Shown: positions 1-64,000 of the stretch, piece by piece | How the letters are laid out: the number at the start of each line of letters is the position of its first letter | How positions within the stretch are numbered: the stretch's first letter is position 1 | From: Adineta ricciae | Lineage: Eukaryota | Length of the DNA: 64,000 nucleotides | Direction of reading: 5' to 3' | Assembly: GCA_905250025.1 (NCBI GenBank) | Contig: CAJNOJ010000062.1 | Coordinates: 237,974 to 301,973, forward strand | Made by a program: the position numbers and the translations under genes | Notes under the pieces: generated by a model | Database searches by the model: none | What the model saw: the letters and a program-made list of their open reading frames with translations, nothing else | Told to the model about the DNA's origin: nothing

Positions 1-1604
1 CACACTATCACGATTATCGGACAGAAACTGGATCAGACTAGAAAATAAAGACATAAAACCAAAGAATTGATCGGAAGATTGTTGAAAACCTTTTGATAGG
101 AATAATATTATTCTCTCGATCGAGTGTCTCATGAATGAGTTTCGAGTGAATCTTTTCCAAACAGTTCAAACTCGACAGGTTTCTCAACAATTGATTATGT
201 CCATATTCAAACAACTGTTTGGTCCATTTCTCAAACGAACAAAATCGCTAACATCCACCGAAAATCAGTCAATTTGTCATACTCGAGCGACTTCCGACGA
301 TTTAAAAACGAAGTGCACGGTACGGAAATTGTGAGATGGTACAAATGTGTTGCCATATGAAAGCGTCAGCCATTTTGTGGCAAACCATCCATCCAGTAGA
401 TGAAGCTTTAGCTCAGGACAATTCTTCGCTTCCTAGAATCTCAAAAATGACTCGAAATTTCAATCAATCAATCGAATCCTACCGGTGGAATTGTCACCTG
501 TGAACCAGTTCGCGTATCGTGAATTAACGCTAGATCGAAACATTCGACTTTCTTTCAAACACAAATCAATTAGAAACATGACGAACAAAAATTCACAATC
601 ATATCTACCTGTATAGTTTTATTCGGCGATACTTCCGTTTGCTGGTAGACACATATCAAATAGAAACCTTTGGCGTCGATAGATAGCTTAACTTCGATGG
701 GTTTCTAACGATAAAGAAGAAAGATGATTACATGACGTAATAGGAATCATTTACCAAAGGCTTTTTATTATCTTCTGGCCATTTGAATGCCGCGACTCCA
801 TTCTGGAACTCAACTGGAATTTCGTTAAATTTTAACGTTGAAACATGACTTGTTGTTGCACTCATTGAATACAAATGTGTATTGAAGGTTATAACATGGA
901 ATAGGATGAGTTGTCGTTCTTACGAAGACATTTTCTTCTTTCGATTAGTGTAGCTATTCTGTTCTGTTGATAAACTCTCTTCCTTTTTTTTTTCTTCGTG
1001 CTTTACTTTCGTATTTATACACGAGAAAAAAAAATGAAAATAAGTAAAAACGAATGTGAATAGACGTTGATGGATGAAAGGAAAAGAACTGAGTGAGTTT
1101 TGTCAATAAAACATCGACGAATGATCCATGAGTTAACAGAAATGAAGATTTCGATGGCGTTTGGAAGAGTAAAGTTCTCGAGTTCTTCATGATTTTCAAT
1201 CTCAATGTAAAGTCACGACGTATCATGACAAATAGACAGTCTATTTTTAAGCATTCTTCTCCTTTAAACATCATCATGAAATTTTATAGAAAAAAGAAAA
1301 AAAAATGAAGTTCAAGACATTTGTAAAACAAGAGAAAAAAAACAAAAATTCAGAGGCACAAGAAGAAAAGAAGTGAATGAACAACAACATCAACAAACAA
1401 GAAGAAAAAAAAAGTAAACAAAACCGAAATCGTTCAATACCACAGACAATACTCTTGTCTTACATTCAAACGTATGTATCTTTGCTTGCTTTGGTGAATT
1501 TGCAATAAACAAAAGACGAAGAAGAATTTATCATTTGACAATGGTAGAGAGAAAAATAAATAAGTAAGAAATAGATGCACAACAAATAGATACACGAATA
1601 GAGG

Positions 1605-2932
1605 TCATGCTGTCGTGATGATATCAATGGTATTAGTTCCGTTATGTGGATAGAAAAATGTCTGTCCACTGTGTGCTAACGACTGATGATGGTGATGATG
1701 GTGTTGATGTTGATGATGATGATCATGGTAGATGAAATAATCATCGTTGGTATTAGTATTATTGTTTGTATCGACAAGATGTTTAAGTATTGTTGTGGAA
1801 GATGGTGACGAACAACAACAATCATTTGGTAAAGAAGAAGAAAAGGAAGACGAAAGTGTATTATCACTTAAATCAAGATAATCACCCCCACCATGTAGTG
1901 AGACGTCAACATCATCGTCATCCGATATTGACACAACAGGTACGGCAAAATTGGTTTGAGCAAGCCAGTACGCATCCGTCGTTGATGGGTGATACATTGA
2001 TGGCGATGTTCTCAGATCATTGACTGGTAATAATACTTTATCCGAATCATAAGTCGATGAATGGGAAGAAGAAGAAGAAGTATACTGTTGTTGCTGTTGA
2101 TTAATAGTTTCGATTTCATCATTTACTAATGTTGATGATAATGGAGACATATAAAGACTATCTGATGACGATGAACGATATGTTGTTCGATGAGATTGAT
2201 AATACTGTACATGTTCTTGTTCTTCTTGTCTGAGTGGAGGAGTTTTGGTGAATGTTTTCTCTAATCGTTTTATTAGATTACATATCAAGAGACTAACTTG
2301 CAGTTTTGGTTTCTTCACACCACGAAGTTTCCGATAGGATTCCACGAGTACAGAGCGTTTCTGTTCATCATCATGCATGGATGAATATGTACAACGGCGT
2401 TTGACTATCGGTGTACAATAAGATGATTGAATAGTATCACTGTGACGTCGCTGAATGATGGTACAAGGTGATGTTGTTATCATTGTTTTCGAATTTACAT
2501 GGTGTGATTCGTCATCCTCACTCGAACTACCATCGTCGTCGTCGTCGTCATCGTCCTCGTCCTCGTCTTCAACATCCGCGTCATCCTCATCAGACTCGTC
2601 GTTATTCACATAATCGAGTGATGTTGACATGTGATCAAGTGTTGGCTTCGATGAAGTATCATCTTCATAGTCTAAAAATAATGCAAACGTGATTAAGTCA
2701 ATTCGCTTTGAAACGACAAGTATACTCAACAGTGAAATAGGACTGTACTTTTTACTTCGAACAGAAGTTTTCTCATAGTACGAACGGATGCGACTCAATC
2801 CAGTCTTTCCTTTCTACAGCTTTCCTCGTACATTTCAGCCAATGGTTACAAACCTGACAGTTTTCGTTTGACATTTGCATAAGATCTGTGTTCATTATCT
2901 TCATCATGTTCGGGATAAAACTGTGCATTCAT
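1605..2932 (-). CDS. Low-complexity Ser/Asp/His-rich hypothetical protein, 2 exons (2854..2932 and 1605..2809)
   Basis: 397-aa minus ORF with an acidic DE tract, poly-Ser/Gln and a His-Gln repeat. An upstream 26-codon exon (MNAQFYPEHDEDNEH...) ends at a GTTTGT donor and joins in frame at a weak acceptor. No recognisable domain. The gene model is weak. Confidence 0.3.
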
Positions 2933-5900
2933 GTTTGTCGACGGAGGCAATGATTTGTACAGGGGAAGATTGTCACACATCATCAATTGATCTCTAAATT
3001 AGTGAAATATCGTTAGGTTGATACTTATCGTTTAACATATTTTGAAATCAATATTTCTCTTCTCTTTTCTATTGTCATTCTTTCATTAGACATTCATATA
3101 CTCATTCACTTGTTTGACAATCAGCTGTTTTTTATGATCCTCCTCCTCCTCCTTCACACGCATTTAAGACACCTTTTTTTATATAAAACAATGTAGAACA
3201 AAACTCAATGAATCGTTTGCGCACTAGAACACTTTTTGAAAACTTGTCAAGTATCCGTCAGAAAACCACAAAAACAACATCTTTCGAACCTTCAATTACA
3301 ATGAACAAAGAAAGCATTACTTACAAAGTTTTCAATGAAGTTTTCTACGTCGATCTATTCGAACACTATTCACGTGTTTCCATAGACGGTTTTCGTCAAA
3401 AGTGTTCATAAAAAAATAACTCGAATCATTTATCTAAAACAAAACATCAACGAACATTGTCGAACGATTGTGATAATAAGAATACATATTAACGAATGTA
3501 TATCTATGTGGGTGGATGAATGGATGGATAATGGGAAAACTGTCAAACGCGCGCAATTTCTCGAGCTGTTTTCCCATTGACGACACAGAAGGATATAAGA
3601 GACAGTAAAGGAGAAAAGGAAAAACCATAGTGAACATGAGAGGAAAAACGCGTTGAGAAAGTTGCTAACAATTCTTTCTTCTCCTTCTCCTTCTTCTTTT
3701 TTCCTTCCTTCTTGGTTTTTCATATAGAACAACCAACATGTTTGTTAAAAAAAAAGAAAGATGGTGTTGGTGGTGGGGATGACAGTAAGCGCACCTCGTT
3801 CTCGTCGACAATAACACAGCAGCAGCAGCACACAGCACTGACGAGGAAAACTCTTCCATCGCGCGATGGCGGTAGTATAGGTACAGCCTTCTTCTTTTTT
3901 TTCTTGTTCTCTTCTCATCGAAGCTACAAACACATCCACACACACAGATGCATACACGCACCATTTTTTCCTGCGCGGTCGCTCGCTGACGACCATTTTG
4001 TCTGCAGTTTATATATTGCTTTTTTTCTTTTCTTTCCTTTCCTTGCTGCTGCTTGGTTAAGGTTTTCTTTCGCTCGTATATGCGTACACACTGAAGACAA
4101 CTAGCGCTGATGTGTATACATGCATATGTGTATGCGTTTTTCTTTCTTTTTTTTTCTTCTCATTCTATTCGCTGGGCGAAATGCGAACGGATTTGTTTGA
4201 CTTCTTTCCTCTCCTTTTTCTTTCCCTTGCATCGACCGCACGCATGCTCGTCGTCGATTCATTATTCACATATATATATATGTGTGTGTGTATGTGCTCG
4301 TACCAAGTGAGCGATGGTTGAAAGAGAACACACCATCAATACGAGGATACATCGAGCATTAGTCGGCAAAGTTGAAGAATTTTTCTTGCTGCTTAGAAAG
4401 AGAGAAGAGCGACACAAAAAGAATCGTACATATACATAGATGGCGTGAATAAACGAGATTAAAAGAAATTTGAAATTTGATGTTGTATTATTCGGAAGCA
4501 AAAACCGTCTTGTATTGTCTAATAATGCTAACCATCAGTGATTGTATGTCCAATCGACAATGATTTGTTTGTATTATCCAATAAGAATGTGCTGCTTTTC
4601 ATATGCTCGTGCCTTAGGATATTAGATTAGTTAATATTATTACATTCTTCGTTGTCTACGGTTTGTAGGCGTTCATAGTTTCTTCGTCCTATCCTTGCGC
4701 TTGGCGCCGTATGCTGTTTAGACATTTTCTCTCATTTGTTATTCGTCGATTTCATTCTATCTATCTTTCTCAACAGCAGACTAATGCAATACTTGCGAAC
4801 AAATATACTTCTCCATACGTTAAGCAGCAGAAGTTAACAGAGGAAAAGAAAAGGGCGAAGGTAGAATGTTCTTGCCGACATCGTACTAATCGATCCAGTG
4901 CTAAACATGACGATAAGCCTCTAGGACAATACTAGTATTAAAAAATGAACACCACCGAAAGGATATCTTGTTGATCTATCAATGCACTTTCTGTAAACAG
5001 ACGGGTTGAGAAGAGAAGGTGTTTTCTTAAAAGATAATTTCAGAGATGACCAATGATTTGTGCATGAAATATTTTAACAAGATTGGAAAAAAAGAATGAT
5101 TTTATTCCAATGAATGTTTATTTGAAAAACCAATTCTGATGATGTACATCTTAATAGTGACTTGTCAATCGTCTTAACAATTCGAGGCGCTGACAAATAT
5201 TTACCCATCAAATTTGAATAAAGCATGTTTTACATATTCGAGAATTAACAATCGAAATCTCATGAAATCGATACCAGTGACGACTATTTCAAACGCACAA
5301 TCTTATTCCATCCATTTTTTTCTTATAAACTAACATTGTGTCCATTGAAAACGATATGCTAGTGGTATTATATAGAAATCGAGAAAACATAGTGGCTCTT
5401 CAATCACAATATGATTACCGTTTTAATGATATTAGAGATTCTAAGTATGTCCGGCATCAATTATCTATTATTCTACGCTATCGAATGAATAGATTGGATT
5501 ATTTCGCGATAGCTGAGTTAAAATGAAACATTCGTACGGTCAGTATCTCTAGGGAGAATGCAGAATCATCCATGAGTTTCATTGTTAGTGAGAGACTTGA
5601 CCGAAAAATATTCATTAGCTGTATGGGAATGCTCTGGTCAGACGGGAAATCAGTCGAGTGAAGGAGATGAAAGGCAAAGAAAAGTCGAATTCATTCATAA
5701 CTTTCATAACTAGTGAAATAAATACATGTGTTGAGAACGGTTTTCCAAAGAAAACTGATGCATAAATAGTTCGTGAATCGTGAAGGATTATCTGTTGTTT
5801 TCTGATTGGTAAATGAAAAGCGCCTATGTCCGTTAACTTCTCTCATCGCATAGAGTCGCATAGCATCGCAACGCATCGTATCTTTCATCCAGTGAAATCC

Positions 5901-6305
5901 TTTTCTCCTGATGAATCATCTATTTTCAACATGGCTTTTCATTTTTTTTTTCTTCTTCTTCTCATTTTGGCTTGTTTCTCTTTTTCTCAATCCGTCTCTA
6001 GTTGTTAACACAGTCATGGGCGAAAATTATTAGATTAGAGAATGAAGAGGCCGAAGAAAAAAGTAAAAACGTCGAGTATACTTTCTTTGCGAATATCTTC
6101 GTCTTCTTCTTCTTTTTTTTTCTTCTTATCAGTTGAACACGTATGCATCATATACACATTCTCAGTTACTTTGCTGTATTTTTTATTTCAGTTGTCATGT
6201 TTTAATCATGTTACTAGCGAACTTATCTTTTCTCAATGAATCATAGCAATCAATATTAATTTAATCCGAAAACTTCGAATTTGAACGACATCCGAGATAC
6301 TAAAT

Positions 6306-7934
6306 ATGGGTCATCCTTACTTAACTGACGAACAATTAGAGAATTGGAAGAATCTGAAAGGAACCGTGAAATCTTCACCGAATTATATCGATGTTGTTCA
6401 AGGTATTTGGCAGACAATAACATGGTATTACGCTCCACATATGTGGCAAGGTTATGTCTTTCCTCAATCATTCATCGATGAATTTCTCCGATTCTTTTAT
6501 TTTCCATTAAACCAAGTTTATTATATAATTTTTATCGCTATAGGTATCACATTATTACGTTATGCATTTGAAAGATATGTATGCAAGGTGAGTGCAACGA
6601 AACTGACATTTTTCTTGCATTGATATCGCTCAATGATTTTTAGCCGTTGGTTAATTGGCTTGAGCTAACAACATTGAATAAAAACAAGTTTCCCGAATCT
6701 GCATGGAAATGCTTATTTTACACATGTACATGGTCTTTTAATATTTATTTATTGAGCTATCGTTATGATTATTTTCAAGAACCATATCTGATTTGGGATG
6801 GTAAGTTCTTCTATGGCAAAACACACGAAACAAAACTCTTTTGAATTAATAGACTGGGCACCTGGCATGCCGGTTCCATTTGATATTCAGATAATGTATT
6901 TCGTCCAATGTGGGTTTTACTTACATTCCATATATGGAACACTTTGCATGGATTACAAACGAAAAGATTTCTATGCCATGCTTTTACATCATGTGTTAAC
7001 AATGACACTTATCTTCGTTTCTTACGCAACGCGGTACGATATATATAGAGAGAGAAAGATAGGTGACTTTGAATTTGAAATTGTCATTTTAGTTACCACA
7101 AAATTGGTTTACTTGTGCTCTTTGTCCATGATATCACTGATATATGGCTTGAATTAGCAAAAGTACTACACTACCTCTTTCTGAGAAAAGGAGGTCGAAA
7201 ATGTCCACGATGGGAAACTGCAGCCAACGTTTGTTTTGTTATGTTTTTACTTAGCTGGTATGTACAGATGTGCTGAATATAGAAAAGGAAACAATCGAAT
7301 ATGATTAGATGACGACGAGAAAAATGAGAACTCATTAAAATGACCACCCTTAGCGTTAAGAAAACAATTCAATAACAGAAGGATAGATTTATGATCTAAT
7401 CATTTAGTTAACATGAAAATCATCGTTTAATAAAAAGAAATATACAATTAGAAACACAATTTAGTGAAGATTTTGCACATAGAAAACTTTATAATCGAAG
7501 TTCTTTTATGTTCATTAGGTTTTTATTCCGTCTTTATTGGTATCCAATAAAAGTCTTATATTCCACCGGCGTTGTGACTGCTCATCGAGCTTATGATAAA
7601 GGTTGTGGCCTATATGGATTTTTCAATTCCCTCTTGTGGATTCTCTGTTGCCTCAATATTTATTGGCTATACGTAAGTATATCATCAAACAATTGCTGAT
7701 CTAATCTTGTTTCTTCCTCTGTCATAGTTCATACTGCAACTTCTATTTCGAGTATTATCTGGTTCATCAGATGGCTTAGAAGATACGCGTGAAGATGAAG
7801 AAGCAGGGTAAGTTTCAAGAAAGTTTATTTATGTGTTGCAATATTTTCCTGTTTATAGACCATCGTCAACGCCGACAAGTACTCCTACCAAGAATCTGTT
7901 GAAAGAAGGATTGGAGAAAAAGAAGAAGAAGTAA
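6306..7934 (+). CDS. Ceramide synthase (Lag1p/TLC-domain), 7 exons: 6306..6587, 6644..6800, 6853..7033, 7093..7257, 7519..7672, 7728..7807, 7859..7934
   Basis: The spliced protein carries the Lag1 motif RKDFYAMLLHHVLTMTLIFVSY, with the conserved HH, and HDITDIWLELAKVLHY. It has multiple TM helices. All junctions are GT-AG and in frame, and match the ORF-track frames for 6306, 6647, 6798 and 7508. The C-terminal tail is K/E/S/T-rich. Confidence 0.85.
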
Positions 7935-8046
7935 TGATTTCATACACTACAATGCTAGACATTTCTTTTCTAAACGTTTTCATGGCGGTTGCTTTTTTGT
8001 TTTACTTCTTTCCAGTTTTGTTTGTTTGTTTTTGTCTCCTTTCTTC

Positions 8047-8062
8047 GCTCTCTCTCTCTCTC
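8047..8062. repeat. (TC)n microsatellite
   Basis: Visible tctctctctctctc run. Confidence 0.8.
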
Positions 8063-8637
8063 TTTTCTTGCATCTCTATTCATCAGTTTGTCTAATCGTT
8101 TTGTGATGTGTCTTCCACCACTGAGTATGTGTTTCATCCCGTTTTGTCAGTGTGGTAGTTAAAAACGAATAGTCTATTTTCATTTTCTTATCAATAACAG
8201 AAATTTTTCAAGAGGAAAAAAGCGAACGACTGATGATAAACAGTGAACAAATACAAACAGATCGACTTCTTGTCATCCTTGCGAATCCATGATTATCTTT
8301 GTTTGTTTTTCTTTCTACGTACTTGTATATAATCGTACAATGCGTGTTCTATTTCATATCCGTGTGCACAACAAGATCGAGAAAGGGAATAAATCAATTC
8401 TCGCGACAAGTACATTGAACCGTAGTCTTCTATTTAAATCAACTATAACTTGTGCTCGACAAAATCGTTCCCTCAAATGAATACGCTAGAGACAAATACA
8501 TTGAATAGTGAACTTTATTGAATCAACAATCATCATGTACAGTAACAAACAACTAATATTGACATAGTTAACTAATTTTAGGAGACAAGAGGAAACTAAA
8601 CATAAAGTCGTACAATACAAACATTATATATTACTTA

Positions 8638-10402
8638 TTATTGATGTTCATTCCTGTAATCAAACTGCCACCATGTGGTATGAATAGCTTGAGATGGATA
8701 AACGACTAATGTTGGACCGTAACTTGACTAGAACACATAATAAGACAAAAGTCAGTCATTTGTTCTTTCGTCTCGGCAGATAGCTTACCATTGATTGGTA
8801 TACAGGCGATTGTTTTGGACTGATGCGAATACCAGACATATCTGAAGCGGTTGATTGACGATTTGATAAGCCAACTCCGAATGGATCAACGATCACGCCT
8901 GCATGATCAGAGAAGATTTGCATAGTTGTTTTCGTTTCATCGTCTGTTAATCTACGAAGGAGAGAGGATAGAGAAGAGATTAACTAAATCATTGATGCTT
9001 ACGTGGCGACAAGGTTTTTTCCAAGTCCAGCCTCATCGAGTCGGTAAAAGTAATTCGTTGCATCGGTTAGCTTAGTAACAGATTGTCCTTGCATCATGAG
9101 ATTCTGTTGCATTTGTTCACTTGTTTTGATGTTGATAGGTTTTGAAGGACCGAGTGTCAGATGATGCTAAACAAACTCAGATTAGCCAACATTTCTATTG
9201 AATTGTTCGCTTACTGTGCTCAAATCTCCGTAACCACGTAAGTTGAAATAAATGTTATTTGTTGGGTCAACAACCATTTGTTCATTGATTGGTGGCGAAA
9301 CAATCGTTTTCATGATGAATTGATTATCATTCGATGAGGAAAATTCATAGATAACTTCAATGTATTCTCGTACAAAACGAACTCGTGATGGTTTATCAAC
9401 ATTGCCATACATAATCCAGTCGTCCTTGTAGGCGTTCAAAAATGGATAATTCAATGGTAGCTGATTGATCATATTCATTGAATTGACGATTTCATCAAAA
9501 CCAAATCGTACTGCACCGAAATGATAGTTTTCATTCTTATTTTTGAGAACAATTGACCGATTTTGTCGGCGGCCAATACTATCTGTGTATGGGATAAGGA
9601 TATCAGTGATAGCTGCGCCACGGCGTGAAACAGTAATGACGAGACCACTTAAAGCTGGATGAGTAATATTGAAATAAGGTTCGTTGATCGGTGTTTCTGT
9701 CCAAGTGAACGGATCTCCGAATTGATAAACGAAAGGCGCACGAGATGCACCGCGTAGCTGTTGTTGCTTACGATTTGACTAAAACATAAGATTCATATCA
9801 ATGATTACTTATAGGATATCTTTCTCATGTATTCTTTAATTATAAACTGTGTTTGTCCTTGAAATAGCTTCTATATTGACAATATCTGTATACATACACT
9901 GTGATAATTGTCTCTCTCACTCATGAATCCTTGTTAGAGATGTGTATTTTTCATCTATTCAATCTCAAACAAACAATACTATTTTCAATAGACTTACTCC
10001 GCCGTGATTGGTAAAAATAAATGCAAGGCTACAAAGGAATAGTGCAAAACAAACAATAGCCAGAGCTAGAAAGAGCTTGTTCACTGATGAATACGGTTTC
10101 GCTTTATCTGGATGTTCAAAGCCATCATCAATTTGCATTTCATGTGGTTTGCCAAGTTTTAAGTTATTCGTTTGTTCGTGACCATTAGCTTTCGCTGCTG
10201 CGAGAGCTACATCGTGTGCCTGGTAGTTGACATCCATACGTGCTTGGAAATTTCCATCGACATTCGTTTGATCAACTGGCTCCAAAGGAATAGAAACAAG
10301 CGCATCGATTGTCGAATTTTCAGGCGCGACAGGTTGAGCGTTGAGTGGACTGCCCCCATCTGGATTGATGTGCGTAGCTGATTTTAGAACCACGTTGTCC
10401 AT
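8638..10402 (-). CDS. Type II single-pass membrane protein with a ~330-aa lumenal domain of unknown function, 5 exons: 9998..10402, 9215..9778, 9003..9166, 8789..8951, 8638..8727
   Basis: N-terminal cytoplasmic tail, one TM helix (LFLALAIVCFALFLCSLAFIF), then a lumenal domain (…FGDPFTWTETPINEPYFNITHP…HFGAVRFGFDEIVNS…WIMYGNVDKPSRVRFVREY…). The four introns are 48-219 nt with GTAAGT/GTAAGC donors, all in frame. The topology resembles Golgi glycosyltransferases or glycosidases, but I recognise no family. Confidence 0.55.
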
Positions 10403-11107
10403 CTTCTTGTGAAAGGCAACAAGACAAGATTTGAAATGAGTGACGAATATGTATCGCTATACTTTTCTTTTCTGTTTCTCGTCCGTACGAACAAAGGATA
10501 TAAACGAGTAAGAGAGAGAGAAGGGTAGGAGAACGAATCAGTCTCTCTTTCTTGAGGGAGAAGAATAAACGGTCAGTTCGTAGATGAGTGTATATCCAAT
10601 ACAGTTCAATATAATATCTAATTAATGAAATGGAAGACTTGAAAGATGATCAAATGATAGCTGACGTTCGTCTGTTTTAATATCGAACATATGTGTGAAT
10701 TGCTGAGCAGTTCATCCAATTACAGATATCGAGGTGTGCACATGATGCTCGGGTAATGTCGCACATTCGACATGCCATAAAAAGTCAATGTCAATTAAGC
10801 GTGTGAGCGTGGTTCAAATCGATTGACTAATACAACAGAGAAAAGTAGCTTTGCTTTTCATTTGAATGTGTATCGCCTTTTCATCGGTATCAGCGGATTA
10901 AGATCATATGCTGATCAAAATATTTTCAATGGATCAATTACATTTTGAAGTGCCTAATTGAAGTGAGACGTTATCTTAGTTCTATGATTACATCTAATAC
11001 CTTGTTTTATCTTGCCTAGTTCAAACATCATTTGAATTTCTTTTATAAACTAACTGTTTAAAGAATCATCATATTACTTCGAAAAATACAGCACATAGAA
11101 AATCTAC

Positions 11108-13168
11108 TCAAACGTCATCGTCATTGGCGCCGATGCCAATCACATCTAATGTATCCCTGCAACTAGCTGCATCTTCGATGGTCATCGATTGCTTTGAGTC
11201 AGCAAATTTTTCGACAGTTTGTAGACGTTGACCAAGTGATGTCATGTTGGCAGAGTATTCGCCCATGAGTCGTGCTAAGCGTGTTTCTAAGTTATCAATA
11301 TTACTTTCTAGACGGCTAACTTTTTCAGGAATGGCGGCTTCGTCTTCTTGTGCTGTTTGAGCGGCTTCTTCATCTAAGAGATTATCTTTTCGTAAATGTG
11401 CTTTGCCACGGTCAATTAACGTTTCACGTGCTGATGGATACTCAGCTAAGACTTCCCATAGATCTTGTTTTGTTAAACAAAATAAATCAGAATAACCCAC
11501 ACTACGAATATTCGCCGTACGACGATTACCAGTTTTACTACCTAAAAAATTAGCGTTTGAGTACAGAATAGCTTGATTTCGATGAAGTAGTCTCACCTGG
11601 AATGTTGAGAATAGAAATTTCACCGAATACACTTCCTTCTTCTAAAGTAACAAATACTTTTGCACCATCATCGGATACAACACTCAATCGACCGCGTTTT
11701 ATTATGTACATTTCTTTCCCAATGTCACCTAACAGAAATGACGCACATTTCGAGAATAGTTCAAATAAACAAAGTCGAATGTTACCTTTGCGACAAACAT
11801 AATCGCCTGGACTAAAAATTTGCAATTTCAATCTTGTAACCAATTCGACTAGTAGACCAGGTTGAGCTTCAGCAAAGATCGGCACTCGTTTCAATGCTGC
11901 CAGATGAACATGTATAGCAATTTCTACCCGTAATTTTTGTGGTAATGCGCCTTGAGAAATAAAAACCGAATATTAATCGTATTCAACCGATTTCTTTCTC
12001 ATACCTAAGACCATATCTTCATTTGCAACTTGTTTTTGCAACCATAAATAATCGAACCAAGTGATAACTCGTCGTTCTAAATCTTTTCCAACCTTACGGA
12101 AGACCATATATTGTTTGACCTGATCGACCTTTTGTCGAAAATCAGCACGAACTGCATTCATGCTGGCAATAATTGAACCGACGTTTCCAACAACTACATA
12201 CAGTCGTTTTCTCGTTCAAATGACCCAATTGAACAAATTTACTTACTGGTAGCAAAAATCAACACTCCCGTAAGAAAATCAGCAGTTACGAATAGAACTT
12301 CGATCTAAATGGTACAGAAAAAGAAATCTTTGAGGATGAAACAAAGCACAAGGCAATCATATGTCTTTAAAATAGGCCATTTTATTGCTGGCTATTAATC
12401 TGAATTCTTCGCCAAGATTAACATGAATGAAAGATCGAAATTCGTCAACTTACATCGGTTTCAGGTGGTGGAACTTCGCCGATGTTTGTTAACACAAGTG
12501 TTGACCAGAAAAAGCAGTAGAGATACTGGGTTGTTAACGTATTTGCCGATGGTTTCGTCATATTATAAACCCAATCATCTGTTGAGAAGCCGATCCACCG
12601 GCTAATAATGAAATAGAAACACGCATTCCAATGGATAATAATCAGAATAATGATGAGCAACGTAACCAAACGAAACACATTCGGATGATTTGTTTGAGTT
12701 TCGACTTTATCAGAGAATTCAAACGTTCGATAAATTCGAAATAATCGATTGAACCGTATAGCTGGCAGAAGACGAAGTTTCGGAATGAAATAGAGAAAAT
12801 CCGTTGGTAATAATGAGATAATGTCTAGTATGAATGCTCGACTTTTTATATAATGTTTACTTAATTTACCAATATCACGAACAATCAACCCCTGTTCAAG
12901 ATAACCTGAATAAAATACATATGTGAAAACAGAGAAACAGGAAAGTGCTATTCGGAAAAAACCTTTTCGTGTTTGTATAAATGTATCCACGGCATAGCAA
13001 GCATCACAAACATAATCAAGGCATATCCAAACGATGAGTAGACGTTCTTGGAGAAGGAGAAAAGCGCTACGACCAATAAGAGCTATGTAGTTATAAAGAA
13101 CAGCTAACGAAACAATCGATGACCAGTAATAATAAAACGATTGAGAAGGATCGATAACCCAGTTTTTA
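11108..13168 (-). CDS. CNGA: Cyclic-nucleotide-gated cation channel alpha subunit, core exons: 12454..13168 (S1-S6 and pore), 12247..12304, 12005..12193, 11786..11950, 11597..11728, 11108..11541 (C-terminal leucine-zipper/coiled coil)
   Basis: Hallmark motifs: [16 protein letters not shown] before S1; [21 protein letters not shown] (S2-S3); pore [26 protein letters not shown]; C-linker DYLWLQKQV; and the cyclic-nucleotide-binding-domain motif [22 protein letters not shown]…[33 protein letters not shown]. All junctions are GT-AG and consistent with the ORF-track frames. Upstream N-terminal exons are not resolved. Confidence 0.85.
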
Positions 13169-13436
13169 CTAGAATGCGAATATATGTATACATATAATTG
13201 GAATGAAGTGCAACTTCGAACCTATTTTCGTCTTGAATAGCTTGAATTTTCGTCGATGGTGCGAATTTCTCCAGAAACGAATCAGTCCGTTGAGGAATAA
13301 CTTGTCGTTCTTGGTTTCTTTGTATCCATCGTCGGACACGCTGTTAACAGAAGATAAAACAATGACTTTTCCATTCAAAATACACAACATCAAGTCAAAT
13401 TTCAACAATATCTAACATGCACTCTACTTACGCCCA

Positions 13437-13782
13437 CGATATTTACTGCATTCTGAAAGATGTATGCGTAGAAAATCCAAGCAAAATAGGATGAGACTTG
13501 CAAACAAACCTGTGCTCGTCGAACAAGATTGTAGAAACTGCTTTGTTCCTGGTGTGGCTGTTGCAAAGGTGTAGTAGCTAATCTTTGAATAACATTGGTG
13601 GAATTCGTTGAAGTTTCTTCATTAGGTTGTCGAGCTGAATATGCAACCGAAGGCGGTTGAGTGTGATTATTCATCACAACATAAGGCGCAGTACGTCGAT
13701 GTTGACGATCGGACGGTGATCTCATCTGAGGAGAATCTTCCCGATCATATCGAATATCTAGAAGAAAAACGCTCCAGATCAA
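13437..13782 (-). CDS. Possible 5' (N-terminal cytoplasmic) exon(s) of the CNG channel gene
   Basis: The minus ORF encodes a Ser/Gln/Pro-rich segment ending …FYNLVRRAQ at a GTTTGT donor, directly upstream of the S1 exon. I could not make an unambiguous splice chain, and a 21-nt micro-exon would be needed. Confidence 0.25.
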
Positions 13783-13908
13783 AGATCTGTTTCAGTTATT
13801 ATGCACAGAAACATGATTCAGTTCATCAAATATCCTTCTATTCATTCATTTCTTACTCACTTCTTATGCGTGTTTATTTCTAAGAAATGAATGGATGTGA
13901 AGAGAAAA

Positions 13909-13929
13909 AAGAGAGAGAGAGAGAGAGAG
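13909..13929. repeat. (GA)n microsatellite, followed by a (CA)n run at 14052..14064
   Basis: gagagagagagagagagagagc and cacacacacacat visible. Confidence 0.8.
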
Positions 13930-15895
13930 CGAACGTATATATCAATTCATTCTTTCTCGATGAACTATTGTCACACAGGATTCTAAAAGATTTTCCGGTT
14001 TGACGTTGTCGCTCGTGCGTGATGATGTTCTTTCGTCAGCGTGCACATATTCACACACACACACATAAACACATTTTCTCATTATTCTTATTTTCCATTT
14101 CTTCTTTTTCTAAGGAAAAGAAAAAAGTGAAAAAAGAAGATGCTTTCTTTTTCTTTTCCTTCACTTTTTCTACTACTACTACTATCACCTGTGAAATGGG
14201 ATGAGACGCATTGCATCAGTGCTGCTTTAATTTTCTTTTCTTGTGCTGCCTGGAAAAATAGATAGAGAAAGAAAGGAAGGGAGGATGACATGGTTACTCC
14301 GGATAGTTGCCATGGAAAGGTTTGGCGATCTTTCTTCTTACGTGAAACGAATTATCTTTCCAACGTTGTAATCAAATCTCGACAGTTGCCTTGTTCCATC
14401 AACTGACATTTCGAAAAAACGATATTGGCAAGAAATAAAAAACATCAACCATTTCATAACTTGTTGCCCTTTTTTTTTCGAGCACATATTCATTCAGTAT
14501 GTCAAAATCGAAATTAGGCCAATAGAGACAGTAGGAAACTTGAAAAGATTAAAATCATAACTGTACAGACGTCACTACTAATTGACATTTGGGAACAACT
14601 GCAATTGTTATTTGATCTCAAGCATATCAATCACTTGTTTTTGATTGACAAGATTCGCCGGGCAAAACAAAGGCAAGCACAACTTTTCTCTCCAACAGAC
14701 AATGCAATGTAAATTTCGTATATATTCCATAATTGATTATTTTCGTGACCCAAATGGTTCATTGAGATTCTTTTTGAATACACAGAAATCAATTCATCAG
14801 TGCTGGTAAATGATGCATCATACTATCCAAACTCTTTTAATCAACGAATTTTTGACATGAATAATCTGTACTTACGCATATAAATCATTTATTTTCCAGA
14901 GAAATAATCTTACAGATTTGTACGACCAACTGACGAGCAAATCTCACACGAGCTCTGTTTTCTTCCTATGTTAAGAAGTAATTAAAGCTAAATTTTGTCG
15001 ACATCAGTGTACTGAAAGTGAACCGATGGTATTTGAAGATATTTTTCTCGATTAATAATATCAACAAGCGTATGTCAACAGACTTTGTGTTGTCTATCTG
15101 TCCTGCACAAATATAAAAAAAAAGATAATCCGCTTGAGTCCTGCATTTCTTTTCTTCAATGATTGCTGTTATCAGGAAAAAAATTCGATGTATTTGTATG
15201 TTCTAAAGAAGCGTCAAGGGTGGATATAATCAGATTAAATTTCGAATAGTGATTAACAATGTTGCATGGAAGGTCAGAAGCACATACGCACACTAATCAA
15301 GAATATATTACTGGAAAAGAAAAAAGAAAGGGAAGCTCTTTTTTCTCACGTAGAATGATAGAAAAACACTATTGTATACAAACGATGTAGATAAGATTAT
15401 TGAGACCGTCCTTGACAAAGAAGAAGCTATACAGTCAGCGTATGGCGTGATAGTCGTTTGCAGGAGAGGTTTTGGTTGAGAGAATTCATTGTCATTCGAA
15501 GAAAATAACATCACATTAACAACATCTTATGAAGACACGGATTTTATGCCTGAGAATGTTTATCTTGAGTTTCGAATGGATTTATCGAGTTGATTGATAC
15601 GATAATTTTTTTATCGCTTTTTTCATCCTAGGTGATAAATTCCATATAAAAGAAAACAAACTGAAGAGAAAGGAAGATATCGACCTCGAATTAATCACTA
15701 TTTGTTATGATGACGTGAGTGACATATAGGATGCAACAATGTGAAAGAGTTCTTATCTTTTATTCTCTGTTAGTTATGTTGAAGATGAAAGTACAAAATA
15801 TAGACCACACACTTAAACTGCTCTTTTGCTCGTGTTTTGCTTTAACAGTATTTATTAGAAGTTCTTCCTAATTCTTTCCAGGAAATTTGCAATTA

Positions 15896-16140
15896 TGAAC
15901 CAACACACGCAGGTCAACAGTGAAACTGATGATAATCACACGCGTGACCGATTAGGTAAGCTCGTCATGTTTAACAACAACATCATAGAAGACCTGTTCA
16001 CCATTGAATTTTGGTAGAACCAACGTCAACACAAGTCGTTTCACCTCGTCGACGTCGTGCTACAACATTGAATTCGTTCGCTTCGTCTGTTATTACTAAT
16101 GTTGTTAAACGACCTCGTTGGTGTTTTCGGTATGTAGTAC
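15896..16140 (+). CDS. Small 2-exon ORF (15896..15956, 16018..16140 approx). It may be a 5' coding exon of the downstream Dispatched-like gene or an independent small gene.
   Basis: ATG MNQHTQVNSETDDNHTRDRL joins at a GTAAGC donor and ttttggtag acceptor to EPTSTQVVSPRRRRATTLNSF…RPRWCF, ending at a GTATGT donor. I found no downstream in-phase acceptor with a good polypyrimidine tract. Confidence 0.2.
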
Positions 16141-17687
16141 ATGTGCGACATCTCGTTTCGCATTTCTCTTCATATCAATATTTATCGAGTAAAACAGTAC
16201 TCGGCTAATCATCGCGAATGTTTTTTTTTCAAATACTCGAATTTATAACCATGTCATCGAGGTATATAGACGAACCTAATTGGCTACCTTGTATCAAATA
16301 CACGTGAGAGAGATCCATTTTTCAATGTCTTGTCTCTTTCTGTTATGCTTGTCAATATAAATCACCCCATTTTTGATCATCCGATCAAGAATGTATTTTT
16401 ATTGTTATTCGAAGAACAAATCGAAGTCCTTGAGATGTTTTATTCATAAACATAGGAGAAATTCGTAAGCGCACTCGAGAACGTCTTTCTTTTCATTGAT
16501 CGAGCTTGTTCGTGGAATGAAGGAGGGTAGAGATAACAACGACAGAAAATAATCTCATGTTTTCGTTTCGTTTGATATGTGTTCTATGCAAAGTCGAACA
16601 TTGAAAAGATACGAAGAAAATGTTTCTTGGCACTTCACGTACTGTTTTTCTTTTCTTCACAATAGTCAGCCGGTCGAGAATTCGACCTGGAGCGAACAAT
16701 GTGCATCGTTGTGTTCCTCTTGAGTCTATTTCTTCCGTTGACTGGAAAGAACGAAATAGAAGAGAAGTACTTAAACGTTCAAGTCAATCTGTTTCTTTCT
16801 CTTCTAAAAATAATCGCTAGAATAAACAATATCATTTCTCGTACTAACTTTCTTTTCCTTTCTGCAAAGATGAGATATAAACATGGTTCTATCTGCTTCG
16901 CGTTTCCGAATTTTCTTTGCTTTTTTTTCTTCGTTCTCTTTCATTTGCACTAAGTTCTCCAAAGAGAATACTGGAAAATAAATGCAATCATTAGATTTCT
17001 TCTTTTTTTCCCTTTCTGTTCTCATGTGATTCAACGGATGATGCATCATTTGCGTTATTAAATTGAAAATCGAGCTGGCCATGCAACAAATTCACTTGTC
17101 AAACATATGCTACTCACCATCAATTTTGTTTATCTTTTCTAGATCTGTTCTAATTTTGTGTTTCTTACCTCGTTTCGTTTCTTTTTGTATTCGTCTATGT
17201 ATTTCGAAAATAATTATTAAGAATCTTTTCTTTCATATCCAGCAATTATCAACATGTATGACGCAGGAGCGTATTTTTACAAAAAGTAAGAAGTTTTTAT
17301 CAATTAACGGATCCTCGAGGAGAAAAAAACCGACAGATTTGATTTCTTTTTCTTCATTACATCAGACCCGATGTGTACATACATTCTAATGAGAACAGAT
17401 GGTTATTCCGATAACATACCAGGTAGATATTTAGTTTTAATCTTGTAAAAACAACATATTCTACTGAACTAACACTGGCTATTGAAAGCATGCAATAACT
17501 AACGAAAAATCTGTGTTTAATATTACCTAGACCATCCTTTTTCTCTAAGCGTATGAAAAAAAAACCTATTCAAGCATGAAGGCTGTATCGTGCGATAATC
17601 TGTTGATATTTACCTATTTCGTTTAATAAATAGATATCCCGTGACTTAGAAAACAACAAAATAGGAGAGAGTAGTCTGTCATTTAAC

Positions 17688-20600
17688 ATGAGTTTTACCG
17701 AGTGGGAAGCAGCAGTAACTGCTCGAATAGGACATTACATTGCGAAACTTATTCTATGGTTTGTAGCTGAATATTTTCATGTTTTGAATGTCGTCTATGT
17801 TTTGCGTTCATAGGTATTCAACTTTCGTGGTTAAGTATGCATGGTGCTTTCTGTTACTTGGATCGATTGTATGTATTTGTCTTGGTTTGACAGCGGTATT
17901 AACACGAGACCTACCGGATTTCAATGATCCGACGAAGGTAACATTTTGTTTTTCTTGTTATTTCGTCGACACGAGATCGATTGATTGTTGATTTTGTCTC
18001 TAGGGTTTTATACCACGTGGTAAATATACGTTGACTTCACGCCTGTTTGTACTGGAACAACTGAAAAATGAATTGGATAAACAACTAGCTGCAGCGAAGA
18101 TTATCAGCAAGAGTAAAAATTTTGCTTCAACTGCGTCACCTTATCGAAGGGATGAACAACACGCGGGCAACGACGATGATGACGATGACTTCGATTATGA
18201 AAATCCAACAGATATGATGAACCTTCATGAAGATCTAAAAGATAATCCAAACGAGTGTGCCTTCTTATCATCAAAGCAAACGACATGTTTGACCAATGCT
18301 CAGGCATATTCTCTATTAAAAAATCAAACAGATCTCCTGAGAATATCGAAAACAATCAAAAAGAAACTTCACAAACCAAATGAACATGTGTGCACTTCAA
18401 TCGACTTGAGTAAGTGTTGTTCATAAAAGCTATTGTATATTTCGAATTCGTCGTTCTTCTGTTCAGATCGTCATTATGAGGTGTACTTCGAAGCGAGTGA
18501 TAAATCATCACCGAATTTATTAACACTTCCTAATCTATTATCATTATGTCGAAAACAGACCGAACTGATCGAATTATTTCAAGTTCATTCAACGTGCCAT
18601 TACACATTACCAGAAATGGTCGCTTATTTTGCCAATAAATTGGATTGTAGTCGAATAACTGAAAGAGATATTCACTCATTTATCAACCGCCTTCAACGTT
18701 GCCATCAAATCTATGATGCAGGCTTGGTTCGTTTAGCGGGCTTGAATCGTTACCGAAAGAAACCGTTAGAGTTGTTTCAATATGATTCGTGTTTTTACAA
18801 TAATTTTACTTTTCTATCATTGGAATATTTACTGGACAAGTCGTTTCTAACGACCAATCAAACATCGCACACAGGTATGTGGTTTTTAAGACCAACTGTG
18901 CCGATGAGAGATGCGAATGGCAGTGAAGTTCATACATCTGATACGGCCTATGATATATTTGTTGAACATTTTCAACAAAATCCCAAATTCGACGACGGAC
19001 AAACACGAATAGCAGGATTGAATTTCTTGGATATTCGTATACCGGCGGCGATGAAACAAATTCGTAATGACATGTTTTTTGTGATCCTAGCTATTACGCT
19101 AATTGTTGCAGTAAGTTGTCCGAGAGTTGATGAATTTGTTAAATTGATTGTCGATTTCATTGTTTAGGTAACAGTTATCTATCTTCGTTCAATAACCGTT
19201 GCATTAATGACAAATGTTTGTGTAGTTCTTTCCTGTGCATGTGCGTATTTTGCATATAAGATCATTTTCGGCATTGATCTTTTTCCATATATTAATTTAA
19301 TGTCATCGTTCATATTGATTGGTATATCATGCGATAATGTGTTCGTTATTTTTGACGCGTGGTATTCAGAAAAATTAGATATTTACAATGAAGCACGTTT
19401 ACAGAATCGTCAAATTGAATTCTATGGTAAATTGACTGAGAAACAGGAAAAACAATATCGTCGCGATCGGGAATATACATCATCGATTATTCGGCGACGC
19501 CTAACATCAAAAAATGATCCAGACCAGCCGCCATTGCAAGAAGGCGAAGAGGAAGAACATTTTGATTTGATTAAAAATACGGATTTGGTTCGGATTATGA
19601 AAGTGAACGAAGATCAAATGATTCAAATGATGGAAGGTGTTCTCAGACACGCGGCAGCAAGCGTGTTCGTTACAAGTTTCACAACATCAGCCGCTTTTTT
19701 TACCAATATGATATCCCGTATTGCTTATGTACAGTTATTTGGTTTATTTATGGTAAGTTCATCGTTTTAGATAAAAGACTGATGATTCTAAGATTTTCGA
19801 AGTCGAGAAAGGATGCGATACATCGTTTTTTATTCTTCTATTTTTCTAGGGTCTTTGTATATTATTCAATTTTCTTATGAACATAACAATGATTGTGTCG
19901 TTTGTAATAATTTATGAAAAGTTTTGTGAGCCCTTATCTGCCCGTCTTGGTATATTCAATCACTTTCCAGATTTGTTCGATAATATCATGTTATCGTTAA
20001 CTCGCCTCAACCATGCGATTTTCACTGTGTATATTCCAAAATGGATAATTAAACTTCGTTATTTTTTGATAGTCATTTTCTTTATATTTGGTATGATTGG
20101 TTTATTCGTTGTCTTCCATCATCCGAAATTGTCTCCGCCAAAATCTCGTCGATATCAATTCTTCCAGCTAACACATCCATTTGAACGCTTCGAATATCAG
20201 ATGCGTGATCAATTCTTATCTTACATTAACGAAGATATAGACAATGTGACAAATCCATTGTTGATCTTTACATTTGGAGTCGAAGAAACGGATTTAGTTC
20301 ATCCGTTTTATCCTGATAAACAAAGATATGTTAACAACAAAACGATAGTTTTCAACGATAAGTTTGATTTTTACGATCCAAAGACGCTGCGATGGCTTGA
20401 TACATTTCTAAGAGATCTCAATCAAAGTGATTTGTTTACTAACGTTCAAGAAACCTATGCACAGTGGTTAACGATTGGTGAGACAAATAACTTTCTCATT
20501 GTTTCTTTAATCAAGATTCATCGTTTTCAGGTGAACTTTTACGTGGATTCCTGACAACAGGCGTTCACAAATATTCTTCATCTGACGATCAAAAGTTTTT

Positions 20601-21923
20601 CGTTCCACCAACTCGAAATGCGACAAAAGTCGCTTTGAATCGATTATTCAAATTCTTCAGCGAATCGAATCAACTGGCAGCGGCTGGTGACAGCAATCGT
20701 GGTAGCGAAAATTTTCGTCTCGGATTTTTACCTGATGCTGAAACACGTCACTTACGTGCCTTTCTATTCATGGTCAACATGAACGTGACATTTAACTCCT
20801 TCTCTGCTCAACATACATACTATCAAAAGTTACACGATTATTTCGATCAACGCTTGGAGCAATTGAAATTATCCGAAGGCGTTCATGGACATGTCTATGA
20901 ACAAGTAAAACATGGGTAAGGAAAAGCATTGAACTGAGTGAACGATTTGTTTTATTCTATTTTTAGTTGGTTTGTCTCGCCTCAATTTCTTTTCTATGAC
21001 CTTATGCGTGAAGTTATACGTGGAACATATACATCTCTGATATTTTCTATGTTGTTCGCCTTTGTTGTACTTCTTCTCACTTCCGGAAATATTGTTATCA
21101 CTCTTTATGCAATTTTAACAATTATTTTCATCATTGCTGATACAGTGGGAATATTTGTATTATGCGGATGGGAACTAAGTATTTTGGAGACAATTATTAT
21201 CATCATGAGCGTCGGTCTGAGTGTGGATTTCAGTAAGAGAACCATTGATTCGATATTTTTTGAGAGAGATGTTTTCGTTACTATTTAGCTGTACATTATG
21301 GTGTGGCTTATATCAAAGCCGATTGGAAACGGAATCAAGCACAAGCACATAGTCGACGAACATCGAATGCCTTGAAACTTCTTCATTTAACGAATGGAGA
21401 CAATCTAAATGAACAGTCTTTGTTAGAGCAAGTCTCGAATCCGAAAGTACATTCGAAAAAGTCGTCAGTATTCACTCGTATTAAAACATGGCACCGACGA
21501 GGTAATCTGCAACGGTTCCGTCGAATCAAAAACAGTCTTATTCGCGTTGGTTCAGCAGTTTTCATTGCTGGTCTAACATCTTTTCTCGCCGGTGTATCCA
21601 TGGCGCCCAGCAAATTGACATCTTTCTCCCAAATGGGCTATTTTCTAATGTTAATTATGTTTGTTAGTTGGTTATATGCTACATGGTTCTTTCTTCCATT
21701 ACTTTCCTTTCTTGGACCAATTGATAAATTTGGTGATATACCGTAAGTGATCTTTTTGACACGAGTCTTTCGAAGAAAATCTTTCTTTTCCTTTTGGTAC
21801 AGATTCGGTAGATTATTTCGTTGTGGTAAAACGTCATCATTACCTGTCGTACAAACAGTGACAACCGATGCCAATGACCAACAGGAAACAAGGGAAAAGT
21901 TCAATGAAGAACAGACAGTTTAG
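17688..21923 (+). CDS. DISP: Dispatched/Patched-family 12-TM sterol-sensing-domain transporter (~1227 aa), 10 exons: 17688..17758, 17814..17937, 18004..18409, 18467..19110, 19168..19752, 19850..20477, 20531..20915, 20967..21232, 21289..21742, 21803..21923
   Basis: TM1, then a large extracellular loop, then a TM2-6 sterol-sensing-like bundle with the TM4 motif GISCDNVF. A second large loop and TM8-12 follow, with GLSVDF (GxxxD) and VHYGVAY. All junctions are in phase and agree with the ORF-track frames 17788, 18031, 18433, 19207, 19877, 20635, 20938 and 21303. Confidence 0.85.
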
Positions 21924-22571
21924 TTCATTCATCTTCCTCTTTCGTTTTCCTACCGCTTGTCTTTCGTTAATCTCGAAGCGAACTAACTAAAATTACCATC
22001 AAATGAAAACATCTTCCGCTAGGTGCTGCTTGTAGTTAACTCAGATAGTTGATTTTGGTCATAAGAAACCAAAGATAAGAAAATCTTCCTAACTGCCTTC
22101 TGCATTTTATTCTTTTTGGTTGGACACGTGCAATAAAAATCGTCGTGACGTGTCTTTTGTCGTCTGCCTTTCTTTTTTCATCTTATTTTAACAGAGAATG
22201 TTTTGTTTCTTTTTGTGTTCAATTATATTCATGCATGTTTGTTTCTTTGTTGTTCTTCCTCTTGGTTTTTACTCATTTGAAATGTATGTATTTTGTCTAA
22301 TGTCAGTAGTCGAAAACAATCATAAATTGATAGTTGAATACTTCTTGGTTTTCTCTTCCTTCTCTTTGGAAAAAAAATATATTCTATGATTATGTTCTAC
22401 GCGAGTTATTCGTAATTTTATGAATTATTTTGTGATTTAGTCGATGTGTGTAGTTTAGCTGAATGTGTTTCATGAGCATTTTTGTATATGGTTGAATATA
22501 TCAATATGTTTCTTTTCGTTTTCTTAAATACAATTCATAACAAGGTAGTCGAACTGTAATTTCTCGTATGC

Positions 22572-23776
22572 TTAAACATTGGTTTCGATCAGTTCATAAA
22601 TTTTCTTCATAAACTGTTCGATGTCGTCTTCGGTGGTGTCGAACGAACACATCAATCTAACTTCACAATTCTTTTTTCTCCACATGTAGAACGGAAAGAT
22701 TGTTGATAATGGTTCGTACCATTGCTGAGGGATTTCTAAGAAAATCGCGCCAGTTTCCACGGGTTTGGTTATCCGAATCTGTGGTTTATTATCTTTCAAT
22801 GGAATTGATTCTAAACGCTTTTTTAATGTTTGAGCCATTGCATTGGAATGTTCACTCGACTTTTTCCACAGATTATTGTCAAGTAGGGCTAAGAATTGAA
22901 CGGCGATGAATCGCTGTTTCGATGCTAATTGCATCACTTGCTTATGACGAAATTTTAAAATACCGCCATCAGCTTCGAGTATCGACTGATTGAACACCAC
23001 TACTGCTTCACCATACATCATACCAGTCTGAAGTAATCAGGAATGATTTGTTTATTATTATCGAACATCAACTATGCGATTTACCTTGGTACCACCCAAG
23101 GAAAGAATGTCCACTCCGACTCCGGTTGTAATATCTCGAAGAGTACAATTCAATGATGAAACGGCATTGAATAATCGTGCACCGTCCATATCTAAGATCG
23201 ATAATCATTTCTATTCATCTTCACAATCGAAAATATCTTACGAAAGTATAAGTTGTATTTCTTTGCTAGAGTGGAGATCTGTTTGAGTTCGTCAAGTGTA
23301 TAAACTGTTCCATATTCCGTCGGTTGGGCAATCGATATCATTCGTGGTTGAGCAGCATGCATATCGCCCAGGCAATCGAGTTTCTCCTCAATTCTGTCCA
23401 TCATGATTTTACCATTTTCATTCGTCGGAATCGATATCAATCGTACACCGGTGACAGTTTCTGGTGATGATGACTCATCCGTAATGATATGTGAAATATC
23501 CGCACAAATGACAGCATGATACGAATGTGTACAAGCGAGGATTGAAAGTACATTAGCACCTGTGCCATTGAAAACGAAAAAGACACCAGGTGTTGAAGCA
23601 TCCGATGCAGAAGTGAATTGTTGTTTAATGACAAGACGTGCTGCTTGAGTAACATCATCATGACCGTAGGCACGCGCATGCGATTTTGACTGTGCTTCTT
23701 TGACCAATGCAGACATTATCTCAGGTAGTACCCCAGCATAATTATCCGATGCAAATGTACGCAAAATATTCGTCAT
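22572..23776 (-). CDS. Low-specificity L-threonine aldolase, bacterial LtaA type (PLP-dependent beta-eliminating-lyase fold), 3 exons: 23242..23776, 23085..23191, 22572..23027
   Basis: The spliced product (MTNILRTFASDNYAGVLPEIM…VFFVFNGTGANVLS…HMDGARLFNA…SLGGTKTGMMYGEAVVV…) aligns along its length with Aeromonas/Pseudomonas LtaA motifs FASDNY, FAFNGT, HMDGARF and GGTKNG. It has two GT-AG introns of 50 and 57 nt, both in frame. Confidence 0.85.
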
Positions 23777-24760
23777 ATTTGATTGGTTTATACAATCCAC
23801 CGAATGACTTCGATATTCTCTCCTCAATTCTATACAACGAACACTTCGAAAGTGTTTAGAAAAGAGAGATGCAGAGGAAAGGAAAAGATAGCGTCTAATG
23901 TGCAAACATAACATGACTTACATTGTTTATAACCAAACTTTCTAAACTAGAGAATGAAAAAATAAAAGCCTATTTCATCACTATCCTGATACGACCGCGC
24001 AAACCTTATCTTTCTGCTGAAATCAAACCTGAGTGAACCAACTACATTTACTCGACAGGTTTTTCTTAATCTTTATTTTTAACCCTGAGTTCATTTACGT
24101 GTGATAATAACTAATTCTGCTTTAACGCATACTCTAATGAAACACACGTTTACTACTCCTACAGATCCGGATAAAAAAAAACAGCAACTGGTTTCTTGCT
24201 TCACAAAACAGAAATCTATTTTTAAACGCTCACAATTAAATAGATGTCTTTCCTTCTTCACATATGTTGAGCCGCAATTTCCACTCTCACCAAGCAACAC
24301 AACGGATGTCAATGATTGCTCATCTAGTTGTACACAGCTATCCAACTATAAATGGATCGTTAACGACATCTTCTCATGGATTTCCTTGTCCAGGCCCACA
24401 AACTCGAGTTGCGCAATTACATACAACACGATCGAAATCTGATACTAGATGTAATGCTTTGACTCTATATATATATATATTTTAGTCGAGAAAATCAATG
24501 AACGAATTTTGTGCGAAGCGAGTGCAATCGCAAAACAGAAGAAAATTACGCACAACCGGCACACAAGTAGTAATATACAACAAGAACAACATCAAGAGGG
24601 AATAAGAACAAAAAATTTTCAATGTGCGAATGTACGAATGAAAACAACAGGCAAAGACATCTTGTTCAGTTCTTCTTTTCGATCATGACAAGAGCAAAAG
24701 AAAACAACTATGATCTATTTATAACTATATATGTATATATCTGAAGGATGTTCTATGCGA

Positions 24761-25374
24761 TTATTCTTGGTCCTCGTCATCCTCTTCATCTTCTTCGTCT
24801 TCTTCACTTTCGTTGGCACCGGAAGCACCAGCAGCAGCTCTTCGAGAGTTGGTTTTTCCAGCAGATGCTTTCGAGTCTCCTAAAATGTCCATATCGTTTC
24901 AAATACCCTTCGCTAGAGAATTTTCTCTTTACCTTCTTCACCATCACCATTTTCTCCGGTATCTTCTTCGTAATCGCCGTCAGATCCGTCGTCGTCTTCG
25001 TCATAATCATCACCTTCTTGATCACCACCAGCTACCTGTAAAACCCAATGAAAAGATTGTCGAGATTTCCTACGATGTCCAAACAAGGCAAACTTACGTC
25101 GTCATCATCTTCATCTTCATCATCATGTAAATGATCATCACCATTCTTATGATTCGAAGATTCATCATCAACTGGTCCATCACCGTTTCTTCCATTGCGC
25201 GCAGCTTTTAAAGCCTTCAATTTCGATGGACTAATATCATCTAGTTCAGCTTCACGTTTTGTGCCTTGAAATGAAAATAAACTTTCAAATTAAACGAACG
25301 TCATTCACATCAACGGATCTACCTTTTGTAGCGGCTACAGTTGGTGCAGAAAGCGCATCGGTTGAATCAGCCAT
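24761..25374 (-). CDS. Small highly acidic (Asp/Glu-rich) protein of ~146 aa, 4 exons: 25323..25374, 25098..25264, 24933..25035, 24761..24879
   Basis: MADSTDALSAPTVAATKG…, followed by D/E-rich runs and ending …EDEEDEEDDEDQE. It has three short GT-AG introns, all in phase. It is prothymosin/nucleoplasmin-like in composition only. Confidence 0.55.
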
Positions 25375-26998
25375 TGATTAAGTTCAGTTATTTAACAAGA
25401 AGAAAATAGTAGTTGTGTAAATGTGCGAAGATAGATGGAAGAATCAAGTCGACATAGGCCCAAAGAGAGAGAATATGACAAGTAGCTATTTCTTCTCTTT
25501 CCTTTTCTTGCAGCGATTGCCGAGTGTGTATATGTGTACGACGTCGTCGTCTGTCCTCGTTCCTTTTATATGAAGCTATGTGTCTGTCCTTTTTACTGCT
25601 GCCGCCGTTCTTTGGCACATAGTCATGTAGCATAATGAGAGAGAAGAAAAATCTTCGTTCGTTCGTTCTCTATTTTCCACCAATCCATCGTGTTGATGTT
25701 AGTCGACAATGATGACGTTACACGGGCAGAATACATGGCAAACAATGGATTTTCTCTATATAGTCAAGAGAAAGCGACGGGCAAAGATGACGACAAGCAT
25801 AAACTGTGAATTGAATAACGTCAGTGCAAGCGAACAAATTTTATAATGTTTTCTTTAGCTCAAAGAATTTGGAAAGCAGCCATTTTCTTCATAATGTATA
25901 ATTGTAGCGAACAAAAACGTCGATATGCTCGTGAATGTGAACTTCTTTCTGCTATGATAGACAATGTCAGAGTTAAACTACGTGATCTCTGCGTGAAATA
26001 TCGAATACTATTCCTATACGGAGGGAAAATAGTGTATTGTAAGCGATCTGTTTTGTCTGTGTGTGTGTGCAGATAGAATATCGAACGAATGTTTTGATGT
26101 ACGTGTTCACCGACGTTATTCTTTCTCTTGTTAAAGTCAATCTACATTCAGGAGTGCTTCGGTATTGCCGAACATACTCAGCCACATTGCTTCACAGGAA
26201 AGATGAAACCTACTCAGATAGGATATGACCAAGTGAGCATCAGAGCATTATTGTATGTTGGTTAAAATGATAGTGTCTGTGTGAGATGTATTGAGAATTA
26301 CTTGTTCATTAAAACCATCTCTTGGAAGGGGAGCGTCTGAATTTTTTATCGGGATTACTATGATGAAAGGTGTATTTGCTCTAAGGATTAATATAACGCC
26401 TGTGTATAATACAATGCAGTCGATTGAGAATATTTAGCTAATTGGTATCTTGATGAGTTCATAAGTATGACAAATCATTTTTGATGATTGAATAATTGAA
26501 GAGATCTGTCCACTCGTCTATCTTGAAAACAATCTGCTCTACTAGCAATAATTCAGATATGATCCTATGGAAAGAAACAATTAACCAATCAAATATGTTC
26601 GATATCAAAGTACATTGATGTAGACTTGATTTCTCCTCCTTCCATGCCAGACAAGAAATGTGATTGATAAAATACGATAAATCATTAATAAATGTGGGAA
26701 TATCTCATTTCAAACATGTCTTTTTGTTCTACGTGTTGTTTTTATCTGAGAAGATGAACAAATAGATACATGTGCGGCAGATTCGATTCGCAGTTAGGTG
26801 TCATTTTCACATTGTCTTATTTGACCAATTGCTTCTCACACAGATGAACGGTTGTTGTCTGTCTATATATATGAAAACAAAGTTCAAAAAAAATTTTTCT
26901 GTATTTGAACAATAGATTTCATTTTCGAAAGAATGAATTTCACGCTCGATTTTATTCATATATATGAAGAAGTCTTAGAAAGTAGTTATTAGCACTTT

Positions 26999-27565
26999 TC
27001 ATTTGGTATTTGGACGGCGAATAGCATTGATAATTTCAGATGCTGAGGTATTACTCAGTTGCTTAACACCATTGTTATTCAATGATATGGATGATGTTGT
27101 AAGATTTGATGATGTTGGTCGCACTGGAACACGGAGAGTACTGTAGAGATTGGTAAACAATGAGGTTAGTAATAGTGGCGCTTGATTTTCTATAACATTG
27201 ATAAGTTTCTTGCCCACCTCGGGATTGAGCATTTCTTTCAGACCAGTGGACATGATCTGTCCAACGATAGTACCGAGACGATCTAACGGAAGAATAGAGA
27301 GAACTGTTGAGGCCGTATCGATTGTATCGAAACTGTTTTGTTGACGACGATTGCGAATTAAACGATCAGCCCAATGGTTCGACGTTCGATTTTTCTTGAA
27401 GAACATCGCATCAGTTCGATTTTCCTTCGGTTCTAAAATAACCATGTGGAATCAGTGAAAATAACTCGTCGAATCATTCTTACCAAAACTGCTCTGAGCT
27501 TGACAATGATCGATTGAAAGATGAAAAGCAAGTGTTGCTAAAATGCACAAACTTATTTTCATCAT
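26999..27565 (-). CDS. Small secreted protein (signal peptide), 2 exons: 27484..27565, 26999..27432
   Basis: Exon 1 is MMKISLCILATLAFHLSIDHCQAQSSF, a hydrophobic signal peptide, with a GTAAGA donor. Exon 2 joins in frame (EPKENRTDAMFFKK…) to the 148-aa ORF. No known domain. Confidence 0.5.
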
Positions 27566-28121
27566 TGTCGTTTTCACTGAAGATGAAAACGTATTTTGTT
27601 GTTGTTCTTATATAGATATCAGCTGTAGAGACAAGCAACCTCTTCATTGATAAATATGTACATTTTACAAGCCGATGGTAATTATATTATTATCGGAATA
27701 ACAAAGCTAGCTCACACTTTTTTAATCATCATCTATTGATCCAACACATGCAAATATATGTCAATGTATTAACATGATTATTTGATCGACAAAGACATCC
27801 GTTAACTTTTTCTTTCATTCGAATCGTAAGTGCAGAATGAGTAATTGATTATTATTTGTTCATCCTCACACCTCGCCAAATCCTTGGTATGATACACTCC
27901 AAGCGATTTTTCATTTGAATTCATGTCCTTATATTCGAATCGCGTAAGAAATTATGATCATTTGTAGATTGAAAGATCATTTCGACTTTATTTTCAAAAA
28001 CAGTTATAATCAAAACAAACGATATAACCTAAACAAAGTCTCGATGATTTCTTTTTTTTTCTTATTTCTTGTTCTTCTCAATAAGAAATGTGATCCGATG
28101 TTTATGTTGTAATTATTTCAT

Positions 28122-28838
28122 TTATTCACGTGGTACATCAACTTGGCCATTATCAATTTGGTTAATAATGTCATGTGGATGTGAACCTTCGACTTTACAG
28201 CCAACTGATTGAGCTGTGCCTAAATAAAACGAACCAAAGTAAACGAATCGATCAAGTCAGAAAACGTGCGTATACCAAGAATTTCTTTTACTGTTCCGTC
28301 GAATGTTTTGGCTAAGGATCGTACGCGCATAATTCGAGCGATTTTGTAGATTTCGTCGAGTGAAACATTACCGTCATGTTTAACTAAACAAGGAATCAAC
28401 TTCAGGGTTAATTCAAAGGAAAATTGAATGTTCGTACTATTTTTTTGTTTCTTTCGGTCACGTGGTGGTTCTTTAAGTGCTTTGATGACAAGCGATGATG
28501 CTGATGGAATGACATCAATCTTGGCATTACGATTTTGGACAGTTAACTTCACTGTAACACGCATGCCTTTCCAGTCACCTGTTGCTTTAGCGATATCATC
28601 ACCAACTTTTTTTGGTGACTAAATAAACAGAAGACATGAGATGCAAATGAACTGCGAACGTGACTTACGAGACCAAGAGGACCGATCTTTGGAGCTAATG
28701 ATGAGCCACCAGGTGCTTCACCTCCAGTAACACGGACCATTACTAAAGGTAAAGGATTGTAAGCATGGAAATAGATCAGTGAGAATCAGCAAGCGATTTA
28801 CTCTCGTATACGGCTGTTGGATCGAATTTTGGACCCAT
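28122..28838 (-). CDS. RPL12: 60S ribosomal protein L12 (uL11), 5 exons: 28802..28838, 28669..28742, 28438..28618, 28276..28383, 28122..28219
   Basis: The spliced 165-aa product [37 protein letters not shown]…[76 protein letters not shown] is collinear with eukaryotic RPL12. Introns are 55-59 nt. Confidence 0.9.
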
Positions 28839-29616
28839 GATACTTTTTTCGAGTGTTTAAAAATGAAAGATCTGCAAAGGAGAAATAATATTATTAGTAT
28901 TTACAAAACTTTCGTTGTTTCTTTCAAAATTGAATATCGATTTGTGATGAGGAACTACTATTTACCTCTAGTGTATGTATTTTATGGAATGCTTTACAGC
29001 GAATCATAATCTGCAAATGTCGATTTCAAGTAAAATATTTGTAGTTTATTTCCAAGTTTATCGATGATCTTTTCAAGTTTTTCTTTTTTCATATTTCAAA
29101 AAATAGGGTTGAGAGACTCTCTTAAATTTCGAATCCTGACATCTGATATAGATGTCGCTAGTTTATCACACCTGAAACTTCGATCTATTCGCTATACATT
29201 TTGCATGCGTCCTAAGAAGACGATAGGCAGGAAACGTGAAGGAAAATCTCCACTGGAGTTTACTTTTCATCACAAGGAAGAAAGTTGCCTTGGTTATATA
29301 TAAAGATCAACTCTTTGAATTAGGTATTATATACTGATGCATATACACGTGCAGCTAAAGCAATTCTTAGGAAAACAGCATGAAATGGATTAGCATTCTT
29401 TCGATCTCAATTATCGAACGACAAATTTTTCATCACGAATAGTCTGCAGGCAAAGTAAATCATAGGCACAAAATACTGAAATACATCAGAAGAAGGCAAC
29501 TAGTCCTATGATTAGATTTGTTCTCTTTGCTTATTTTGTACAACAGAAGCACAGCTGCTGTGTGCTGATATATGTCAAGTATTAATAAGGCTGCATGGAT
29601 GTTTGGGTGAACTGGA

Positions 29617-29904
29617 TTAAGGACGGGCAAAGACGGGGCGTGACAAAGAGGCTGAACGTTTAATTAAACAAACGTAATCAATTATGAAAGATACAATCGT
29701 GAAGAGCCATAATCCTTCACATGCTCGAGCTCTTCGAACGCAAAGAATGGACGGCTTATTCGAAGCTGAAACGATGTTTTGTAAGATGTTCCGATGATCT
29801 CTTTGCTTTACGTCGACTAATGAAGACAATTGCACAAAGTTGTCATTCAAATTCCAACTGAAGGTTTTCTCACTTCTTTCATATGACATCAGATGATAAA
29901 ACAA
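29617..29904 (-). CDS. Hypothetical 95-aa ORF
   Basis: Uninterrupted ORF with an ATG and no recognisable domain. Possibly a small organellar or ribosomal-type protein. Weak. Confidence 0.2.
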   Translation of the reverse strand: MFYHLMSYERSEKTFSWNLNDNFVQLSSLVDVKQRDHRNILQNIVSASNKPSILCVRRARACEGLWLFTIVSFIIDYVCLIKRSASLSRPVFARP

Positions 29905-30202
29905 GAAGGCCTTATATTTAATTACGTAGCTTGTTCATCATGAAAATTCATCATGCGAAGGGATACAAGAAATAATCAATTGGTTTAAGGTGAAAGTTTA
30001 TTTCAGTTATTTTTATCGGTACACTGCCTACAGAGTACTGAAATGAAGAAAGACGAGATATTAAGGAAATTAATTTTTTTTATTTGTCAATTATTTATTC
30101 ATTTCAGCGATACAAGAAAAGGCAGTAACTTTATTAATATTGAAGATCCTTTTGTTGTTCGAAGTACGTCTGTTTCTTCTTGCGTATGTCTTCAAGTAGT
30201 TT

Positions 30203-30760
30203 CTAACGCTTAAGATAAATCGAATTGACAATCTCATTCATCACTTCCATAGGTGGTTTATTTAGTTGTTTACGTTTTTTCAAAGTTTGGTGTCCTCCAG
30301 CATTATAAAACGATGATCGTTTGTTGAATGACACATCGGATGAACCATAGTCATCATCATCATCATCCGCATCTTGACTAAATTGTGTGAACCATTTTGG
30401 CACGATGACATCATTGACACGCGACATAAGAAACTGATTAGCATGCGTCCGTGGTTGTCCAAACCAGACGGATGATGATGGTGCAGAAATCTTTTGTTCC
30501 TGGACGGACGCTGAAGGTGATGACGATGCTGATGCCAATGAATCATACATAAATGCCTCGGAGTTCTCATTCATAGTATTGATTGATTGATGAGGAATTG
30601 ATGATGGTGTAGGTGAAGAGGAAACAGACGGTAAAATTGCAACGAAAAGAACAAATGTCGTACTAATCATCAAAAACTGTGAAAAAAAGGAATGCGAACC
30701 ATTTGAAAAAGGCCGTACGAGATTATATAAAAATGACTTGACGGAGGTTTTGTTTGCCAT
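30203..30760 (-). CDS. Hypothetical Ser-rich membrane-anchored/secreted protein (185 aa) with basic KR/KKRK sites; possible prepropeptide
   Basis: Single ORF with an N-terminal hydrophobic segment (ISTTFVLFVAILPSVSS), a Ser-rich region, an acidic DDDDDD run, and C-terminal dibasic sites (KKRK…KR). No homology recognised. Confidence 0.3.
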   Translation of the reverse strand: MANKTSVKSFLYNLVRPFSNGSHSFFSQFLMISTTFVLFVAILPSVSSSPTPSSIPHQSINTMNENSEAFMYDSLASASSSPSASVQEQKISAPSSSVWFGQPRTHANQFLMSRVNDVIVPKWFTQFSQDADDDDDDYGSSDVSFNKRSSFYNAGGHQTLKKRKQLNKPPMEVMNEIVNSIYLKR

Positions 30761-31704
30761 ATTGTAGATTGATTTTCTAACAGATTGAATAATTTAGAAA
30801 ATAATAGGACAGTTAGTTATCTAGAATAGAACGAAAGCGATTGTATAGTTCGTTTTACCGTGTCGTTCTATCTCTCTGTTCATTAGCTTGACAAGATTGT
30901 CAAGTTATTCCGAAGATTATTAAACATGATGGATAAGTATAATGCTTTTATATTATGAAAAAAAAAAGCTAAGTAGGCGGACAGATAATAGGAAAAAAAA
31001 CAATCTCTACCAATATGGCAACGACATTTAAACAAATCCAGACTTATGTTTATCGTATAATAAGATTGATTGAGTCGTTTTCGTTCGAGACAATCAACAA
31101 TACTGACGTGCACGACTTCTCTCGTCAACAATGTTATCTAACTGCATGGTTTTGTCAGAAAAGTAAATGTAATGATGAATCTGTTGAACATATAGTAAGA
31201 TGTGCAAGTAAAACGAGATGAAGAAGAAAATAAAATAGACTGTAAATCTTACCTACTCTGTATAAAAAGGACGTTAAATGGAAAAAGGAAAGAAAGGCAA
31301 GGAAAATTGTTTCTATCTGCAGTTATTTAATGAATGGGCAAGCACCTACATATATATATAGTGAAATTATATACGCTTCGTTGCCAGTCTTTTGTTTCAA
31401 ATGTTTAATATAATTTTAATATATGAAAAAAAAAGAAACAAACTAGATAAACATTACCGTACTTGCCTTTTCAAATGAACTTCTTGGTGTGATGAAGTTA
31501 AAGTAAAGAAGAAATTCTTCAATTTCACGTTAAGTACGACTAATTCATTGCATAACGGAAACGTTTCTTTTACATGCAACCGGTAATGAATTTCACCCAG
31601 TAAATGTTGTAGGATGATGACAAATACACGAATTATTTAAACATCACGTACTTATACGGAGTTTTTCTAGCCGTTCGAGAAATAGCTACAATCTTAATAG
31701 ACCC

Positions 31705-31730
31705 AGAGAGAGAGAGAGAGAGAAAGAGAA
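31705..31730. repeat. (GA)n microsatellite
   Basis: cagagagagagagagagagaaagagaag run. Confidence 0.8.
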
Positions 31731-32763
31731 GAGATTTTGATGTTCTTGACAATACCATGTTTCTACTTTTAGAACTATTTCAGAGAGAAAGAAAGTGAAG
31801 TCAAATCAATCAGATGATTTATAACAATTACCTGGCAATAAATTATTAATGGAAAAAATTATTATGTCAATATATATATATGAATATACGACAAATTGTA
31901 CTTGAGTTATGATTTTCAACGTAATGATTTGAAAACATGCGAGATTTCTAAGAACAAACTTTGTGTATTTTAGTTCGAAAAGAAGCATCAAATCGATTAA
32001 TTTACTTAACAGCAAAATCATAGTTTTTTTTTACATATGGTCTTTTTTTCTTTGAGTGGGTTGTATTTCGTCTGTTTTCTGCTATTCTTCGCGTGGATAC
32101 GCGTTCGATCGGAAGTCAGTTTTCCATTGACGTTGATATCAAATGATCAATTATGAAGTAACAATTTCTTGATTAAAGAAGACGTAAAACAGATCTTTCC
32201 TGAGTGTCATTTAAGGAATATTGAATTTCGGTAGACAACAAATATTGTTCACCAAGTAATCTTTACGATTTAATTAAAAGACAACCTTCAGCGCTAGAGC
32301 ATCCGGAAATTCAATGATAACTATATGAACTTGTTTCTATACTTTCTACGATGCAATTCACCACATCTACAATAAAAATTCAAGTAGAACGATAGGGATG
32401 TTCCCAAGTGAGCAAACGTCTTTCTTATTTAAGTTATAAAATGATTTGAAAAACTACGCACATTTCATTCTTAAATATAAAAACAGTAAATAAGTGAATT
32501 CTTGTAATTATGTGTAAGTGCTATTTGATGGATATATGATCAAATAGAGAGCACTTTCTGACTTCAAAAGAGCAGCTTCATCGTAATTAGAAAATCTATT
32601 GCTATTGACGTCAATCCGATTAGTTTCTCCGTGTTAAATAAAGTGGAAAGATTTTCAAGTCTATCATCAATGCAAATGTATTTATCAATCGTCCGCAAAT
32701 ATCATTCGTTGTGTATAAATAGAAAATATTCTCTCGAACGATTCGTTCTATACATTCATACTG

Positions 32764-34946
32764 ATGAAACTGATAAATCCGATTTTGTCTCGACATCATG
32801 TTGCACACATTCGTGCTTGGCTTAAATATAAATCAGATAATATCTTTGCCGCAGGACCTTTGGTTATCATTCCAACACTTGCATTAGTTTCCGTATGTCT
32901 TATACTACTCTTCTCATCATTGTATCTTTGGAGTGGAGAAGCTAATACATATTCACAATCATTATGGGAAACTTTTATGCGTACACTGGGTTAGAAGACG
33001 TTGTTGAAATTGAAACTGAGCATGCATAAGAACGTTCGTTTAGATCCGGGCTCGGCAGCTGAAGATACAGGTGGATTTCGTCGGTTTATTTCGGCGGCAG
33101 TGACAATGTGTGGTATTTTTATCATATCGACTTTAATTGGTGCATTGACAACAGGTATGGAGGGTAAATTAGCTGAGTTACGCAAAGGACGTACTCAAGT
33201 CATTGAAACGAACCATACAAGTAGGTCAATGCAATGTTCAAAAGCTCTTCTCTTCCGTCTTTGTTCTAGTTATACTTGGCTGGTCAGCAAAGATCTTCGA
33301 CATCATCAACGAACTAATCATTGCTAATGAGAATCAATCGAATCCATCGATTGTCATTCTAGCGTTAAAAGATCGAATTGAAATGCAGGAAATCATCTCA
33401 CAGAAAATCGATCGTAAGCATCACAATACACGAATTATCTGTCGAAATGGTGATCCGATGTGCATTCACGATCTGAACATTTTGTCACCAAACCAGGCTC
33501 GATCGATAATTATCCTCGCGCCGATGAATGACAATCCCGATGTGAGTGTGATCAAAACAATCCTAGCTATTACAAACAACCCACAGCGAACCAAATGCAA
33601 ATTTCATATCGTTGCAGAAATTAGAAAACGGAGTAATATTGAAGTGGCACGAATTGCAGGTAAAAGGTATGATCGGATACGACGACTTTGAGAAAAGCTA
33701 TTCTGTTAAGGTGCGGATGAAGTTGTTTTCGTACATGCTGATGAGATCATTGCGAGAATTATAGCACAAAGTGGACGGCAATCCGGCTTATCGATTATTC
33801 TATCAATGCTGCTTTCATTTAATTACAGTGAAATTTATTTTAAATTCGAACCGCTACTAGTTGGCAAAACGTTTCGCGAAATTCTATTTCTTTATCGGAC
33901 GAGTACCATTATTGGCATCATGTTCGCTGATGAAACAATCAAAATCTGTCCGTCACTGGATACAATCATTCAAGAAAATGATCAAATTATTGTTATTGCC
34001 GAAGATGATGATGCCATCCTCATACAAAGAAGTCCTTCTTTGCCTCACCCTTCAATTTCTGCCTTAGTTGAACAGGATGTTTTCATAGAACCATCTGATT
34101 CTATCAAACAAACTACTATTGAAAAGAATATCATTCTCGGCTGGAATTCCAAAGCGTCATTAATCGCCAAACAACTTGACAATTACGTATCTGCAGGAAG
34201 CGAATTACATATCTTAACAAACCTTGACAAAGCAACCAAGATCATTAGCGAACAGCTAGTCAATGAGCTGCAACAACAGAAGATCTACCTTCACTCGGGT
34301 GAAACAACTAGTCGAACTGATTTAGAAAAACTTAATCTGTAAATAAAACGAAGGTGATGGGGTAAACATGTCAGGATTATTCGTTATTTTTAGATATAAT
34401 TATCATGATGTTATTCTTCTTGCAAATGATATTAGCAATGAACGGAATCAACTCGACATGCCATCATCAGAAGCAGCCGATGCCGAATGCTTAATCTGTC
34501 TATTACATCTACGAAATATAATTGACAAAAATCCTCGACAGAAAACTTTCAGTATTGTTACAGAAATGTTCGATGTACGAAACCGTGAACTAGCTGAAAT
34601 CACACGTGCTGATGATTTCATTGTCAGTCCAAATATTCTCTCGAAGTACATCGCGCAAATAAGTGAAAATAAGAATTTAACGAAAGTCTTCGACGTTTTA
34701 CTGACAGCAGAAGGAGCAGAAATTTATCTTCGACCTGCTTGCTCATTTACAAAATTAGGTATTCCGGTGTCATTCAGTCGAATACTCCAAGCGTCAATCA
34801 AACAGCAAACGTTAGCCATCGGTTACCGACAAACAAAATATGCCCAAGATCCTAACAAATTCTATGGAATCGTCCTCAATCCTGATAAAGACATGTCCAT
34901 TATCTTCCGACAAGAGGATAAAATCATTGTCCTAGCAGAAGAATAA
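32764..34946 (+). CDS. CASTOR/POLLUX/DMI1-like ion channel (2-TM pore plus tandem RCK/Castor_Poll_mid-like domains, ~657 aa from this ATG), 5 exons: 32764..32989, 33044..33220, 33270..33659, 33711..34338, 34394..34946
   Basis: A TM helix, pore segment SLWETFMRTLDPGSAAEDTGG and inner helix, followed by LRKGRTQVIETNHTLILGWSAKIFDIINELIIANENQ…RIICRNGDPMCIHDLNILSPNQARSIIILAP…DQIIVIAEDDDAI…NIILGWNSKASLIAKQL…ELHIL…HDVILLANDIS…LAIGYRQ…DKIIVLAEE. This is collinear with the plant DMI1/CASTOR C-terminal region. All junctions are in phase and match the ORF-track frames. Additional 5' exons, with more TM helices, may lie in 32040..32760. Confidence 0.8.
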
Positions 34947-35685
34947 CTTCTGTCCTTCACACAACGCTTCCTGCTTACACTCTCTTTTCCAATAAACTAA
35001 CACCTAATAGAAAGTCAAGTGACATACCTGCCGAGTCTACCAATTGTTGTCCAGGCTAGCCAAATGTCAGAAGAAGAGAGATACATGTTTGTCTCAGATT
35101 ACTTCTAAAGATGACATACATCTGATCAAACACGGATCTGAGTTTTTCCTTCTTTTATATACTAGTCCTCCTGCATACATGCGAGATTACTCGATTGCAT
35201 GCGAGATTAATTGATCATCAACTATATGGCTTTTCATCTTTGATGAATTATTCAAATGAATTCATGTGCAAAACAACATTGAATTCAAGTACCGAATGTA
35301 TTCTTTTATGTTTATTGAAACTAATCAGCGTGGGTATGCGGAATACAGAATACCTAAATTGTTCGCATTTTTCTATGAATATTATTTATTTAGTTTCCGA
35401 AGATGAGTCTTGTGATCCTCGAAGCAAGCCATAACTGAGTGAGTGGATGGTTTTTTTTCTCTTGAAGCACTACGTATAACAAGAATTAATATAAAGAAAA
35501 TGAAAAAAAAAGAATCACAAAGATATTTTATTAAACCATTAATTTGAAATTTCAACGCTATAGACTTACTGTTAGCAGACATTGAGAAAGAAAAACAAAC
35601 AGAGAAACCAACAAACAGAGACGTTTTGCTAATTGAGAAGAGAAAGAAGGAGAAAAAAAAATCAAAGAAAACAAAACCGATTTGA

Positions 35686-37755
35686 TTACGATTGGATATC
35701 TTGTGTTTGTCGTTGTTCATTTAATAATTTATTTAATTCTTCCATGATTTTCCAATTACGTTGTCGCAATTGATCATTTTGAGCTTTCATATCATTTAGT
35801 TCATCTTGCAGTTTGATCAGGGATTTATTTGATTGATTCTTCATCAATTGATCGTACTTTGCTTTGATTTGTTCACATTGATGAATTTGACTTCTTAAAT
35901 CTTCACAATTTTTTTTCAATTCATCACGTTGCTCGACGATTTCTTCGATCTTCGTATTGGAAGTCTTTTCAAGTTCGGAATGTTTTTGACGAAGATTGGT
36001 TAGTTCTTTATCTAATTTGCGATATTTATTTATGTCAGCGATCATTTGTTCAAGTCGTTCTTGTTTCTGTGAATCAGCTAAAAGCATGAATCACTTGCGA
36101 AAGTACATATAATACCGTTCAAATGATTACCTTTCTTATAGATCTCAGCGGCATGTTTACTCGCACGTTCATTTTCAGCAACTTCATTTTGTAAAGCAGT
36201 GTTTTTGATCGTCATCTGACGAATTTTTTCCGTTAGAATATGCTGTTGTTGTTTCATATCGTTGATTGCTGCAGGAAGCATGGAATAAGCATGCAATTGC
36301 TGCTGTAATCGAGCATTTTCATCGGCTAAGCGTTGTATTTGCATTTGATACGATAAAATCATTTGTTGATATTGGACGACGTTTGTCGGTTGTTGTTGAA
36401 GTTGCCGAATGGTATTTTCCATTTCGCCGTTCGATTTCGTCAATTCGAAAACACGAGTCTTCTCTGTTTGCAATTCAATTGCGAGAATTTTTGCTTGACT
36501 ACGATATGTTTCGTCAAGGATACGTTCGAGTGTTTTCTCAGACTTTGTTACTGACAATAGACGTTGAATATCAGCTTTCGTCGAGTTGTGTCTAGAAGCG
36601 ATTTTGGTTAGAATTAAATCGAGTTCATCGGATGAAAATGCTGCTGTATCAAGAATTGACATTAGTTCATCGAGAACGCCATGAGATGCAGTTAAGGAAC
36701 GAACTAAATCAAGTCTTTGAAGAGATGATTCAGATCCGACCGACGTCGAATATATCGGACTTAAGGAATTACTAGCACCAGGTAACGGTGAATCTAAAGA
36801 GAAATATCATAAAATAGGTAAACGAAACAAGTTGTGTTCATGCAACTCGTCGATTATATCGATGAATATCCTTGACGAACGAGTGCATAAAATAATCTGT
36901 GTTCTATCTTTCGCGACCATCGAATATTTAGAACAAAAAGCGAAGATAGCTTTAACTAAGATTTTTACCTGTTACTACATCAGATTCGGATGAATAATCA
37001 TGATTCATTGATGATTCCTGCTGATGTTGATGTTGCTGCGGTTCGCAAGGATAGACGTATGCACTTGTTTGTTGATTATTTACATATTGTGGTACTTGCT
37101 GTTCTTGCTGATCCATTTGTTGAGGTGATGAAGGAACGAATTCATTAGGTCGTGCTGCTGAACCAGGTGGCAGAGAGCTCCTTTTCGAAGGAACTCTACC
37201 CTGTCGTTTGCGGAATTTCTGTGCGCTCAACTCGGCTTCTTTCTGTTGTCGTTGTTGTTGAAATCTTGGCGGCAGAGGATTGAATGCTGAATATGTGTAG
37301 AGATTGTAGGGTATCGGTGAATATCCATTCGTTTTTAAATGATTATCTTGTGAAGGTTTCGAATGTTGTGTCGATGATGGCGTTTGCTTAACGGGTGCAA
37401 CACTCGCTTGAGGTTTTATTGGAACAACTGATTCTTCTTTTCCTGATGGTGTAGTAGATGGTTTATCAGATAATTTTTGTTTACTACGTTGTTTAACAAA
37501 TGTCATCGGTTGTTGTTCGTCTTCGACGTGTATGGCAGTGTTCTCGGATTGTTGAACATTTGTGAAATCTTTTTCTCGAGATTCACTATCCGATTGTTCC
37601 ACCATGGATTCCTGTTCTTTGTCATTTACTGCTTCAGTGGCTGAAACGTCTTTTTCTCGTTCTTGTTGAACATGATTTTCGTCTGTTTTCGTTTCTTGTT
37701 TTTTTCGATTTGCATTTCTTCCGTTTTTTCGGCGATTTTTCGCATTACGATCCAT
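35686..37755 (-). CDS. Coiled-coil protein with a basic/low-complexity N-terminus (~613 aa), 3 exons: 36969..37755, 36131..36793, 35686..36077
   Basis: The three minus ORFs (267, 194 and 133 aa) join in phase through a GTAAAA donor and ctctttag acceptor, then a GTAATC donor and cttttag acceptor. The C-terminal ~350 aa are heptad-rich (LQQQ…, LEQMIADINKYRKLDKELTNLRQKHSELEK…). No specific family recognised. Confidence 0.6.
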
Positions 37756-39012
37756 TTCGTGGAATCACTGTTACTAATTAAAACTCGTTAATTAACCTAA
37801 AAAAGAAACAAATATGATCGTATTTCTTACTAGTACATCCTACTATAATCACTACGTCCATCGAGAAACCAGCTGACTATGTGACTGTCATCGCTTTTGT
37901 CTTTATCTATAACGATAAACACGCATATAAAATATCATGCTTTGATCGATGTCTTTTTATTTACAGTGTGCTCAACTGTGACGACAAAGAAAAAAAGAAG
38001 CGAAAATGAAGAGAGAAGGAAAGAAAACTTGAACGAATACAGAAGAAAATATATCTACCCACGCTTACGAAATTATGAAGTAAGAGAGATGAGAGTAATG
38101 AATGCGTAACAGCAAACGTGCGACGTTGCGTTATAAAAGTGAGAAAAAAAAAGGCAGTGACATGTACATATTTTTAGGTAGGCGAAAGAAAGAAAGAAAG
38201 AAAAACGATAATCATGAAGGAAGTACAGGGAAAGCGAAATGAGATTGTTAACTCTTGAACCAACCGTTTCTTTTCGTTTGTTTACATAAGTTTTAAATAA
38301 AAAATGAAACAAGGAACTGATCGAACTAGAATAAACAACGGCATTCGAACTGAAGCATTGTGAAGCGCACAAAGACTCAGCGAATTCGATTAACGAATAC
38401 TTCATGATCAGATAAAAGTTTTCTCTGTATTTTTCCAATTCGAACAACATGCTAGTATTTGCTTCTTCTTGCATCTGTAAGATATTACAAAGAAACGATT
38501 GTCTACTATTGTCAAGGTATGGTAGAACAATAATCCCGTTTGAATTAGTAACAATTTCTTCCTGTCTGGCAGGCTGTAAATTTCATCGATTTAAAATGTG
38601 CCTTTCAATGTCGGTGAAAGGTTGTCATGTCAAATGTGGCTTTTGTTTTTCTCAGTGCTTTTCCTTTTATTCGTTCGAACCATAATTGCAAAAACGTTTT
38701 GTTTCCTTTAATCATCACACACATATACTTGCCAGATTTCATTGTAACACGAAAAACAAATAATTCAGATATATCGAATCCTTGAAAATGGAAAAAAAAC
38801 AAGCACAAAACAATAAGAGAGAAAAATAGAAGCATGGAGAACATTCAAAAAAAACACATTCGAAATTAATTTTATGAGAACTTATCTGTAAAAAAACAAA
38901 CGTAAGAAAAACTTTGTTAACGACTTTATTTAAACACAAAAAATACGTTTCTTTGTTTTTGTATATATATATGTCAATGTCGTCAAACAAAAGATGGAAC
39001 AAAAAATGATGA

Positions 39013-42000
39013 TTAAACTCCATAATGAATTTGAAGACGTTGTTTTAATGGTACAGGAAATCGGTCTGTTAGTTGTTTCCATTGCTCAACCCCGAATTCT
39101 TGTTTGAATGAATGCAGAATATCGCGAAATTTTGCATGCAGCTCCATCGGAGGCTTTTCCCACGATGCAATCGCATCACACACATATATAAAATCATTAG
39201 TAACACCTAATGGATTTAACACAATCATATTACATATACCACGGAAAGCAGAATCTTTTTCATCATTATCACGTATGTTACGCAAGGCTACACACCACGG
39301 ACGTATGAAGCGTGCTAGTTGAGATGAAACGTCAGTTGGACAGACCAGACCTAAACGTCCAATGGTGATTGCGGTGTTTTCTAGAAGAGTTTTCGGCGTA
39401 TTGTTTCGATTGACGATCATGATCAATGATTCGAGAATAACCGATACAAATGGCTGAATTTCAGCGCCGATTTGTATGGCTATTTCGCCGATCGCCCATA
39501 TTGCATTGTTACATACGCTAACATGATGGGGATTCAGATTTTGAGTTAATAATGGAAGAAAAAAGTTTAAGTGTTTTCGAACGTGATGAAAGCAAGCTTT
39601 TGTTAAATCACCTAGTAATGCAAAGGAACTTTGACGAACTTCAGCCATAGGATCTTGAGCACAACGTTCGAGTAATGAGAGAAGGTTCGATTGTTCAACA
39701 AGCGAATCAATATTTGAACCTAAGCAAAGAAAATTTGTCGATTTTAATCTTGAACGAAGAAATTATATATACCAAGTCCTTCTGCTAAACCTGACAGCAG
39801 ATCCAGTGCAACAATCATAAAGTCTTTATCTAATTGAGAGTCTGTTCCGTTTGCTTCTAATGTTTGTTGAACTAAAACAATGCATCGAACAAAAACCGGT
39901 TCACAATACGGGAAGAATCCTGTTTGTAATGCGGTTGCGATTGATGAAAGGCATTCGAGTAAAGGAAAAAGATCTTTATCATCGTTTCTCAAAGCATTCC
40001 AACGGTCAATCAATGGCGGCATGAGTAATTGAATGTAATCTGGACGATTCAAATGTGTGCCAACGCTATCCGCCAACGTGCCGATCGCATCGTAGAGAAT
40101 TAGCAAGTTTTTCGCTTGATATTTACGGAAAGCGTGTACCAAGGTTTCGAGAATTTGTTTCAAGTAAGGAACCATCTGTACGCATGCTTCTTCTTCTAAT
40201 GTCGCAAATGCACTGCAAGCAGCTTCTTGAACCTAGAAAGTCGATTGAGTGAGTTAATTGTGACGGATGGAAACAAACGCCTACTTTTTTATTAGCATCT
40301 AGAATGCGTTTTAACAATTCAGACATTAATGGAATAAGGAATTTGTTTTGTTCAACTTCGTTATGCACAACCCATGTTGAATATCTTGACAATGTCCAAC
40401 ATGTAATTGAACGAACTAATGGCTTCTTATCGTTCAGACATTTGATTAGATAATCGACTAGGTCAGGTAAATGTGGAGTTAGACCGTACGTGCAACCTTC
40501 AGCGATAGCACCTAACACAAGTATGCCACTTTCTTTGATTTGCCAATCGCTATGAAATAACATTTCACGTAGTATTGGCAACAGAATAGGTAGAATGGTT
40601 TCACGAAAGACATTTGAAAGGATATCTAATGCAGCTGCTGAACATTTACGTAGATTCCATTCAGTTGCCTGGTCAGTACTGACGCCTAAAGATAGAGAGG
40701 CAAAGTTTTCTATTAGATAGGATGTATATTCAAATCGAACCTGATTCATCGTCGTCGTCATCATCTTCGTCATCATCGTGTTGCAGGTGTTGATCCGTTT
40801 GACTGTTGGCTGGCGTTGAATTGTTATTTGTGTCGGTTGCGTTATTCGGTTGACTAGTTCCATCATTGTCATCCAATAAATTCGGTGCATGCTGTCGCGT
40901 ACGTGCTCGATGGAATCGCGGACGAATATCTTCGATTCGGTCGGGTATGTGTTCATCTTCATCAATATCACCTTGTAGAATAATCACATCTATTTCTGAA
41001 TATTTCATGTTTTTACAAAGAATAGGCAAGAGTTTATCCAGGTATGGCTGCAGAACATCTCGACAGATAGGTTGATCAGCAATCATCAGCCAAAATTCGC
41101 ATGCTTCTAGCGCAACAGTATCGTCTGCATCTTGGGATGTAAGCAGCATGTATTCGATAATTTGTTGCATATGTGGAATTAACCGCTCGATGCGAACTTC
41201 GATTAACATAACCAATGCTCGACAAACATGCTTCCGTACGTCCGAATCCGTATCGTTAGCTAGTTGAAAGAGGTTTTCAAGAAATAGATCAATGTTTGAC
41301 ATTAAAGCAGTTGCACGTGGTGTAATAAATTCGTTGACACAGCTAGAACGAAAAAAAACGTCCAGATTAGTGCTGTTTTGCTTTCCATTCTCTAATGAAA
41401 ATTCGTGAACTCCTTGGTGAATTAAGATCTTTACTGAAAAATTTCCCTAGTGACACTTTTTCTTTGTGAACTATCAGTACATAAAAGCCTTACGCAATGG
41501 CATGTGATCGAATTTTCGGATGTGAATGAAGGAAGAATTGAATAAACTTTGGTATGAGAACATTCAATGGCTGTGATGGAGCATTTTCCAATTGATCGGC
41601 ACTGTCTTCGCACACTTTCTGCAATGCTCCAAATGCGCCTTCACATAGATTAACATCTGGTGAATCCAGACATGAATAGAGATGTTCCAATAGTGTTGGC
41701 CATTGTTCCAGTGAACCTTTCGTCACAATAGTTGTGATCAGTATGCCAACAGTTGCACGAATCAATGGTGAACGGTCTCCTAATGCTGATATACATTCTT
41801 GTTTGATGTACGATCGAACATCGTCGGGAAATTTCTCGTAGTGTGATTTGGCATTATTCTTTAGAATTAAGCCCGACAATGATCGAGTGGCTTCTTGTTC
41901 GTCGAGTAACTTGGTTAAGATATAAACCAGATATTTGTTAAAATCAGGGTATTGATTTAGTGACTCTAGACGTGCTTGAACTTGTCGTTGTATTTGTGTA

Positions 42001-42074
42001 TCGGGTGATTGCGACTGGCGTAATAGAGTTAAGATTTGTTGAAGATCGTCAACTTGTCCTGGTTGCCAACTCAT
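39013..42074 (-). CDS. TNPO1: Transportin-1 / karyopherin beta-2 (~916 aa), 5 exons: 41494..42074, 40741..41342, 40285..40685, 39773..40232, 39013..39719
   Basis: Collinear with human TNPO1 from [29 protein letters not shown]… through the acidic H8 loop ([11 protein letters not shown]), …[18 protein letters not shown]…[15 protein letters not shown]…[16 protein letters not shown]…[20 protein letters not shown]… to …QRLQIHYGV. All junctions are in phase with the ORF-track frames. Confidence 0.9.
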
Positions 42075-42933
42075 GTTATATTTACAGAAGATAAAATGTT
42101 GTCTCTGATGAGCTTTCCTTGTGAACGTTCTCTTTTTGACTAGATGAGATGAAAATAAGCAGAAAATCAATATCGCTGTGAAAATAGAAAAGAAGAGGAA
42201 AATAATCAAATAAATATACTCCGCTTTACATATGATTCAGCAATTTATAGATGTCGCTTCAAAATTCGATATTCTCGAAAATTTTTCTTTGTCGAAGAAA
42301 AGCATAATTTTTTGATTTCATATGAAATTTTAATTCGAGATGACACTTTTCGAAAAAGAAAGCGACGCGGTTTATTGATTGGTGAAGTCTTTTACCAGAA
42401 TCCCTCGGCCATCTTGAAATGCCACCATCGAAGAAAATTGATTTATCTCTTTTCTTCGTTCTCTACGCTCGAATGATTTGTAAGTAAAAGAAAAAGTAAC
42501 GAACAGAACTATGTTACATTTTCGATTCTAACAATTTTGTTTAGATGTTAACAGTGACAAGTACTTAATTAAATTGCTTTTGGTAAGAAAAAAACGTAAT
42601 TAAAACGTTCGAAAGATTTGTACGAAGTCATTTTTTGTGTAATTACACGTGAGAAATCAAAATTTTTCTTGATGATGTCCTTCCGTCCGAAGATATAAAA
42701 AACGAGGTGGAGTTTGTGTACCGCCATTGAAAATTGCAAGGCAATAAGAGAAGGATTAGTTCAGGAAAGTGTATGTCATAATTAGATTACAGCTGCCAGC
42801 ATGAATTATCAGAATGGGAAAGCCTATATCTCAAGGTTGAGAGGATCAAATCATACGTCAAGTTGTTTTCTATGGGCTTCATGTTTATCATCGTGAATAT
42901 TGATTTGGATTGTTTGTAGGAACTTATTTAATC

Positions 42934-46335
<3,402 letters not shown>

Positions 46336-46773
46336 TTTCTAGCTTTGCTCAGATATACATATGTATTGTCTCGTGTTCATGGTGCGATCCTTTGTTCTTT
46401 TATCCAATTTGTGCAATTTTCTCATATTTTTTAGACCCAGAAAAAATCTTCGTCTCTCTCTCTCTCATTTCTTATCATTAGCATGTTTTCTCTCTTTCGT
46501 TTTGTAATCTTTTGACGTTCCGGATCCCTACGCGTTTGTTCTGATTGCTCTAAATTCACGCTCGCTGTTTATGATTTCTTCTAATCGTTAAAAATTCTTC
46601 AGTTTTATTTCATCTGTATTATACAGCATGTAAATGAAACAATTTCAGCAATCTTTTGTATATAAAATTGCCGTTTCTTTCGATTGAAATTAACAAAAAA
46701 TATACATACGTATACCTACATATATTTGTTGTTATTTAGATTAATTTTCATATCACAGTTCTTTCAATTCATA

Positions 46774-48850
46774 ATGTCTACTGTTAAAAGTAAGAGCAAC
46801 GATACAGATTGATTCGCCTTTAGCATGTGTTTATTCTCCTTTTCAAGTTAACGTTAAATGGGGAAAAGAAGTATTCAAAGATATTGAAGTTGATACATCT
46901 TTACCACCAGCTGTCCTCAAAGCACAACTATTTTCCGTCACAAATGTTCCAACTGAACGACAAAAGATTATGGTGAAAGGACAAACCATCGGTGATGAAA
47001 CCTGGGGAAAAGTAGCATTGACAAATGGTCTTACACTTTTAATGATGGGTTCAGCTGATCCAGTACCAGAGATGCCCACGGAAAAAGTGAAATTTTTAGA
47101 AGATATGACCGAAGCGCAACTTGCTCGACACTTACAACATCCAGGTGGCTTGAAAAATCTGGGTAGGAATGTGACTTCGTCCCGCGAAACGCCATTGTTC
47201 TCATTCCTATTTCAGGCAATACTTGCTACATGAATGCGACCTTGCAATGCCTCAAAGGTGTACCTGAATTGCGTGATGCTGTTAAACAATTCCTTCCAAC
47301 TAATATTAGTCATTCCGGGCAAGGTGCTATGATGATCGATGGTACACAGATGGTCACAAGTGCATTGAAAACAACGTACCAACAATTGGATGTTACTAGC
47401 GAAGCATTTATGCCACTGACGTTTCTTGCAACTATTCACCGTGAATTTCCGCGTTTTGCTGAGAAAGATGATCATGGACATTTGATGCAACAAGATGCCA
47501 ATGAATTCTGGGTGCAATTGATGCAAGTTCTTCAGATGAATCTTCCAGGAAAGAAGCTCACTAGTGAAACAGTAGCGAGTTCAAGTGCTGACAAAAGTTT
47601 CATTGATCAATATTTTGGAATTAGTACACGAGCAACGTAATGCTACGACTTATTCGCCGAAAGGAAAAGAATCTCTCTTTTCTAGAATGAAATGTAACGA
47701 GGCACCTGAAGAACCGCCCACTGTCTCTGACGAACGTTTACTTCAACTCAGTTGTTTTATCAACCAAGGTAAACATAACTTGGAGATTCTGTATTTCATT
47801 AGCATGTTCCGTTTGTCTAGATGTGAAATATTTATTCACAGGCCTAAAAAATGTAAGTATTCCTTTGAACGAATTAACATTGCTTATAATCATCATCTGA
47901 TAACACAGAGATTGGAAGAACACATAACAAAACATTCATCAACGCTCAATCGTGATGCAATTTTTACCAAAACAGTATGATGATATTTGCGCGTTAGATT
48001 CTATCTGACGAACACATCTTTAGACACACATTTCTCGTTTACCTTCTTATTTGACAATTCAATTTGTGCGATTCTTTTACAAGGAGAAAGAAAAAATCAA
48101 TGCGAAAATTCTCAAAGTAAACTAAAGAAGCATTCATCTAGAAAACATTGCATTTCTCTTTAAACACAGGATGTTCAATATTCAATGGTGCTCGACGTTT
48201 TTGACTTATGTACACCTGAATTACAAAAACGTTTAATGCCAATGCGTGAGAAAATCAAAGCAGCTGAAGATGCTAAACTCGATCGCGAACGAGCTAAAGT
48301 ATAGCATTGCTACATAGCACACTTCGACACGAAGAAAACTGTTTATTTAGAAACTTGGTGAACCAGTAACCGAACCGAAAAATTTAACTCGATTGCCGAC
48401 ATCATTTCCCGATGGTATACTTCAGTGTTTGATTTCGATGCGACAAAGAATTTTTTTCACTTGTTTAAATAGATTTGGGTTCGAATAATAGCGGCTTTTA
48501 TCAGTTAAATGCTGTTCTTACACACAAAGGTCGATCTAGTTCCAGCGGACATTATGTCGCATGGGTTCGTCGTAGTCAGAGTAAGAACGAAAGAATATTT
48601 ATCTTTCGATTGAGTGATTTTATTTGTTCTATTAGATGAATGGCTTATGTTCGATGATGAAAATGTCACTCCAGTGACAGAAGAAGATGTTCTGAAATTA
48701 TCTGGAGGCGGTGATTGGCATACCGCTTATTTACTCATTTATGGTCCACGAACGATCGAATACGAAGAAAAGTCGAATGACGGTGCCAGTGGCGAAGCTA
48801 ATGCTACCGCAATGGATACAACAACATCAGCCAATGGTGCCAGAACTTAG
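46774..48850 (+). CDS. USP14: Ubiquitin carboxyl-terminal hydrolase 14 (~514 aa), 11 exons: 46774..46789, 46848..47162, 47216..47636, 47686..47768, 47821..47852, 47909..47974, 48024..48116, 48170..48298, 48351..48414, 48473..48580, 48636..48850
   Basis: N-terminal Ubl domain (VKWGKEVFKDIEVDTSLPPAVLKAQLF…VKGQTIGDETWG…LLMMGSADPVPE), Cys box (GNTCYMNATLQCLKGVPELRDAVKQF), QQDANEFWVQLMQVLQ, …LSCFINQDVKYLFTGLKN…ISRLPSYLTIQFVRFFYKEKEKINAKILKDVQYSMVLDVFDLCTPELQKRL…, and His box (GRSSSSGHYVAWVRRSQ…DEWLMFDDENVTPVTEEDVLKLSGGGDWHTAYLLIYGPR). All are collinear with human USP14. Includes 32-nt and 66-nt micro-exons. Confidence 0.9.
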
Positions 48851-48958
48851 ATATTATGATTAGTTGACATTTCCTTTCTTTTTTTTTTAAACAAATTTGC
48901 ATTCTGTATGCGCGTCCGTGCGTGTTATCATGTTATTTTCGCGAAGCGATTTCAAACA

Positions 48959-48970
48959 AATAAAAATAAA
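48959..48970 (+). terminator. Tandem AATAAA polyadenylation signals downstream of USP14
   Basis: aataaaaataaa sits ~110 nt after the USP14 stop codon. Confidence 0.4.
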
Positions 48971-49971
48971 CAAGACACGTAATTGAAATGATCCTAAGTA
49001 TATTTAGAATTACGGTGTATGTCACTATCTTGACGCTGTGCAAATCTTGAAATCTATTGATTACTTACGTCTTCTGTTGATCACGAATGTTCTTGCTAAG
49101 TATTATCCGATGTAATTTGATAAGTCCTGACGTCACTGGCAAGTACGAATTTCTTCTTTTAAGTTTACAATCAAGGATAAAGAATTTCTGTTACTCTACA
49201 GGATCGAAAAATGAATAAATGATACAATACAAGAATTCTTGATATTAGTTCTATCCTATCGTCAATAACATTTGAATTTTAGTATAATTCGATGTTTTTT
49301 TCCCCTATCTGAAAAACATCCAATTAGGTATTTTGGAGAGCGGAAACAAACAAGTCCGGGGAGAGACACCTGCGATCGTCGATAGAAAAGAATCAACTTC
49401 AGAATTGAAATTAGATGCAGATTTTTTAAATTTCTATTAAAAGTAACAACATCGGTCAAAGCCAAAATGAACCTGGCAGATAGCACCAATTCTCATTTCT
49501 TCGAACAATAGCTCAACTTCACCCTTAACTCTGTTCAATCGTCCGAAAATCCCACTTCGGCTCCACTCCAACTCTGACAGAAAAGAAATAACTCCAGAAT
49601 TGCAGGTACCCACTTTTCTCTCTAGTAAAATAACTGCTCGTCATTCTTTACTTTACTTTGTAACAAACATTTTCTTTAAGCTTATTGTGCATAGGTAAAA
49701 TAACACCGTTTCTCAGTTCATGACATTAAAGAATGATGTGCGGCAGTGCAAACTGTTCGTGTCTTAGTCTTCCGTTGAGTATACCGTTAATATTTGCACT
49801 CTCATATACTACTATTTCAAAAGCTGCAAGAATTTTTTGTGCGACTGATTCTAATTAATATTTTCTTACAGGACATCTTTGACAATGTAGAGTACGAACA
49901 GTCTGCTCAGTAGAATTAAGTTCAAATCTTACTCCAACTACGAATGACAGTAGCACGCATATTCTAAAATC

Positions 49972-51066
49972 TTGTTTTATATTAAAGTTTCATCGCAGAT
50001 GTCCAACACCACTGATTCGACGATGGTCGCACTGTTGAATAATATATCTTCGCGATTGAATAGTTATATTACGTTCTTAGTTTTCCTATTTGGTACTATC
50101 GGTAATATCTTGAGTATAATAGTTCTTTCACAAGCAAGATTACGTGTCAATCCATGTGTTCTCTATTTTCTTGCTTCGTCTATAGCAAGTTTCGGCATTC
50201 TTTTAATTGGTTTACCCTCGCGTCTCATGGCTGGATTGACATCAACCGATCCCACGAACACAAACTCCTTGCTTTGTAAATTTCGTATTTTTGTTCTCTA
50301 CGCATTTCGAACCACAGCTGTGTGGCTTGTTGTTTTCGCGACAATTGATCGGTGGTTCGCTAGTAGTATTAATTACACTCGTCGACGTTTAAGTTCTCGC
50401 CGATTTGCTTACAAAGCTATACTGATCATTCATATTTTATCGTTCATTCTTTGGATCGAATCTCCCTTCTGCTATGGTATTAACGTTCCAGAAGCACCCT
50501 TGCGATGTTATGGCTCGTCTCAAGCTTGTCGCATATTCAACGATCTTGCTTATGCTAGTTCAACGGTGATCATTCCGTCAATTCTAATGCTAATCTTTGG
50601 CTTACTGACGATTTATAATATTCATCGAACACATCAAGCAATCCAACCGATCATTGCAATAGTTACACTGGTCGATCCAACAAAAGCACGTAAACGAAGA
50701 AAAACGCGACGGAACGAGAGGTCTCTTACGCGTATGCTTCTTCTTCAAGTCATTTTCCTCACTTTCTTCTCGTTACCACAAGCTATACATCAATTCTATC
50801 TCACATTTACCCTTCACATAACGAAAAGTTCGCTTCGGATAGCTGTGGAAAATTTCATCGTTAATCTTGACTTTTCTCTTACATATATTGGTAATGCAAG
50901 TGCATTCTACATTTATATTTTAACTGGAATCATGTTTCGTCAGTCGCTTGTCCGACTTATCCGATCGATCATTCGGCAGACAAATCTTTACCTATCAATG
51001 GTTTTCGATGATGTAATAGAATCTATCTGTTTGGTTATTCGTCGACTGGTCGTACGAAGGCATTAA
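49972..51066 (+). CDS. Intronless rhodopsin-like 7-TM G-protein-coupled receptor (364 aa; the true start may be the internal Met of MSNTTDSTM…)
   Basis: Seven hydrophobic helices. GN in TM1, DRW (a DRY variant) at the end of TM3 (FATIDRWFASS), a basic ICL3 (KARKRRKTRRNERS), an N-glycosylation site in the N-terminus, and an NxxxFY-type TM7 (NASAFYIYIL). A single uninterrupted ORF. The ligand class is not inferable. Confidence 0.7.
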   Translation: MFYIKVSSQMSNTTDSTMVALLNNISSRLNSYITFLVFLFGTIGNILSIIVLSQARLRVNPCVLYFLASSIASFGILLIGLPSRLMAGLTSTDPTNTNSLLCKFRIFVLYAFRTTAVWLVVFATIDRWFASSINYTRRRLSSRRFAYKAILIIHILSFILWIESPFCYGINVPEAPLRCYGSSQACRIFNDLAYASSTVIIPSILMLIFGLLTIYNIHRTHQAIQPIIAIVTLVDPTKARKRRKTRRNERSLTRMLLLQVIFLTFFSLPQAIHQFYLTFTLHITKSSLRIAVENFIVNLDFSLTYIGNASAFYIYILTGIMFRQSLVRLIRSIIRQTNLYLSMVFDDVIESICLVIRRLVVRRH

Positions 51067-51902
51067 ATCCTGATACTTTCTAAAGCTTTAGCTAGATGTA
51101 ATGGGCTTTGTCAGATTCTCGTTTATATTCCTGATTACTGTTGAATTGAATGACGATTAAAGAAGACATAAGTAGTCATGAAACATCTGACAAGCAGACA
51201 TCAGCTTAAAAAATGTACTCTAACGAAATTTCATGTATCATCTTGACTTTATCACATTGCACGGTCAATGTTTACAATATAACTATCGGTTTGTTATAGA
51301 TACTACAAAAACAAATAACGCTGTGCTTATTTTCATATGGAATCATTGATTATTTCTGTAAATGATCGATAAATTCTATTGCGAATAAAATATTTACGAT
51401 AGATTGACTGATGCATGAGAAGCGATGTATGTAATGAAAATCCTTCATATTACTGCATCGACAAATACACTGTGTCAATTATTTCACCTTCAATGATTAT
51501 GTTATTCGCTGATAATCTTGAAATCCTCTAACGTTTACTTACAAACAAACTATACTTTCAAGCTCTATAAGAAAAAAAAACTTCTTATTTTTCTCTCAAG
51601 TCAATCTATAATCATAACAAATCCCTTTAATACTTCTTCAACACTCACTCTTCACATATTTAGCATTCATAAGAACATATTTATTCAATCTTAAACTACT
51701 CTATGGTAACGCTCTTCCTTTTGCTTTCCATGACATACTGCCATCTGGCAAGTCGACTTGTTAGTTTTGTTCGCGCTTCCCTATAGCAAGAACAGTGCAT
51801 TACTTAGCAACCATTGCCTCGCTCAATATAGAAGTATATGTTAAGCTAGCTTACCACGACATTATAGCTTGTTGTCTGAAAGGTTGGTGGTCTTTTTTCT
51901 TT

Positions 51903-51916
51903 CTCTCTCTCTCTCG
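51903..51916. repeat. (CT)n microsatellite; further CT-rich runs at 51941..51964
   Basis: tctctctctctctc visible. Confidence 0.7.
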
Positions 51917-52117
51917 TATTTTATTGTACGAATCTAGGTTTTCTCTCTCTCCCTCGCTCTCTCGATTTATTTCTTATATAAATACAGCAACTATTCATTT
52001 GTACTCCATTCTTCGCTGTCTTCATTATTTAACGTGAGTTAGTCATCAGTTTATTGCTTTGTTCATTAATTATCGCTGATTTGTTTTTTAGAAACTTACA
52101 TTCTCAATACAATTATC

Positions 52118-52495
<378 letters not shown>

Positions 52496-53760
52496 ACACA
52501 TGAATAATCATCACCGAACTGTATTCTTAGAAAGATTCTTATTGTAAAAAAAAAAGAGAGAGAGAAAATAAAAGTCTCGTTCATCACATCTTTTATTTAT
52601 TTATGCGTGCACTTCTGTCTAATGATTATTCTTAGACATATCTGCTATTCATTATCCTGATGCGTAATACGTTCAGTATTGTTTCTACTTGTGCTCATCA
52701 AACAGAGTTGCTCCTAAGGTTATTTTCAGAGAACATGCATCGACTCGAAGAAAATCTCGCTCTACACTAATGTGATGTGATAGCTCTGATGGATCTATTT
52801 TTGAAATCATATCTTTATTGAGACGGTAGTAAGCAAGAACACATGCTAATCATTTCAATTATCACAAATCAAACAGTACGTGCTTCACTTTAACTGACAC
52901 ATAGTGCTTTGTCTACGACTAAACAGAAGTTGAAAAGTCATGGCAACCTAGACCGCCGCCATGAATCAATTGAATTTTACTATAAAATATTCGATTGTCG
53001 TTTCAAACGACTTGCCATCTATGTGTTTTCGAATGCCTATTCGAGAATATTTATGAATAGACGTTCTTCCAACGAATAGAACACAGTAAACAACATAATA
53101 ATAGCAGAAAGTGAATTAGCACATTCAGAATTGCTATTCTTCTGAACCAGAAAAACAAGTTCTTTTTTTTTCATCGTATGTTGTCGATAATATTCGAGAT
53201 ATTGACAATAGTGAAAGCAAAACTTTGAATCTACTCGTTTAAACGAAACTTGAGATATGTGTTTTTAGTGCATGACTGATCTGTCAGAAACAAGCAGAAC
53301 CGTTTTGAATTTCAAGCTACACCTATTCATCGATAAGAAGGATTAATTATGTGTGGATAAATGAAGTTTCTGTTCGATGCCAAGAAGAGTTTGAAATAAA
53401 CCAATAATAGAAAAGAATCAGTTTAATTGGTGAGAGTTTCTCCAATGAGTATTCATTTTCTGCTCACAAACAAATGTATATAACTTCCCACTGTTGAAAC
53501 ATCGAAGGAAGTGTAATATATTCGAATTTTCTTTTTCTGGCGCCTAGCACACAACGTATTTCAATCAGATCGTAAGTGACGAGTTTCATTTTCTCAGTAA
53601 CAATGCGTAAATAATTACAAGTGCATGAAGCTATTTAGAATTTCTCGTTAATTCTTTGACTGTTTCAAGTTTTAGAAAAGCAATGCTTTTTCTCCTTTAT
53701 TAATACAGAGATAAAAACGAAATAGTTCATATAATGTTTCAAAATGCGATGAACGATGAT

Positions 53761-54360
53761 CTACTCTGCGCGTTTGTACCAACGACGAGCTTTAACAGAT
53801 CCACATTCCATTTCCTATAGAATGACAAAACAAATGTAGATTTAATCATGAGAGTTTGCGAAACAGGATACATACGATCATGTGTTGACCTTTATCGTCC
53901 ACATAACGAGTAACGACTGATTTTTTACCGCTTTTATCGATCGATGTATGCACCCATTTGTTACCTTCGAAGTTAATTGTTGACTAAATAAGACAATAAC
54001 CTTCGGTGAGGATTTAAATATGAAGGAAGTACGAGTTTACTTTGACTTCACGTCCGTCAGGTGTTGTTTCATCGAATTCTTGGCCAGGCGTAAAATCATA
54101 GGTCACCGTTTTTATTGCACTCTCTGTTCGTAAGGTCCATTTACCACCGGCCTCACTAATGATGATACGAGGTTTAATTCCTTTCGCAGTCATACGTAAG
54201 GCCCAGCCGACACCGAGTTCTTTCATGTATTCATCGAAGTTCTCACCATCGACCTAAAATTTGCCCCATTGAGAAAAGCATGAAATATCGTTTATTCCAG
54301 TTTTCTACTACGTACGTAATCCCAGCTACCTTTGAGACCTTGAACTCCACTACTGTCCAT
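53761..54360 (-). CDS. FABP: Cytosolic fatty-acid-binding protein (lipocalin/FABP fold, ~139 aa), 4 exons: 54316..54360, 54041..54253, 53876..53983, 53761..53814
   Basis: MDSSGVQGLKGSWDY|VDGENFDEYMKELGVGWALRMTAKGIKPRIIISEAGGKWTLRTESAIKTVTYDFTPGQEFDETTPDGREVK|STINFEGNKWVHTSIDKSGKKSVVTRYVDDKGQHMI|EMECGSVKARRWYKRAE. The exon structure, with 3 introns at conserved FABP positions, and motifs such as xxFDEYMKxLGV and R.YKR are typical. The third donor was chosen to keep the frame. Confidence 0.8.
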
Positions 54361-55046
54361 ATCAATATGAAAAATTACGAATCTAAAATAAACCGAATCG
54401 AATAAATCTTGAGTGTACGCACAAAAACAAGTACAAAGGAAACGAAAAGGAGATAGAGGCGTGTATGCATCCCTTTTCGATAGTTGAAAATATGTTGTGT
54501 TTCATCGACGACTATGTATACGGTTAAATATAAATATATAACTTAGACGTGCGTCATCGTTGCTAATGAAAAAAAAAGAAAGAGAAACGAAGAAAAAAGA
54601 AAATAAATCGCATCTATTCTTATGTTAAATGTTGTACGTTCTGCAGCACTTGATGCATGCTGGTAACGGGTGACAGAATAGAACTACATTTCAGTGGTTT
54701 TAACAACGATAAAAACACACATGCCAACTTCTATGATGTACTAAACAGTATTTACGGTTATTATGATTAATCATAAAACATGACATTGATTGAAGTCGGC
54801 GATTCATCAACAATAAAAAAAAATAAATCTGTATGGTTCCTATTAAATTAGTTCCAATCTTGAGGGTGAAGTTCTCTTTTGAAAAGATCTGTTTTTTTCT
54901 TCTACTATCGAATCAATCAATTATTCATTGAGGCTCCTCTTCTGAATAGTTACTACACGTGCTCGTGAATGAATAATAATCACGTCAGAGTGGATTTGTG
55001 TCATTGAAATAATCATTGGATAGAAAGTGTTTTTCTAGGTTGACAA

Positions 55047-56093
55047 ATGGTGAACAGTACTGAACAAACAGCAGAAGAACTTCGTCATTACGTTCGAATC
55101 GAAAATCTGCCATATGGAATAGCTGCCAAAGACATATCGATGTATTTTAAACCATATGATCGATTTACACGTTTCTACTTAAAACGTCGCGTGGCGAAAG
55201 ATTCACAGGTTCTCTTAACTCATCCAAGGGTTACTGTAGCATATGATAATCCTGATATTGTCGATGAAATCATGATGAACCGACCATATCAAATTGGAGA
55301 TTGTAAACTATTTCTACGACGTTGCCTTCCGATTAGCAAAAAACATCCACTGGAAGCATTTGTTACTGTTCGAAAGATGATTATACGAACAAAAACAGAA
55401 CATCCTCATGATATTTTACCAGATGACATGTCAATTATTGAATACCTCTCGCCTGCCGGTGGAAAAATCGAATATTTTGAAAGATTGGATGACCAAACTG
55501 TTCTGGTACAATTCGATGATTATGATCCGGTAGATATCTGTTGTCTTTCGCGACCCCATTTCATCGGAAGTCAAGAAATTGAAATGGAAAAATGTTTGGA
55601 TGAAAAATTAGTACGAGCATCTATTGAAAAAAAACAGTAATAGCCAAAAAAACGAATTCATCAACTTGAATGACTGTCATAATCTTAATTTAGATTAAAT
55701 CATGCTTCTAACATTGATACTGATAGTGAAGCGGTGTCTACGACGTCGCCTGATCCAGTTTTGTCAATTGATGATCATATCGATCAACTGCGAGCAACTT
55801 ACAGTCAAATGACGAGTGATGCTGAACATCATCATCAAGAATTGGTAGCTTCTCTATCAGCTGAATGGGAACAAACAGCAAAGGAACGTATACGTCTTGA
55901 ACGTTTAGCAATCGATTGTAAAACGGAATGTGACCGATTAGAAAACGAAAATCGGTATTATCAAAAGTTGTATAGCGAAAGTTTAAGAGAGAAACCTGAT
56001 GTTCAAAATGAAGGTGAAGCTAAATTAAGCGATGCTTATCAAAAAACACGAAATGCACAACAAAAATACGAGAAATTATTACAAAATCATTGA
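55047..56093 (+). CDS. RRM-like N-terminal domain protein with a C-terminal coiled coil, probably 2 exons: 55047..55636 and 55694..56093
   Basis: ORF1 (VRIENLPYGIAAKDISMYFKPY…) ends at a stop that overlaps a GTAATA donor. Splicing 57 nt downstream, at acceptor aatttag, continues in phase into the 55734 ORF (…LSIDDHIDQLRATYSQMTSDAEHHHQELVASL…coiled coil…KYEKLLQNH). Without splicing these are two adjacent small ORFs. Confidence 0.45.
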
Positions 56094-57852
56094 CAATACG
56101 TGTTTTTCTTTTTAATTGTCAGATTAAATATTTTATTCAACAAATTCTACTAGAAATAAATACTCATTTTCATTTCATTCCGATTGAACCATCACACACA
56201 TTGATATCCGTATTTACAAGTAACCCGACACGTTCTTTTTTTATTCCGGTAATGTGGGTGTGCAAACAAAAGCTTTTTTTGATATGATGTCGATGATAAC
56301 AATATCGATCCTGTATATTTATCAGATAGATATGAGAAGATTTAACTTTGCTAAACGTATTCTTCTTCTGTTAGAAAGATATTGAACAACGAAAGATTTG
56401 TCTGTACATCTCCAATTGGAGATTGGCTTATGTATAACAAAATATAATTAGAAACTTGTCAACTGTATGAAATTTTCTTCACGGAAAGTTAGTAAATAGC
56501 ATTCATTCATCAACCGAGTGCTTAGCAATGGATGGCCGTTTTGTATTGATAAGCATAACTTTATCGGAAGTTTTACAAAGGACATTGAGTAGAAGCGTTA
56601 TTATTTATCGTGAAATGATGGGTTAAGGAAAAGCTGTTCGTTCGTTGAAAAAGAAAAACCTGCTTGTAAGTAAAATGATTCACATCTAGCCAGAATGACC
56701 TTCACTTTTTCTTTCAATAATCTTGATGCACCTTGTCGATAAGAAAACAATCGAATAAATGAATGCAAACACAGAAAAATCTATGATGAAAGATCAAGGA
56801 CTACACTATGAACAAGATTAAATCGAATTCGCATATGTATTTCTTCGGTTTTTGTTCATTGTTCAAATCAATATTATCAAAAAAAAAAGATTCATATAGC
56901 ATATACAGCATTTCATCGTGATGTCTCGGTTGATAAACAAACTTATACAAATTGTCGCCGACATGTGAGAATGGACTCAGCCTGTTTGTACAGAGAAAAA
57001 CAAATAAACCGTTAATAGCGAAAACTGTAGTTGCCGCAAAAAAATCAAATCATTATTGTTTTTGTCTAGAATCATCAGTCATAAAAGCATAACGAGGATA
57101 GTAATGATGTAGGCAAATCAAATCAAACAAATATTCTATTCTTTGAATATGCCTTTTTGGATTCTATACACGCGGTAGAAACAGATGTGACGACTATCGA
57201 ATAACAAATCAATTTCATTTAAGTATTGTCTTTGTCGTCTTTCTCCTACGCATTAATCTTTATGTTTGACATCAACAAGAACCTTATCGTTCGTATTCTT
57301 TTTTCCTTCTAATAAAATCATCTGATTGCACGGATCAAGGATAAGAAAACGTCGTATATAAGTATAAATATAGCTTTCGTTTATATCACCACTGAAAATA
57401 TTGACCCGATGGGGACTTGATAATATGAGAACGATTTATGATTTCCATCTGTGAATAAAGCATATCTTTGTATTTGAAAATCATAATTCAAGTTATGACA
57501 GGAAACCATTTGACTTCTCTTCGATAAAGAATACTTTAAACATATGGGTTGTTAACTGTTTTATGATTTCACATCGTTAAGAAATCCCACATAAAGAGAG
57601 CAAAAAAAAAAGATATGCGTCCTTCGTACGAAAGAAGAACTTCCGTTCGATTCGAACATTGTGTCAATATTTCAAAGTCGAAAATCCGAATTGAAAAATC
57701 GATATGAAATATTTCATTTTCTCCACCCTCGCTCTTTTTATTCCTATAACGCAATATGTCTCTACGATACGAAGGTTATCGGTACCTTCCACTTGTCAAT
57801 ATTTACCTTTCTAACACGCGGTATGCCTGTGTATAGGGTGTGATTTATATTC

Positions 57853-58893
57853 TTGTCTGTTGTTATTTTATGTACTAATCAGAAAATACTCTTTCAAATG
57901 TCACCAGTATGTTTGGACAGTCTTCCAACCGAAATCTTCTACCTTATTTTTCAATATCTTAATAAAGAACATGTCGCTTATGCGTTCTTTGGCTTAAACA
58001 GTAACTTCACATCAAAAGTTAGGTATTTTATCGGAAACGAATTGAATTTGGCCAAAATTGAAGATGAACAAATCTTTCGTTTTTGTTTAAATACAATTTT
58101 ACCATCAATTGGGTATCATCTTCGACATTTATCGATTGGCTCTCCACATTCATTATCTACCTATCTTCCATACATTCAAAATTTTTGTCCAAATCTGAAT
58201 GTTCTTAATATTCATTGTCAAACACAACATGACGACATTCGTCGTTATGCAGCTTATTTGATTCACTCGCAACTGATGTTTTTCATTTTAATGTACAGGA
58301 ATCAAATTGTTGGAGAAGAAATAAGTATGTGTTTGATTGACCAACACGACGATAAAATCAATCAGGCCATGCCGTTATCGCACTCACTTATTTTGAATTT
58401 ACCATCCTGGAATGATCTCATTCTGTTGAAGCGCTTTTCTGAAAGCAGTTTCTTGTTCGATGGTTTATATATGATCGAATGTGTTGCAACCGGTCATTGG
58501 CTTACGGATGGCAAAGATGATCTATGTGTGATGTCGAAACGACTTCATCGTGATAGTATTTTTTCCATCAAACACGCTGATGTCGATCAATGTTCTCGAG
58601 AATATGAAGTGTACAACGAAGGTACTCAACGTCGACTAACAGTTTTGATACCATATGAAGAAGAAGAGGAACGTTGGTCATCATCATCAATTCTTTCTAC
58701 GCATCGAAAAGAATCTTCACGTTCGTGTTCAAGTTTCACATTCGAAAAACTCGCAAACGATGACATCTTCTATATTCGACCATGTTATTCATATGCTAAA
58801 CGATTGCAGGTCTATGGGAAGCGAATTATCGTCTCACGTTGTGATAACGAAAATGTAACAAATCATTACTTTAAACTCCATCGTGTTTCATAG
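57853..58893 (+). CDS. F-box protein (single exon, 346 aa; probable start at the second Met, 57898)
   Basis: N-terminal F-box consensus CLDSLPTEIFYLIFQYLNKEHVAYAFFGLN. The rest is Leu-rich but has no recognisable repeat family. Intronless. Confidence 0.5.
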   Translation: MSVVILCTNQKILFQMSPVCLDSLPTEIFYLIFQYLNKEHVAYAFFGLNSNFTSKVRYFIGNELNLAKIEDEQIFRFCLNTILPSIGYHLRHLSIGSPHSLSTYLPYIQNFCPNLNVLNIHCQTQHDDIRRYAAYLIHSQLMFFILMYRNQIVGEEISMCLIDQHDDKINQAMPLSHSLILNLPSWNDLILLKRFSESSFLFDGLYMIECVATGHWLTDGKDDLCVMSKRLHRDSIFSIKHADVDQCSREYEVYNEGTQRRLTVLIPYEEEEERWSSSSILSTHRKESSRSCSSFTFEKLANDDIFYIRPCYSYAKRLQVYGKRIIVSRCDNENVTNHYFKLHRVS

Positions 58894-59102
58894 AATTAGA
58901 AAACTGATCGGATTTTTAACTCTTCATTTGAATAAAACTGTATATTTCGAAAAACTATAGATCATTGCTCGACGAAAGGAGAAGATAATCAGATTCAATA
59001 TCATCTCGAACGATGAGTTCACCGTTTTAGTCTCGATAGCATACGATAAAAGAATTGTTCATAATTATTTAAAAACAAAACAAATACAAACTCATCCAAC
59101 AA

Positions 59103-60536
59103 TTATTTCCAATCCTTGTCAAGTTCAATAAAACTATCATACACTACAAATTCTCGCACTGTCTTCAATGGTGGATATTTGCGGGCGGTTAAATAATCAA
59201 TCGTTCTATCATTTATTTCGAATGCCGACTTTCGTCCGTTTTCAAATAGACGCTTTGTAATCAGATAATAAGAATTGTCTTCATTCAAACGCTGAAATGC
59301 ATTGCGCGATAAATGTAAACCACGCGAGTAATTACAGATGTTTTCGAGCTCTTTGTACGCTTTTCCATAGTTGTCGATTTTGAGTAAGACTTTGTAATGG
59401 AATTCAAAATAGTTGGATTTATCATCCCAGAATAATTTTTTCTCAATATCAGTTTCTGGAATGCCGTCATTTGATGCCAACGCTTCGATTTTCACGCGTA
59501 CAATGTTGAAATCACGGAAATGCTTATGAACTTCTTCGTTGATTTCTGATACAATTGCCGGATATTCTCCACAATGGTATGATGAAGTCATCAGTTGTTG
59601 ATTTTTTTCTTTTTTATTGTGACTGTTCAAATCAATGAAGATAACTTTATACTTAGTATTCTCGCATGCTTTCTTCAATTTCTCGATCACTTCTTCTGTG
59701 TTGTTTGAACAATCAAGTGTCACATGTGTTTCAAACGTTCCTTTAACAATATTCGTTGGCACAAGTGTATCTAGTTGAGATTTGTGTTCAGCACTTTTTG
59801 CTTTGACAAACTCCAATACACTACAAGGAAGAACGGATATTTTTACTAGGAAAAAAGCGTTTTCGTATGCCATTTACCTTTCCCAGGCGTAAGTTTCATC
59901 ACAATTATCGCGTATTTGTTTCATTTCACCTAGGACATGTGACACACGTTGAAAGTCTTGGATTGATTTTGATTCAATCAACTGTTGACCAAAATCCAAA
60001 TAACGAAAGCCATGAAATAAGTTTTTGAACAAAAAATTTCTATTCGATTCTGTGTCTAAATCGGGCTCTTGACTACGTAAAGGATACAATGTATGATCTT
60101 CAAGATCGTACATTTTTTGAGAGATATAGTTTTCATAGAATGCCACAGTTTTCAATCTTACTGGATCATAATACTTGTCTAGATAAATTTTCTGAAAATT
60201 AATATCTTCCTTGATTTTGAATTCTGCTGGTAAGAATACGCATTCAATAGCAAGCATGTAATTCTTTTTCAGGAGAACTTCAAAATTTTCAACACTATGA
60301 ACACAAACATCGTATTGATTCCATAGCTTGTGCAAGTCAAATTCATGAAAATAATCGAATTCATCGTTAAATACTAATGGTACATTTGCGGACGAACGCG
60401 TCACGATCATAAGGTCACGATCAGATGTTGCCGAGTTTGTACCGTACACCCATGAACCGTAATTGTAAATGCAAGCAACTAGATCTGGATGGATATTGAG
60501 TTCACGTAAAATTGCAGGAATAGCAGAGCGATCCAT
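59103..60536 (-). CDS. Fusion protein: N-terminal Pol-beta-superfamily (minimal) nucleotidyltransferase domain plus C-terminal 2H phosphoesterase domain (~458 aa), 2 exons: 59878..60536 and 59103..59820
   Basis: The N-domain has the NTase signature YGSWVYGTNSATSDRDLMIV ([GS]-x9-D-x-D). The C-domain has two H-x-[TS]-x motifs in the expected hydrophobic context (FETHVTLD and RGLHLSRN), as in LigT/CPDase/AKAP7-type 2H enzymes. The two adjacent ORFs are separated only by a stop that overlaps the ATG. A GTAAAT donor and ccttgtag acceptor make a 59-nt intron that joins them in phase (…DETYAWE-S-VLEFVKAK…). Confidence 0.65.
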
Positions 60537-61537
60537 TGGAGTTTCGAAATAACTGGTGAGTTTAACATGAGCGTCGTCTTTTATAAGAAATTATGTCGCA
60601 AAGTTTTCTGTTGGTTGTGCAATCGCTTTTTTGTAAACGTACGATTGAATCAGCTATAAAAAAAATATGAGGCAAGTTAGAGCAAGAATAAGCAAAATTA
60701 TATTCTGCAGGAATTTCATTATCGATGACGTAATTTATGCCCAGCTATTTTTAATTAAAATCAAATTACTCGCACCAATATACAATGAACACTTCGGAAT
60801 GCGATATACGTTTAACCCATAGTGATAGGGAAGGCACTTGTTACATATGTGCAAAACATTTTTCTTGAAAACATCTCTCTCGGAAGTGAAAAACCGTGTT
60901 CGTCATCGTTTAAATATGCAAATGACTCTCCTAATCAATCGCTAGAGACATCTGTGTGTCAAACGTTTTCTCTTTGCATGTAATTCGTTTGCGCTGTTAC
61001 ATATATGAATAATAAATTCGTCGCGCATTCGGATCGTTCCTTTCGTGAATGAAACAAAGTAGAATTAGACACACCTTCTTTAACGCGGAAGAATCTTTGG
61101 GAGAATTTGAGAGATGAACAATGGGAAACAAACTAATTCGTTTTTCTTTCCTATTGAGATTGAACCTTCAACGTCGGAATGTTCATCAAACCACAGTCAG
61201 GAATCAATCGATGCTACCAATATTTCTTATCCAGACGATCAATTACAATGGCTTACGAAAGTATGAATATTTTCTACACAGTCACACCTATCACACTATC
61301 ACGGTTTCCATGGAAAATATCTTCACTTATACTTTTTTTATCATCATCATATCTTTACGTCTGATCACGATCTTACTGATTTTTTTCTACTAATGATTGT
61401 TTTAAAACAAACATGAAAACACTGTGCTCCTTGCGTTCTGCTAATAATGAAGAGAGATAAACAAATCGCTCATGTATCCGTTACCGTGTGAATATAGTGA
61501 TATCTCTCTTTCGTCTAACCCAGTTATTCTTATCAGT

Positions 61538-61563
61538 TCTCTCTCTCTCTATATATATATATA
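61538..61563. repeat. (CT)n(AT)n compound microsatellite
   Basis: ctctctctctctatatatatatata visible. Confidence 0.8.
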
Positions 61564-61665
61564 CACAAGGACACGAGCTTGAATCTGAATTCTGACTTGA
61601 ACTTTGATCCAAAATAAGTCTACGTTTGTCTACTAGAAATCAAAACAACGCAAACGAGCGATAAA

Positions 61666-63761
<2,096 letters not shown>

Positions 63762-63852
63762 ATAGTCCTTCCTTCCTTCAATAATTTATTTCTAGAGACA
63801 AAAAAAAGCGAATAGTGATTTCTGTATAGAATACGATTTCTCTTACTTTAAT

Positions 63853-63858
63853 AATAAA
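63853..63858 (+). terminator. AATAAA polyadenylation signal downstream of the malic enzyme gene
   Basis: aataaa sits ~90 nt after the stop codon. Confidence 0.35.
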
Positions 63859-63967
63859 TACACAGGTCATAAAGATCTTTTTTTTTTCTTTATTGTTTCG
63901 CGCAACGAATGTTTTGACTTGAAACAATAATTTAATCAATCGTATTCTTCAGAGTTTTTCTCAGAGC

Positions 63968-63981
63968 TGTGTGTGTGTGTA
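63968..63981. repeat. (GT)n microsatellite
   Basis: tgtgtgtgtgtgt run at the window end. A further (TA)n(TG)n run lies at 4269..4292 and an (AT)n run at 24465..24482. Confidence 0.7.
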
Positions 63982-64000
63982 TATGTAGATCTTGACGTAA

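What the first reader, a model, noticed from the sequence alone, without database searches (positions are those of the whole stretch)
22572..23776. Bacterial-type (LtaA-like) threonine aldolase carrying spliceosomal introns: candidate horizontally acquired metabolic gene
The encoded protein aligns motif by motif with the Aeromonas/Pseudomonas low-specificity L-threonine aldolase LtaA (FASDNY…FAFNGT…HMDGARF…GGTKNG). It does not align with the RSDT-motif GLY1/THA1 type that I would expect in animals.

The gene has two canonical 50-57-nt GT-AG introns and the local AT-rich codon usage. It is therefore resident in this eukaryotic genome rather than a contaminant.

This is the pattern expected of an old horizontal transfer that has since been 'domesticated'.
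Basis: partly seen in the sequence, partly recalled or inferred. Interest (0 to 1): 0.6.

Follow-up and report, generated by a model that had tools for sequence, protein, structure and literature searches.

The report
Bacterial threonine aldolase gene in rotifer
This is an intact, intron-bearing threonine aldolase gene that the bdelloid rotifer Adineta ricciae inherited from an ancient bacterial (Bacteroidota-like) donor; it is a real horizontal transfer, but an ordinary case in a group of animals already known to carry thousands of such genes.

Summary
On the minus strand, 23776-22572, three exons and two GT-AG introns (50 and 57 nt) encode a 365-aa PLP-dependent aldolase. It is identical to a public Adineta ricciae protein (CAF1002817.1).

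It belongs to the Pseudomonas putida L-threonine aldolase group (PDB 5vye, E 7e-68). It does not belong to the E. coli LtaE / mouse Tha1 group (E about 1e-12, 16-20% identity).

Orthologues exist only in bdelloid rotifers (Adineta, Rotaria, Didymodactylos). The next relatives are Chitinophagaceae-type Bacteroidota at 50-58% identity. Rotifer sequences are monophyletic (bootstrap 0.97), and rotifers plus these bacteria separate from all other subfamily representatives (0.90-0.97).

The gene lies between metazoan genes, with order conserved in A. vaga (mid-chromosome) and partly in Rotaria. Both introns keep position and phase across Adineta and Rotaria. GC3 matches the neighbours and dN/dS is 0.07-0.17. 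A cDNA-like contig from another bdelloid lacks both introns.

The transfer reading is supported. The "LtaA" label is wrong, because the Aeromonas jandaei enzyme falls in the other group. Bdelloid horizontal transfer is well documented (12.5% of A. ricciae genes are candidates), so interest is low.

The parts
23242..23776 (-). Exon 1 of the threonine aldolase gene (codons 1-178 plus 1 nt). It carries the FASDNY N-terminal motif, the NGTGAN phosphate-binding loop (N70-G71-T72), H96 and H140.
   Evidence: Sequence and splice model. The residues are invariant in alignment A1; in the larger alignment A2 all but H96 are invariant, and H96 is nearly invariant, 90% or more.
23192..23241 (-). Intron 1: 50 nt, GTAAG...TTAG, phase 1, between F178 and H179, just before HMDGAR.
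   Evidence: Position and phase are the same in the second A. ricciae copy (53 nt), A. vaga (55 nt) and Rotaria socialis (64 nt). The intron is absent in Didymodactylos. Read-through ends in a stop codon.
23085..23191 (-). Exon 2 (107 nt, residues 179-214): HMDGAR (D181, R184) through GGTK. The last codon, 23087-23085 (AAG), encodes the Schiff-base lysine K214.
   Evidence: K214, D181 and R184 are invariant across rotifers, Bacteroidota and P. putida.
23028..23084 (-). Intron 2: 57 nt, GTAAAT...TTCAG, phase 0, directly after the catalytic-lysine codon.
   Evidence: Position and phase are the same in the second A. ricciae copy (59 nt), A. vaga (55 nt) and R. socialis (56 nt). The intron is absent in Didymodactylos, and in the cDNA-like contig L006.
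22572..23027 (-). Exon 3 (residues 215-365 plus stop TAA at 22574-22572). It includes R338 in VRLMCSFDT and two rotifer-specific insertions.
17600..21923 (+). Context, approximate bounds: convergent Patched/sterol-sensing-family gene (about 1227 aa, multi-intron). Its stop lies about 650 nt from the aldolase stop. This is the metazoan linkage partner.
   Evidence: Gene tables of L001, L002 and L004; tblastn mapping to the window.
28100..28900 (-). Context, approximate bounds: ribosomal protein uL11/RPL12 gene (PF03946 plus PF00298), upstream of the aldolase on the same strand.
   Evidence: Gene tables of L001 and L002; collinearity.

Best explanation
The window comes from the bdelloid rotifer Adineta ricciae. 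The gene encodes a fold-type I, PLP-dependent low-specificity L-threonine aldolase of the Pseudomonas putida (5vye) subfamily.

An ancestor of living bdelloids acquired it from a bacterium related to Chitinophagaceae-type Bacteroidota. This most likely happened once, before the split of Didymodactylos from Adineta plus Rotaria. A single gene was integrated among ordinary animal genes. Its base composition then drifted to match the host.

The Adineta/Rotaria lineage gained two short spliceosomal introns and four small insertions. The Didymodactylos lineage gained a different single intron.

The gene is kept by purifying selection as a working enzyme. K214 forms the internal aldimine with PLP, and the enzyme cleaves L-threonine or L-allo-threonine, and probably other beta-hydroxy-alpha-amino acids, into glycine plus an aldehyde. 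The N-terminus aligns with the bacterial start and has no extension, so a cytosolic location is likely.

Shown here: the gene model, subfamily, taxonomic distribution, linkage, intron conservation and selective constraint. Inferred: catalytic activity, substrate range, cellular role and donor identity.
For: Gene model and identity with the public A. ricciae protein.

Family: PF01212 at 4e-45; 5vye at 6.8e-68, with 7yvr, 7w0i, 9l9g and 1v72 at 1e-53 to 4e-55. An AF2 model of the 97%-identical second copy P0001 (pLDDT 81, pTM 0.84) is closest to 5vye, TM 0.81-0.86. The catalytic and PLP-binding residues N70-G71-T72, H96, H140, D181, R184, K214 and R338 are invariant in A1.

Distribution: the hits at 58% identity or more are eight proteins, seven from named bdelloids and one unnamed contig that groups with them. 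Next come Sphingobacteriales, Chitinophagaceae and Taibaiella proteins at 51-57%. The closest species genomes are Flavipsychrobacter, Chitinophagaceae LGM1 and lake Bacteroidota MAGs at 50-54%.

NJ trees: rotifer monophyly 0.965-0.975. Rotifers plus these bacteria against all other 50%-cluster representatives: 0.97 with representative P0121 included and 0.90 in the second tree.

Residency: the window is collinear over 19.6 kb at 93% identity with a second A. ricciae contig. dS is 0.125, which equals the published homologue Ks of 0.14 (PMC5916493). Gene order is the same in A. vaga, at 10.08 Mb of an 18.1-Mb chromosome. The Patched-family neighbour is also conserved in Rotaria. Other window genes are a CNG channel, importin-beta, a rhodopsin-family GPCR and malic enzyme.

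Introns are identical in position and phase in four genomes.

Expression and splicing: Logan contig L006 starts with an Illumina adapter. It lacks both aldolase introns and also lacks the conserved last intron of the convergent Patched-family gene.

Selection and amelioration: dN/dS is 0.07-0.17. GC3 tracks each host: 0.37 in A. ricciae, 0.15 in A. vaga, 0.17 in Rotaria.

Only the aldolase matches the plus or minus 3 kb flanks of 80 bacterial loci.
Against: There is no enzymatic assay, and no RNA-seq from A. ricciae itself.

The trees are neighbour-joining with a simple distance, not maximum likelihood. The outgroup representatives are unnamed, so eukaryotic members of the subfamily were not placed explicitly.

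Rotifers are sister to the sampled bacterial clade rather than nested inside it, so the donor is identified only approximately.

Didymodactylos shares neither introns, nor the four insertions, nor flanking genes with the other bdelloids. It is about as distant from the bacteria (0.58) as from the other rotifers (0.57). Support for rotifer monophyly drops to 0.79 under Dayhoff-6 recoding.

No NCBIfam model reaches its cutoff. The best is GntG-family at 77.6 bits against a cutoff of 230, and the LtaE equivalog scores 60.7 against 312. Substrate specificity is therefore open.
Confidence: 0.88

Rival explanations
1. Vertical inheritance. An ancient eukaryotic Pseudomonas-type threonine aldolase was retained in bdelloids and lost in all other sampled animals.
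For: The subfamily does occur in at least one other eukaryote, Leishmania major (1svv; E 2.5e-35, rank 11-12). Named eukaryotes were not placed explicitly in my trees.
Against: The bdelloid proteins are 50-58% identical to Chitinophagaceae-type proteins, but only 26-27% identical to Leishmania TA and 17% to mouse Tha1. No non-bdelloid animal appears among the best 120 hits, although nr proteomes are in the database. Rotifers plus Bacteroidota form a clade at 0.90-0.97. The introns are lineage-specific and differ between bdelloid orders, which fits post-transfer gain.
Confidence: 0.03
2. Bacterial contamination or an assembly artefact rather than a rotifer gene.
For: The protein is bacterial in type, and prokaryotic gene callers have called its exon-3 ORF on short environmental contigs (148-149-aa members of cluster 1).
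Against: The gene has two spliceosomal introns. It lies on a 456-kb contig and an 18-Mb chromosome flanked by intron-rich metazoan genes. It is present as a homologous pair in A. ricciae and in three other assembled bdelloid species whose loci were fetched (A. vaga, R. socialis, D. carnosus). GC3 matches the host in each species.
Confidence: 0.01
3. Two independent acquisitions of the same bacterial gene: one in the Didymodactylos (Philodinavida) lineage and one in the ancestor of Adineta plus Rotaria. This is a variant of the main explanation, not an alternative to transfer.
For: Didymodactylos has a different single intron (after aa 34). It lacks both Adineta/Rotaria introns and all four insertions, and it shares no flanking gene within plus or minus 10 kb. 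Its distance to the bacteria (mean 0.58, minimum 0.51) is about equal to its distance to the other rotifers (0.57). When analysed alone, its position relative to the 112 bacteria is unresolved (0.48).
Against: Rotifer monophyly is 0.965-0.975, and 0.79 under Dayhoff-6 recoding. Rotifers including Didymodactylos share states that differ from the aligned Bacteroidota: HARAYG against HARSYG, DGAR against DGSR, SKQRF against SKTRF, QPTEYG against QSTEYG, and PLS against PLQ.
Confidence: 0.2
4. The enzyme no longer acts, or never acted, mainly as a threonine aldolase. It could be a phenylserine or other beta-hydroxy-amino-acid aldolase or transaldolase recruited to a different pathway.
For: P. putida phenylserine aldolase (1v72) is nearly as close (1.5e-53) as the threonine aldolases. 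The best NCBIfam hit is the GntG family, far below its cutoff. The Adineta/Rotaria proteins carry four insertions absent from the bacteria.
Against: All catalytic residues are conserved. The closest named relatives are annotated as low-specificity L-threonine aldolase. The gene sits among housekeeping genes, not in a biosynthetic cluster.
Confidence: 0.2

Closest known systems
Pseudomonas putida L-threonine aldolase (PDB 5vye) and relatives (Neptunomonas 7yvr, Mycobacterium 7w0i, P. putida phenylserine aldolase 1v72)
   Same: Same subfamily and fold. The sequence match is full-length at E 6.8e-68, 39% identity, with TM 0.81-0.86. The FASDNY, NGT, HMDGAR, GGTK and R-MCS-DT motifs and the catalytic residues are conserved.
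   Different: The rotifer protein is 365 aa against about 346 aa, with four short insertions. It is encoded by a three-exon eukaryotic gene. Its activity is untested.
Low-specificity L-threonine aldolases of Chitinophagaceae/Sphingobacteriales (Flavipsychrobacter, Taibaiella, Chitinophagaceae LGM1, lake Bacteroidota MAGs)
   Same: These are the closest non-rotifer relatives (50-58% identity, full length) and the sister clade in the trees. They are the likely donor lineage.
   Different: The bacterial genes are intronless, encode 339-346 aa, and have 42-54% GC. Rotifers carry consistent substitutions (for example DGAR against DGSR) and insertions. No flanking bacterial gene was co-transferred.
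Animal Tha1 / yeast GLY1 / E. coli LtaE / Aeromonas jandaei LtaA-type threonine aldolases (PDB 8pum, 4lnj, 3wgb, 1jg8)
   Same: Same Pfam family (PF01212), the same PLP fold, and the same reaction class.
   Different: This is a distinct, distant subfamily: E 1e-11 to 2e-5, and 16-20% identity in structural alignment. The NCBIfam LtaE equivalog scores 60.7 bits against a cutoff of 312. This is the type expected from vertical descent in animals.
Bdelloid rotifer horizontally acquired genes as a class (Eyres 2015, PMC4632278; Nowell 2018, PMC5916493; Boschetti 2012, PMC3499245)
   Same: The gene shows all the hallmarks used in those screens: non-metazoan best hits, linkage to metazoan genes, introns, presence across bdelloid families, and existence as a homologous pair. 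Published figures are that 12.5% of A. ricciae genes are HGT candidates, about 80% of clan-supported candidates are shared by all four species analysed, and nearly half were acquired before the families diverged.
   Different: This particular gene is not named in the main text or held supplements of those papers. It lies mid-chromosome in A. vaga. From memory, not tested here, the first described bdelloid transfers were in subtelomeric regions.
Candidate L-threonine aldolase acquired by lateral transfer in root-knot nematodes (Meloidogyne; PMC3511272, PMC5664098)
   Same: It is another animal lineage reported to carry a bacterial-type L-threonine aldolase by lateral transfer, with unknown function in the host.
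   Different: It is an independent event in a different phylum. The sequences were not compared here.
Leishmania major threonine aldolase (PDB 1svv)
   Same: It is a eukaryotic member of the same Pseudomonas-type subfamily (E 2.5e-35, TM 0.77-0.83).
   Different: It is only 26-27% identical, far more distant than the Bacteroidota proteins, so it is not evidence for a shared eukaryotic lineage.

Membership tests
PLP-dependent threonine aldolase / beta-eliminating lyase family (Pfam PF01212, fold-type I) | Full-length match to the family profile above the curated threshold | tested here: met
   PF01212 scores 154.8 bits against a cutoff of 27, E 4.1e-45, over residues 8-296.
PLP-dependent threonine aldolase / beta-eliminating lyase family (Pfam PF01212, fold-type I) | Schiff-base lysine and PLP-binding residues (Asp to the pyridine N, stacking His, phosphate loop, substrate-carboxylate Arg) | tested here: met
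   K214 (GGTK), D181 and R184 (HMDGAR), H96, H140, N70-G71-T72 and R338 are invariant across rotifers, Bacteroidota and P. putida 5vye in alignment A1. The roles of these residues are assigned from general knowledge of threonine aldolase structures.
PLP-dependent threonine aldolase / beta-eliminating lyase family (Pfam PF01212, fold-type I) | Fold-type I aminotransferase-like three-dimensional structure | tested here: met
   The AF2 model of the 97%-identical copy P0001 has pLDDT 81 and pTM 0.84. The top 31 PDB matches are all threonine or phenylserine aldolases, best TM 0.81-0.87.
PLP-dependent threonine aldolase / beta-eliminating lyase family (Pfam PF01212, fold-type I) | Retro-aldol cleavage of L-threonine or allo-threonine to glycine plus acetaldehyde | not testable with these tools
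   This needs recombinant enzyme assays.
Pseudomonas-type L-threonine aldolase subfamily (5vye/1v72 group), as opposed to the LtaE/GLY1/Tha1/A. jandaei LtaA group | Much closer in sequence and structure to 5vye-group enzymes than to LtaE-group enzymes | tested here: met
   The 5vye group scores E 1e-53 to 7e-68. The LtaE, T. maritima and A. jandaei enzymes score 1e-11 to 1e-12, and mouse Tha1 scores 2e-5. Structural-alignment identity is 30-35% against 16-20%.
E. coli LtaE equivalog (NCBIfam NF007825) / animal Tha1 type | Score above the curated equivalog cutoff | tested here: not met
   The score is 60.7 bits against a cutoff of 312. The protein is not a member of this family.
Horizontally acquired, domesticated gene in a bdelloid rotifer | Closest relatives outside the recipient clade are non-metazoan, and the tree groups the gene with them | tested here: met
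   After the bdelloids, all named hits are Bacteroidota. Rotifers plus these bacteria have NJ bootstrap 0.90-0.97. The trees are NJ only, and the eukaryote sampling is implicit.
Horizontally acquired, domesticated gene in a bdelloid rotifer | Absence of orthologues in other animals | tested here: inconclusive
   No non-bdelloid animal appears in the best 120 hits, but only 120 of 8000 are listed. Genomes of monogononts, seisonids and acanthocephalans could not be searched directly.
Horizontally acquired, domesticated gene in a bdelloid rotifer | Physical linkage to genes of clear metazoan origin on long contigs, conserved between species | tested here: met
   The flanks carry a Patched-family gene, RPL12, a CNG channel, importin-beta and a GPCR. 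The order is collinear in A. ricciae (both copies) and A. vaga, and the Patched-family neighbour is kept in Rotaria.
Horizontally acquired, domesticated gene in a bdelloid rotifer | Spliceosomal introns and host-like composition | tested here: met
   There are two GT-AG introns of 50 and 57 nt; the published A. ricciae median is 55 bp (PMC5916493). Their positions are conserved in four genomes. GC3 equals that of the neighbours.
Horizontally acquired, domesticated gene in a bdelloid rotifer | Expression, correct splicing and selective constraint | tested here: inconclusive
   Constraint is met, with dN/dS 0.07-0.17. Splicing is supported only indirectly, by an intron-free, adapter-bearing contig from a different, unidentified bdelloid. 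No A. ricciae transcript data were available.

The most novel reading that the evidence does not exclude
The acquired aldolase may not be a simple backup for threonine catabolism. It may have been put to a use unusual for an animal. One possibility is running toward synthesis, making threonine or other beta-hydroxy-alpha-amino acids from glycine plus aldehydes, for example as building blocks for the horizontally acquired non-ribosomal peptide pathways that bdelloids deploy against fungi (PMC11258130). Another is that it displaced the ancestral animal Tha1 entirely. My data do not exclude either. Substrate range, direction of flux and the presence of a native Tha1 gene in bdelloids were all untestable here.
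Probability: 0.07. Interest if true: 0.55.

Novelty: new member of a known kind. Interest (0 to 1): 0.2.

Why it matters
The gene is a clean, well-controlled example of an ancient bacterium-to-animal transfer. It has a probable donor phylum and shows single-gene integration, full amelioration and strong constraint.

The ancestor was certainly intronless, so it records three spliceosomal intron gains of known polarity. Two arose in the Adineta/Rotaria stem, one of them directly after the catalytic-lysine codon. One arose in Didymodactylos. That makes it a small but usable data point for studies of intron gain and of how foreign enzymes are built into animal metabolism.

It does not change what is known. 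Bdelloids are the textbook case of massive horizontal transfer, the gene is already in public annotations, and bacterial threonine aldolases have been reported as transfers in nematodes.

Tried and rejected
I used the near-identical P0001 and the other orthologues instead.
- My first splice-mapping script had a termination bug and returned nothing. It was fixed.
- I searched for the gene by name, Pfam name or accession in the supplements of Boschetti 2012, Eyres 2015, Nowell 2018 and Nowell 2024. There were no occurrences. Only five papers hold both 'threonine aldolase' and 'bdelloid'. The two I read (PMC5664098, PMC3511272) concern nematode transfers, and none of the five titles concerns a rotifer aldolase.
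- I looked for co-transferred neighbours by comparing all reading-frame segments of window 14-34 kb with the flanks of 80 bacterial aldolase loci. Only the aldolase itself matched.
- I tested whether rotifer monophyly is a compositional artefact. Dayhoff-6 recoding lowers support to 0.79 but does not overturn it. Single-lineage removal tests were uninformative.
- I considered contamination and vertical descent and rejected both (see the rival explanations).
- tRNA and tandem-repeat scans of the window found nothing relevant.
- I could not test whether bdelloids keep a native Tha1/GLY1-type gene. No tool searches a chosen eukaryotic genome, and a Tha1 query would return only its own close relatives among the 120 listed hits.
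Full report
**1. What is in the sequence**

The finding's coordinates are exactly a coding region on the minus strand. The ATG is at 23776 and the stop TAA is at 22574-22572.

Three exons (23776-23242, 23191-23085, 23027-22572) are separated by two GT-AG introns. Intron 1 is 50 nt (23241-23192, phase 1). Intron 2 is 57 nt (23084-23028, phase 0). Together the exons give an 1098-nt CDS and a 365-aa protein. Reading through intron 1 runs into a stop codon.

The spliced protein is identical from end to end to the public proteins CAF1002817.1 and CAF1167696.1 (UniRef100_A0A814GXL8) of Adineta ricciae, carried on a contig of 456 kb.

**2. What the protein is**

Pfam assigns it to PF01212 (beta-eliminating lyase / threonine aldolase) at E 4e-45.

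Against solved structures, the best sequence matches are:
- L-threonine aldolase 5vye at 6.8e-68, full length
- 7yvr, 7w0i and 9l9g
- phenylserine aldolase 1v72, at about 1e-54
- 1svv at 2.5e-35

E. coli LtaE, T. maritima, A. jandaei and mouse Tha1 reach only 1e-12 to 2e-5.

An AlphaFold model of the 97%-identical second copy (pLDDT 81, pTM 0.84) gives the same two tiers, with organism names attached. The first tier is P. putida, Neptunomonas and Mycobacterium aldolases and P. putida phenylserine aldolase at 30-35% identity, with Leishmania at 26-27%. The second tier, at 16-20%, is Aeromonas jandaei L-allo-TA, E. coli LtaE, T. maritima and mouse Tha1.

The label 'LtaA (Aeromonas/Pseudomonas)' mixes the two groups, because the Aeromonas enzyme belongs with LtaE and Tha1.

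The residues that bind PLP and substrate in threonine aldolases are N70-G71-T72, H96, H140, D181, R184, K214 and R338. All are invariant across rotifers, Bacteroidota and the P. putida enzyme. No NCBIfam equivalog cutoff is reached, so the exact substrate range is open.

**3. Who else has it**

A search of 5.8 billion proteins returns seven proteins from named bdelloid rotifers:
- second A. ricciae copy, 97%
- A. vaga, 85%
- A. steineri, Rotaria socialis, R. sordida and Rotaria sp., 76-78%
- Didymodactylos carnosus, 58%

It also returns one unnamed contig at 72%. The list then passes directly to bacterial proteins of 339-346 aa at 51-57% identity. Where these are named, they come from Sphingobacteriales, Chitinophagaceae, Chitinophagales and Taibaiella.

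A scan of one genome per prokaryotic species gives the same picture. Flavipsychrobacter, Chitinophagaceae bacterium LGM1 and freshwater-lake Bacteroidota MAGs are at 50-54%. Microscillaceae and Cyclobacteriaceae are at about 50%. Bacteroidales and other phyla are at 41-48%.

I built neighbour-joining trees with 200 bootstraps. Besides the rotifers and a reconstructed P. putida 5vye outgroup (the first tree also had 7yvr), the first used 56 top bacterial hits with the full-length 50%-identity cluster representatives, and the second used all 112 bacterial hits with a smaller set of representatives. The results were:
- All nine rotifer sequences are monophyletic (0.965-0.975).
- The bacterial top hits form their own clade (0.955 and 0.65).
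- Rotifers plus these bacteria are separated from every other representative, at 0.97 with representative P0121 included in the first tree and 0.90 in the second.

The nearest outside representatives that carry names are Bacteroidota or Kapabacteria. No non-bdelloid animal or other eukaryote appears near the clade.

**4. Evidence that it is a resident, working rotifer gene**

(a) Linkage. The window is collinear over 19.6 kb, at 93% nucleotide identity, with a second A. ricciae contig. For the aldolase, dS between the copies is 0.125. This matches the published Ks between A. ricciae homologues (0.14, against 1.27 for ohnologues; PMC5916493). The two copies are therefore the homologous pair.

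The gene order is Castor/Pollux-like channel, RPL12, three small genes, aldolase, then a convergent Patched-family gene. The same order is found in A. vaga at 10.08 Mb of an 18.1-Mb chromosome. Rotaria socialis keeps the aldolase and Patched-family pair. Elsewhere the window holds a CNG channel, importin-beta, a rhodopsin-family GPCR and malic enzyme.

(b) Introns. Both introns have the same position and phase in both A. ricciae copies, A. vaga and R. socialis, with lengths of 50-64 nt. These lengths are typical for the species (published median 55 bp; PMC5916493).

(c) Composition. GC3 is 0.37 in A. ricciae, against 0.31-0.39 for neighbouring exons. It is 0.15 in A. vaga and 0.17 in Rotaria, so the gene follows each host.

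(d) Constraint. dN/dS is 0.07-0.17 in five pairwise comparisons.

(e) Splicing. A Logan contig from run SRR22100213 begins with an Illumina adapter. It carries a 72%-identical orthologue with an uninterrupted reading frame across both intron sites. It also lacks the conserved last intron of the convergent Patched-family gene. The simplest reading is assembled cDNA from another bdelloid, which would mean the gene is transcribed and spliced at these sites. This evidence is indirect for A. ricciae itself.

(f) Extent of the transfer. Only the aldolase matches the plus or minus 3 kb flanks of 80 bacterial aldolase loci. A single gene was integrated, or a single gene survived.

**5. History**

Didymodactylos carnosus differs from the other bdelloids in several ways:
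- It has one intron at another site (after aa 34, phase 1, 68 nt).
- It lacks both Adineta/Rotaria introns.
- It lacks the four short insertions that Adineta and Rotaria carry relative to the bacteria.
- It shares no flanking gene within plus or minus 10 kb.

The trees keep it with the other rotifers, at 0.97, or 0.79 after Dayhoff-6 recoding. It also shares several rotifer-specific residue states.

I therefore favour one acquisition before the bdelloid radiation, followed by independent intron gains. Two gains fall in the Adineta/Rotaria stem, one of them immediately after the catalytic-lysine codon. One gain falls in the Didymodactylos line. I leave about 20% for two separate acquisitions from related donors.

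A single acquisition fits the published finding that nearly half of foreign genes predate the divergence of bdelloid families, more than 60 Mya (PMC4632278). It also fits the finding that about 80% of clan-supported candidates are shared by the four species analysed (PMC5916493).

**6. Mechanism**

Shown: this is an intact gene for a Pseudomonas-type, PLP-dependent aldolase with all catalytic residues, under purifying selection.

Inferred: K214 forms the internal aldimine. The enzyme cleaves L-threonine or L-allo-threonine, and probably other beta-hydroxy-alpha-amino acids, to glycine plus an aldehyde. The N-terminus aligns with the bacterial start without an extension, which suggests a cytosolic enzyme.

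I could not test whether it supplements or replaces a native Tha1-type enzyme.

**7. Comparison with what is known, and novelty**

Bdelloid rotifers are the best-known animal recipients of foreign genes. In A. ricciae, 12.5% of genes were flagged as candidates, using the same criteria applied here (PMC5916493).

A bacterial-type L-threonine aldolase has also been listed among lateral transfers in root-knot nematodes (PMC3511272, PMC5664098).

This specific rotifer gene is annotated in public databases. I did not find it named in the text or held supplements of the main bdelloid HGT papers.

It is a new, or at least undescribed, member of a very well-known kind. Interest is 0.2.

**8. Verdict**

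Noticed in passing
window about 32760-36000 (+), exons at 33806-34342 and 34368-34946: The Castor/Pollux-like RCK ion-channel gene, about 9 kb from the aldolase, shows the same pattern. The only animal hits are bdelloid rotifers (Didymodactylos 67%, Rotaria 54%, A. steineri 56%, several paralogues). Next come bacterial TrkA/Kch/'POLLUX-CASTOR' proteins at 40-45% (Leptospiraceae, Bacteroidia, Chitinophagales, WOR-3). It is probably a second bacterial-origin gene in the window. One oddity: the A. ricciae and A. vaga orthologues seen in the L001 and L002 gene tables did not appear in the hit list.
   Followed up: partly
window 59103-60536 (-): Two abutting ORFs (220 and 256 aa) are joined across an in-frame stop. 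The public model is 458 aa, so a short intron is implied. They encode a Pol-beta-type nucleotidyltransferase-domain protein with an unannotated C-terminal half. Only 43 homologues exist among 5.8 billion proteins. Nearly all are bdelloid, with many paralogues per species, some fused to ankyrin repeats. This is a bdelloid-restricted expanded family of unknown function.
   Followed up: partly
L006 (Logan SRR22100213 contig, 2298 nt): This adapter-led contig joins the intron-free aldolase orthologue and the intron-free 3' end of the convergent Patched-family gene across a gap of about 630 nt. This implies overlapping or read-through 3' transcripts of the two convergent genes in that bdelloid. The species is not identified. 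In the trees it branches outside Adineta plus Rotaria but inside bdelloids.
   Followed up: partly
window 14349-33828 against L001: A second A. ricciae contig (CAJNOR010001590.1) is collinear at 93.1% identity over 19.6 kb. For the aldolase, dS is 0.125 and dN/dS is 0.11, so this is the homologous (allele-like) copy. No ohnologous (about Ks 1.3) A. ricciae copy appeared among the hits, so the ohnologue seems to have been lost.
   Followed up: partly
window 57853-58893 (+); 1605-2798 (-); 36952-37755 (-); 24400-27500 and 30200-30800 (-): Several ORFs or genes have no Pfam assignment. They are an F-box-like 346-aa ORF (weak, E 0.012), a 397-aa ORF containing a 9-nt TGATGATGG repeat (1684-1735), a 267-aa ORF, and the three small conserved genes between RPL12 and the aldolase, which are also called in A. 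ricciae and A. vaga.
   Followed up: no
alignment A1, window protein residues about 27-28, 59-63, 233-239, 294-299: Adineta/Rotaria aldolases carry four short insertions relative to Bacteroidota, P. putida and Didymodactylos. The unidentified bdelloid (P0007) has three of the four. The insertion at 233-239 lies in a lower-confidence stretch of the AF2 model. The functional meaning is unknown.
   Followed up: no

What the first reader, a model, noticed from the sequence alone, without database searches (positions are those of the whole stretch)
32764..34946. CASTOR/POLLUX/DMI1-like cation channel in a metazoan-type genomic context
The spliced product has a K-channel-like pore (pore helix and filter-like DPGSAAEDTGG segment, then an inner helix). 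It continues collinearly with the RCK and 'Castor_Poll_mid' region of plant nuclear-envelope channels DMI1/CASTOR/POLLUX: LRKGRTQVIETNHTLILGWS…, …IIVIAEDDDAI…, …ILGWN…SELHIL…, …LAIGYRQ…IIVLAEE.

To my knowledge this family is characteristic of plants, algae and prokaryotes (MthK relatives), not animals. Here it has four in-phase GT-AG introns and sits between an AT-rich spacer and the coiled-coil gene.

It is either a horizontal acquisition or a rarely retained ancient eukaryotic channel.
Basis: partly seen in the sequence, partly recalled or inferred. Interest (0 to 1): 0.7.

Follow-up and report, generated by a model that had tools for sequence, protein, structure and literature searches.

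The report
Bacterial-type CASTOR-like channel in a rotifer
This is a real, intact, spliced gene for a CASTOR/POLLUX-family cation channel in the genome of a bdelloid rotifer (Adineta), inherited from a bacterial gene that the ancestor of bdelloids picked up by horizontal transfer, which is a well-known habit of these animals.

Summary
Five exons (32764-34946, + strand) joined by four GT-AG introns of 49-55 nt encode a 657-aa protein with two transmembrane helices, a pore helix, an acidic filter (TLDPGSAAED) and two tandem RCK domains. It matches Pfam Castor_Poll_mid (2e-28) and LjCASTOR (1e-56).

The window comes from a bdelloid rotifer. It is collinear at 92.5% with an Adineta ricciae contig and syntenic with A. 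vaga.

The nearest non-rotifer relatives are bacterial, not plant. Intronless ~630-aa proteins from many bacterial phyla match end to end at 42-47% identity. Plant CASTOR/DMI1 is only 25-29% identical and has extra N-terminal helices.

In an NJ tree the rotifer sequences are monophyletic (100%). They split into two paralogue groups, each present in Didymodactylos, Adineta and Rotaria. A 100% split places them with bacteria and away from plants.

One intron position is shared by both paralogues. dN/dS is 0.06-0.08 and base composition matches the host.

Verdict: an ancient, domesticated bacterial gene acquired before crown bdelloids diverged. It most likely forms a tetrameric, divalent-cation-gated, non-K+-selective cation channel. 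This is a new member of a known kind, since about 10% of bdelloid genes are foreign. Interest is moderate to low. No extra upstream TM exons exist.

The parts
32764..34946 (+). Complete gene (ATG to TAA) of the 657-aa CASTOR-like channel. Exons: 32764-32989, 33044-33220, 33270-33659, 33711-34338, 34394-34946.
   Evidence: The same exon structure is found in A. ricciae L001 and A. vaga L002.
32990..33043 (+). Intron 1 (54 nt, GT..AG, phase 1). It splits the codon of filter Asp76.
   Evidence: Conserved in position in Adineta orthologues.
33221..33269 (+). Intron 2 (49 nt, phase 1) at NHT|IILGWS.
   Evidence: The position is shared with paralogue B (A. vaga P0023) and with Didymodactylos, so it was gained before the duplication and before crown bdelloids.
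33660..33710 (+). Intron 3 (51 nt, phase 1) at IA|GADE.
   Evidence: Shared with the Didymodactylos orthologue.
34339..34393 (+). Intron 4 (55 nt, phase 2) at KLN|LYNY.
   Evidence: Shared within Adineta.
32857..32931 (+). Outer transmembrane helix TM1 (aa 32-56).
   Evidence: AlphaFold helix 32-56. Hydropathy peak.
32950..32988 (+). Pore helix (aa 63-75, YSQSLWETFMRTL).
32989..33072 (+). Filter segment DPGSAAEDTG (aa 76-85; the span includes intron 1).
   Evidence: D76 and D83 are invariant among the 22 rotifer and bacterial sequences of A1. D76 aligns with the essential filter Asp265 of LjCASTOR (PMC6697748).
33073..33156 (+). Inner helix TM2 (aa 86-113).
33211..34033 (+). RCK1 (aa 132-372; the span includes introns 2 and 3). 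Contains the Pfam Castor_Poll_mid match (aa 276-367 = 33743-34018) and the conserved Ca(II)/Ca(III)-type ligands E305, D363, D364.
34115..34943 (+). RCK2 (aa 400-657; the span includes intron 4).
32714..32721 (+). TATAAATA, 43 nt before the ATG, inside a block (32660-32724) that is 78% conserved with A. vaga. Probable core promoter (inferred).
34991..34996 (+). AATAAA polyadenylation-type signal, 45 nt after the stop codon (inferred).
32014..32198 (.). Conserved non-coding block upstream (70% identity to A. vaga, with exactly conserved 10-14-mers). It is not an exon. Possibly a cis-regulatory module of this gene or of its divergent neighbour.

Best explanation
**Origin.** The gene descends from a bacterial 2-TM, double-RCK 'CASTOR/POLLUX-related' cation channel. 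It entered the germ line of an ancestor of bdelloid rotifers by horizontal transfer, before Philodinavidae, Adinetidae and Philodinidae diverged.

**Domestication.** After transfer it acquired spliceosomal introns, host base composition, and probably a TATA promoter and a polyadenylation signal. It duplicated once into paralogue groups A (this gene) and B. It has been kept under strong purifying selection since.

**Mechanism (inferred from homology).**
- Four subunits form a pore from TM1, pore helix, filter and TM2.
- The filter TLD76PGSAAED83 lacks the K+ signature TVGYG and presents rings of carboxylates. The channel should therefore conduct cations non-selectively or prefer divalents, as LjCASTOR does.
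- The eight RCK domains form a cytoplasmic gating ring that opens the pore when a small ligand binds.
- That ligand is most likely Ca2+ or another divalent cation bound at the conserved cluster-II site (E305, D363, D364).

**Shown versus inferred.** Shown here: gene structure, family, bacterial affinity, age, duplication, selection, monomer fold. Inferred: tetramer formation, ion selectivity, ligand, membrane location and physiological role.
For: **Identity of the organism.** The window is collinear with A. ricciae contig CAJNOR010001590.1 over 17 kb at 92.5%. Against that copy, dS is 0.19 and CDS divergence is 5.1%, close to published A. ricciae homologue values (Ks 0.135-0.14, median 4.55%; PMC5916493). 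Synteny with A. vaga chromosome CP075493 covers Beta_elim_lyase, uL11, the channel and an importin-beta family gene annotated TPR_IPO5.

**Bacterial affinity.**
- The best non-rotifer hits are 42-47% identical over 97-98% of the length, about 630 aa.
- A scan of GTDB genomes kept 80 loci from Bacteroidota, Chloroflexota, Gammaproteobacteria, Ignavibacteria, Acidobacteriota, Leptospiraceae and others, matched over about 1.9 kb each.
- The closest hits lie in compact contigs and translate as one uninterrupted ORF.
- The alignment runs end to end, from LKYKSDN to IIVLAEE.
- Plant and algal CASTOR-type sequences are 25-29% identical to the window protein.

**Tree.** Rotifers are monophyletic at 100%. 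Group A has 99% and group B 100% support, and each contains Didymodactylos, Adineta and Rotaria. The split {rotifers + main bacterial clade} versus {plants + other sequences} has 100% support. Two sequences on the plant side, P0240 and P0226, lie on compact, intronless MAG contigs and look bacterial.

**Not contamination.** There are four introns. An intron position is shared across paralogues and families. CDS GC is 0.38 and GC3 0.32, against a window GC of 0.36. The gene is linked to animal genes.

**Functional constraint.** dN/dS is 0.082 against the A. ricciae copy and 0.061 against A. vaga. Differences fall at codon positions 1, 2 and 3 as 13, 11 and 76.

**Architecture.** There are two hydrophobic peaks only. 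The AlphaFold model has pLDDT 88.5 and pTM 0.82. Foldseek gives the CASTOR/DMI1 gating rings at TM 0.87-0.90, then Slo1 and GsuK.

**Filter and ligand sites.** D76 aligns with CASTOR D265, whose D265N mutant is dead. E305, D363 and D364 correspond to CASTOR E493, D553 and D554 and are identical in all rotifer, bacterial and plant sequences examined.
Against: - The tree is neighbour-joining on 623 columns. The bacterial sample is biased towards the best hits, so the rotifer clade appears as sister to that sample rather than nested inside a named phylum. No donor lineage can be named.
- Absence from other animals rests on their absence from the top 120 hits of one search. It is not a dedicated search of monogonont, seisonid or acanthocephalan genomes.
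- No bacterial member of this subfamily has been characterised, to my knowledge. All functional inference is borrowed from plant CASTOR/DMI1, whose ion selectivity is itself disputed (K+-permeable versus Ca2+-selective; PMC6697748, PMC8644588).
- The Ca(I) site ligand (CASTOR D442) is K254 in this copy. It is Q in the twin, E in the other rotifer group A sequences and most of group B, and D in most bacteria. Its plant partner residues H463, R589 and R590 are absent. Gating may therefore differ from CASTOR.
- No expression data were available.
Confidence: 0.85

Rival explanations
1. An ancient eukaryotic channel inherited vertically, retained only in bdelloids (and, separately, in green plants) and lost in all other sampled animals and protists.
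For: The family does occur in one other eukaryotic group, Chloroplastida (PMC8644588). The rotifer clade has a fairly long stem and is not nested inside a specific bacterial phylum in the NJ tree.
Against: - Rotifer proteins are 42-47% identical to bacterial ones but only 25-29% to plant and algal ones.
- The 100% split groups rotifers with bacteria and against plants. Apparently bacterial sequences sit on the plant side too, so eukaryotes are not monophyletic.
- The architecture is the bacterial 2-TM form, not the plant form with extra helices.
- No EukProt or other animal protein appears in the top 120 hits.
- This reading would need very many independent losses.
Confidence: 0.04
2. Transfer from a plant or green alga, as the CASTOR/POLLUX/DMI1 name suggests, rather than from a bacterium.
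For: The best solved-structure matches are plant proteins. That is only because no bacterial member of this subfamily appears among the solved structures matched.
Against: - Identity to plants and algae is about 18 points lower than to bacteria.
- The filter is the bacterial type (T/A)xD(P/A)G(T/S), not the plant AD(S/A)GNHA.
- The plant N-terminal extension is missing.
- The tree has a 100% split separating rotifers from plants.
Confidence: 0.02
3. Bacterial contamination or an assembly chimera, not a gene of the animal.
For: The protein is bacterial in type. Bdelloid assemblies have had contamination debates in the literature (title listed).
Against: - There are four spliceosomal introns without which the ORF is broken.
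- The same locus and neighbours occur in three independent assemblies, including a chromosome-scale A. vaga assembly at 10.09 Mb of an 18.1-Mb chromosome.
- GC content matches the host.
- Flanking genes are animal genes.
Confidence: 0.01
4. A decaying relic of a transfer (pseudogene or non-functional passenger).
For: Many foreign genes in bdelloids are not expressed or are decaying. The acidic residue at the Ca(I) position is replaced by K254 here.
Against: - The ORF is intact in every species examined.
- dN/dS is 0.06-0.08 over dS up to 1.2.
- Pore and ligand-site residues are invariant.
- Splice sites and an upstream promoter block are conserved.
Confidence: 0.03
5. Same origin, but a different mechanism: a K+ channel or K+-uptake regulator gated by nucleotides or NAD(H), as in the TrkA/KtrA-type RCK proteins whose names databases attach to it ('potassium transporter TrkA', 'Kch').
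For: Weak Pfam TrkA_N and TrkA_C matches. MthK similarity at 5e-6. Plant PEC1/2 and early CASTOR work report K+ conductance (PMC8644588).
Against: - There is no TVGYG filter. The aligned segment is TLDPG, with an Asp in place of the Gly.
- The first beta-alpha turn reads ILGWSAK, not the dinucleotide-binding GxGxxG (read directly from the sequence).
- The divalent-binding carboxylates of CASTOR cluster II are invariant.
Confidence: 0.2

Closest known systems
Bacterial 'CASTOR/POLLUX-related putative ion channel' proteins (about 620-650 aa, 2 TM + 2 RCK; e.g. P0031 from MAG GCA_054920135.1, P0051 Bacteroidales, P0094 Ignavibacteriae, P0098 Leptospiraceae)
   Same: - End-to-end collinear at 42-47% identity, with similar length and the same Pfam set.
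- Same filter type, xLD(P/A)G(T/S)xxxD.
- Same invariant RCK residues.
- Same side of the 100% split in the tree.
   Different: - The rotifer gene has four introns, host GC content and eukaryotic promoter and polyA-type signals.
- It has Ser79 where most bacterial sequences have Thr.
- It has G where bacteria have the conserved Trp after the filter (GW to GG).
- It has K254 at the Ca(I) position, where most bacteria have Asp.
- To my knowledge these bacterial proteins are themselves uncharacterised.
Plant CASTOR / POLLUX / DMI1 (SYM8) and plastid PEC1/2 (PDB 6O6J, 6O7A, 6O7C, 7VM8)
   Same: - Castor_Poll_mid domain and a tandem-RCK gating-ring fold (TM 0.87-0.90).
- A filter Asp aligned with the essential D265.
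- Ca(II)/Ca(III) ligands E493, D553 and D554 conserved as E305, D363 and D364.
   Different: - Only 25-29% identical.
- Plants have four TM segments and a long N-terminal region, and the filter AD(S/A)GNHA.
- The plant Ca(I) network (D442, H463, R589, R590) is absent here.
- Different clade in the tree.
- The plant role in symbiotic nuclear Ca2+ spiking has no counterpart in an animal.
MthK, GsuK and animal Slo1/BK channels (RCK-gated K+ channels)
   Same: A 2-TM pore (or pore module) followed by RCK domains that form a ligand-binding ring. Detected by sequence for MthK (5e-6) and by fold for Slo1 and GsuK.
   Different: - Those channels have the TVGYG K+ filter.
- MthK has a single RCK per chain, and Slo has a voltage sensor.
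- Only 14-16% identical (Slo1 and GsuK).
Other horizontally acquired, domesticated genes of bdelloid rotifers (about 6-12% of genes; PMC5916493, PMC4632278, PMC11258130)
   Same: It meets the published criteria: non-metazoan best hits, introns, linkage to metazoan genes, and clan membership with non-metazoan orthologues. It is ancient and shared across bdelloid families.
   Different: Most highlighted bdelloid foreign genes are enzymes (carbohydrate metabolism, NRPS/PKS, stress proteins). I found no report of this ion-channel family in rotifers.

Membership tests
Pfam Castor_Poll_mid superfamily (CASTOR/POLLUX/DMI1-like channels, all kingdoms) | Castor_Poll_mid domain above the gathering score | tested here: met
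   98.7 bits against a cut-off of 26.7, E = 2.3e-28.
Pfam Castor_Poll_mid superfamily (CASTOR/POLLUX/DMI1-like channels, all kingdoms) | Pore module followed by two tandem RCK domains with the CASTOR gating-ring fold | tested here: met
   AlphaFold pLDDT 88.5. Foldseek to 6O7C, 6O6J and 7VM8 at E 1e-40 to 1e-42, TM (target) 0.88-0.90. Ring assembly itself was not tested.
Plant CASTOR/POLLUX/DMI1 proper | Four predicted TM segments with a long N-terminal region | tested here: not met
   Only two hydrophobic peaks. The N-terminus is collinear with 2-TM bacterial proteins. No upstream coding exon exists.
Plant CASTOR/POLLUX/DMI1 proper | Filter AD(S/A)GNHA with an essential Asp (D265) | tested here: inconclusive
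   The Asp is conserved (D76), but the motif is TLDPGSA, which is the bacterial type (PMC6697748).
Plant CASTOR/POLLUX/DMI1 proper | Groups with Chloroplastida sequences in a phylogeny | tested here: not met
   A 100% bootstrap split places it with bacteria and away from plants and algae.
Plant CASTOR/POLLUX/DMI1 proper | Gating-ring Ca2+ sites Ca(I), Ca(II), Ca(III) | tested here: inconclusive
   Ca(II)/Ca(III) side-chain ligands are conserved (E305, D363, D364). Ca(I) D442 is K254 here, and partner residues H463, R589 and R590 are absent.
Plant CASTOR/POLLUX/DMI1 proper | Nuclear-envelope or plastid-envelope location and a role in Ca2+ spiking | not testable with these tools
   No localisation or physiology data.
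Bacterial 2-TM CASTOR/POLLUX-related channels | About 620-650 aa, N-to-C collinear, 2 TM + pore + 2 RCK, filter xLD(P/A)G(T/S)...D | tested here: met
   42-47% identity over 97-98% of the length. D76 and D83 are invariant among the 22 rotifer and bacterial sequences of A1.
Bacterial 2-TM CASTOR/POLLUX-related channels | A curated NCBIfam model hit | tested here: not met
   No NCBIfam family at E <= 0.1. The name seen on bacterial hits comes from the source records.
Bdelloid horizontally acquired genes (criteria of PMC5916493) | Best hits non-metazoan, with no closer metazoan orthologue outside bdelloids | tested here: met
   After the rotifer hits, every named hit among the top 120 is bacterial. 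This is limited to that list.
Bdelloid horizontally acquired genes (criteria of PMC5916493) | Introns present and physical linkage to genes of metazoan origin | tested here: met
   Four introns. Neighbours include uL11, an importin-beta family gene, a CNG channel with a CLZ domain and a rhodopsin-type GPCR.
Bdelloid horizontally acquired genes (criteria of PMC5916493) | Clan membership with non-metazoan orthologues in a tree | tested here: met
   NJ tree with 100 bootstraps. A maximum-likelihood tree was not run.
Canonical K+ channels (MthK, BK) | TVGYG selectivity filter | tested here: not met
   There is no TVGYG. The filter segment reads TLDPG. Its residue-by-residue correspondence to TVGYG rests on the MthK sequence as I recall it, not on an alignment printed here.

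The most novel reading that the evidence does not exclude
Bdelloid rotifers may be the only animals that use a CASTOR-type, divalent-gated, Ca2+-permeable channel. After capture from a bacterium it duplicated into two lineages with different filters: DPG(S) in group A and DPC(A) in group B. The two could have distinct conductances. They may have been recruited into a bdelloid-specific physiology, such as ion and osmotic control during desiccation and rehydration, or Ca2+ signalling. This would be a foreign ion channel wired into animal excitability or signalling.
Probability: 0.25. Interest if true: 0.55.

Novelty: new member of a known kind. Interest (0 to 1): 0.3.

Why it matters
- It adds an ion channel to the list of bacterial genes that bdelloid rotifers have domesticated. 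That list is dominated by enzymes.
- The transfer is old, predating the crown-bdelloid radiation. The gene gained introns, duplicated and has stayed under strong constraint, so the animal evidently uses it.
- For channel biology, it offers an animal-expressed representative of a bacterial subfamily that, to my knowledge, is uncharacterised and sits between MthK-like and plant CASTOR/DMI1 channels.
- The natural filter variants (DPGS versus DPCA) could help settle what the acidic CASTOR-type filter selects for.
- It does not change any general principle, because massive horizontal transfer into bdelloids is already established.

Tried and rejected
- A genome-contig scan with the single protein found nothing. 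It had to be repeated with an alignment.
- NCBIfam gave no family.
The 96%-identical A. ricciae twin P0001 was modelled instead.
- Rfam on 30700-35700 found nothing meaningful. The only hit was RAGATH-30 at 23 bits against a 59.5-bit threshold.
- Literature and supplement searches for CASTOR, POLLUX, PF06241, TrkA or RCK in rotifer papers found nothing.

**Ideas rejected.**
- Extra N-terminal TM exons in 32040-32760. The hydrophobic-looking frame there is not conserved as protein: 40% aa against 70% nt identity, 1-nt indels, and the candidate GT donor is not conserved in A. vaga.
- Naming a donor phylum. The best hits from at least six phyla are all within 42-47% identity.
- Contamination, plant origin and pseudogene status. 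See the rival explanations.

**Limitation.** Only a neighbour-joining tree was possible with the available software.
Full report
**1. The observation**

Reading 31500-35800 and translating the three forward frames shows an open frame that jumps between frames at four short GT..AG intervals. Joining 32764-32989, 33044-33220, 33270-33659, 33711-34338 and 34394-34946 gives a 1974-nt CDS and a 657-aa protein. The introns are 54, 49, 51 and 55 nt, in phases 1, 1, 1, 2.

Unspliced, the frame stops immediately after each donor. An in-frame stop lies 17 codons upstream of the ATG, and AATAAA lies 45 nt after the TAA.

**2. Family**

- Pfam gives Castor_Poll_mid (2.3e-28, 98.7 bits against a cut-off of 26.7), Slo-like_RCK (9e-9), TrkA_C and a sub-threshold TrkA_N.
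- Against solved structures, the best sequence matches are LjCASTOR (1.2e-56), MtDMI1 (3.3e-48) and then MthK (about 5e-6).
- The spliced window protein could not be submitted, so an AlphaFold model was built for its 96%-identical A. ricciae twin P0001 on a 100-sequence alignment. The model is confident (pLDDT 88.5, pTM 0.82).
- The model shows an N-terminal helix, TM1 (32-56), a pore helix (63-75), a short filter segment, a long TM2 and linker (86-123), and two Rossmann-like RCK domains.
- Foldseek finds the CASTOR and DMI1 gating rings first (E about 1e-42 to 1e-38, target TM 0.85-0.90), then Slo1/BK channels and GsuK.
- Hydropathy shows exactly two membrane-spanning peaks.

**3. Whose genome**

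The best protein hit is Adineta ricciae (96%, also 657 aa). It is followed by A. vaga (88%), A. steineri (85%), Rotaria species (83%) and Didymodactylos carnosus (71%).

The A. ricciae contig carrying that protein aligns to window 22717-39614 in a single 17-kb block at 92.5% identity. The gene's dS of 0.19 and 5.1% CDS divergence are close to published values for the two homologous copies within A. ricciae (Ks 0.135-0.14, median 4.55%; PMC5916493). The window is therefore the other homologous copy, or a very close strain.

The A. vaga chromosome-scale assembly has the same neighbours: Beta_elim_lyase, uL11, the channel and an importin-beta family gene annotated TPR_IPO5. The locus is at 10.09 Mb of an 18.1-Mb chromosome.

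Elsewhere the window encodes plainly animal genes: a CNG channel with its CLZ leucine zipper, a rhodopsin-family GPCR, an importin-beta family gene and malic enzyme.

**4. Where the gene came from**

After the rotifer hits, every named hit among the 120 best is bacterial. These hits are 42-47% identical over 97-98% of the query and are about 620-650 aa long.

A 22-sequence alignment shows collinearity from the first conserved motif (LKYKSDN versus bacterial LRYRFDN) to the last (IIVLAEE versus IIVLAED). There are no gaps at any of the four exon junctions.

A scan of one genome per GTDB species kept 80 loci at 40-46% identity, matched over about 1.9 kb each. They come from Bacteroidota, Chloroflexota, Gammaproteobacteria, Ignavibacteria, Acidobacteriota, Leptospiraceae, Gemmatimonadota and others. 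The two closest hits lie in compact, intronless contigs.

Plant and algal CASTOR-type proteins, retrieved with the LjCASTOR soluble domain, are only 25-29% identical to the window protein.

An NJ tree (623 columns, 100 bootstraps) gives these results:
- Rotifers are monophyletic at 100%.
- Two paralogue groups, A (99%) and B (100%), each contain Didymodactylos, Adineta and Rotaria.
- The split {rotifers + 25 bacterial sequences} versus {plants, algae and a few other sequences} has 100% support.

Two of the sequences on the plant side (P0240, P0226) lie on compact, intronless MAG contigs and look bacterial. Plant and rotifer genes are therefore not each other's relatives within eukaryotes. This contradicts a shared ancient eukaryotic origin and fits two independent acquisitions from bacteria.

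**5. Age and domestication**

Mapping annotated proteins back to their loci shows the following:
- All four introns sit at identical positions in the window, the A. ricciae copy and A. vaga.
- The phase-1 intron at NHT|(I/V)ILGWS is also present in A. vaga paralogue B and in Didymodactylos.
- The IA|G(A/G)DE intron is also present in Didymodactylos.

At least one intron therefore predates both the A/B duplication and the divergence of the three sampled bdelloid families.

CDS GC (0.38) and GC3 (0.32) match the host, whose window GC is 0.36. dN/dS is 0.082 against the A. ricciae copy and 0.061 against A. vaga at dS 1.2. Seventy-six of 100 differences fall at third positions.

Contamination, recent transfer and pseudogene status are thereby excluded.

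**6. Upstream region**

It does not.
- The protein already starts where the bacterial proteins start.
- The A. ricciae model uses the same ATG, and the A. vaga model begins at the homologous position with a slightly longer N-terminus.

Comparison with A. vaga finds two conserved blocks. The first, 32660-32724 (78%), contains TATAAATA at 32714, 43 nt before the ATG. It is probably the core promoter.

The second, 32014-32198 (70%), has exactly conserved 10-14-mers but also 1-nt indels. Its amino-acid identity is 40% in the best frame, and its only GT candidate is not conserved. It is non-coding. There is no Rfam match.

**7. Likely mechanism**

In the pore, the rotifer segment WETFMRTLD76PGSAAED83TGG aligns with bacterial W..LMRTLD(P/A)GT..GD.GW and with plant W..WTFVADSGNHAD.

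D76 falls on LjCASTOR D265. Kim et al. propose this residue as the key to Ca2+ selectivity, and its D265N mutant carries no current (PMC6697748). The K+ signature TVGYG is absent. D76 and D83 are invariant among the 22 rotifer and bacterial sequences of A1.

In the ring, the side-chain ligands of CASTOR's Ca(II) and Ca(III) sites (E493, D553, D554) are E305, D363 and D364 here. They are identical in every rotifer, bacterial and plant sequence examined.

The Ca(I) ligand D442 is D in most bacteria and E in the other rotifer group A sequences and most of group B. It is K254 in this copy and Q in its twin. The plant partner residues H463, R589 and R590 are not shared.

The first RCK turn reads ILGWSAK, not GxGxxG, so dinucleotide binding is unlikely (read directly from the sequence).

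My best reading is a tetrameric 2-TM cation channel with a carboxylate-lined, non-K+-selective and possibly Ca2+-permeable filter, opened by divalent cation binding at the conserved cluster-II cleft of RCK1. Tetramer formation, selectivity, ligand, membrane location and physiological role are inferred, not shown.

Group B paralogues carry DPC(A) instead of DPG(S) in the filter, which hints at functional divergence.

**8. Comparison with what is known, and novelty**

The gene works like, and belongs to, the broad Castor_Poll_mid family. It fails the tests for the plant CASTOR/POLLUX/DMI1 subfamily on TM number, filter motif, Ca(I) network and tree position. It fits the bacterial 2-TM subfamily.

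It meets the published criteria for a bdelloid horizontally acquired gene (PMC5916493). In that group about 6-12% of genes qualify.

Public records already carry automatic names for the rotifer proteins: 'CASTOR/POLLUX/SYM8 ion channel conserved domain-containing protein', 'DMI1' and 'Potassium transporter TrkA'. I found no paper or supplement that discusses this family in rotifers.

It is therefore a new member of a known kind. It is interesting as a domesticated foreign ion channel, but expected in this organism.

**9. Limits**

- The tree is NJ only, and the bacterial sampling is biased to best hits.
- No donor lineage is resolved.
- Absence from other animals is inferred from one ranked hit list.
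- There are no expression data.
- The structure model is of the 96% twin and is monomeric.

Noticed in passing
window 32014-32198 (A. vaga L002 9060-9239): A conserved non-coding block about 570-750 nt upstream of the channel ATG. It is 70% identical between Adineta species, although synonymous sites in the neighbouring channel CDS are saturated (dS 1.2). It has exactly conserved motifs (TTTGAGTGGG, ATCGGAAGTCA, GTTGATATCAA, AACAGATCTTT). It is not coding and has no Rfam match. It could be a shared regulatory module of the divergent gene pair.
   Followed up: partly
window 32660-32724: A second conserved upstream block (78% identity to A. vaga) containing a perfect TATAAATA at 32714-32721, 43 nt before the ATG.
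   Followed up: partly
window 22717-39614 versus L001 (A. ricciae CAJNOR010001590.1): A single collinear 17-kb alignment at 92.5% identity. The window appears to be the second homologous copy (haplotype) of this A. ricciae region, or a very close strain.
   Followed up: yes
paralogue group B (P0012, P0015, P0017, P0022, P0023, P0025, P0026): All group B rotifer paralogues have the filter (I/V)LDPCAAA(E/D/H)D. A Cys replaces the Gly that is otherwise conserved in bacteria and in group A.
   Followed up: partly
L003 11781-14128 (A. vaga CP075492): The A. vaga group B paralogue sits about 3.6 kb from a large PKS-like gene (ketoacyl-synt, Acyl_transf_1, PP-binding, TauD). This is the kind of foreign biosynthetic gene described in PMC11258130.
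   Followed up: no
window residue K254 (codon in exon 3): At the position of CASTOR's Ca(I) ligand D442, this copy has Lys and its 96% twin has Gln. The other rotifer group A sequences and most of group B have Glu, and most bacteria have Asp. This looks like a lineage-specific loss of that acidic ligand in A. ricciae.
   Followed up: partly
L004 6001-9709 (Didymodactylos carnosus P0009): The public gene model has a 56-nt first exon, a 1736-nt intron and no TM1. The N-terminus is probably mis-annotated rather than truly truncated.
   Followed up: no
P0013, P0014 (Rotaria sp. Silwood1, 980 aa): These group B models also carry PF05721 (precomputed Pfam hit). This may be a gene-model fusion or a real domain fusion.
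   Followed up: no
window 11108-12990, minus strand: Exons of a typical animal cyclic-nucleotide-gated channel (Ion_trans 3e-15; CLZ leucine zipper 7e-20). The window therefore holds both a native channel gene and a foreign one.
   Followed up: partly
window 59103-60536, minus strand: Two ORFs (220 aa and 256 aa) lie in the same frame, separated by a single stop codon. The upstream one has weak nucleotidyltransferase (Polbeta/NTP_transf_2) similarity, below Pfam thresholds. It could be a pseudogene, a readthrough, or another foreign-gene candidate.
   Followed up: no
window 31709-31733: A short (GA)n microsatellite in the AT-rich spacer.
   Followed up: no
window 49972-51066 (+), 39013-42209 (-), 63240-63761 (+), 23192-23914 (-): Other genes in the window: a rhodopsin-family GPCR, an importin-beta family gene (IBN_N, HEAT repeats), a malic enzyme exon and a Beta_elim_lyase family gene.
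   Followed up: partly

Follow-up and report, generated by a model that had tools for sequence, protein, structure and literature searches.

A spliced gene of the bdelloid rotifer Adineta ricciae joins a Pol-beta-type nucleotidyltransferase domain to a predicted tandem ferredoxin-like domain of a large uncharacterised family

Introduction

The minus strand of the window analysed here, a stretch of 64,000 nucleotides from the genome of the bdelloid rotifer Adineta ricciae, carries two consecutive open reading frames, ORF1 (60536..59874, 220 aa) and ORF2 (59873..59103, 256 aa), arranged in such a way that, in the unspliced sequence, the TAA stop of the former (59876-59874) abuts the ATG of the latter without a gap. 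This arrangement raises the question of whether the locus holds two genes or a single one and, in the second case, what kind of protein it would encode. An earlier note, made from the sequence alone, had read it as one spliced gene fusing a Pol-beta-type nucleotidyltransferase (NTase) to a phosphoesterase of the 2H group (LigT, cyclic phosphodiesterase and 2′,5′-phosphodiesterase), suggestive of a module for nucleotide signalling or RNA-end repair, and had added that the gene could be horizontally acquired or specific to the lineage.

Results

The removal of one GT-AG intron, chosen because its splice sites come closest to the consensus of all the GT..AG pairs that leave the frame open, turns both ORFs into a single frame of 458 aa. 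Exon 1 (59878..60536, minus strand as all features below) comprises codons 1-219 plus two nucleotides and encodes the NTase core and its helical subdomain, whereas exon 2 (59103..59820) completes codon 220 with its final base, continues through codons 221-458 to the stop (59103-59105), and encodes a linker helix followed by the C-terminal domain. The intron between them (59821..59877) is a phase-2 intron of 57 nt, GTAAAT...TTGTAG, which holds both the in-frame TAA and the ATG of ORF2, and the junction reads AAG/GTAAAT...CCTTGTAG/T, with slashes at the splice sites. The earlier note was thus right about a GT-AG intron that restores the frame, but not about its size and borders, given as 59 nt with ends at 59878 and 59820. 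The resulting product is identical to an annotated protein of A. ricciae, P0001 (100% identity over 100% of the length), and the orthologue of A. vaga is interrupted at the equivalent codon by an intron of the same phase. The A. vaga intron is 68 nt long and, since this is not a multiple of three, splicing is obligatory in that species, where no ATG follows the stop either. The peculiar 'stop-ATG' junction can therefore be regarded as a by-product of the phase-2 GTAAAT donor, given that the ATG of ORF2 is intronic and absent in A. vaga; the relic of an operon boundary, which was considered as another source of the junction, was rejected for the same lack of an ATG and for the position of the TAA within the donor. 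In all, the locus holds one gene, which is genuinely spliced and encodes a two-domain protein of 458 aa, as had been anticipated.

The abutting stop and start codons would also be expected if the ORFs were separate genes, or if the locus were a pseudogene in decay or stemmed from contamination of the assembly, the fusion then being an artefact of annotation. Against this possibility, besides the position, phase and frame-breaking length of the A. vaga intron, stand two non-rotifer relatives (P0068 and P0081) that are uninterrupted single-ORF fusions of both domains, the retention of both domains in dozens of bdelloid orthologues and paralogues, and the intact state of the NTase triad and of all 16 of the C-domain site residues described below. 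Base composition is also that of the host, with a GC content of 0.349 for the fusion gene versus 0.359 for the window, and synteny is kept, as the order malic enzyme, NTase-fusion gene and 331-aa gene is shared with A. vaga. Altogether, an artefact of this kind seems extremely improbable. The 331-aa neighbour (57898..58893) is convergent and looks intronless, in agreement with its first description, and is conserved in A. vaga, but its assignment as an F-box gene was not supported by Pfam, which gave no F-box match at E ≤ 0.01 and no Pfam match to this gene. In A. vaga, the fusion gene also has a DarT-domain neighbour, for which no counterpart was found within the window.

The NTase signature spotted in the upstream ORF, GSWVYGTNSATSDRDL (G27 S28 ... 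D39 x D41), is indeed present at aa 27-42 of ORF1 (60411..60458), and it is invariant in 25/25 sequences of the bdelloid set and in a set of 14 sequences that includes non-rotifer relatives. A candidate for the third catalytic carboxylate is D76 (60309..60311), which lies on strand 75-81 of the predicted model and is invariant in the same sets, so that G27, S28, D39, D41 and the putative catalytic D76 are unchanged in all aligned members. The Pfam profiles NTP_transf_2 and Polbeta match 14/14 family members (best E values of 5e-8 and 2.3e-7, respectively), with the scores of the query itself remaining below the gathering cut-offs (20.6-23.0 versus 26.9 for Polbeta, and 18.6-20.3 versus 21 for NTP_transf_2). 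In the predicted model, the NTase core is followed by helices at 114-145, 162-189 and 199-210, and the predicted fold of the N-domain matches those of NTases with a helical subdomain. The invariant motif residues, the profile matches and the fold of the model all agree with the Pol-beta-type NTase of the earlier note, and domain 1 (aa 1-220) is accordingly a member of the Pol-beta superfamily, in which the GS...DxD...D centre is intact and a helical subdomain is present.

Among named families, the nearest to this domain is RlaP (PF10127), which matches 4/14 family members (best E 4.5e-7) and, alone among the specific Pfam families, can be aligned over ~165 residues of the N-half. The query itself falls below the RlaP cut-off (15 bits and E 0.02, for a gathering threshold of 23 bits), whereas the non-rotifer relative P0068 lies above it (27.9 versus 23 bits). 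Characterised RlaP enzymes add one or two NMPs to the 3′-OH ends of RNA (preprint PMC12776372), and members of the family also occur in viruses and a few eukaryotes (PMC12776372). As in the query, a minimal NTase core with three catalytic Asp residues precedes a helical subdomain in these proteins; the enzymes characterised in that preprint, however, consist of the NTase and the helical domain only, and lack the C-terminal domain of the query (PMC12776372). Unlike RlaP, the rotifer gene has no RNA ligase, RtcA or RtcB gene next to it, a criterion taken from operons that is hardly applicable to a eukaryote; its neighbours are the malic enzyme and the 331-aa gene, with no RNA ligase or other repair gene among them. 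HalB, the NTase of the Hailong anti-phage system (PDB 9dbh), resembles the query at the level of the fold only, and there is no HalA-like channel partner. Homology to the AbiEii/MenT NTases was considered as well and rejected, as PF08843 (DUF1814) was found in 0/14 members, hhalign of the N-domain profile against six AbiEii partners gave a probability of 0.2%, and PADLOC detected no AbiEii in the query.

The core of the C-terminal domain (aa 249-457; 59109..59735) belongs to an uncharacterised family that carries the label 'AbiEi' in PADLOC. Sequence searches of Pfam, NCBIfam and PDB with either the full protein or its C-half gave no match for this domain, and profile searches of PDB were empty or at chance level. 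The predicted model (pLDDT 84.9, pTM 0.81) shows two lobes with the topology 2 x beta-alpha-beta-beta-alpha-beta, which is shared with its best whole-domain structural matches, the tandem ferredoxin-like barrels of aldoxime dehydratase, chlorite dismutase/HemQ and ACT repeats. Both lobes are homologous to each other (lobe-to-lobe hhalign probability of 94.8%, E 5.5e-8), and this alignment pairs the FETHVTL motif of lobe 1 with the FEFHYK of lobe 2. Domain 2 (aa ~245-458) is, according to the model, an internally duplicated tandem ferredoxin-like domain of a large uncharacterised family.

The conserved motifs of this domain lie on predicted strands. The first strand of lobe 1 contains FETHVTL (59715..59735), whose E250, H252 and T254 are invariant or nearly so across the family, and the fourth one contains RVKIE (59484..59498), with R328, K330 and E332 invariant in the alignment of stand-alone relatives (A3) and each conserved in 33/34 of the N-extended relatives. 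In lobe 2, the first strand bears YFEFHYK (59391..59411; E359, H361, K363), with E359 and H361 invariant in A3; the second one bears GLHLSRN (59301..59321), with S391 invariant, N393 nearly so, and H389 often replaced by R, G, Y or A; and the last one bears REFVVYD (59136..59156), with E443 and D448 invariant in A3 and the latter present in 34/34 N-extended relatives. From bacteria and phages to eukaryotes, approximately 16 polar positions hardly vary; they include two His, together with roughly five acidic and as many basic side chains, at positions that alternate along the strands. This alternation of E250/H252/T254, R328/K330/E332, E359/H361/K363, S391/N393, T408/R410 and E443/D448 would place them on one face of the sheet. 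As judged from the alignments, H361, which is kept in 34/34 N-extended and 83/89 stand-alone relatives, is the true symmetric partner of H252, and the domain has a conserved pseudo-symmetric polar site with two histidines, whose degree of conservation suggests catalysis. Several invariant acidic residues beside the ExHxT and ExHxK motifs could indicate metal dependence.

Such a site bears directly on the 2H assignment. The two strings on which it was built, ETHVTL (aa 250-255) and GLHLSR (aa 387-392), are present in the downstream ORF, H252-x-T254 is truly conserved across the family, and a pseudo-two-fold symmetry with one conserved His per lobe follows the design logic of 2H enzymes, whose active site is two-fold symmetric (PMC5283653). 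The 2H phosphoesterases (LigT/ThpR, CPDase, CNPase, AKAP7, Acb1) resemble the C-domain in their pseudo-two-fold alpha+beta architecture with one His per half beside a hydroxyl or basic residue, and also in their links to RNA-end and nucleotide enzymes. However, of these two motifs, only the first is conserved in full: S391 is kept in the second one, but H389 is variable (24/34 N-extended and 57/89 stand-alone relatives), and the conserved partner is H361, which belongs to an H-x-K string of the first strand in lobe 2. Three H-x-S/T strings are seen in the C-domain for 0.9 expected by chance, which, with eight His in total, makes this pattern weak evidence by itself. Profile and structural searches did not lend any support either, since the Pfam matches of 22 members, with a cut-off as loose as E ≤ 10, included no 2H family, E. 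coli ThpR aligned with the family profile at a probability of 0.5% in hhalign, and nothing credible was retrieved from PDB with that profile. The catalytic His of 2H enzymes begin strands beta2 and beta6 (PMC5283653), whereas the conserved His of the C-domain would lie on beta1 and beta5 of a tandem ferredoxin-like repeat, within ExHxT and ExHxK motifs that are accompanied by several invariant acidic residues. The 2H label had accordingly to be dropped, and a protein combining an NTase with a cyclic or 2′-5′ phosphodiesterase of the 2H type can be considered most improbable. As to the broader suggestion, a phosphoesterase-like partner of the NTase could still take part in RNA-end repair or nucleotide signalling; the domain has its two-histidine polar site and is always found in the company of NTP-cleaving enzymes.

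Relatives of the C-domain are numerous (1,004 cluster representatives at E ≤ 1e-3). In PADLOC, the domain matches PDLC02277 (E 8.2e-32, profile positions 2-192 of 195) and PDLC02279 (E 4.2e-27), a label that derives from the location of the bacterial homologues directly upstream of AbiEii NTase genes. Among the sampled contigs encoding homologues, L002, L003, L006, L007/L008, L009 and L010, which make up 6/7 informative contexts, have a stand-alone homologue followed immediately and in the same orientation by an AbiEii gene, with the partner translationally overlapping; in L012, an AbiEii-like gene was adjacent and convergent, Ralstonia phage RP13 was uninformative and L011 was too short. The name 'AbiEi' is in this family a positional label, not evidence for a common ancestry with canonical AbiEi. 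Canonical AbiEi antitoxins are composed of an N-terminal wHTH (COG5340) and a C-terminal antitoxicity domain, and the idea that the C-domain could be an antitoxin of the AbiEi/MenA type was rejected on the basis of the absence of a HTH, of any AbiEi match in Pfam and of any solved AbiEi among structural or sequence matches. The rotifer protein resembles AbiE and MenAT modules (AbiEi plus the AbiEii/MenT DUF1814 NTase) in the pairing of an NTase with a partner, but its NTase is not a DUF1814 member, its partner domain lacks the wHTH, its NTase precedes the partner within one fused chain, and its gene resides in an animal nuclear genome. The neutralisation of an AbiEii toxin by the bacterial homologue would not be obviously explained by a simple phosphohydrolase.

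Other associations of the C-domain include fusions to Ham1/ITPase in Amoebozoa and myxobacteria, to MazG in phages (phrog_1247, profile positions ~240-441 of 444), to AbiEii in one case, and to RlaP-like NTases in bdelloids and giant-virus-like contigs. It occurs in 81 phage records, with a match to phrog_25995 (E 5e-8), and stands alone in large or lytic phages, one copy lying within a nucleotide-metabolism cluster. The label 'MazG-like pyrophosphatase' borne by a Klebsiella phage homologue was not retained, as the match to phrog_1247 involves only the C-terminal half of that profile and the CDS has no Pfam MazG.

Full-length homologues with a named organism were found in bdelloids only, and these proteins are themselves unnamed, in keeping with the earlier remark that the architecture is absent from characterised animal families; a literature search gave no description of the C-domain family in bdelloids, nor of AbiE-like fusions in eukaryotes. 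Outside rotifers, the closest fused forms are encoded by two contigs densely packed with small ORFs, one of 1.62 Mb and the other with an Rpb1-domain gene. A giant-virus-like nature of these contigs (L004 and L014), and with it a giant-virus origin, is something that we infer from their gene content, since scans of a viral contig collection with P0068 and P0081 retrieved no close relative. The suggestion of a horizontal, lineage-specific origin is plausible, and the gene was probably acquired horizontally before bdelloids diversified. All 16 residues of the C-domain site are kept in the orthogroup of the window (16/16), whereas other bdelloid paralogues keep 5-14 of them. H252 and H361 have been lost together among these paralogues (Fisher p 9e-4, a value that ignores phylogeny), some of which have lost the C-domain site and kept that of the NTase.

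Discussion

The explanation that we favour for the whole locus, with a probability of roughly 0.6, is that of a spliced gene in which an NTase close to RlaP is joined to a tandem ferredoxin-like module of the phosphohydrolase type, different from 2H enzymes and acquired horizontally as a 'write and edit' unit. The N-domain would move NMPs from NTPs onto the 3′ end of an RNA. The C-domain would be catalytic and bind phosphate or a nucleotide, most likely as a phosphohydrolase whose target is the nucleotide that the partner consumes or produces: it would either trim or heal a 3′ end that has been damaged or nucleotidylated, or clear away the NMP or PPi product. Both domains together would thus make up a self-contained 'write and edit' unit, for which we infer all catalytic activities and the substrate from conserved residues and family relationships. 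With regard to its history, the gene resembles a conflict module of microbial or viral ancestry that was taken up long ago; most likely it would have been captured from a virus or a bacterium before the diversification of bdelloids, and would then have gained one intron, adopted the base composition of the host and expanded into paralogues, some of which would finally have shed the C-domain site and retained that of the NTase.

A different role for the C-domain is suggested by analogy with the AbiEi/MenA antitoxins, which restrain AbiEii/MenT NTases. The domain could be a non-catalytic module, either antitoxin-like or ligand-sensing as in ACT-like tandem ferredoxin folds, that restrains or gates the fused NTase. 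The rotifer protein would then be a fused switch of the toxin-antitoxin kind, which a nucleotide or a signal of infection would set free. However, the same domain is found with at least three structurally unrelated partner folds (Pol-beta NTases, Ham1 and MazG) and alone in lytic phages, as would be expected from a small-molecule ligand or a reaction common to them and not from a specific protein-protein inhibitor. Some 16 near-invariant polar residues are also more typical of an active site, and neither a HTH nor any similarity to canonical AbiEi families accompanies them, so that a purely regulatory domain seems unlikely.

The nature of the partners also brings up the possibility that the C-domain is a barrel that binds or hydrolyses PPi or triphosphate, convergent with triphosphate-tunnel enzymes, and drives the reaction of its partner by PPi removal without acting on RNA ends. 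The AbiEii, RlaP-like NTase, Ham1 and MazG families split the alpha-beta bond of NTPs with release of PPi, a feature common to all the partners. The mixture of acidic and basic residues with two His at alternating strand positions, together with the phage copy within a nucleotide-metabolism cluster, would fit with such a barrel as well. We nevertheless regard this pathway as distinctly doubtful, and give preference to the editing of RNA ends or nucleotides by a phosphohydrolase-type module.

A more far-reaching proposal, which we put forward tentatively as one that may well prove wrong, is that the C-domain represents an undescribed class of enzymes, an internally duplicated ferredoxin-like phosphohydrolase with a pseudo-symmetric site of ExHxT and ExHxK motifs that edits or reverses the products of NTP-cleaving enzymes, for instance by trimming the nucleotides added by toxins to the 3′ end of tRNAs. 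The domain could then serve as an enzymatic antitoxin against AbiEii in bacteria and as a counter-defence in phages, and bdelloids might have captured a virus-derived fusion of NTase and editor and expanded it, partly with ankyrin or TPR sensor arms, as a family for innate immunity or RNA repair.

In any case, what replaces the wrong 2H label is a family without a name, which counts at least 1,000 clusters of sequences, has no entry in Pfam, NCBIfam or PDB, shows a strongly conserved enzyme-like site and is consistently found beside NTP-cleaving enzymes in bacteria, phages, giant-virus-like genomes, amoebae and one lineage of animals. Residues H252, H361, R328/K330/E332 and E359/K363 are open to experimental testing. 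If the domain were indeed an enzymatic antitoxin or an editor of RNA ends or nucleotides, it would constitute a new way to control NTase toxins and a new counter-defence of phages. As for the bdelloid genes, their intron, host-like composition, synteny, expansion and loss of sites make them a good candidate for the domestication, in an animal, of a conflict module from prokaryotes or viruses, which would bear on how bdelloids use acquired genes in stress tolerance or immunity.

Gene structure and genomic neighbourhood

The gene lies on the minus strand (59103-60536) as two open reading frames, ORF1 (60536..59874, 220 aa), which carries GSWVYGTNSATSDRDL, and ORF2 (59873..59103, 256 aa), where ETHVTL and GLHLSR are found; the TAA stop of the former (59876-59874) immediately adjoins the ATG of the latter. 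All GT..AG pairs of up to 120 nt near the junction that leave a single open frame were considered, and the one with the best consensus splice sites, at 59877..59821 of the minus strand (57 nt, phase 2, AAG/GTAAAT...TTCCTTGTAG/T), was taken as the intron. Its computed removal yields a product of 458 aa, identical (100%) over its full length to P0001, an Adineta ricciae protein already in the databases, which marks the window as DNA of a bdelloid rotifer. In A. vaga, the orthologue (69% identical, on an 18-Mb scaffold) has an intron of 68 nt that interrupts the identical codon in the identical phase (…WE/S/VL…); it breaks the frame, and its stop is not followed by an ATG. Therefore, the "stop-ATG" junction of A. 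ricciae is a by-product of its phase-2 GTAAAT donor. The earlier note had described one spliced gene encoding about 458 aa, a length that is correct, and the single gene appears to hold, judging from the identity to P0001 and the intron position and phase kept in A. vaga. The proposed GT-AG intron does join both frames, but its length of 59 nt and its end coordinates do not stand, each end being one base off. Apart from this small error, the observation was essentially correct.

The order of malic enzyme, nucleotidyltransferase (NTase) gene and convergent 331-aa gene is common to A. ricciae and A. vaga. The malic enzyme gene (window ~61781-63761, plus strand; PF00390 N-terminal domain, E 2.6e-10), divergent, upstream and syntenic with A. 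vaga, is clearly a host-type neighbour. The 331-aa gene (window 57898-58893, plus strand), whose stop lies 209 nt from that of the NTase gene, is kept in A. vaga with 76% tblastx identity. Its convergent position had been rightly noted, but not its F-box identity: a Pfam search at E <= 0.01 gave no match, and the likeness is limited to a LPxEI...IF..L string. The NTase gene (GC 0.349, GC3 0.327) matches the window in composition (GC 0.359).

Two genes from the A. vaga orthologue there is a 561-aa gene (L013, 9537-11222, minus in the locus) with a domain (PF14487) of DarT, a DNA ADP-ribosyltransferase toxin of bacteria; tblastx found no counterpart of this gene in the window. A 7tm_1 gene is also found near this orthologue, and the window contains a 364-aa ORF resembling a seven-transmembrane receptor (49972-51066, plus strand). 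Two more plus-strand ORFs, at 55047-55640 (197 aa, weak PARP14-type RRM match, E 0.005) and 55734-56093 (119 aa, no match in Pfam), may be exons of one gene.

The N-terminal domain

The first of the two domains of the protein (aa 1-220) is a Pol-beta NTase with an intact centre, which confirms the earlier assignment. Residues G27, S28, D39, D41 and D76 are invariant in all aligned homologues, and NTP_transf_2 and Polbeta of Pfam are matched by 14/14 sequences of the family (best E 5e-8), the query alone scoring slightly under the cut-offs. The predicted model is confident (pLDDT 90) and has a helical subdomain after the NTase core. RlaP, a possible family for the rotifer domain, is matched by four of these 14 sequences (best E 4.5e-7) and AbiEii/DUF1814 by none. 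The two-part layout is common to the rotifer domain and RlaP enzymes, which add one or two NMPs onto RNA 3′-OH ends (preprint PMC12776372). The rotifer domain would nucleotidylate an RNA 3′ end.

The C-terminal domain

The C-terminal domain (C-domain, aa ~245-458) had been proposed to be a 2H phosphoesterase, a membership that profile, structure and His-conservation comparisons rule out. Pfam has no family at all that covers it (22 members, E <= 10), its family profiles found nothing credible in the PDB, and hhalign against E. coli ThpR/LigT gave a probability of 0.5%. The AlphaFold model (pLDDT 84.9, pTM 0.81) is a tandem beta-alpha-beta-beta-alpha-beta repeat, for which Foldseek returned only weak matches (chlorite dismutase/HemQ, ACT repeats and a "ferredoxin-like domain repeat", TM about 0.25), with no 2H structure in either match list. 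Its fold is a different one, with the conserved His on beta1 and beta5, whereas the catalytic His of 2H enzymes are at the beginning of beta2 and beta6 (PMC5283653). As for the conservation of the NTase Asp residues and both H-x-T/S motifs, D39/D41/D76 and H252-x-T254 are conserved, but H389, the second His of the earlier note, is kept in only 24/34 N-extended and 57/89 stand-alone relatives; H-x-S/T alone is near chance in the domain (0.9 expected, 3 seen).

Both lobes of the C-domain are homologous (hhalign 94.8% probability, E 5.5e-8), G-x-F-E-x-H-x-T aligning onto Y-F-E-F-H-x-K. Among 170 near-full-length members, E250/H252/T254, R328/K330/E332, E359/H361/K363, S391/N393, T408/R410, E443 and D448 are near-invariant, forming a conserved polar site with residues at alternating strand positions.

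Family and partners of the C-domain

An exhaustive HMMER search with the C-domain retrieved 1,004 cluster representatives at E <= 1e-3, and a second family search 895 clusters at E <= 1e-8. Named stand-alone members, from heterocystous cyanobacteria, one planctomycete and others, are all "hypothetical proteins", and the PHROGs matches (phrog_25995, phrog_22504) have no assigned function. The stand-alone gene is directly followed by a codirectional PF08843 AbiEii NTase gene, the two often overlapping by 4 nt, in two plasmids and in four of five sampled metagenomic or genomic homologues; in one further context an AbiEii-like gene is convergent, and one contig was too short to inform. Two PADLOC "AbiEi" models match the C-domain end to end (E 8e-32 and 4e-27), a label that is due to these adjoining AbiEii genes. 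The domain might also be non-catalytic, either regulatory or antitoxin-like, which we rate as less likely than a phosphohydrolase role. The bacterial partner NTase and the rotifer N-terminal domain (hhalign 0.2%) share a generic fold only and are otherwise unrelated.

An Apyc1-like metallo-beta-lactamase gene (PF23023; L007, 5541-6452) after one bacterial pair and an McrB-like AAA_5 gene (L010, 1563-2858) ahead of another suggest a defence-island setting. An RNA ligase gene is beside, or three genes from, the stand-alone gene in two cases only: a Deinococcus plasmid (L002, 5095-5841; PF09414 confirmed, E 1.4e-16) and phage phiM7 (L016, 786-2024, annotated as phage RNA ligase).

The domain also follows Ham1/ITPase in fusions from Thecamoeba and Stygamoeba transcriptomes and Pyxidicoccus, and in phages it comes after a MazG-like domain (phrog_1247, positions ~240-441 of 444); it is fused directly to AbiEii in one case. 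It also occurs alone in 81 phage records, mainly of large lytic phages, one copy being part of a cluster for nucleotide metabolism and a second having an RNA ligase nearby. The family is always found with NTP-cleaving enzymes, and cleavage of the NTP alpha-beta bond is the denominator common to all partners. Specificity for PPi or triphosphate, conceivable next to such partners, is rated lower still than a non-catalytic role. The C-domain would rather be catalytic: as a phosphate- or nucleotide-binding module it would act on the substrate or product of its partner, the likeliest role, at roughly 40%, being that of a phosphohydrolase or phosphoesterase.

Bdelloid paralogues and origin

Named full-length homologues are all from bdelloids (Adineta, Rotaria, Didymodactylos), with numerous paralogues, some of them with ankyrin/TPR N-terminal extensions. 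In P0020, P0042 and P0048 (758-817 aa), ankyrin repeats precede the two-domain unit, and TPR repeats appear in the precomputed Pfam list of P0020; such proteins are reminiscent of eukaryotic sensor-effector immune proteins. The orthogroup of the window keeps 16/16 C-domain site residues and other paralogue lineages 5-14, H252 and H361 tending to vanish jointly (Fisher p about 9e-4, not corrected for phylogeny). The NTase motif residues are kept in all aligned members, including paralogues that lose C-domain site residues. A second subfamily (P0023-P0045; columns 556-590 of protein alignment A1) has a conserved basic tail (…KYRIGFKNRK…RS), which is lacking in the window's orthogroup. P0008, from Rotaria sp. 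Silwood1, contains a 42-residue internal repeat of a helical-subdomain segment (A1 columns ~218-259; YLDFAEQLIQTRSIHDYKRV…), either a true tandem duplication or a gene-model artefact.

Outside rotifers, the fused architecture is found only in metagenomic proteins (~33% identity). One gene is on a 1.62-Mb ENA contig where small Rho_N/SAP-like paralogues form arrays, at least eight tandem genes with weak matches lying upstream (L004, 1-8000), an expansion that looks giant-virus-like. Another shares its contig with an RNA-polymerase Rpb1-domain gene, a DUF2828 gene and dense small ORFs, and both contigs would be giant-virus-like; scans of a collection of viral contigs yielded no close relative. 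Taken together, the distribution, conserved intron, synteny and host-like composition fit a horizontal acquisition before bdelloid diversification, followed by domestication and expansion.

The C-domain belongs to a widespread family, unnamed and probably enzymatic, that is tied to NTase toxins and nucleotide-cleaning enzymes. In the rotifer gene it is fused to an NTase and would have been domesticated in an animal, the product being a variant of the already known NTase-plus-partner conflict modules.
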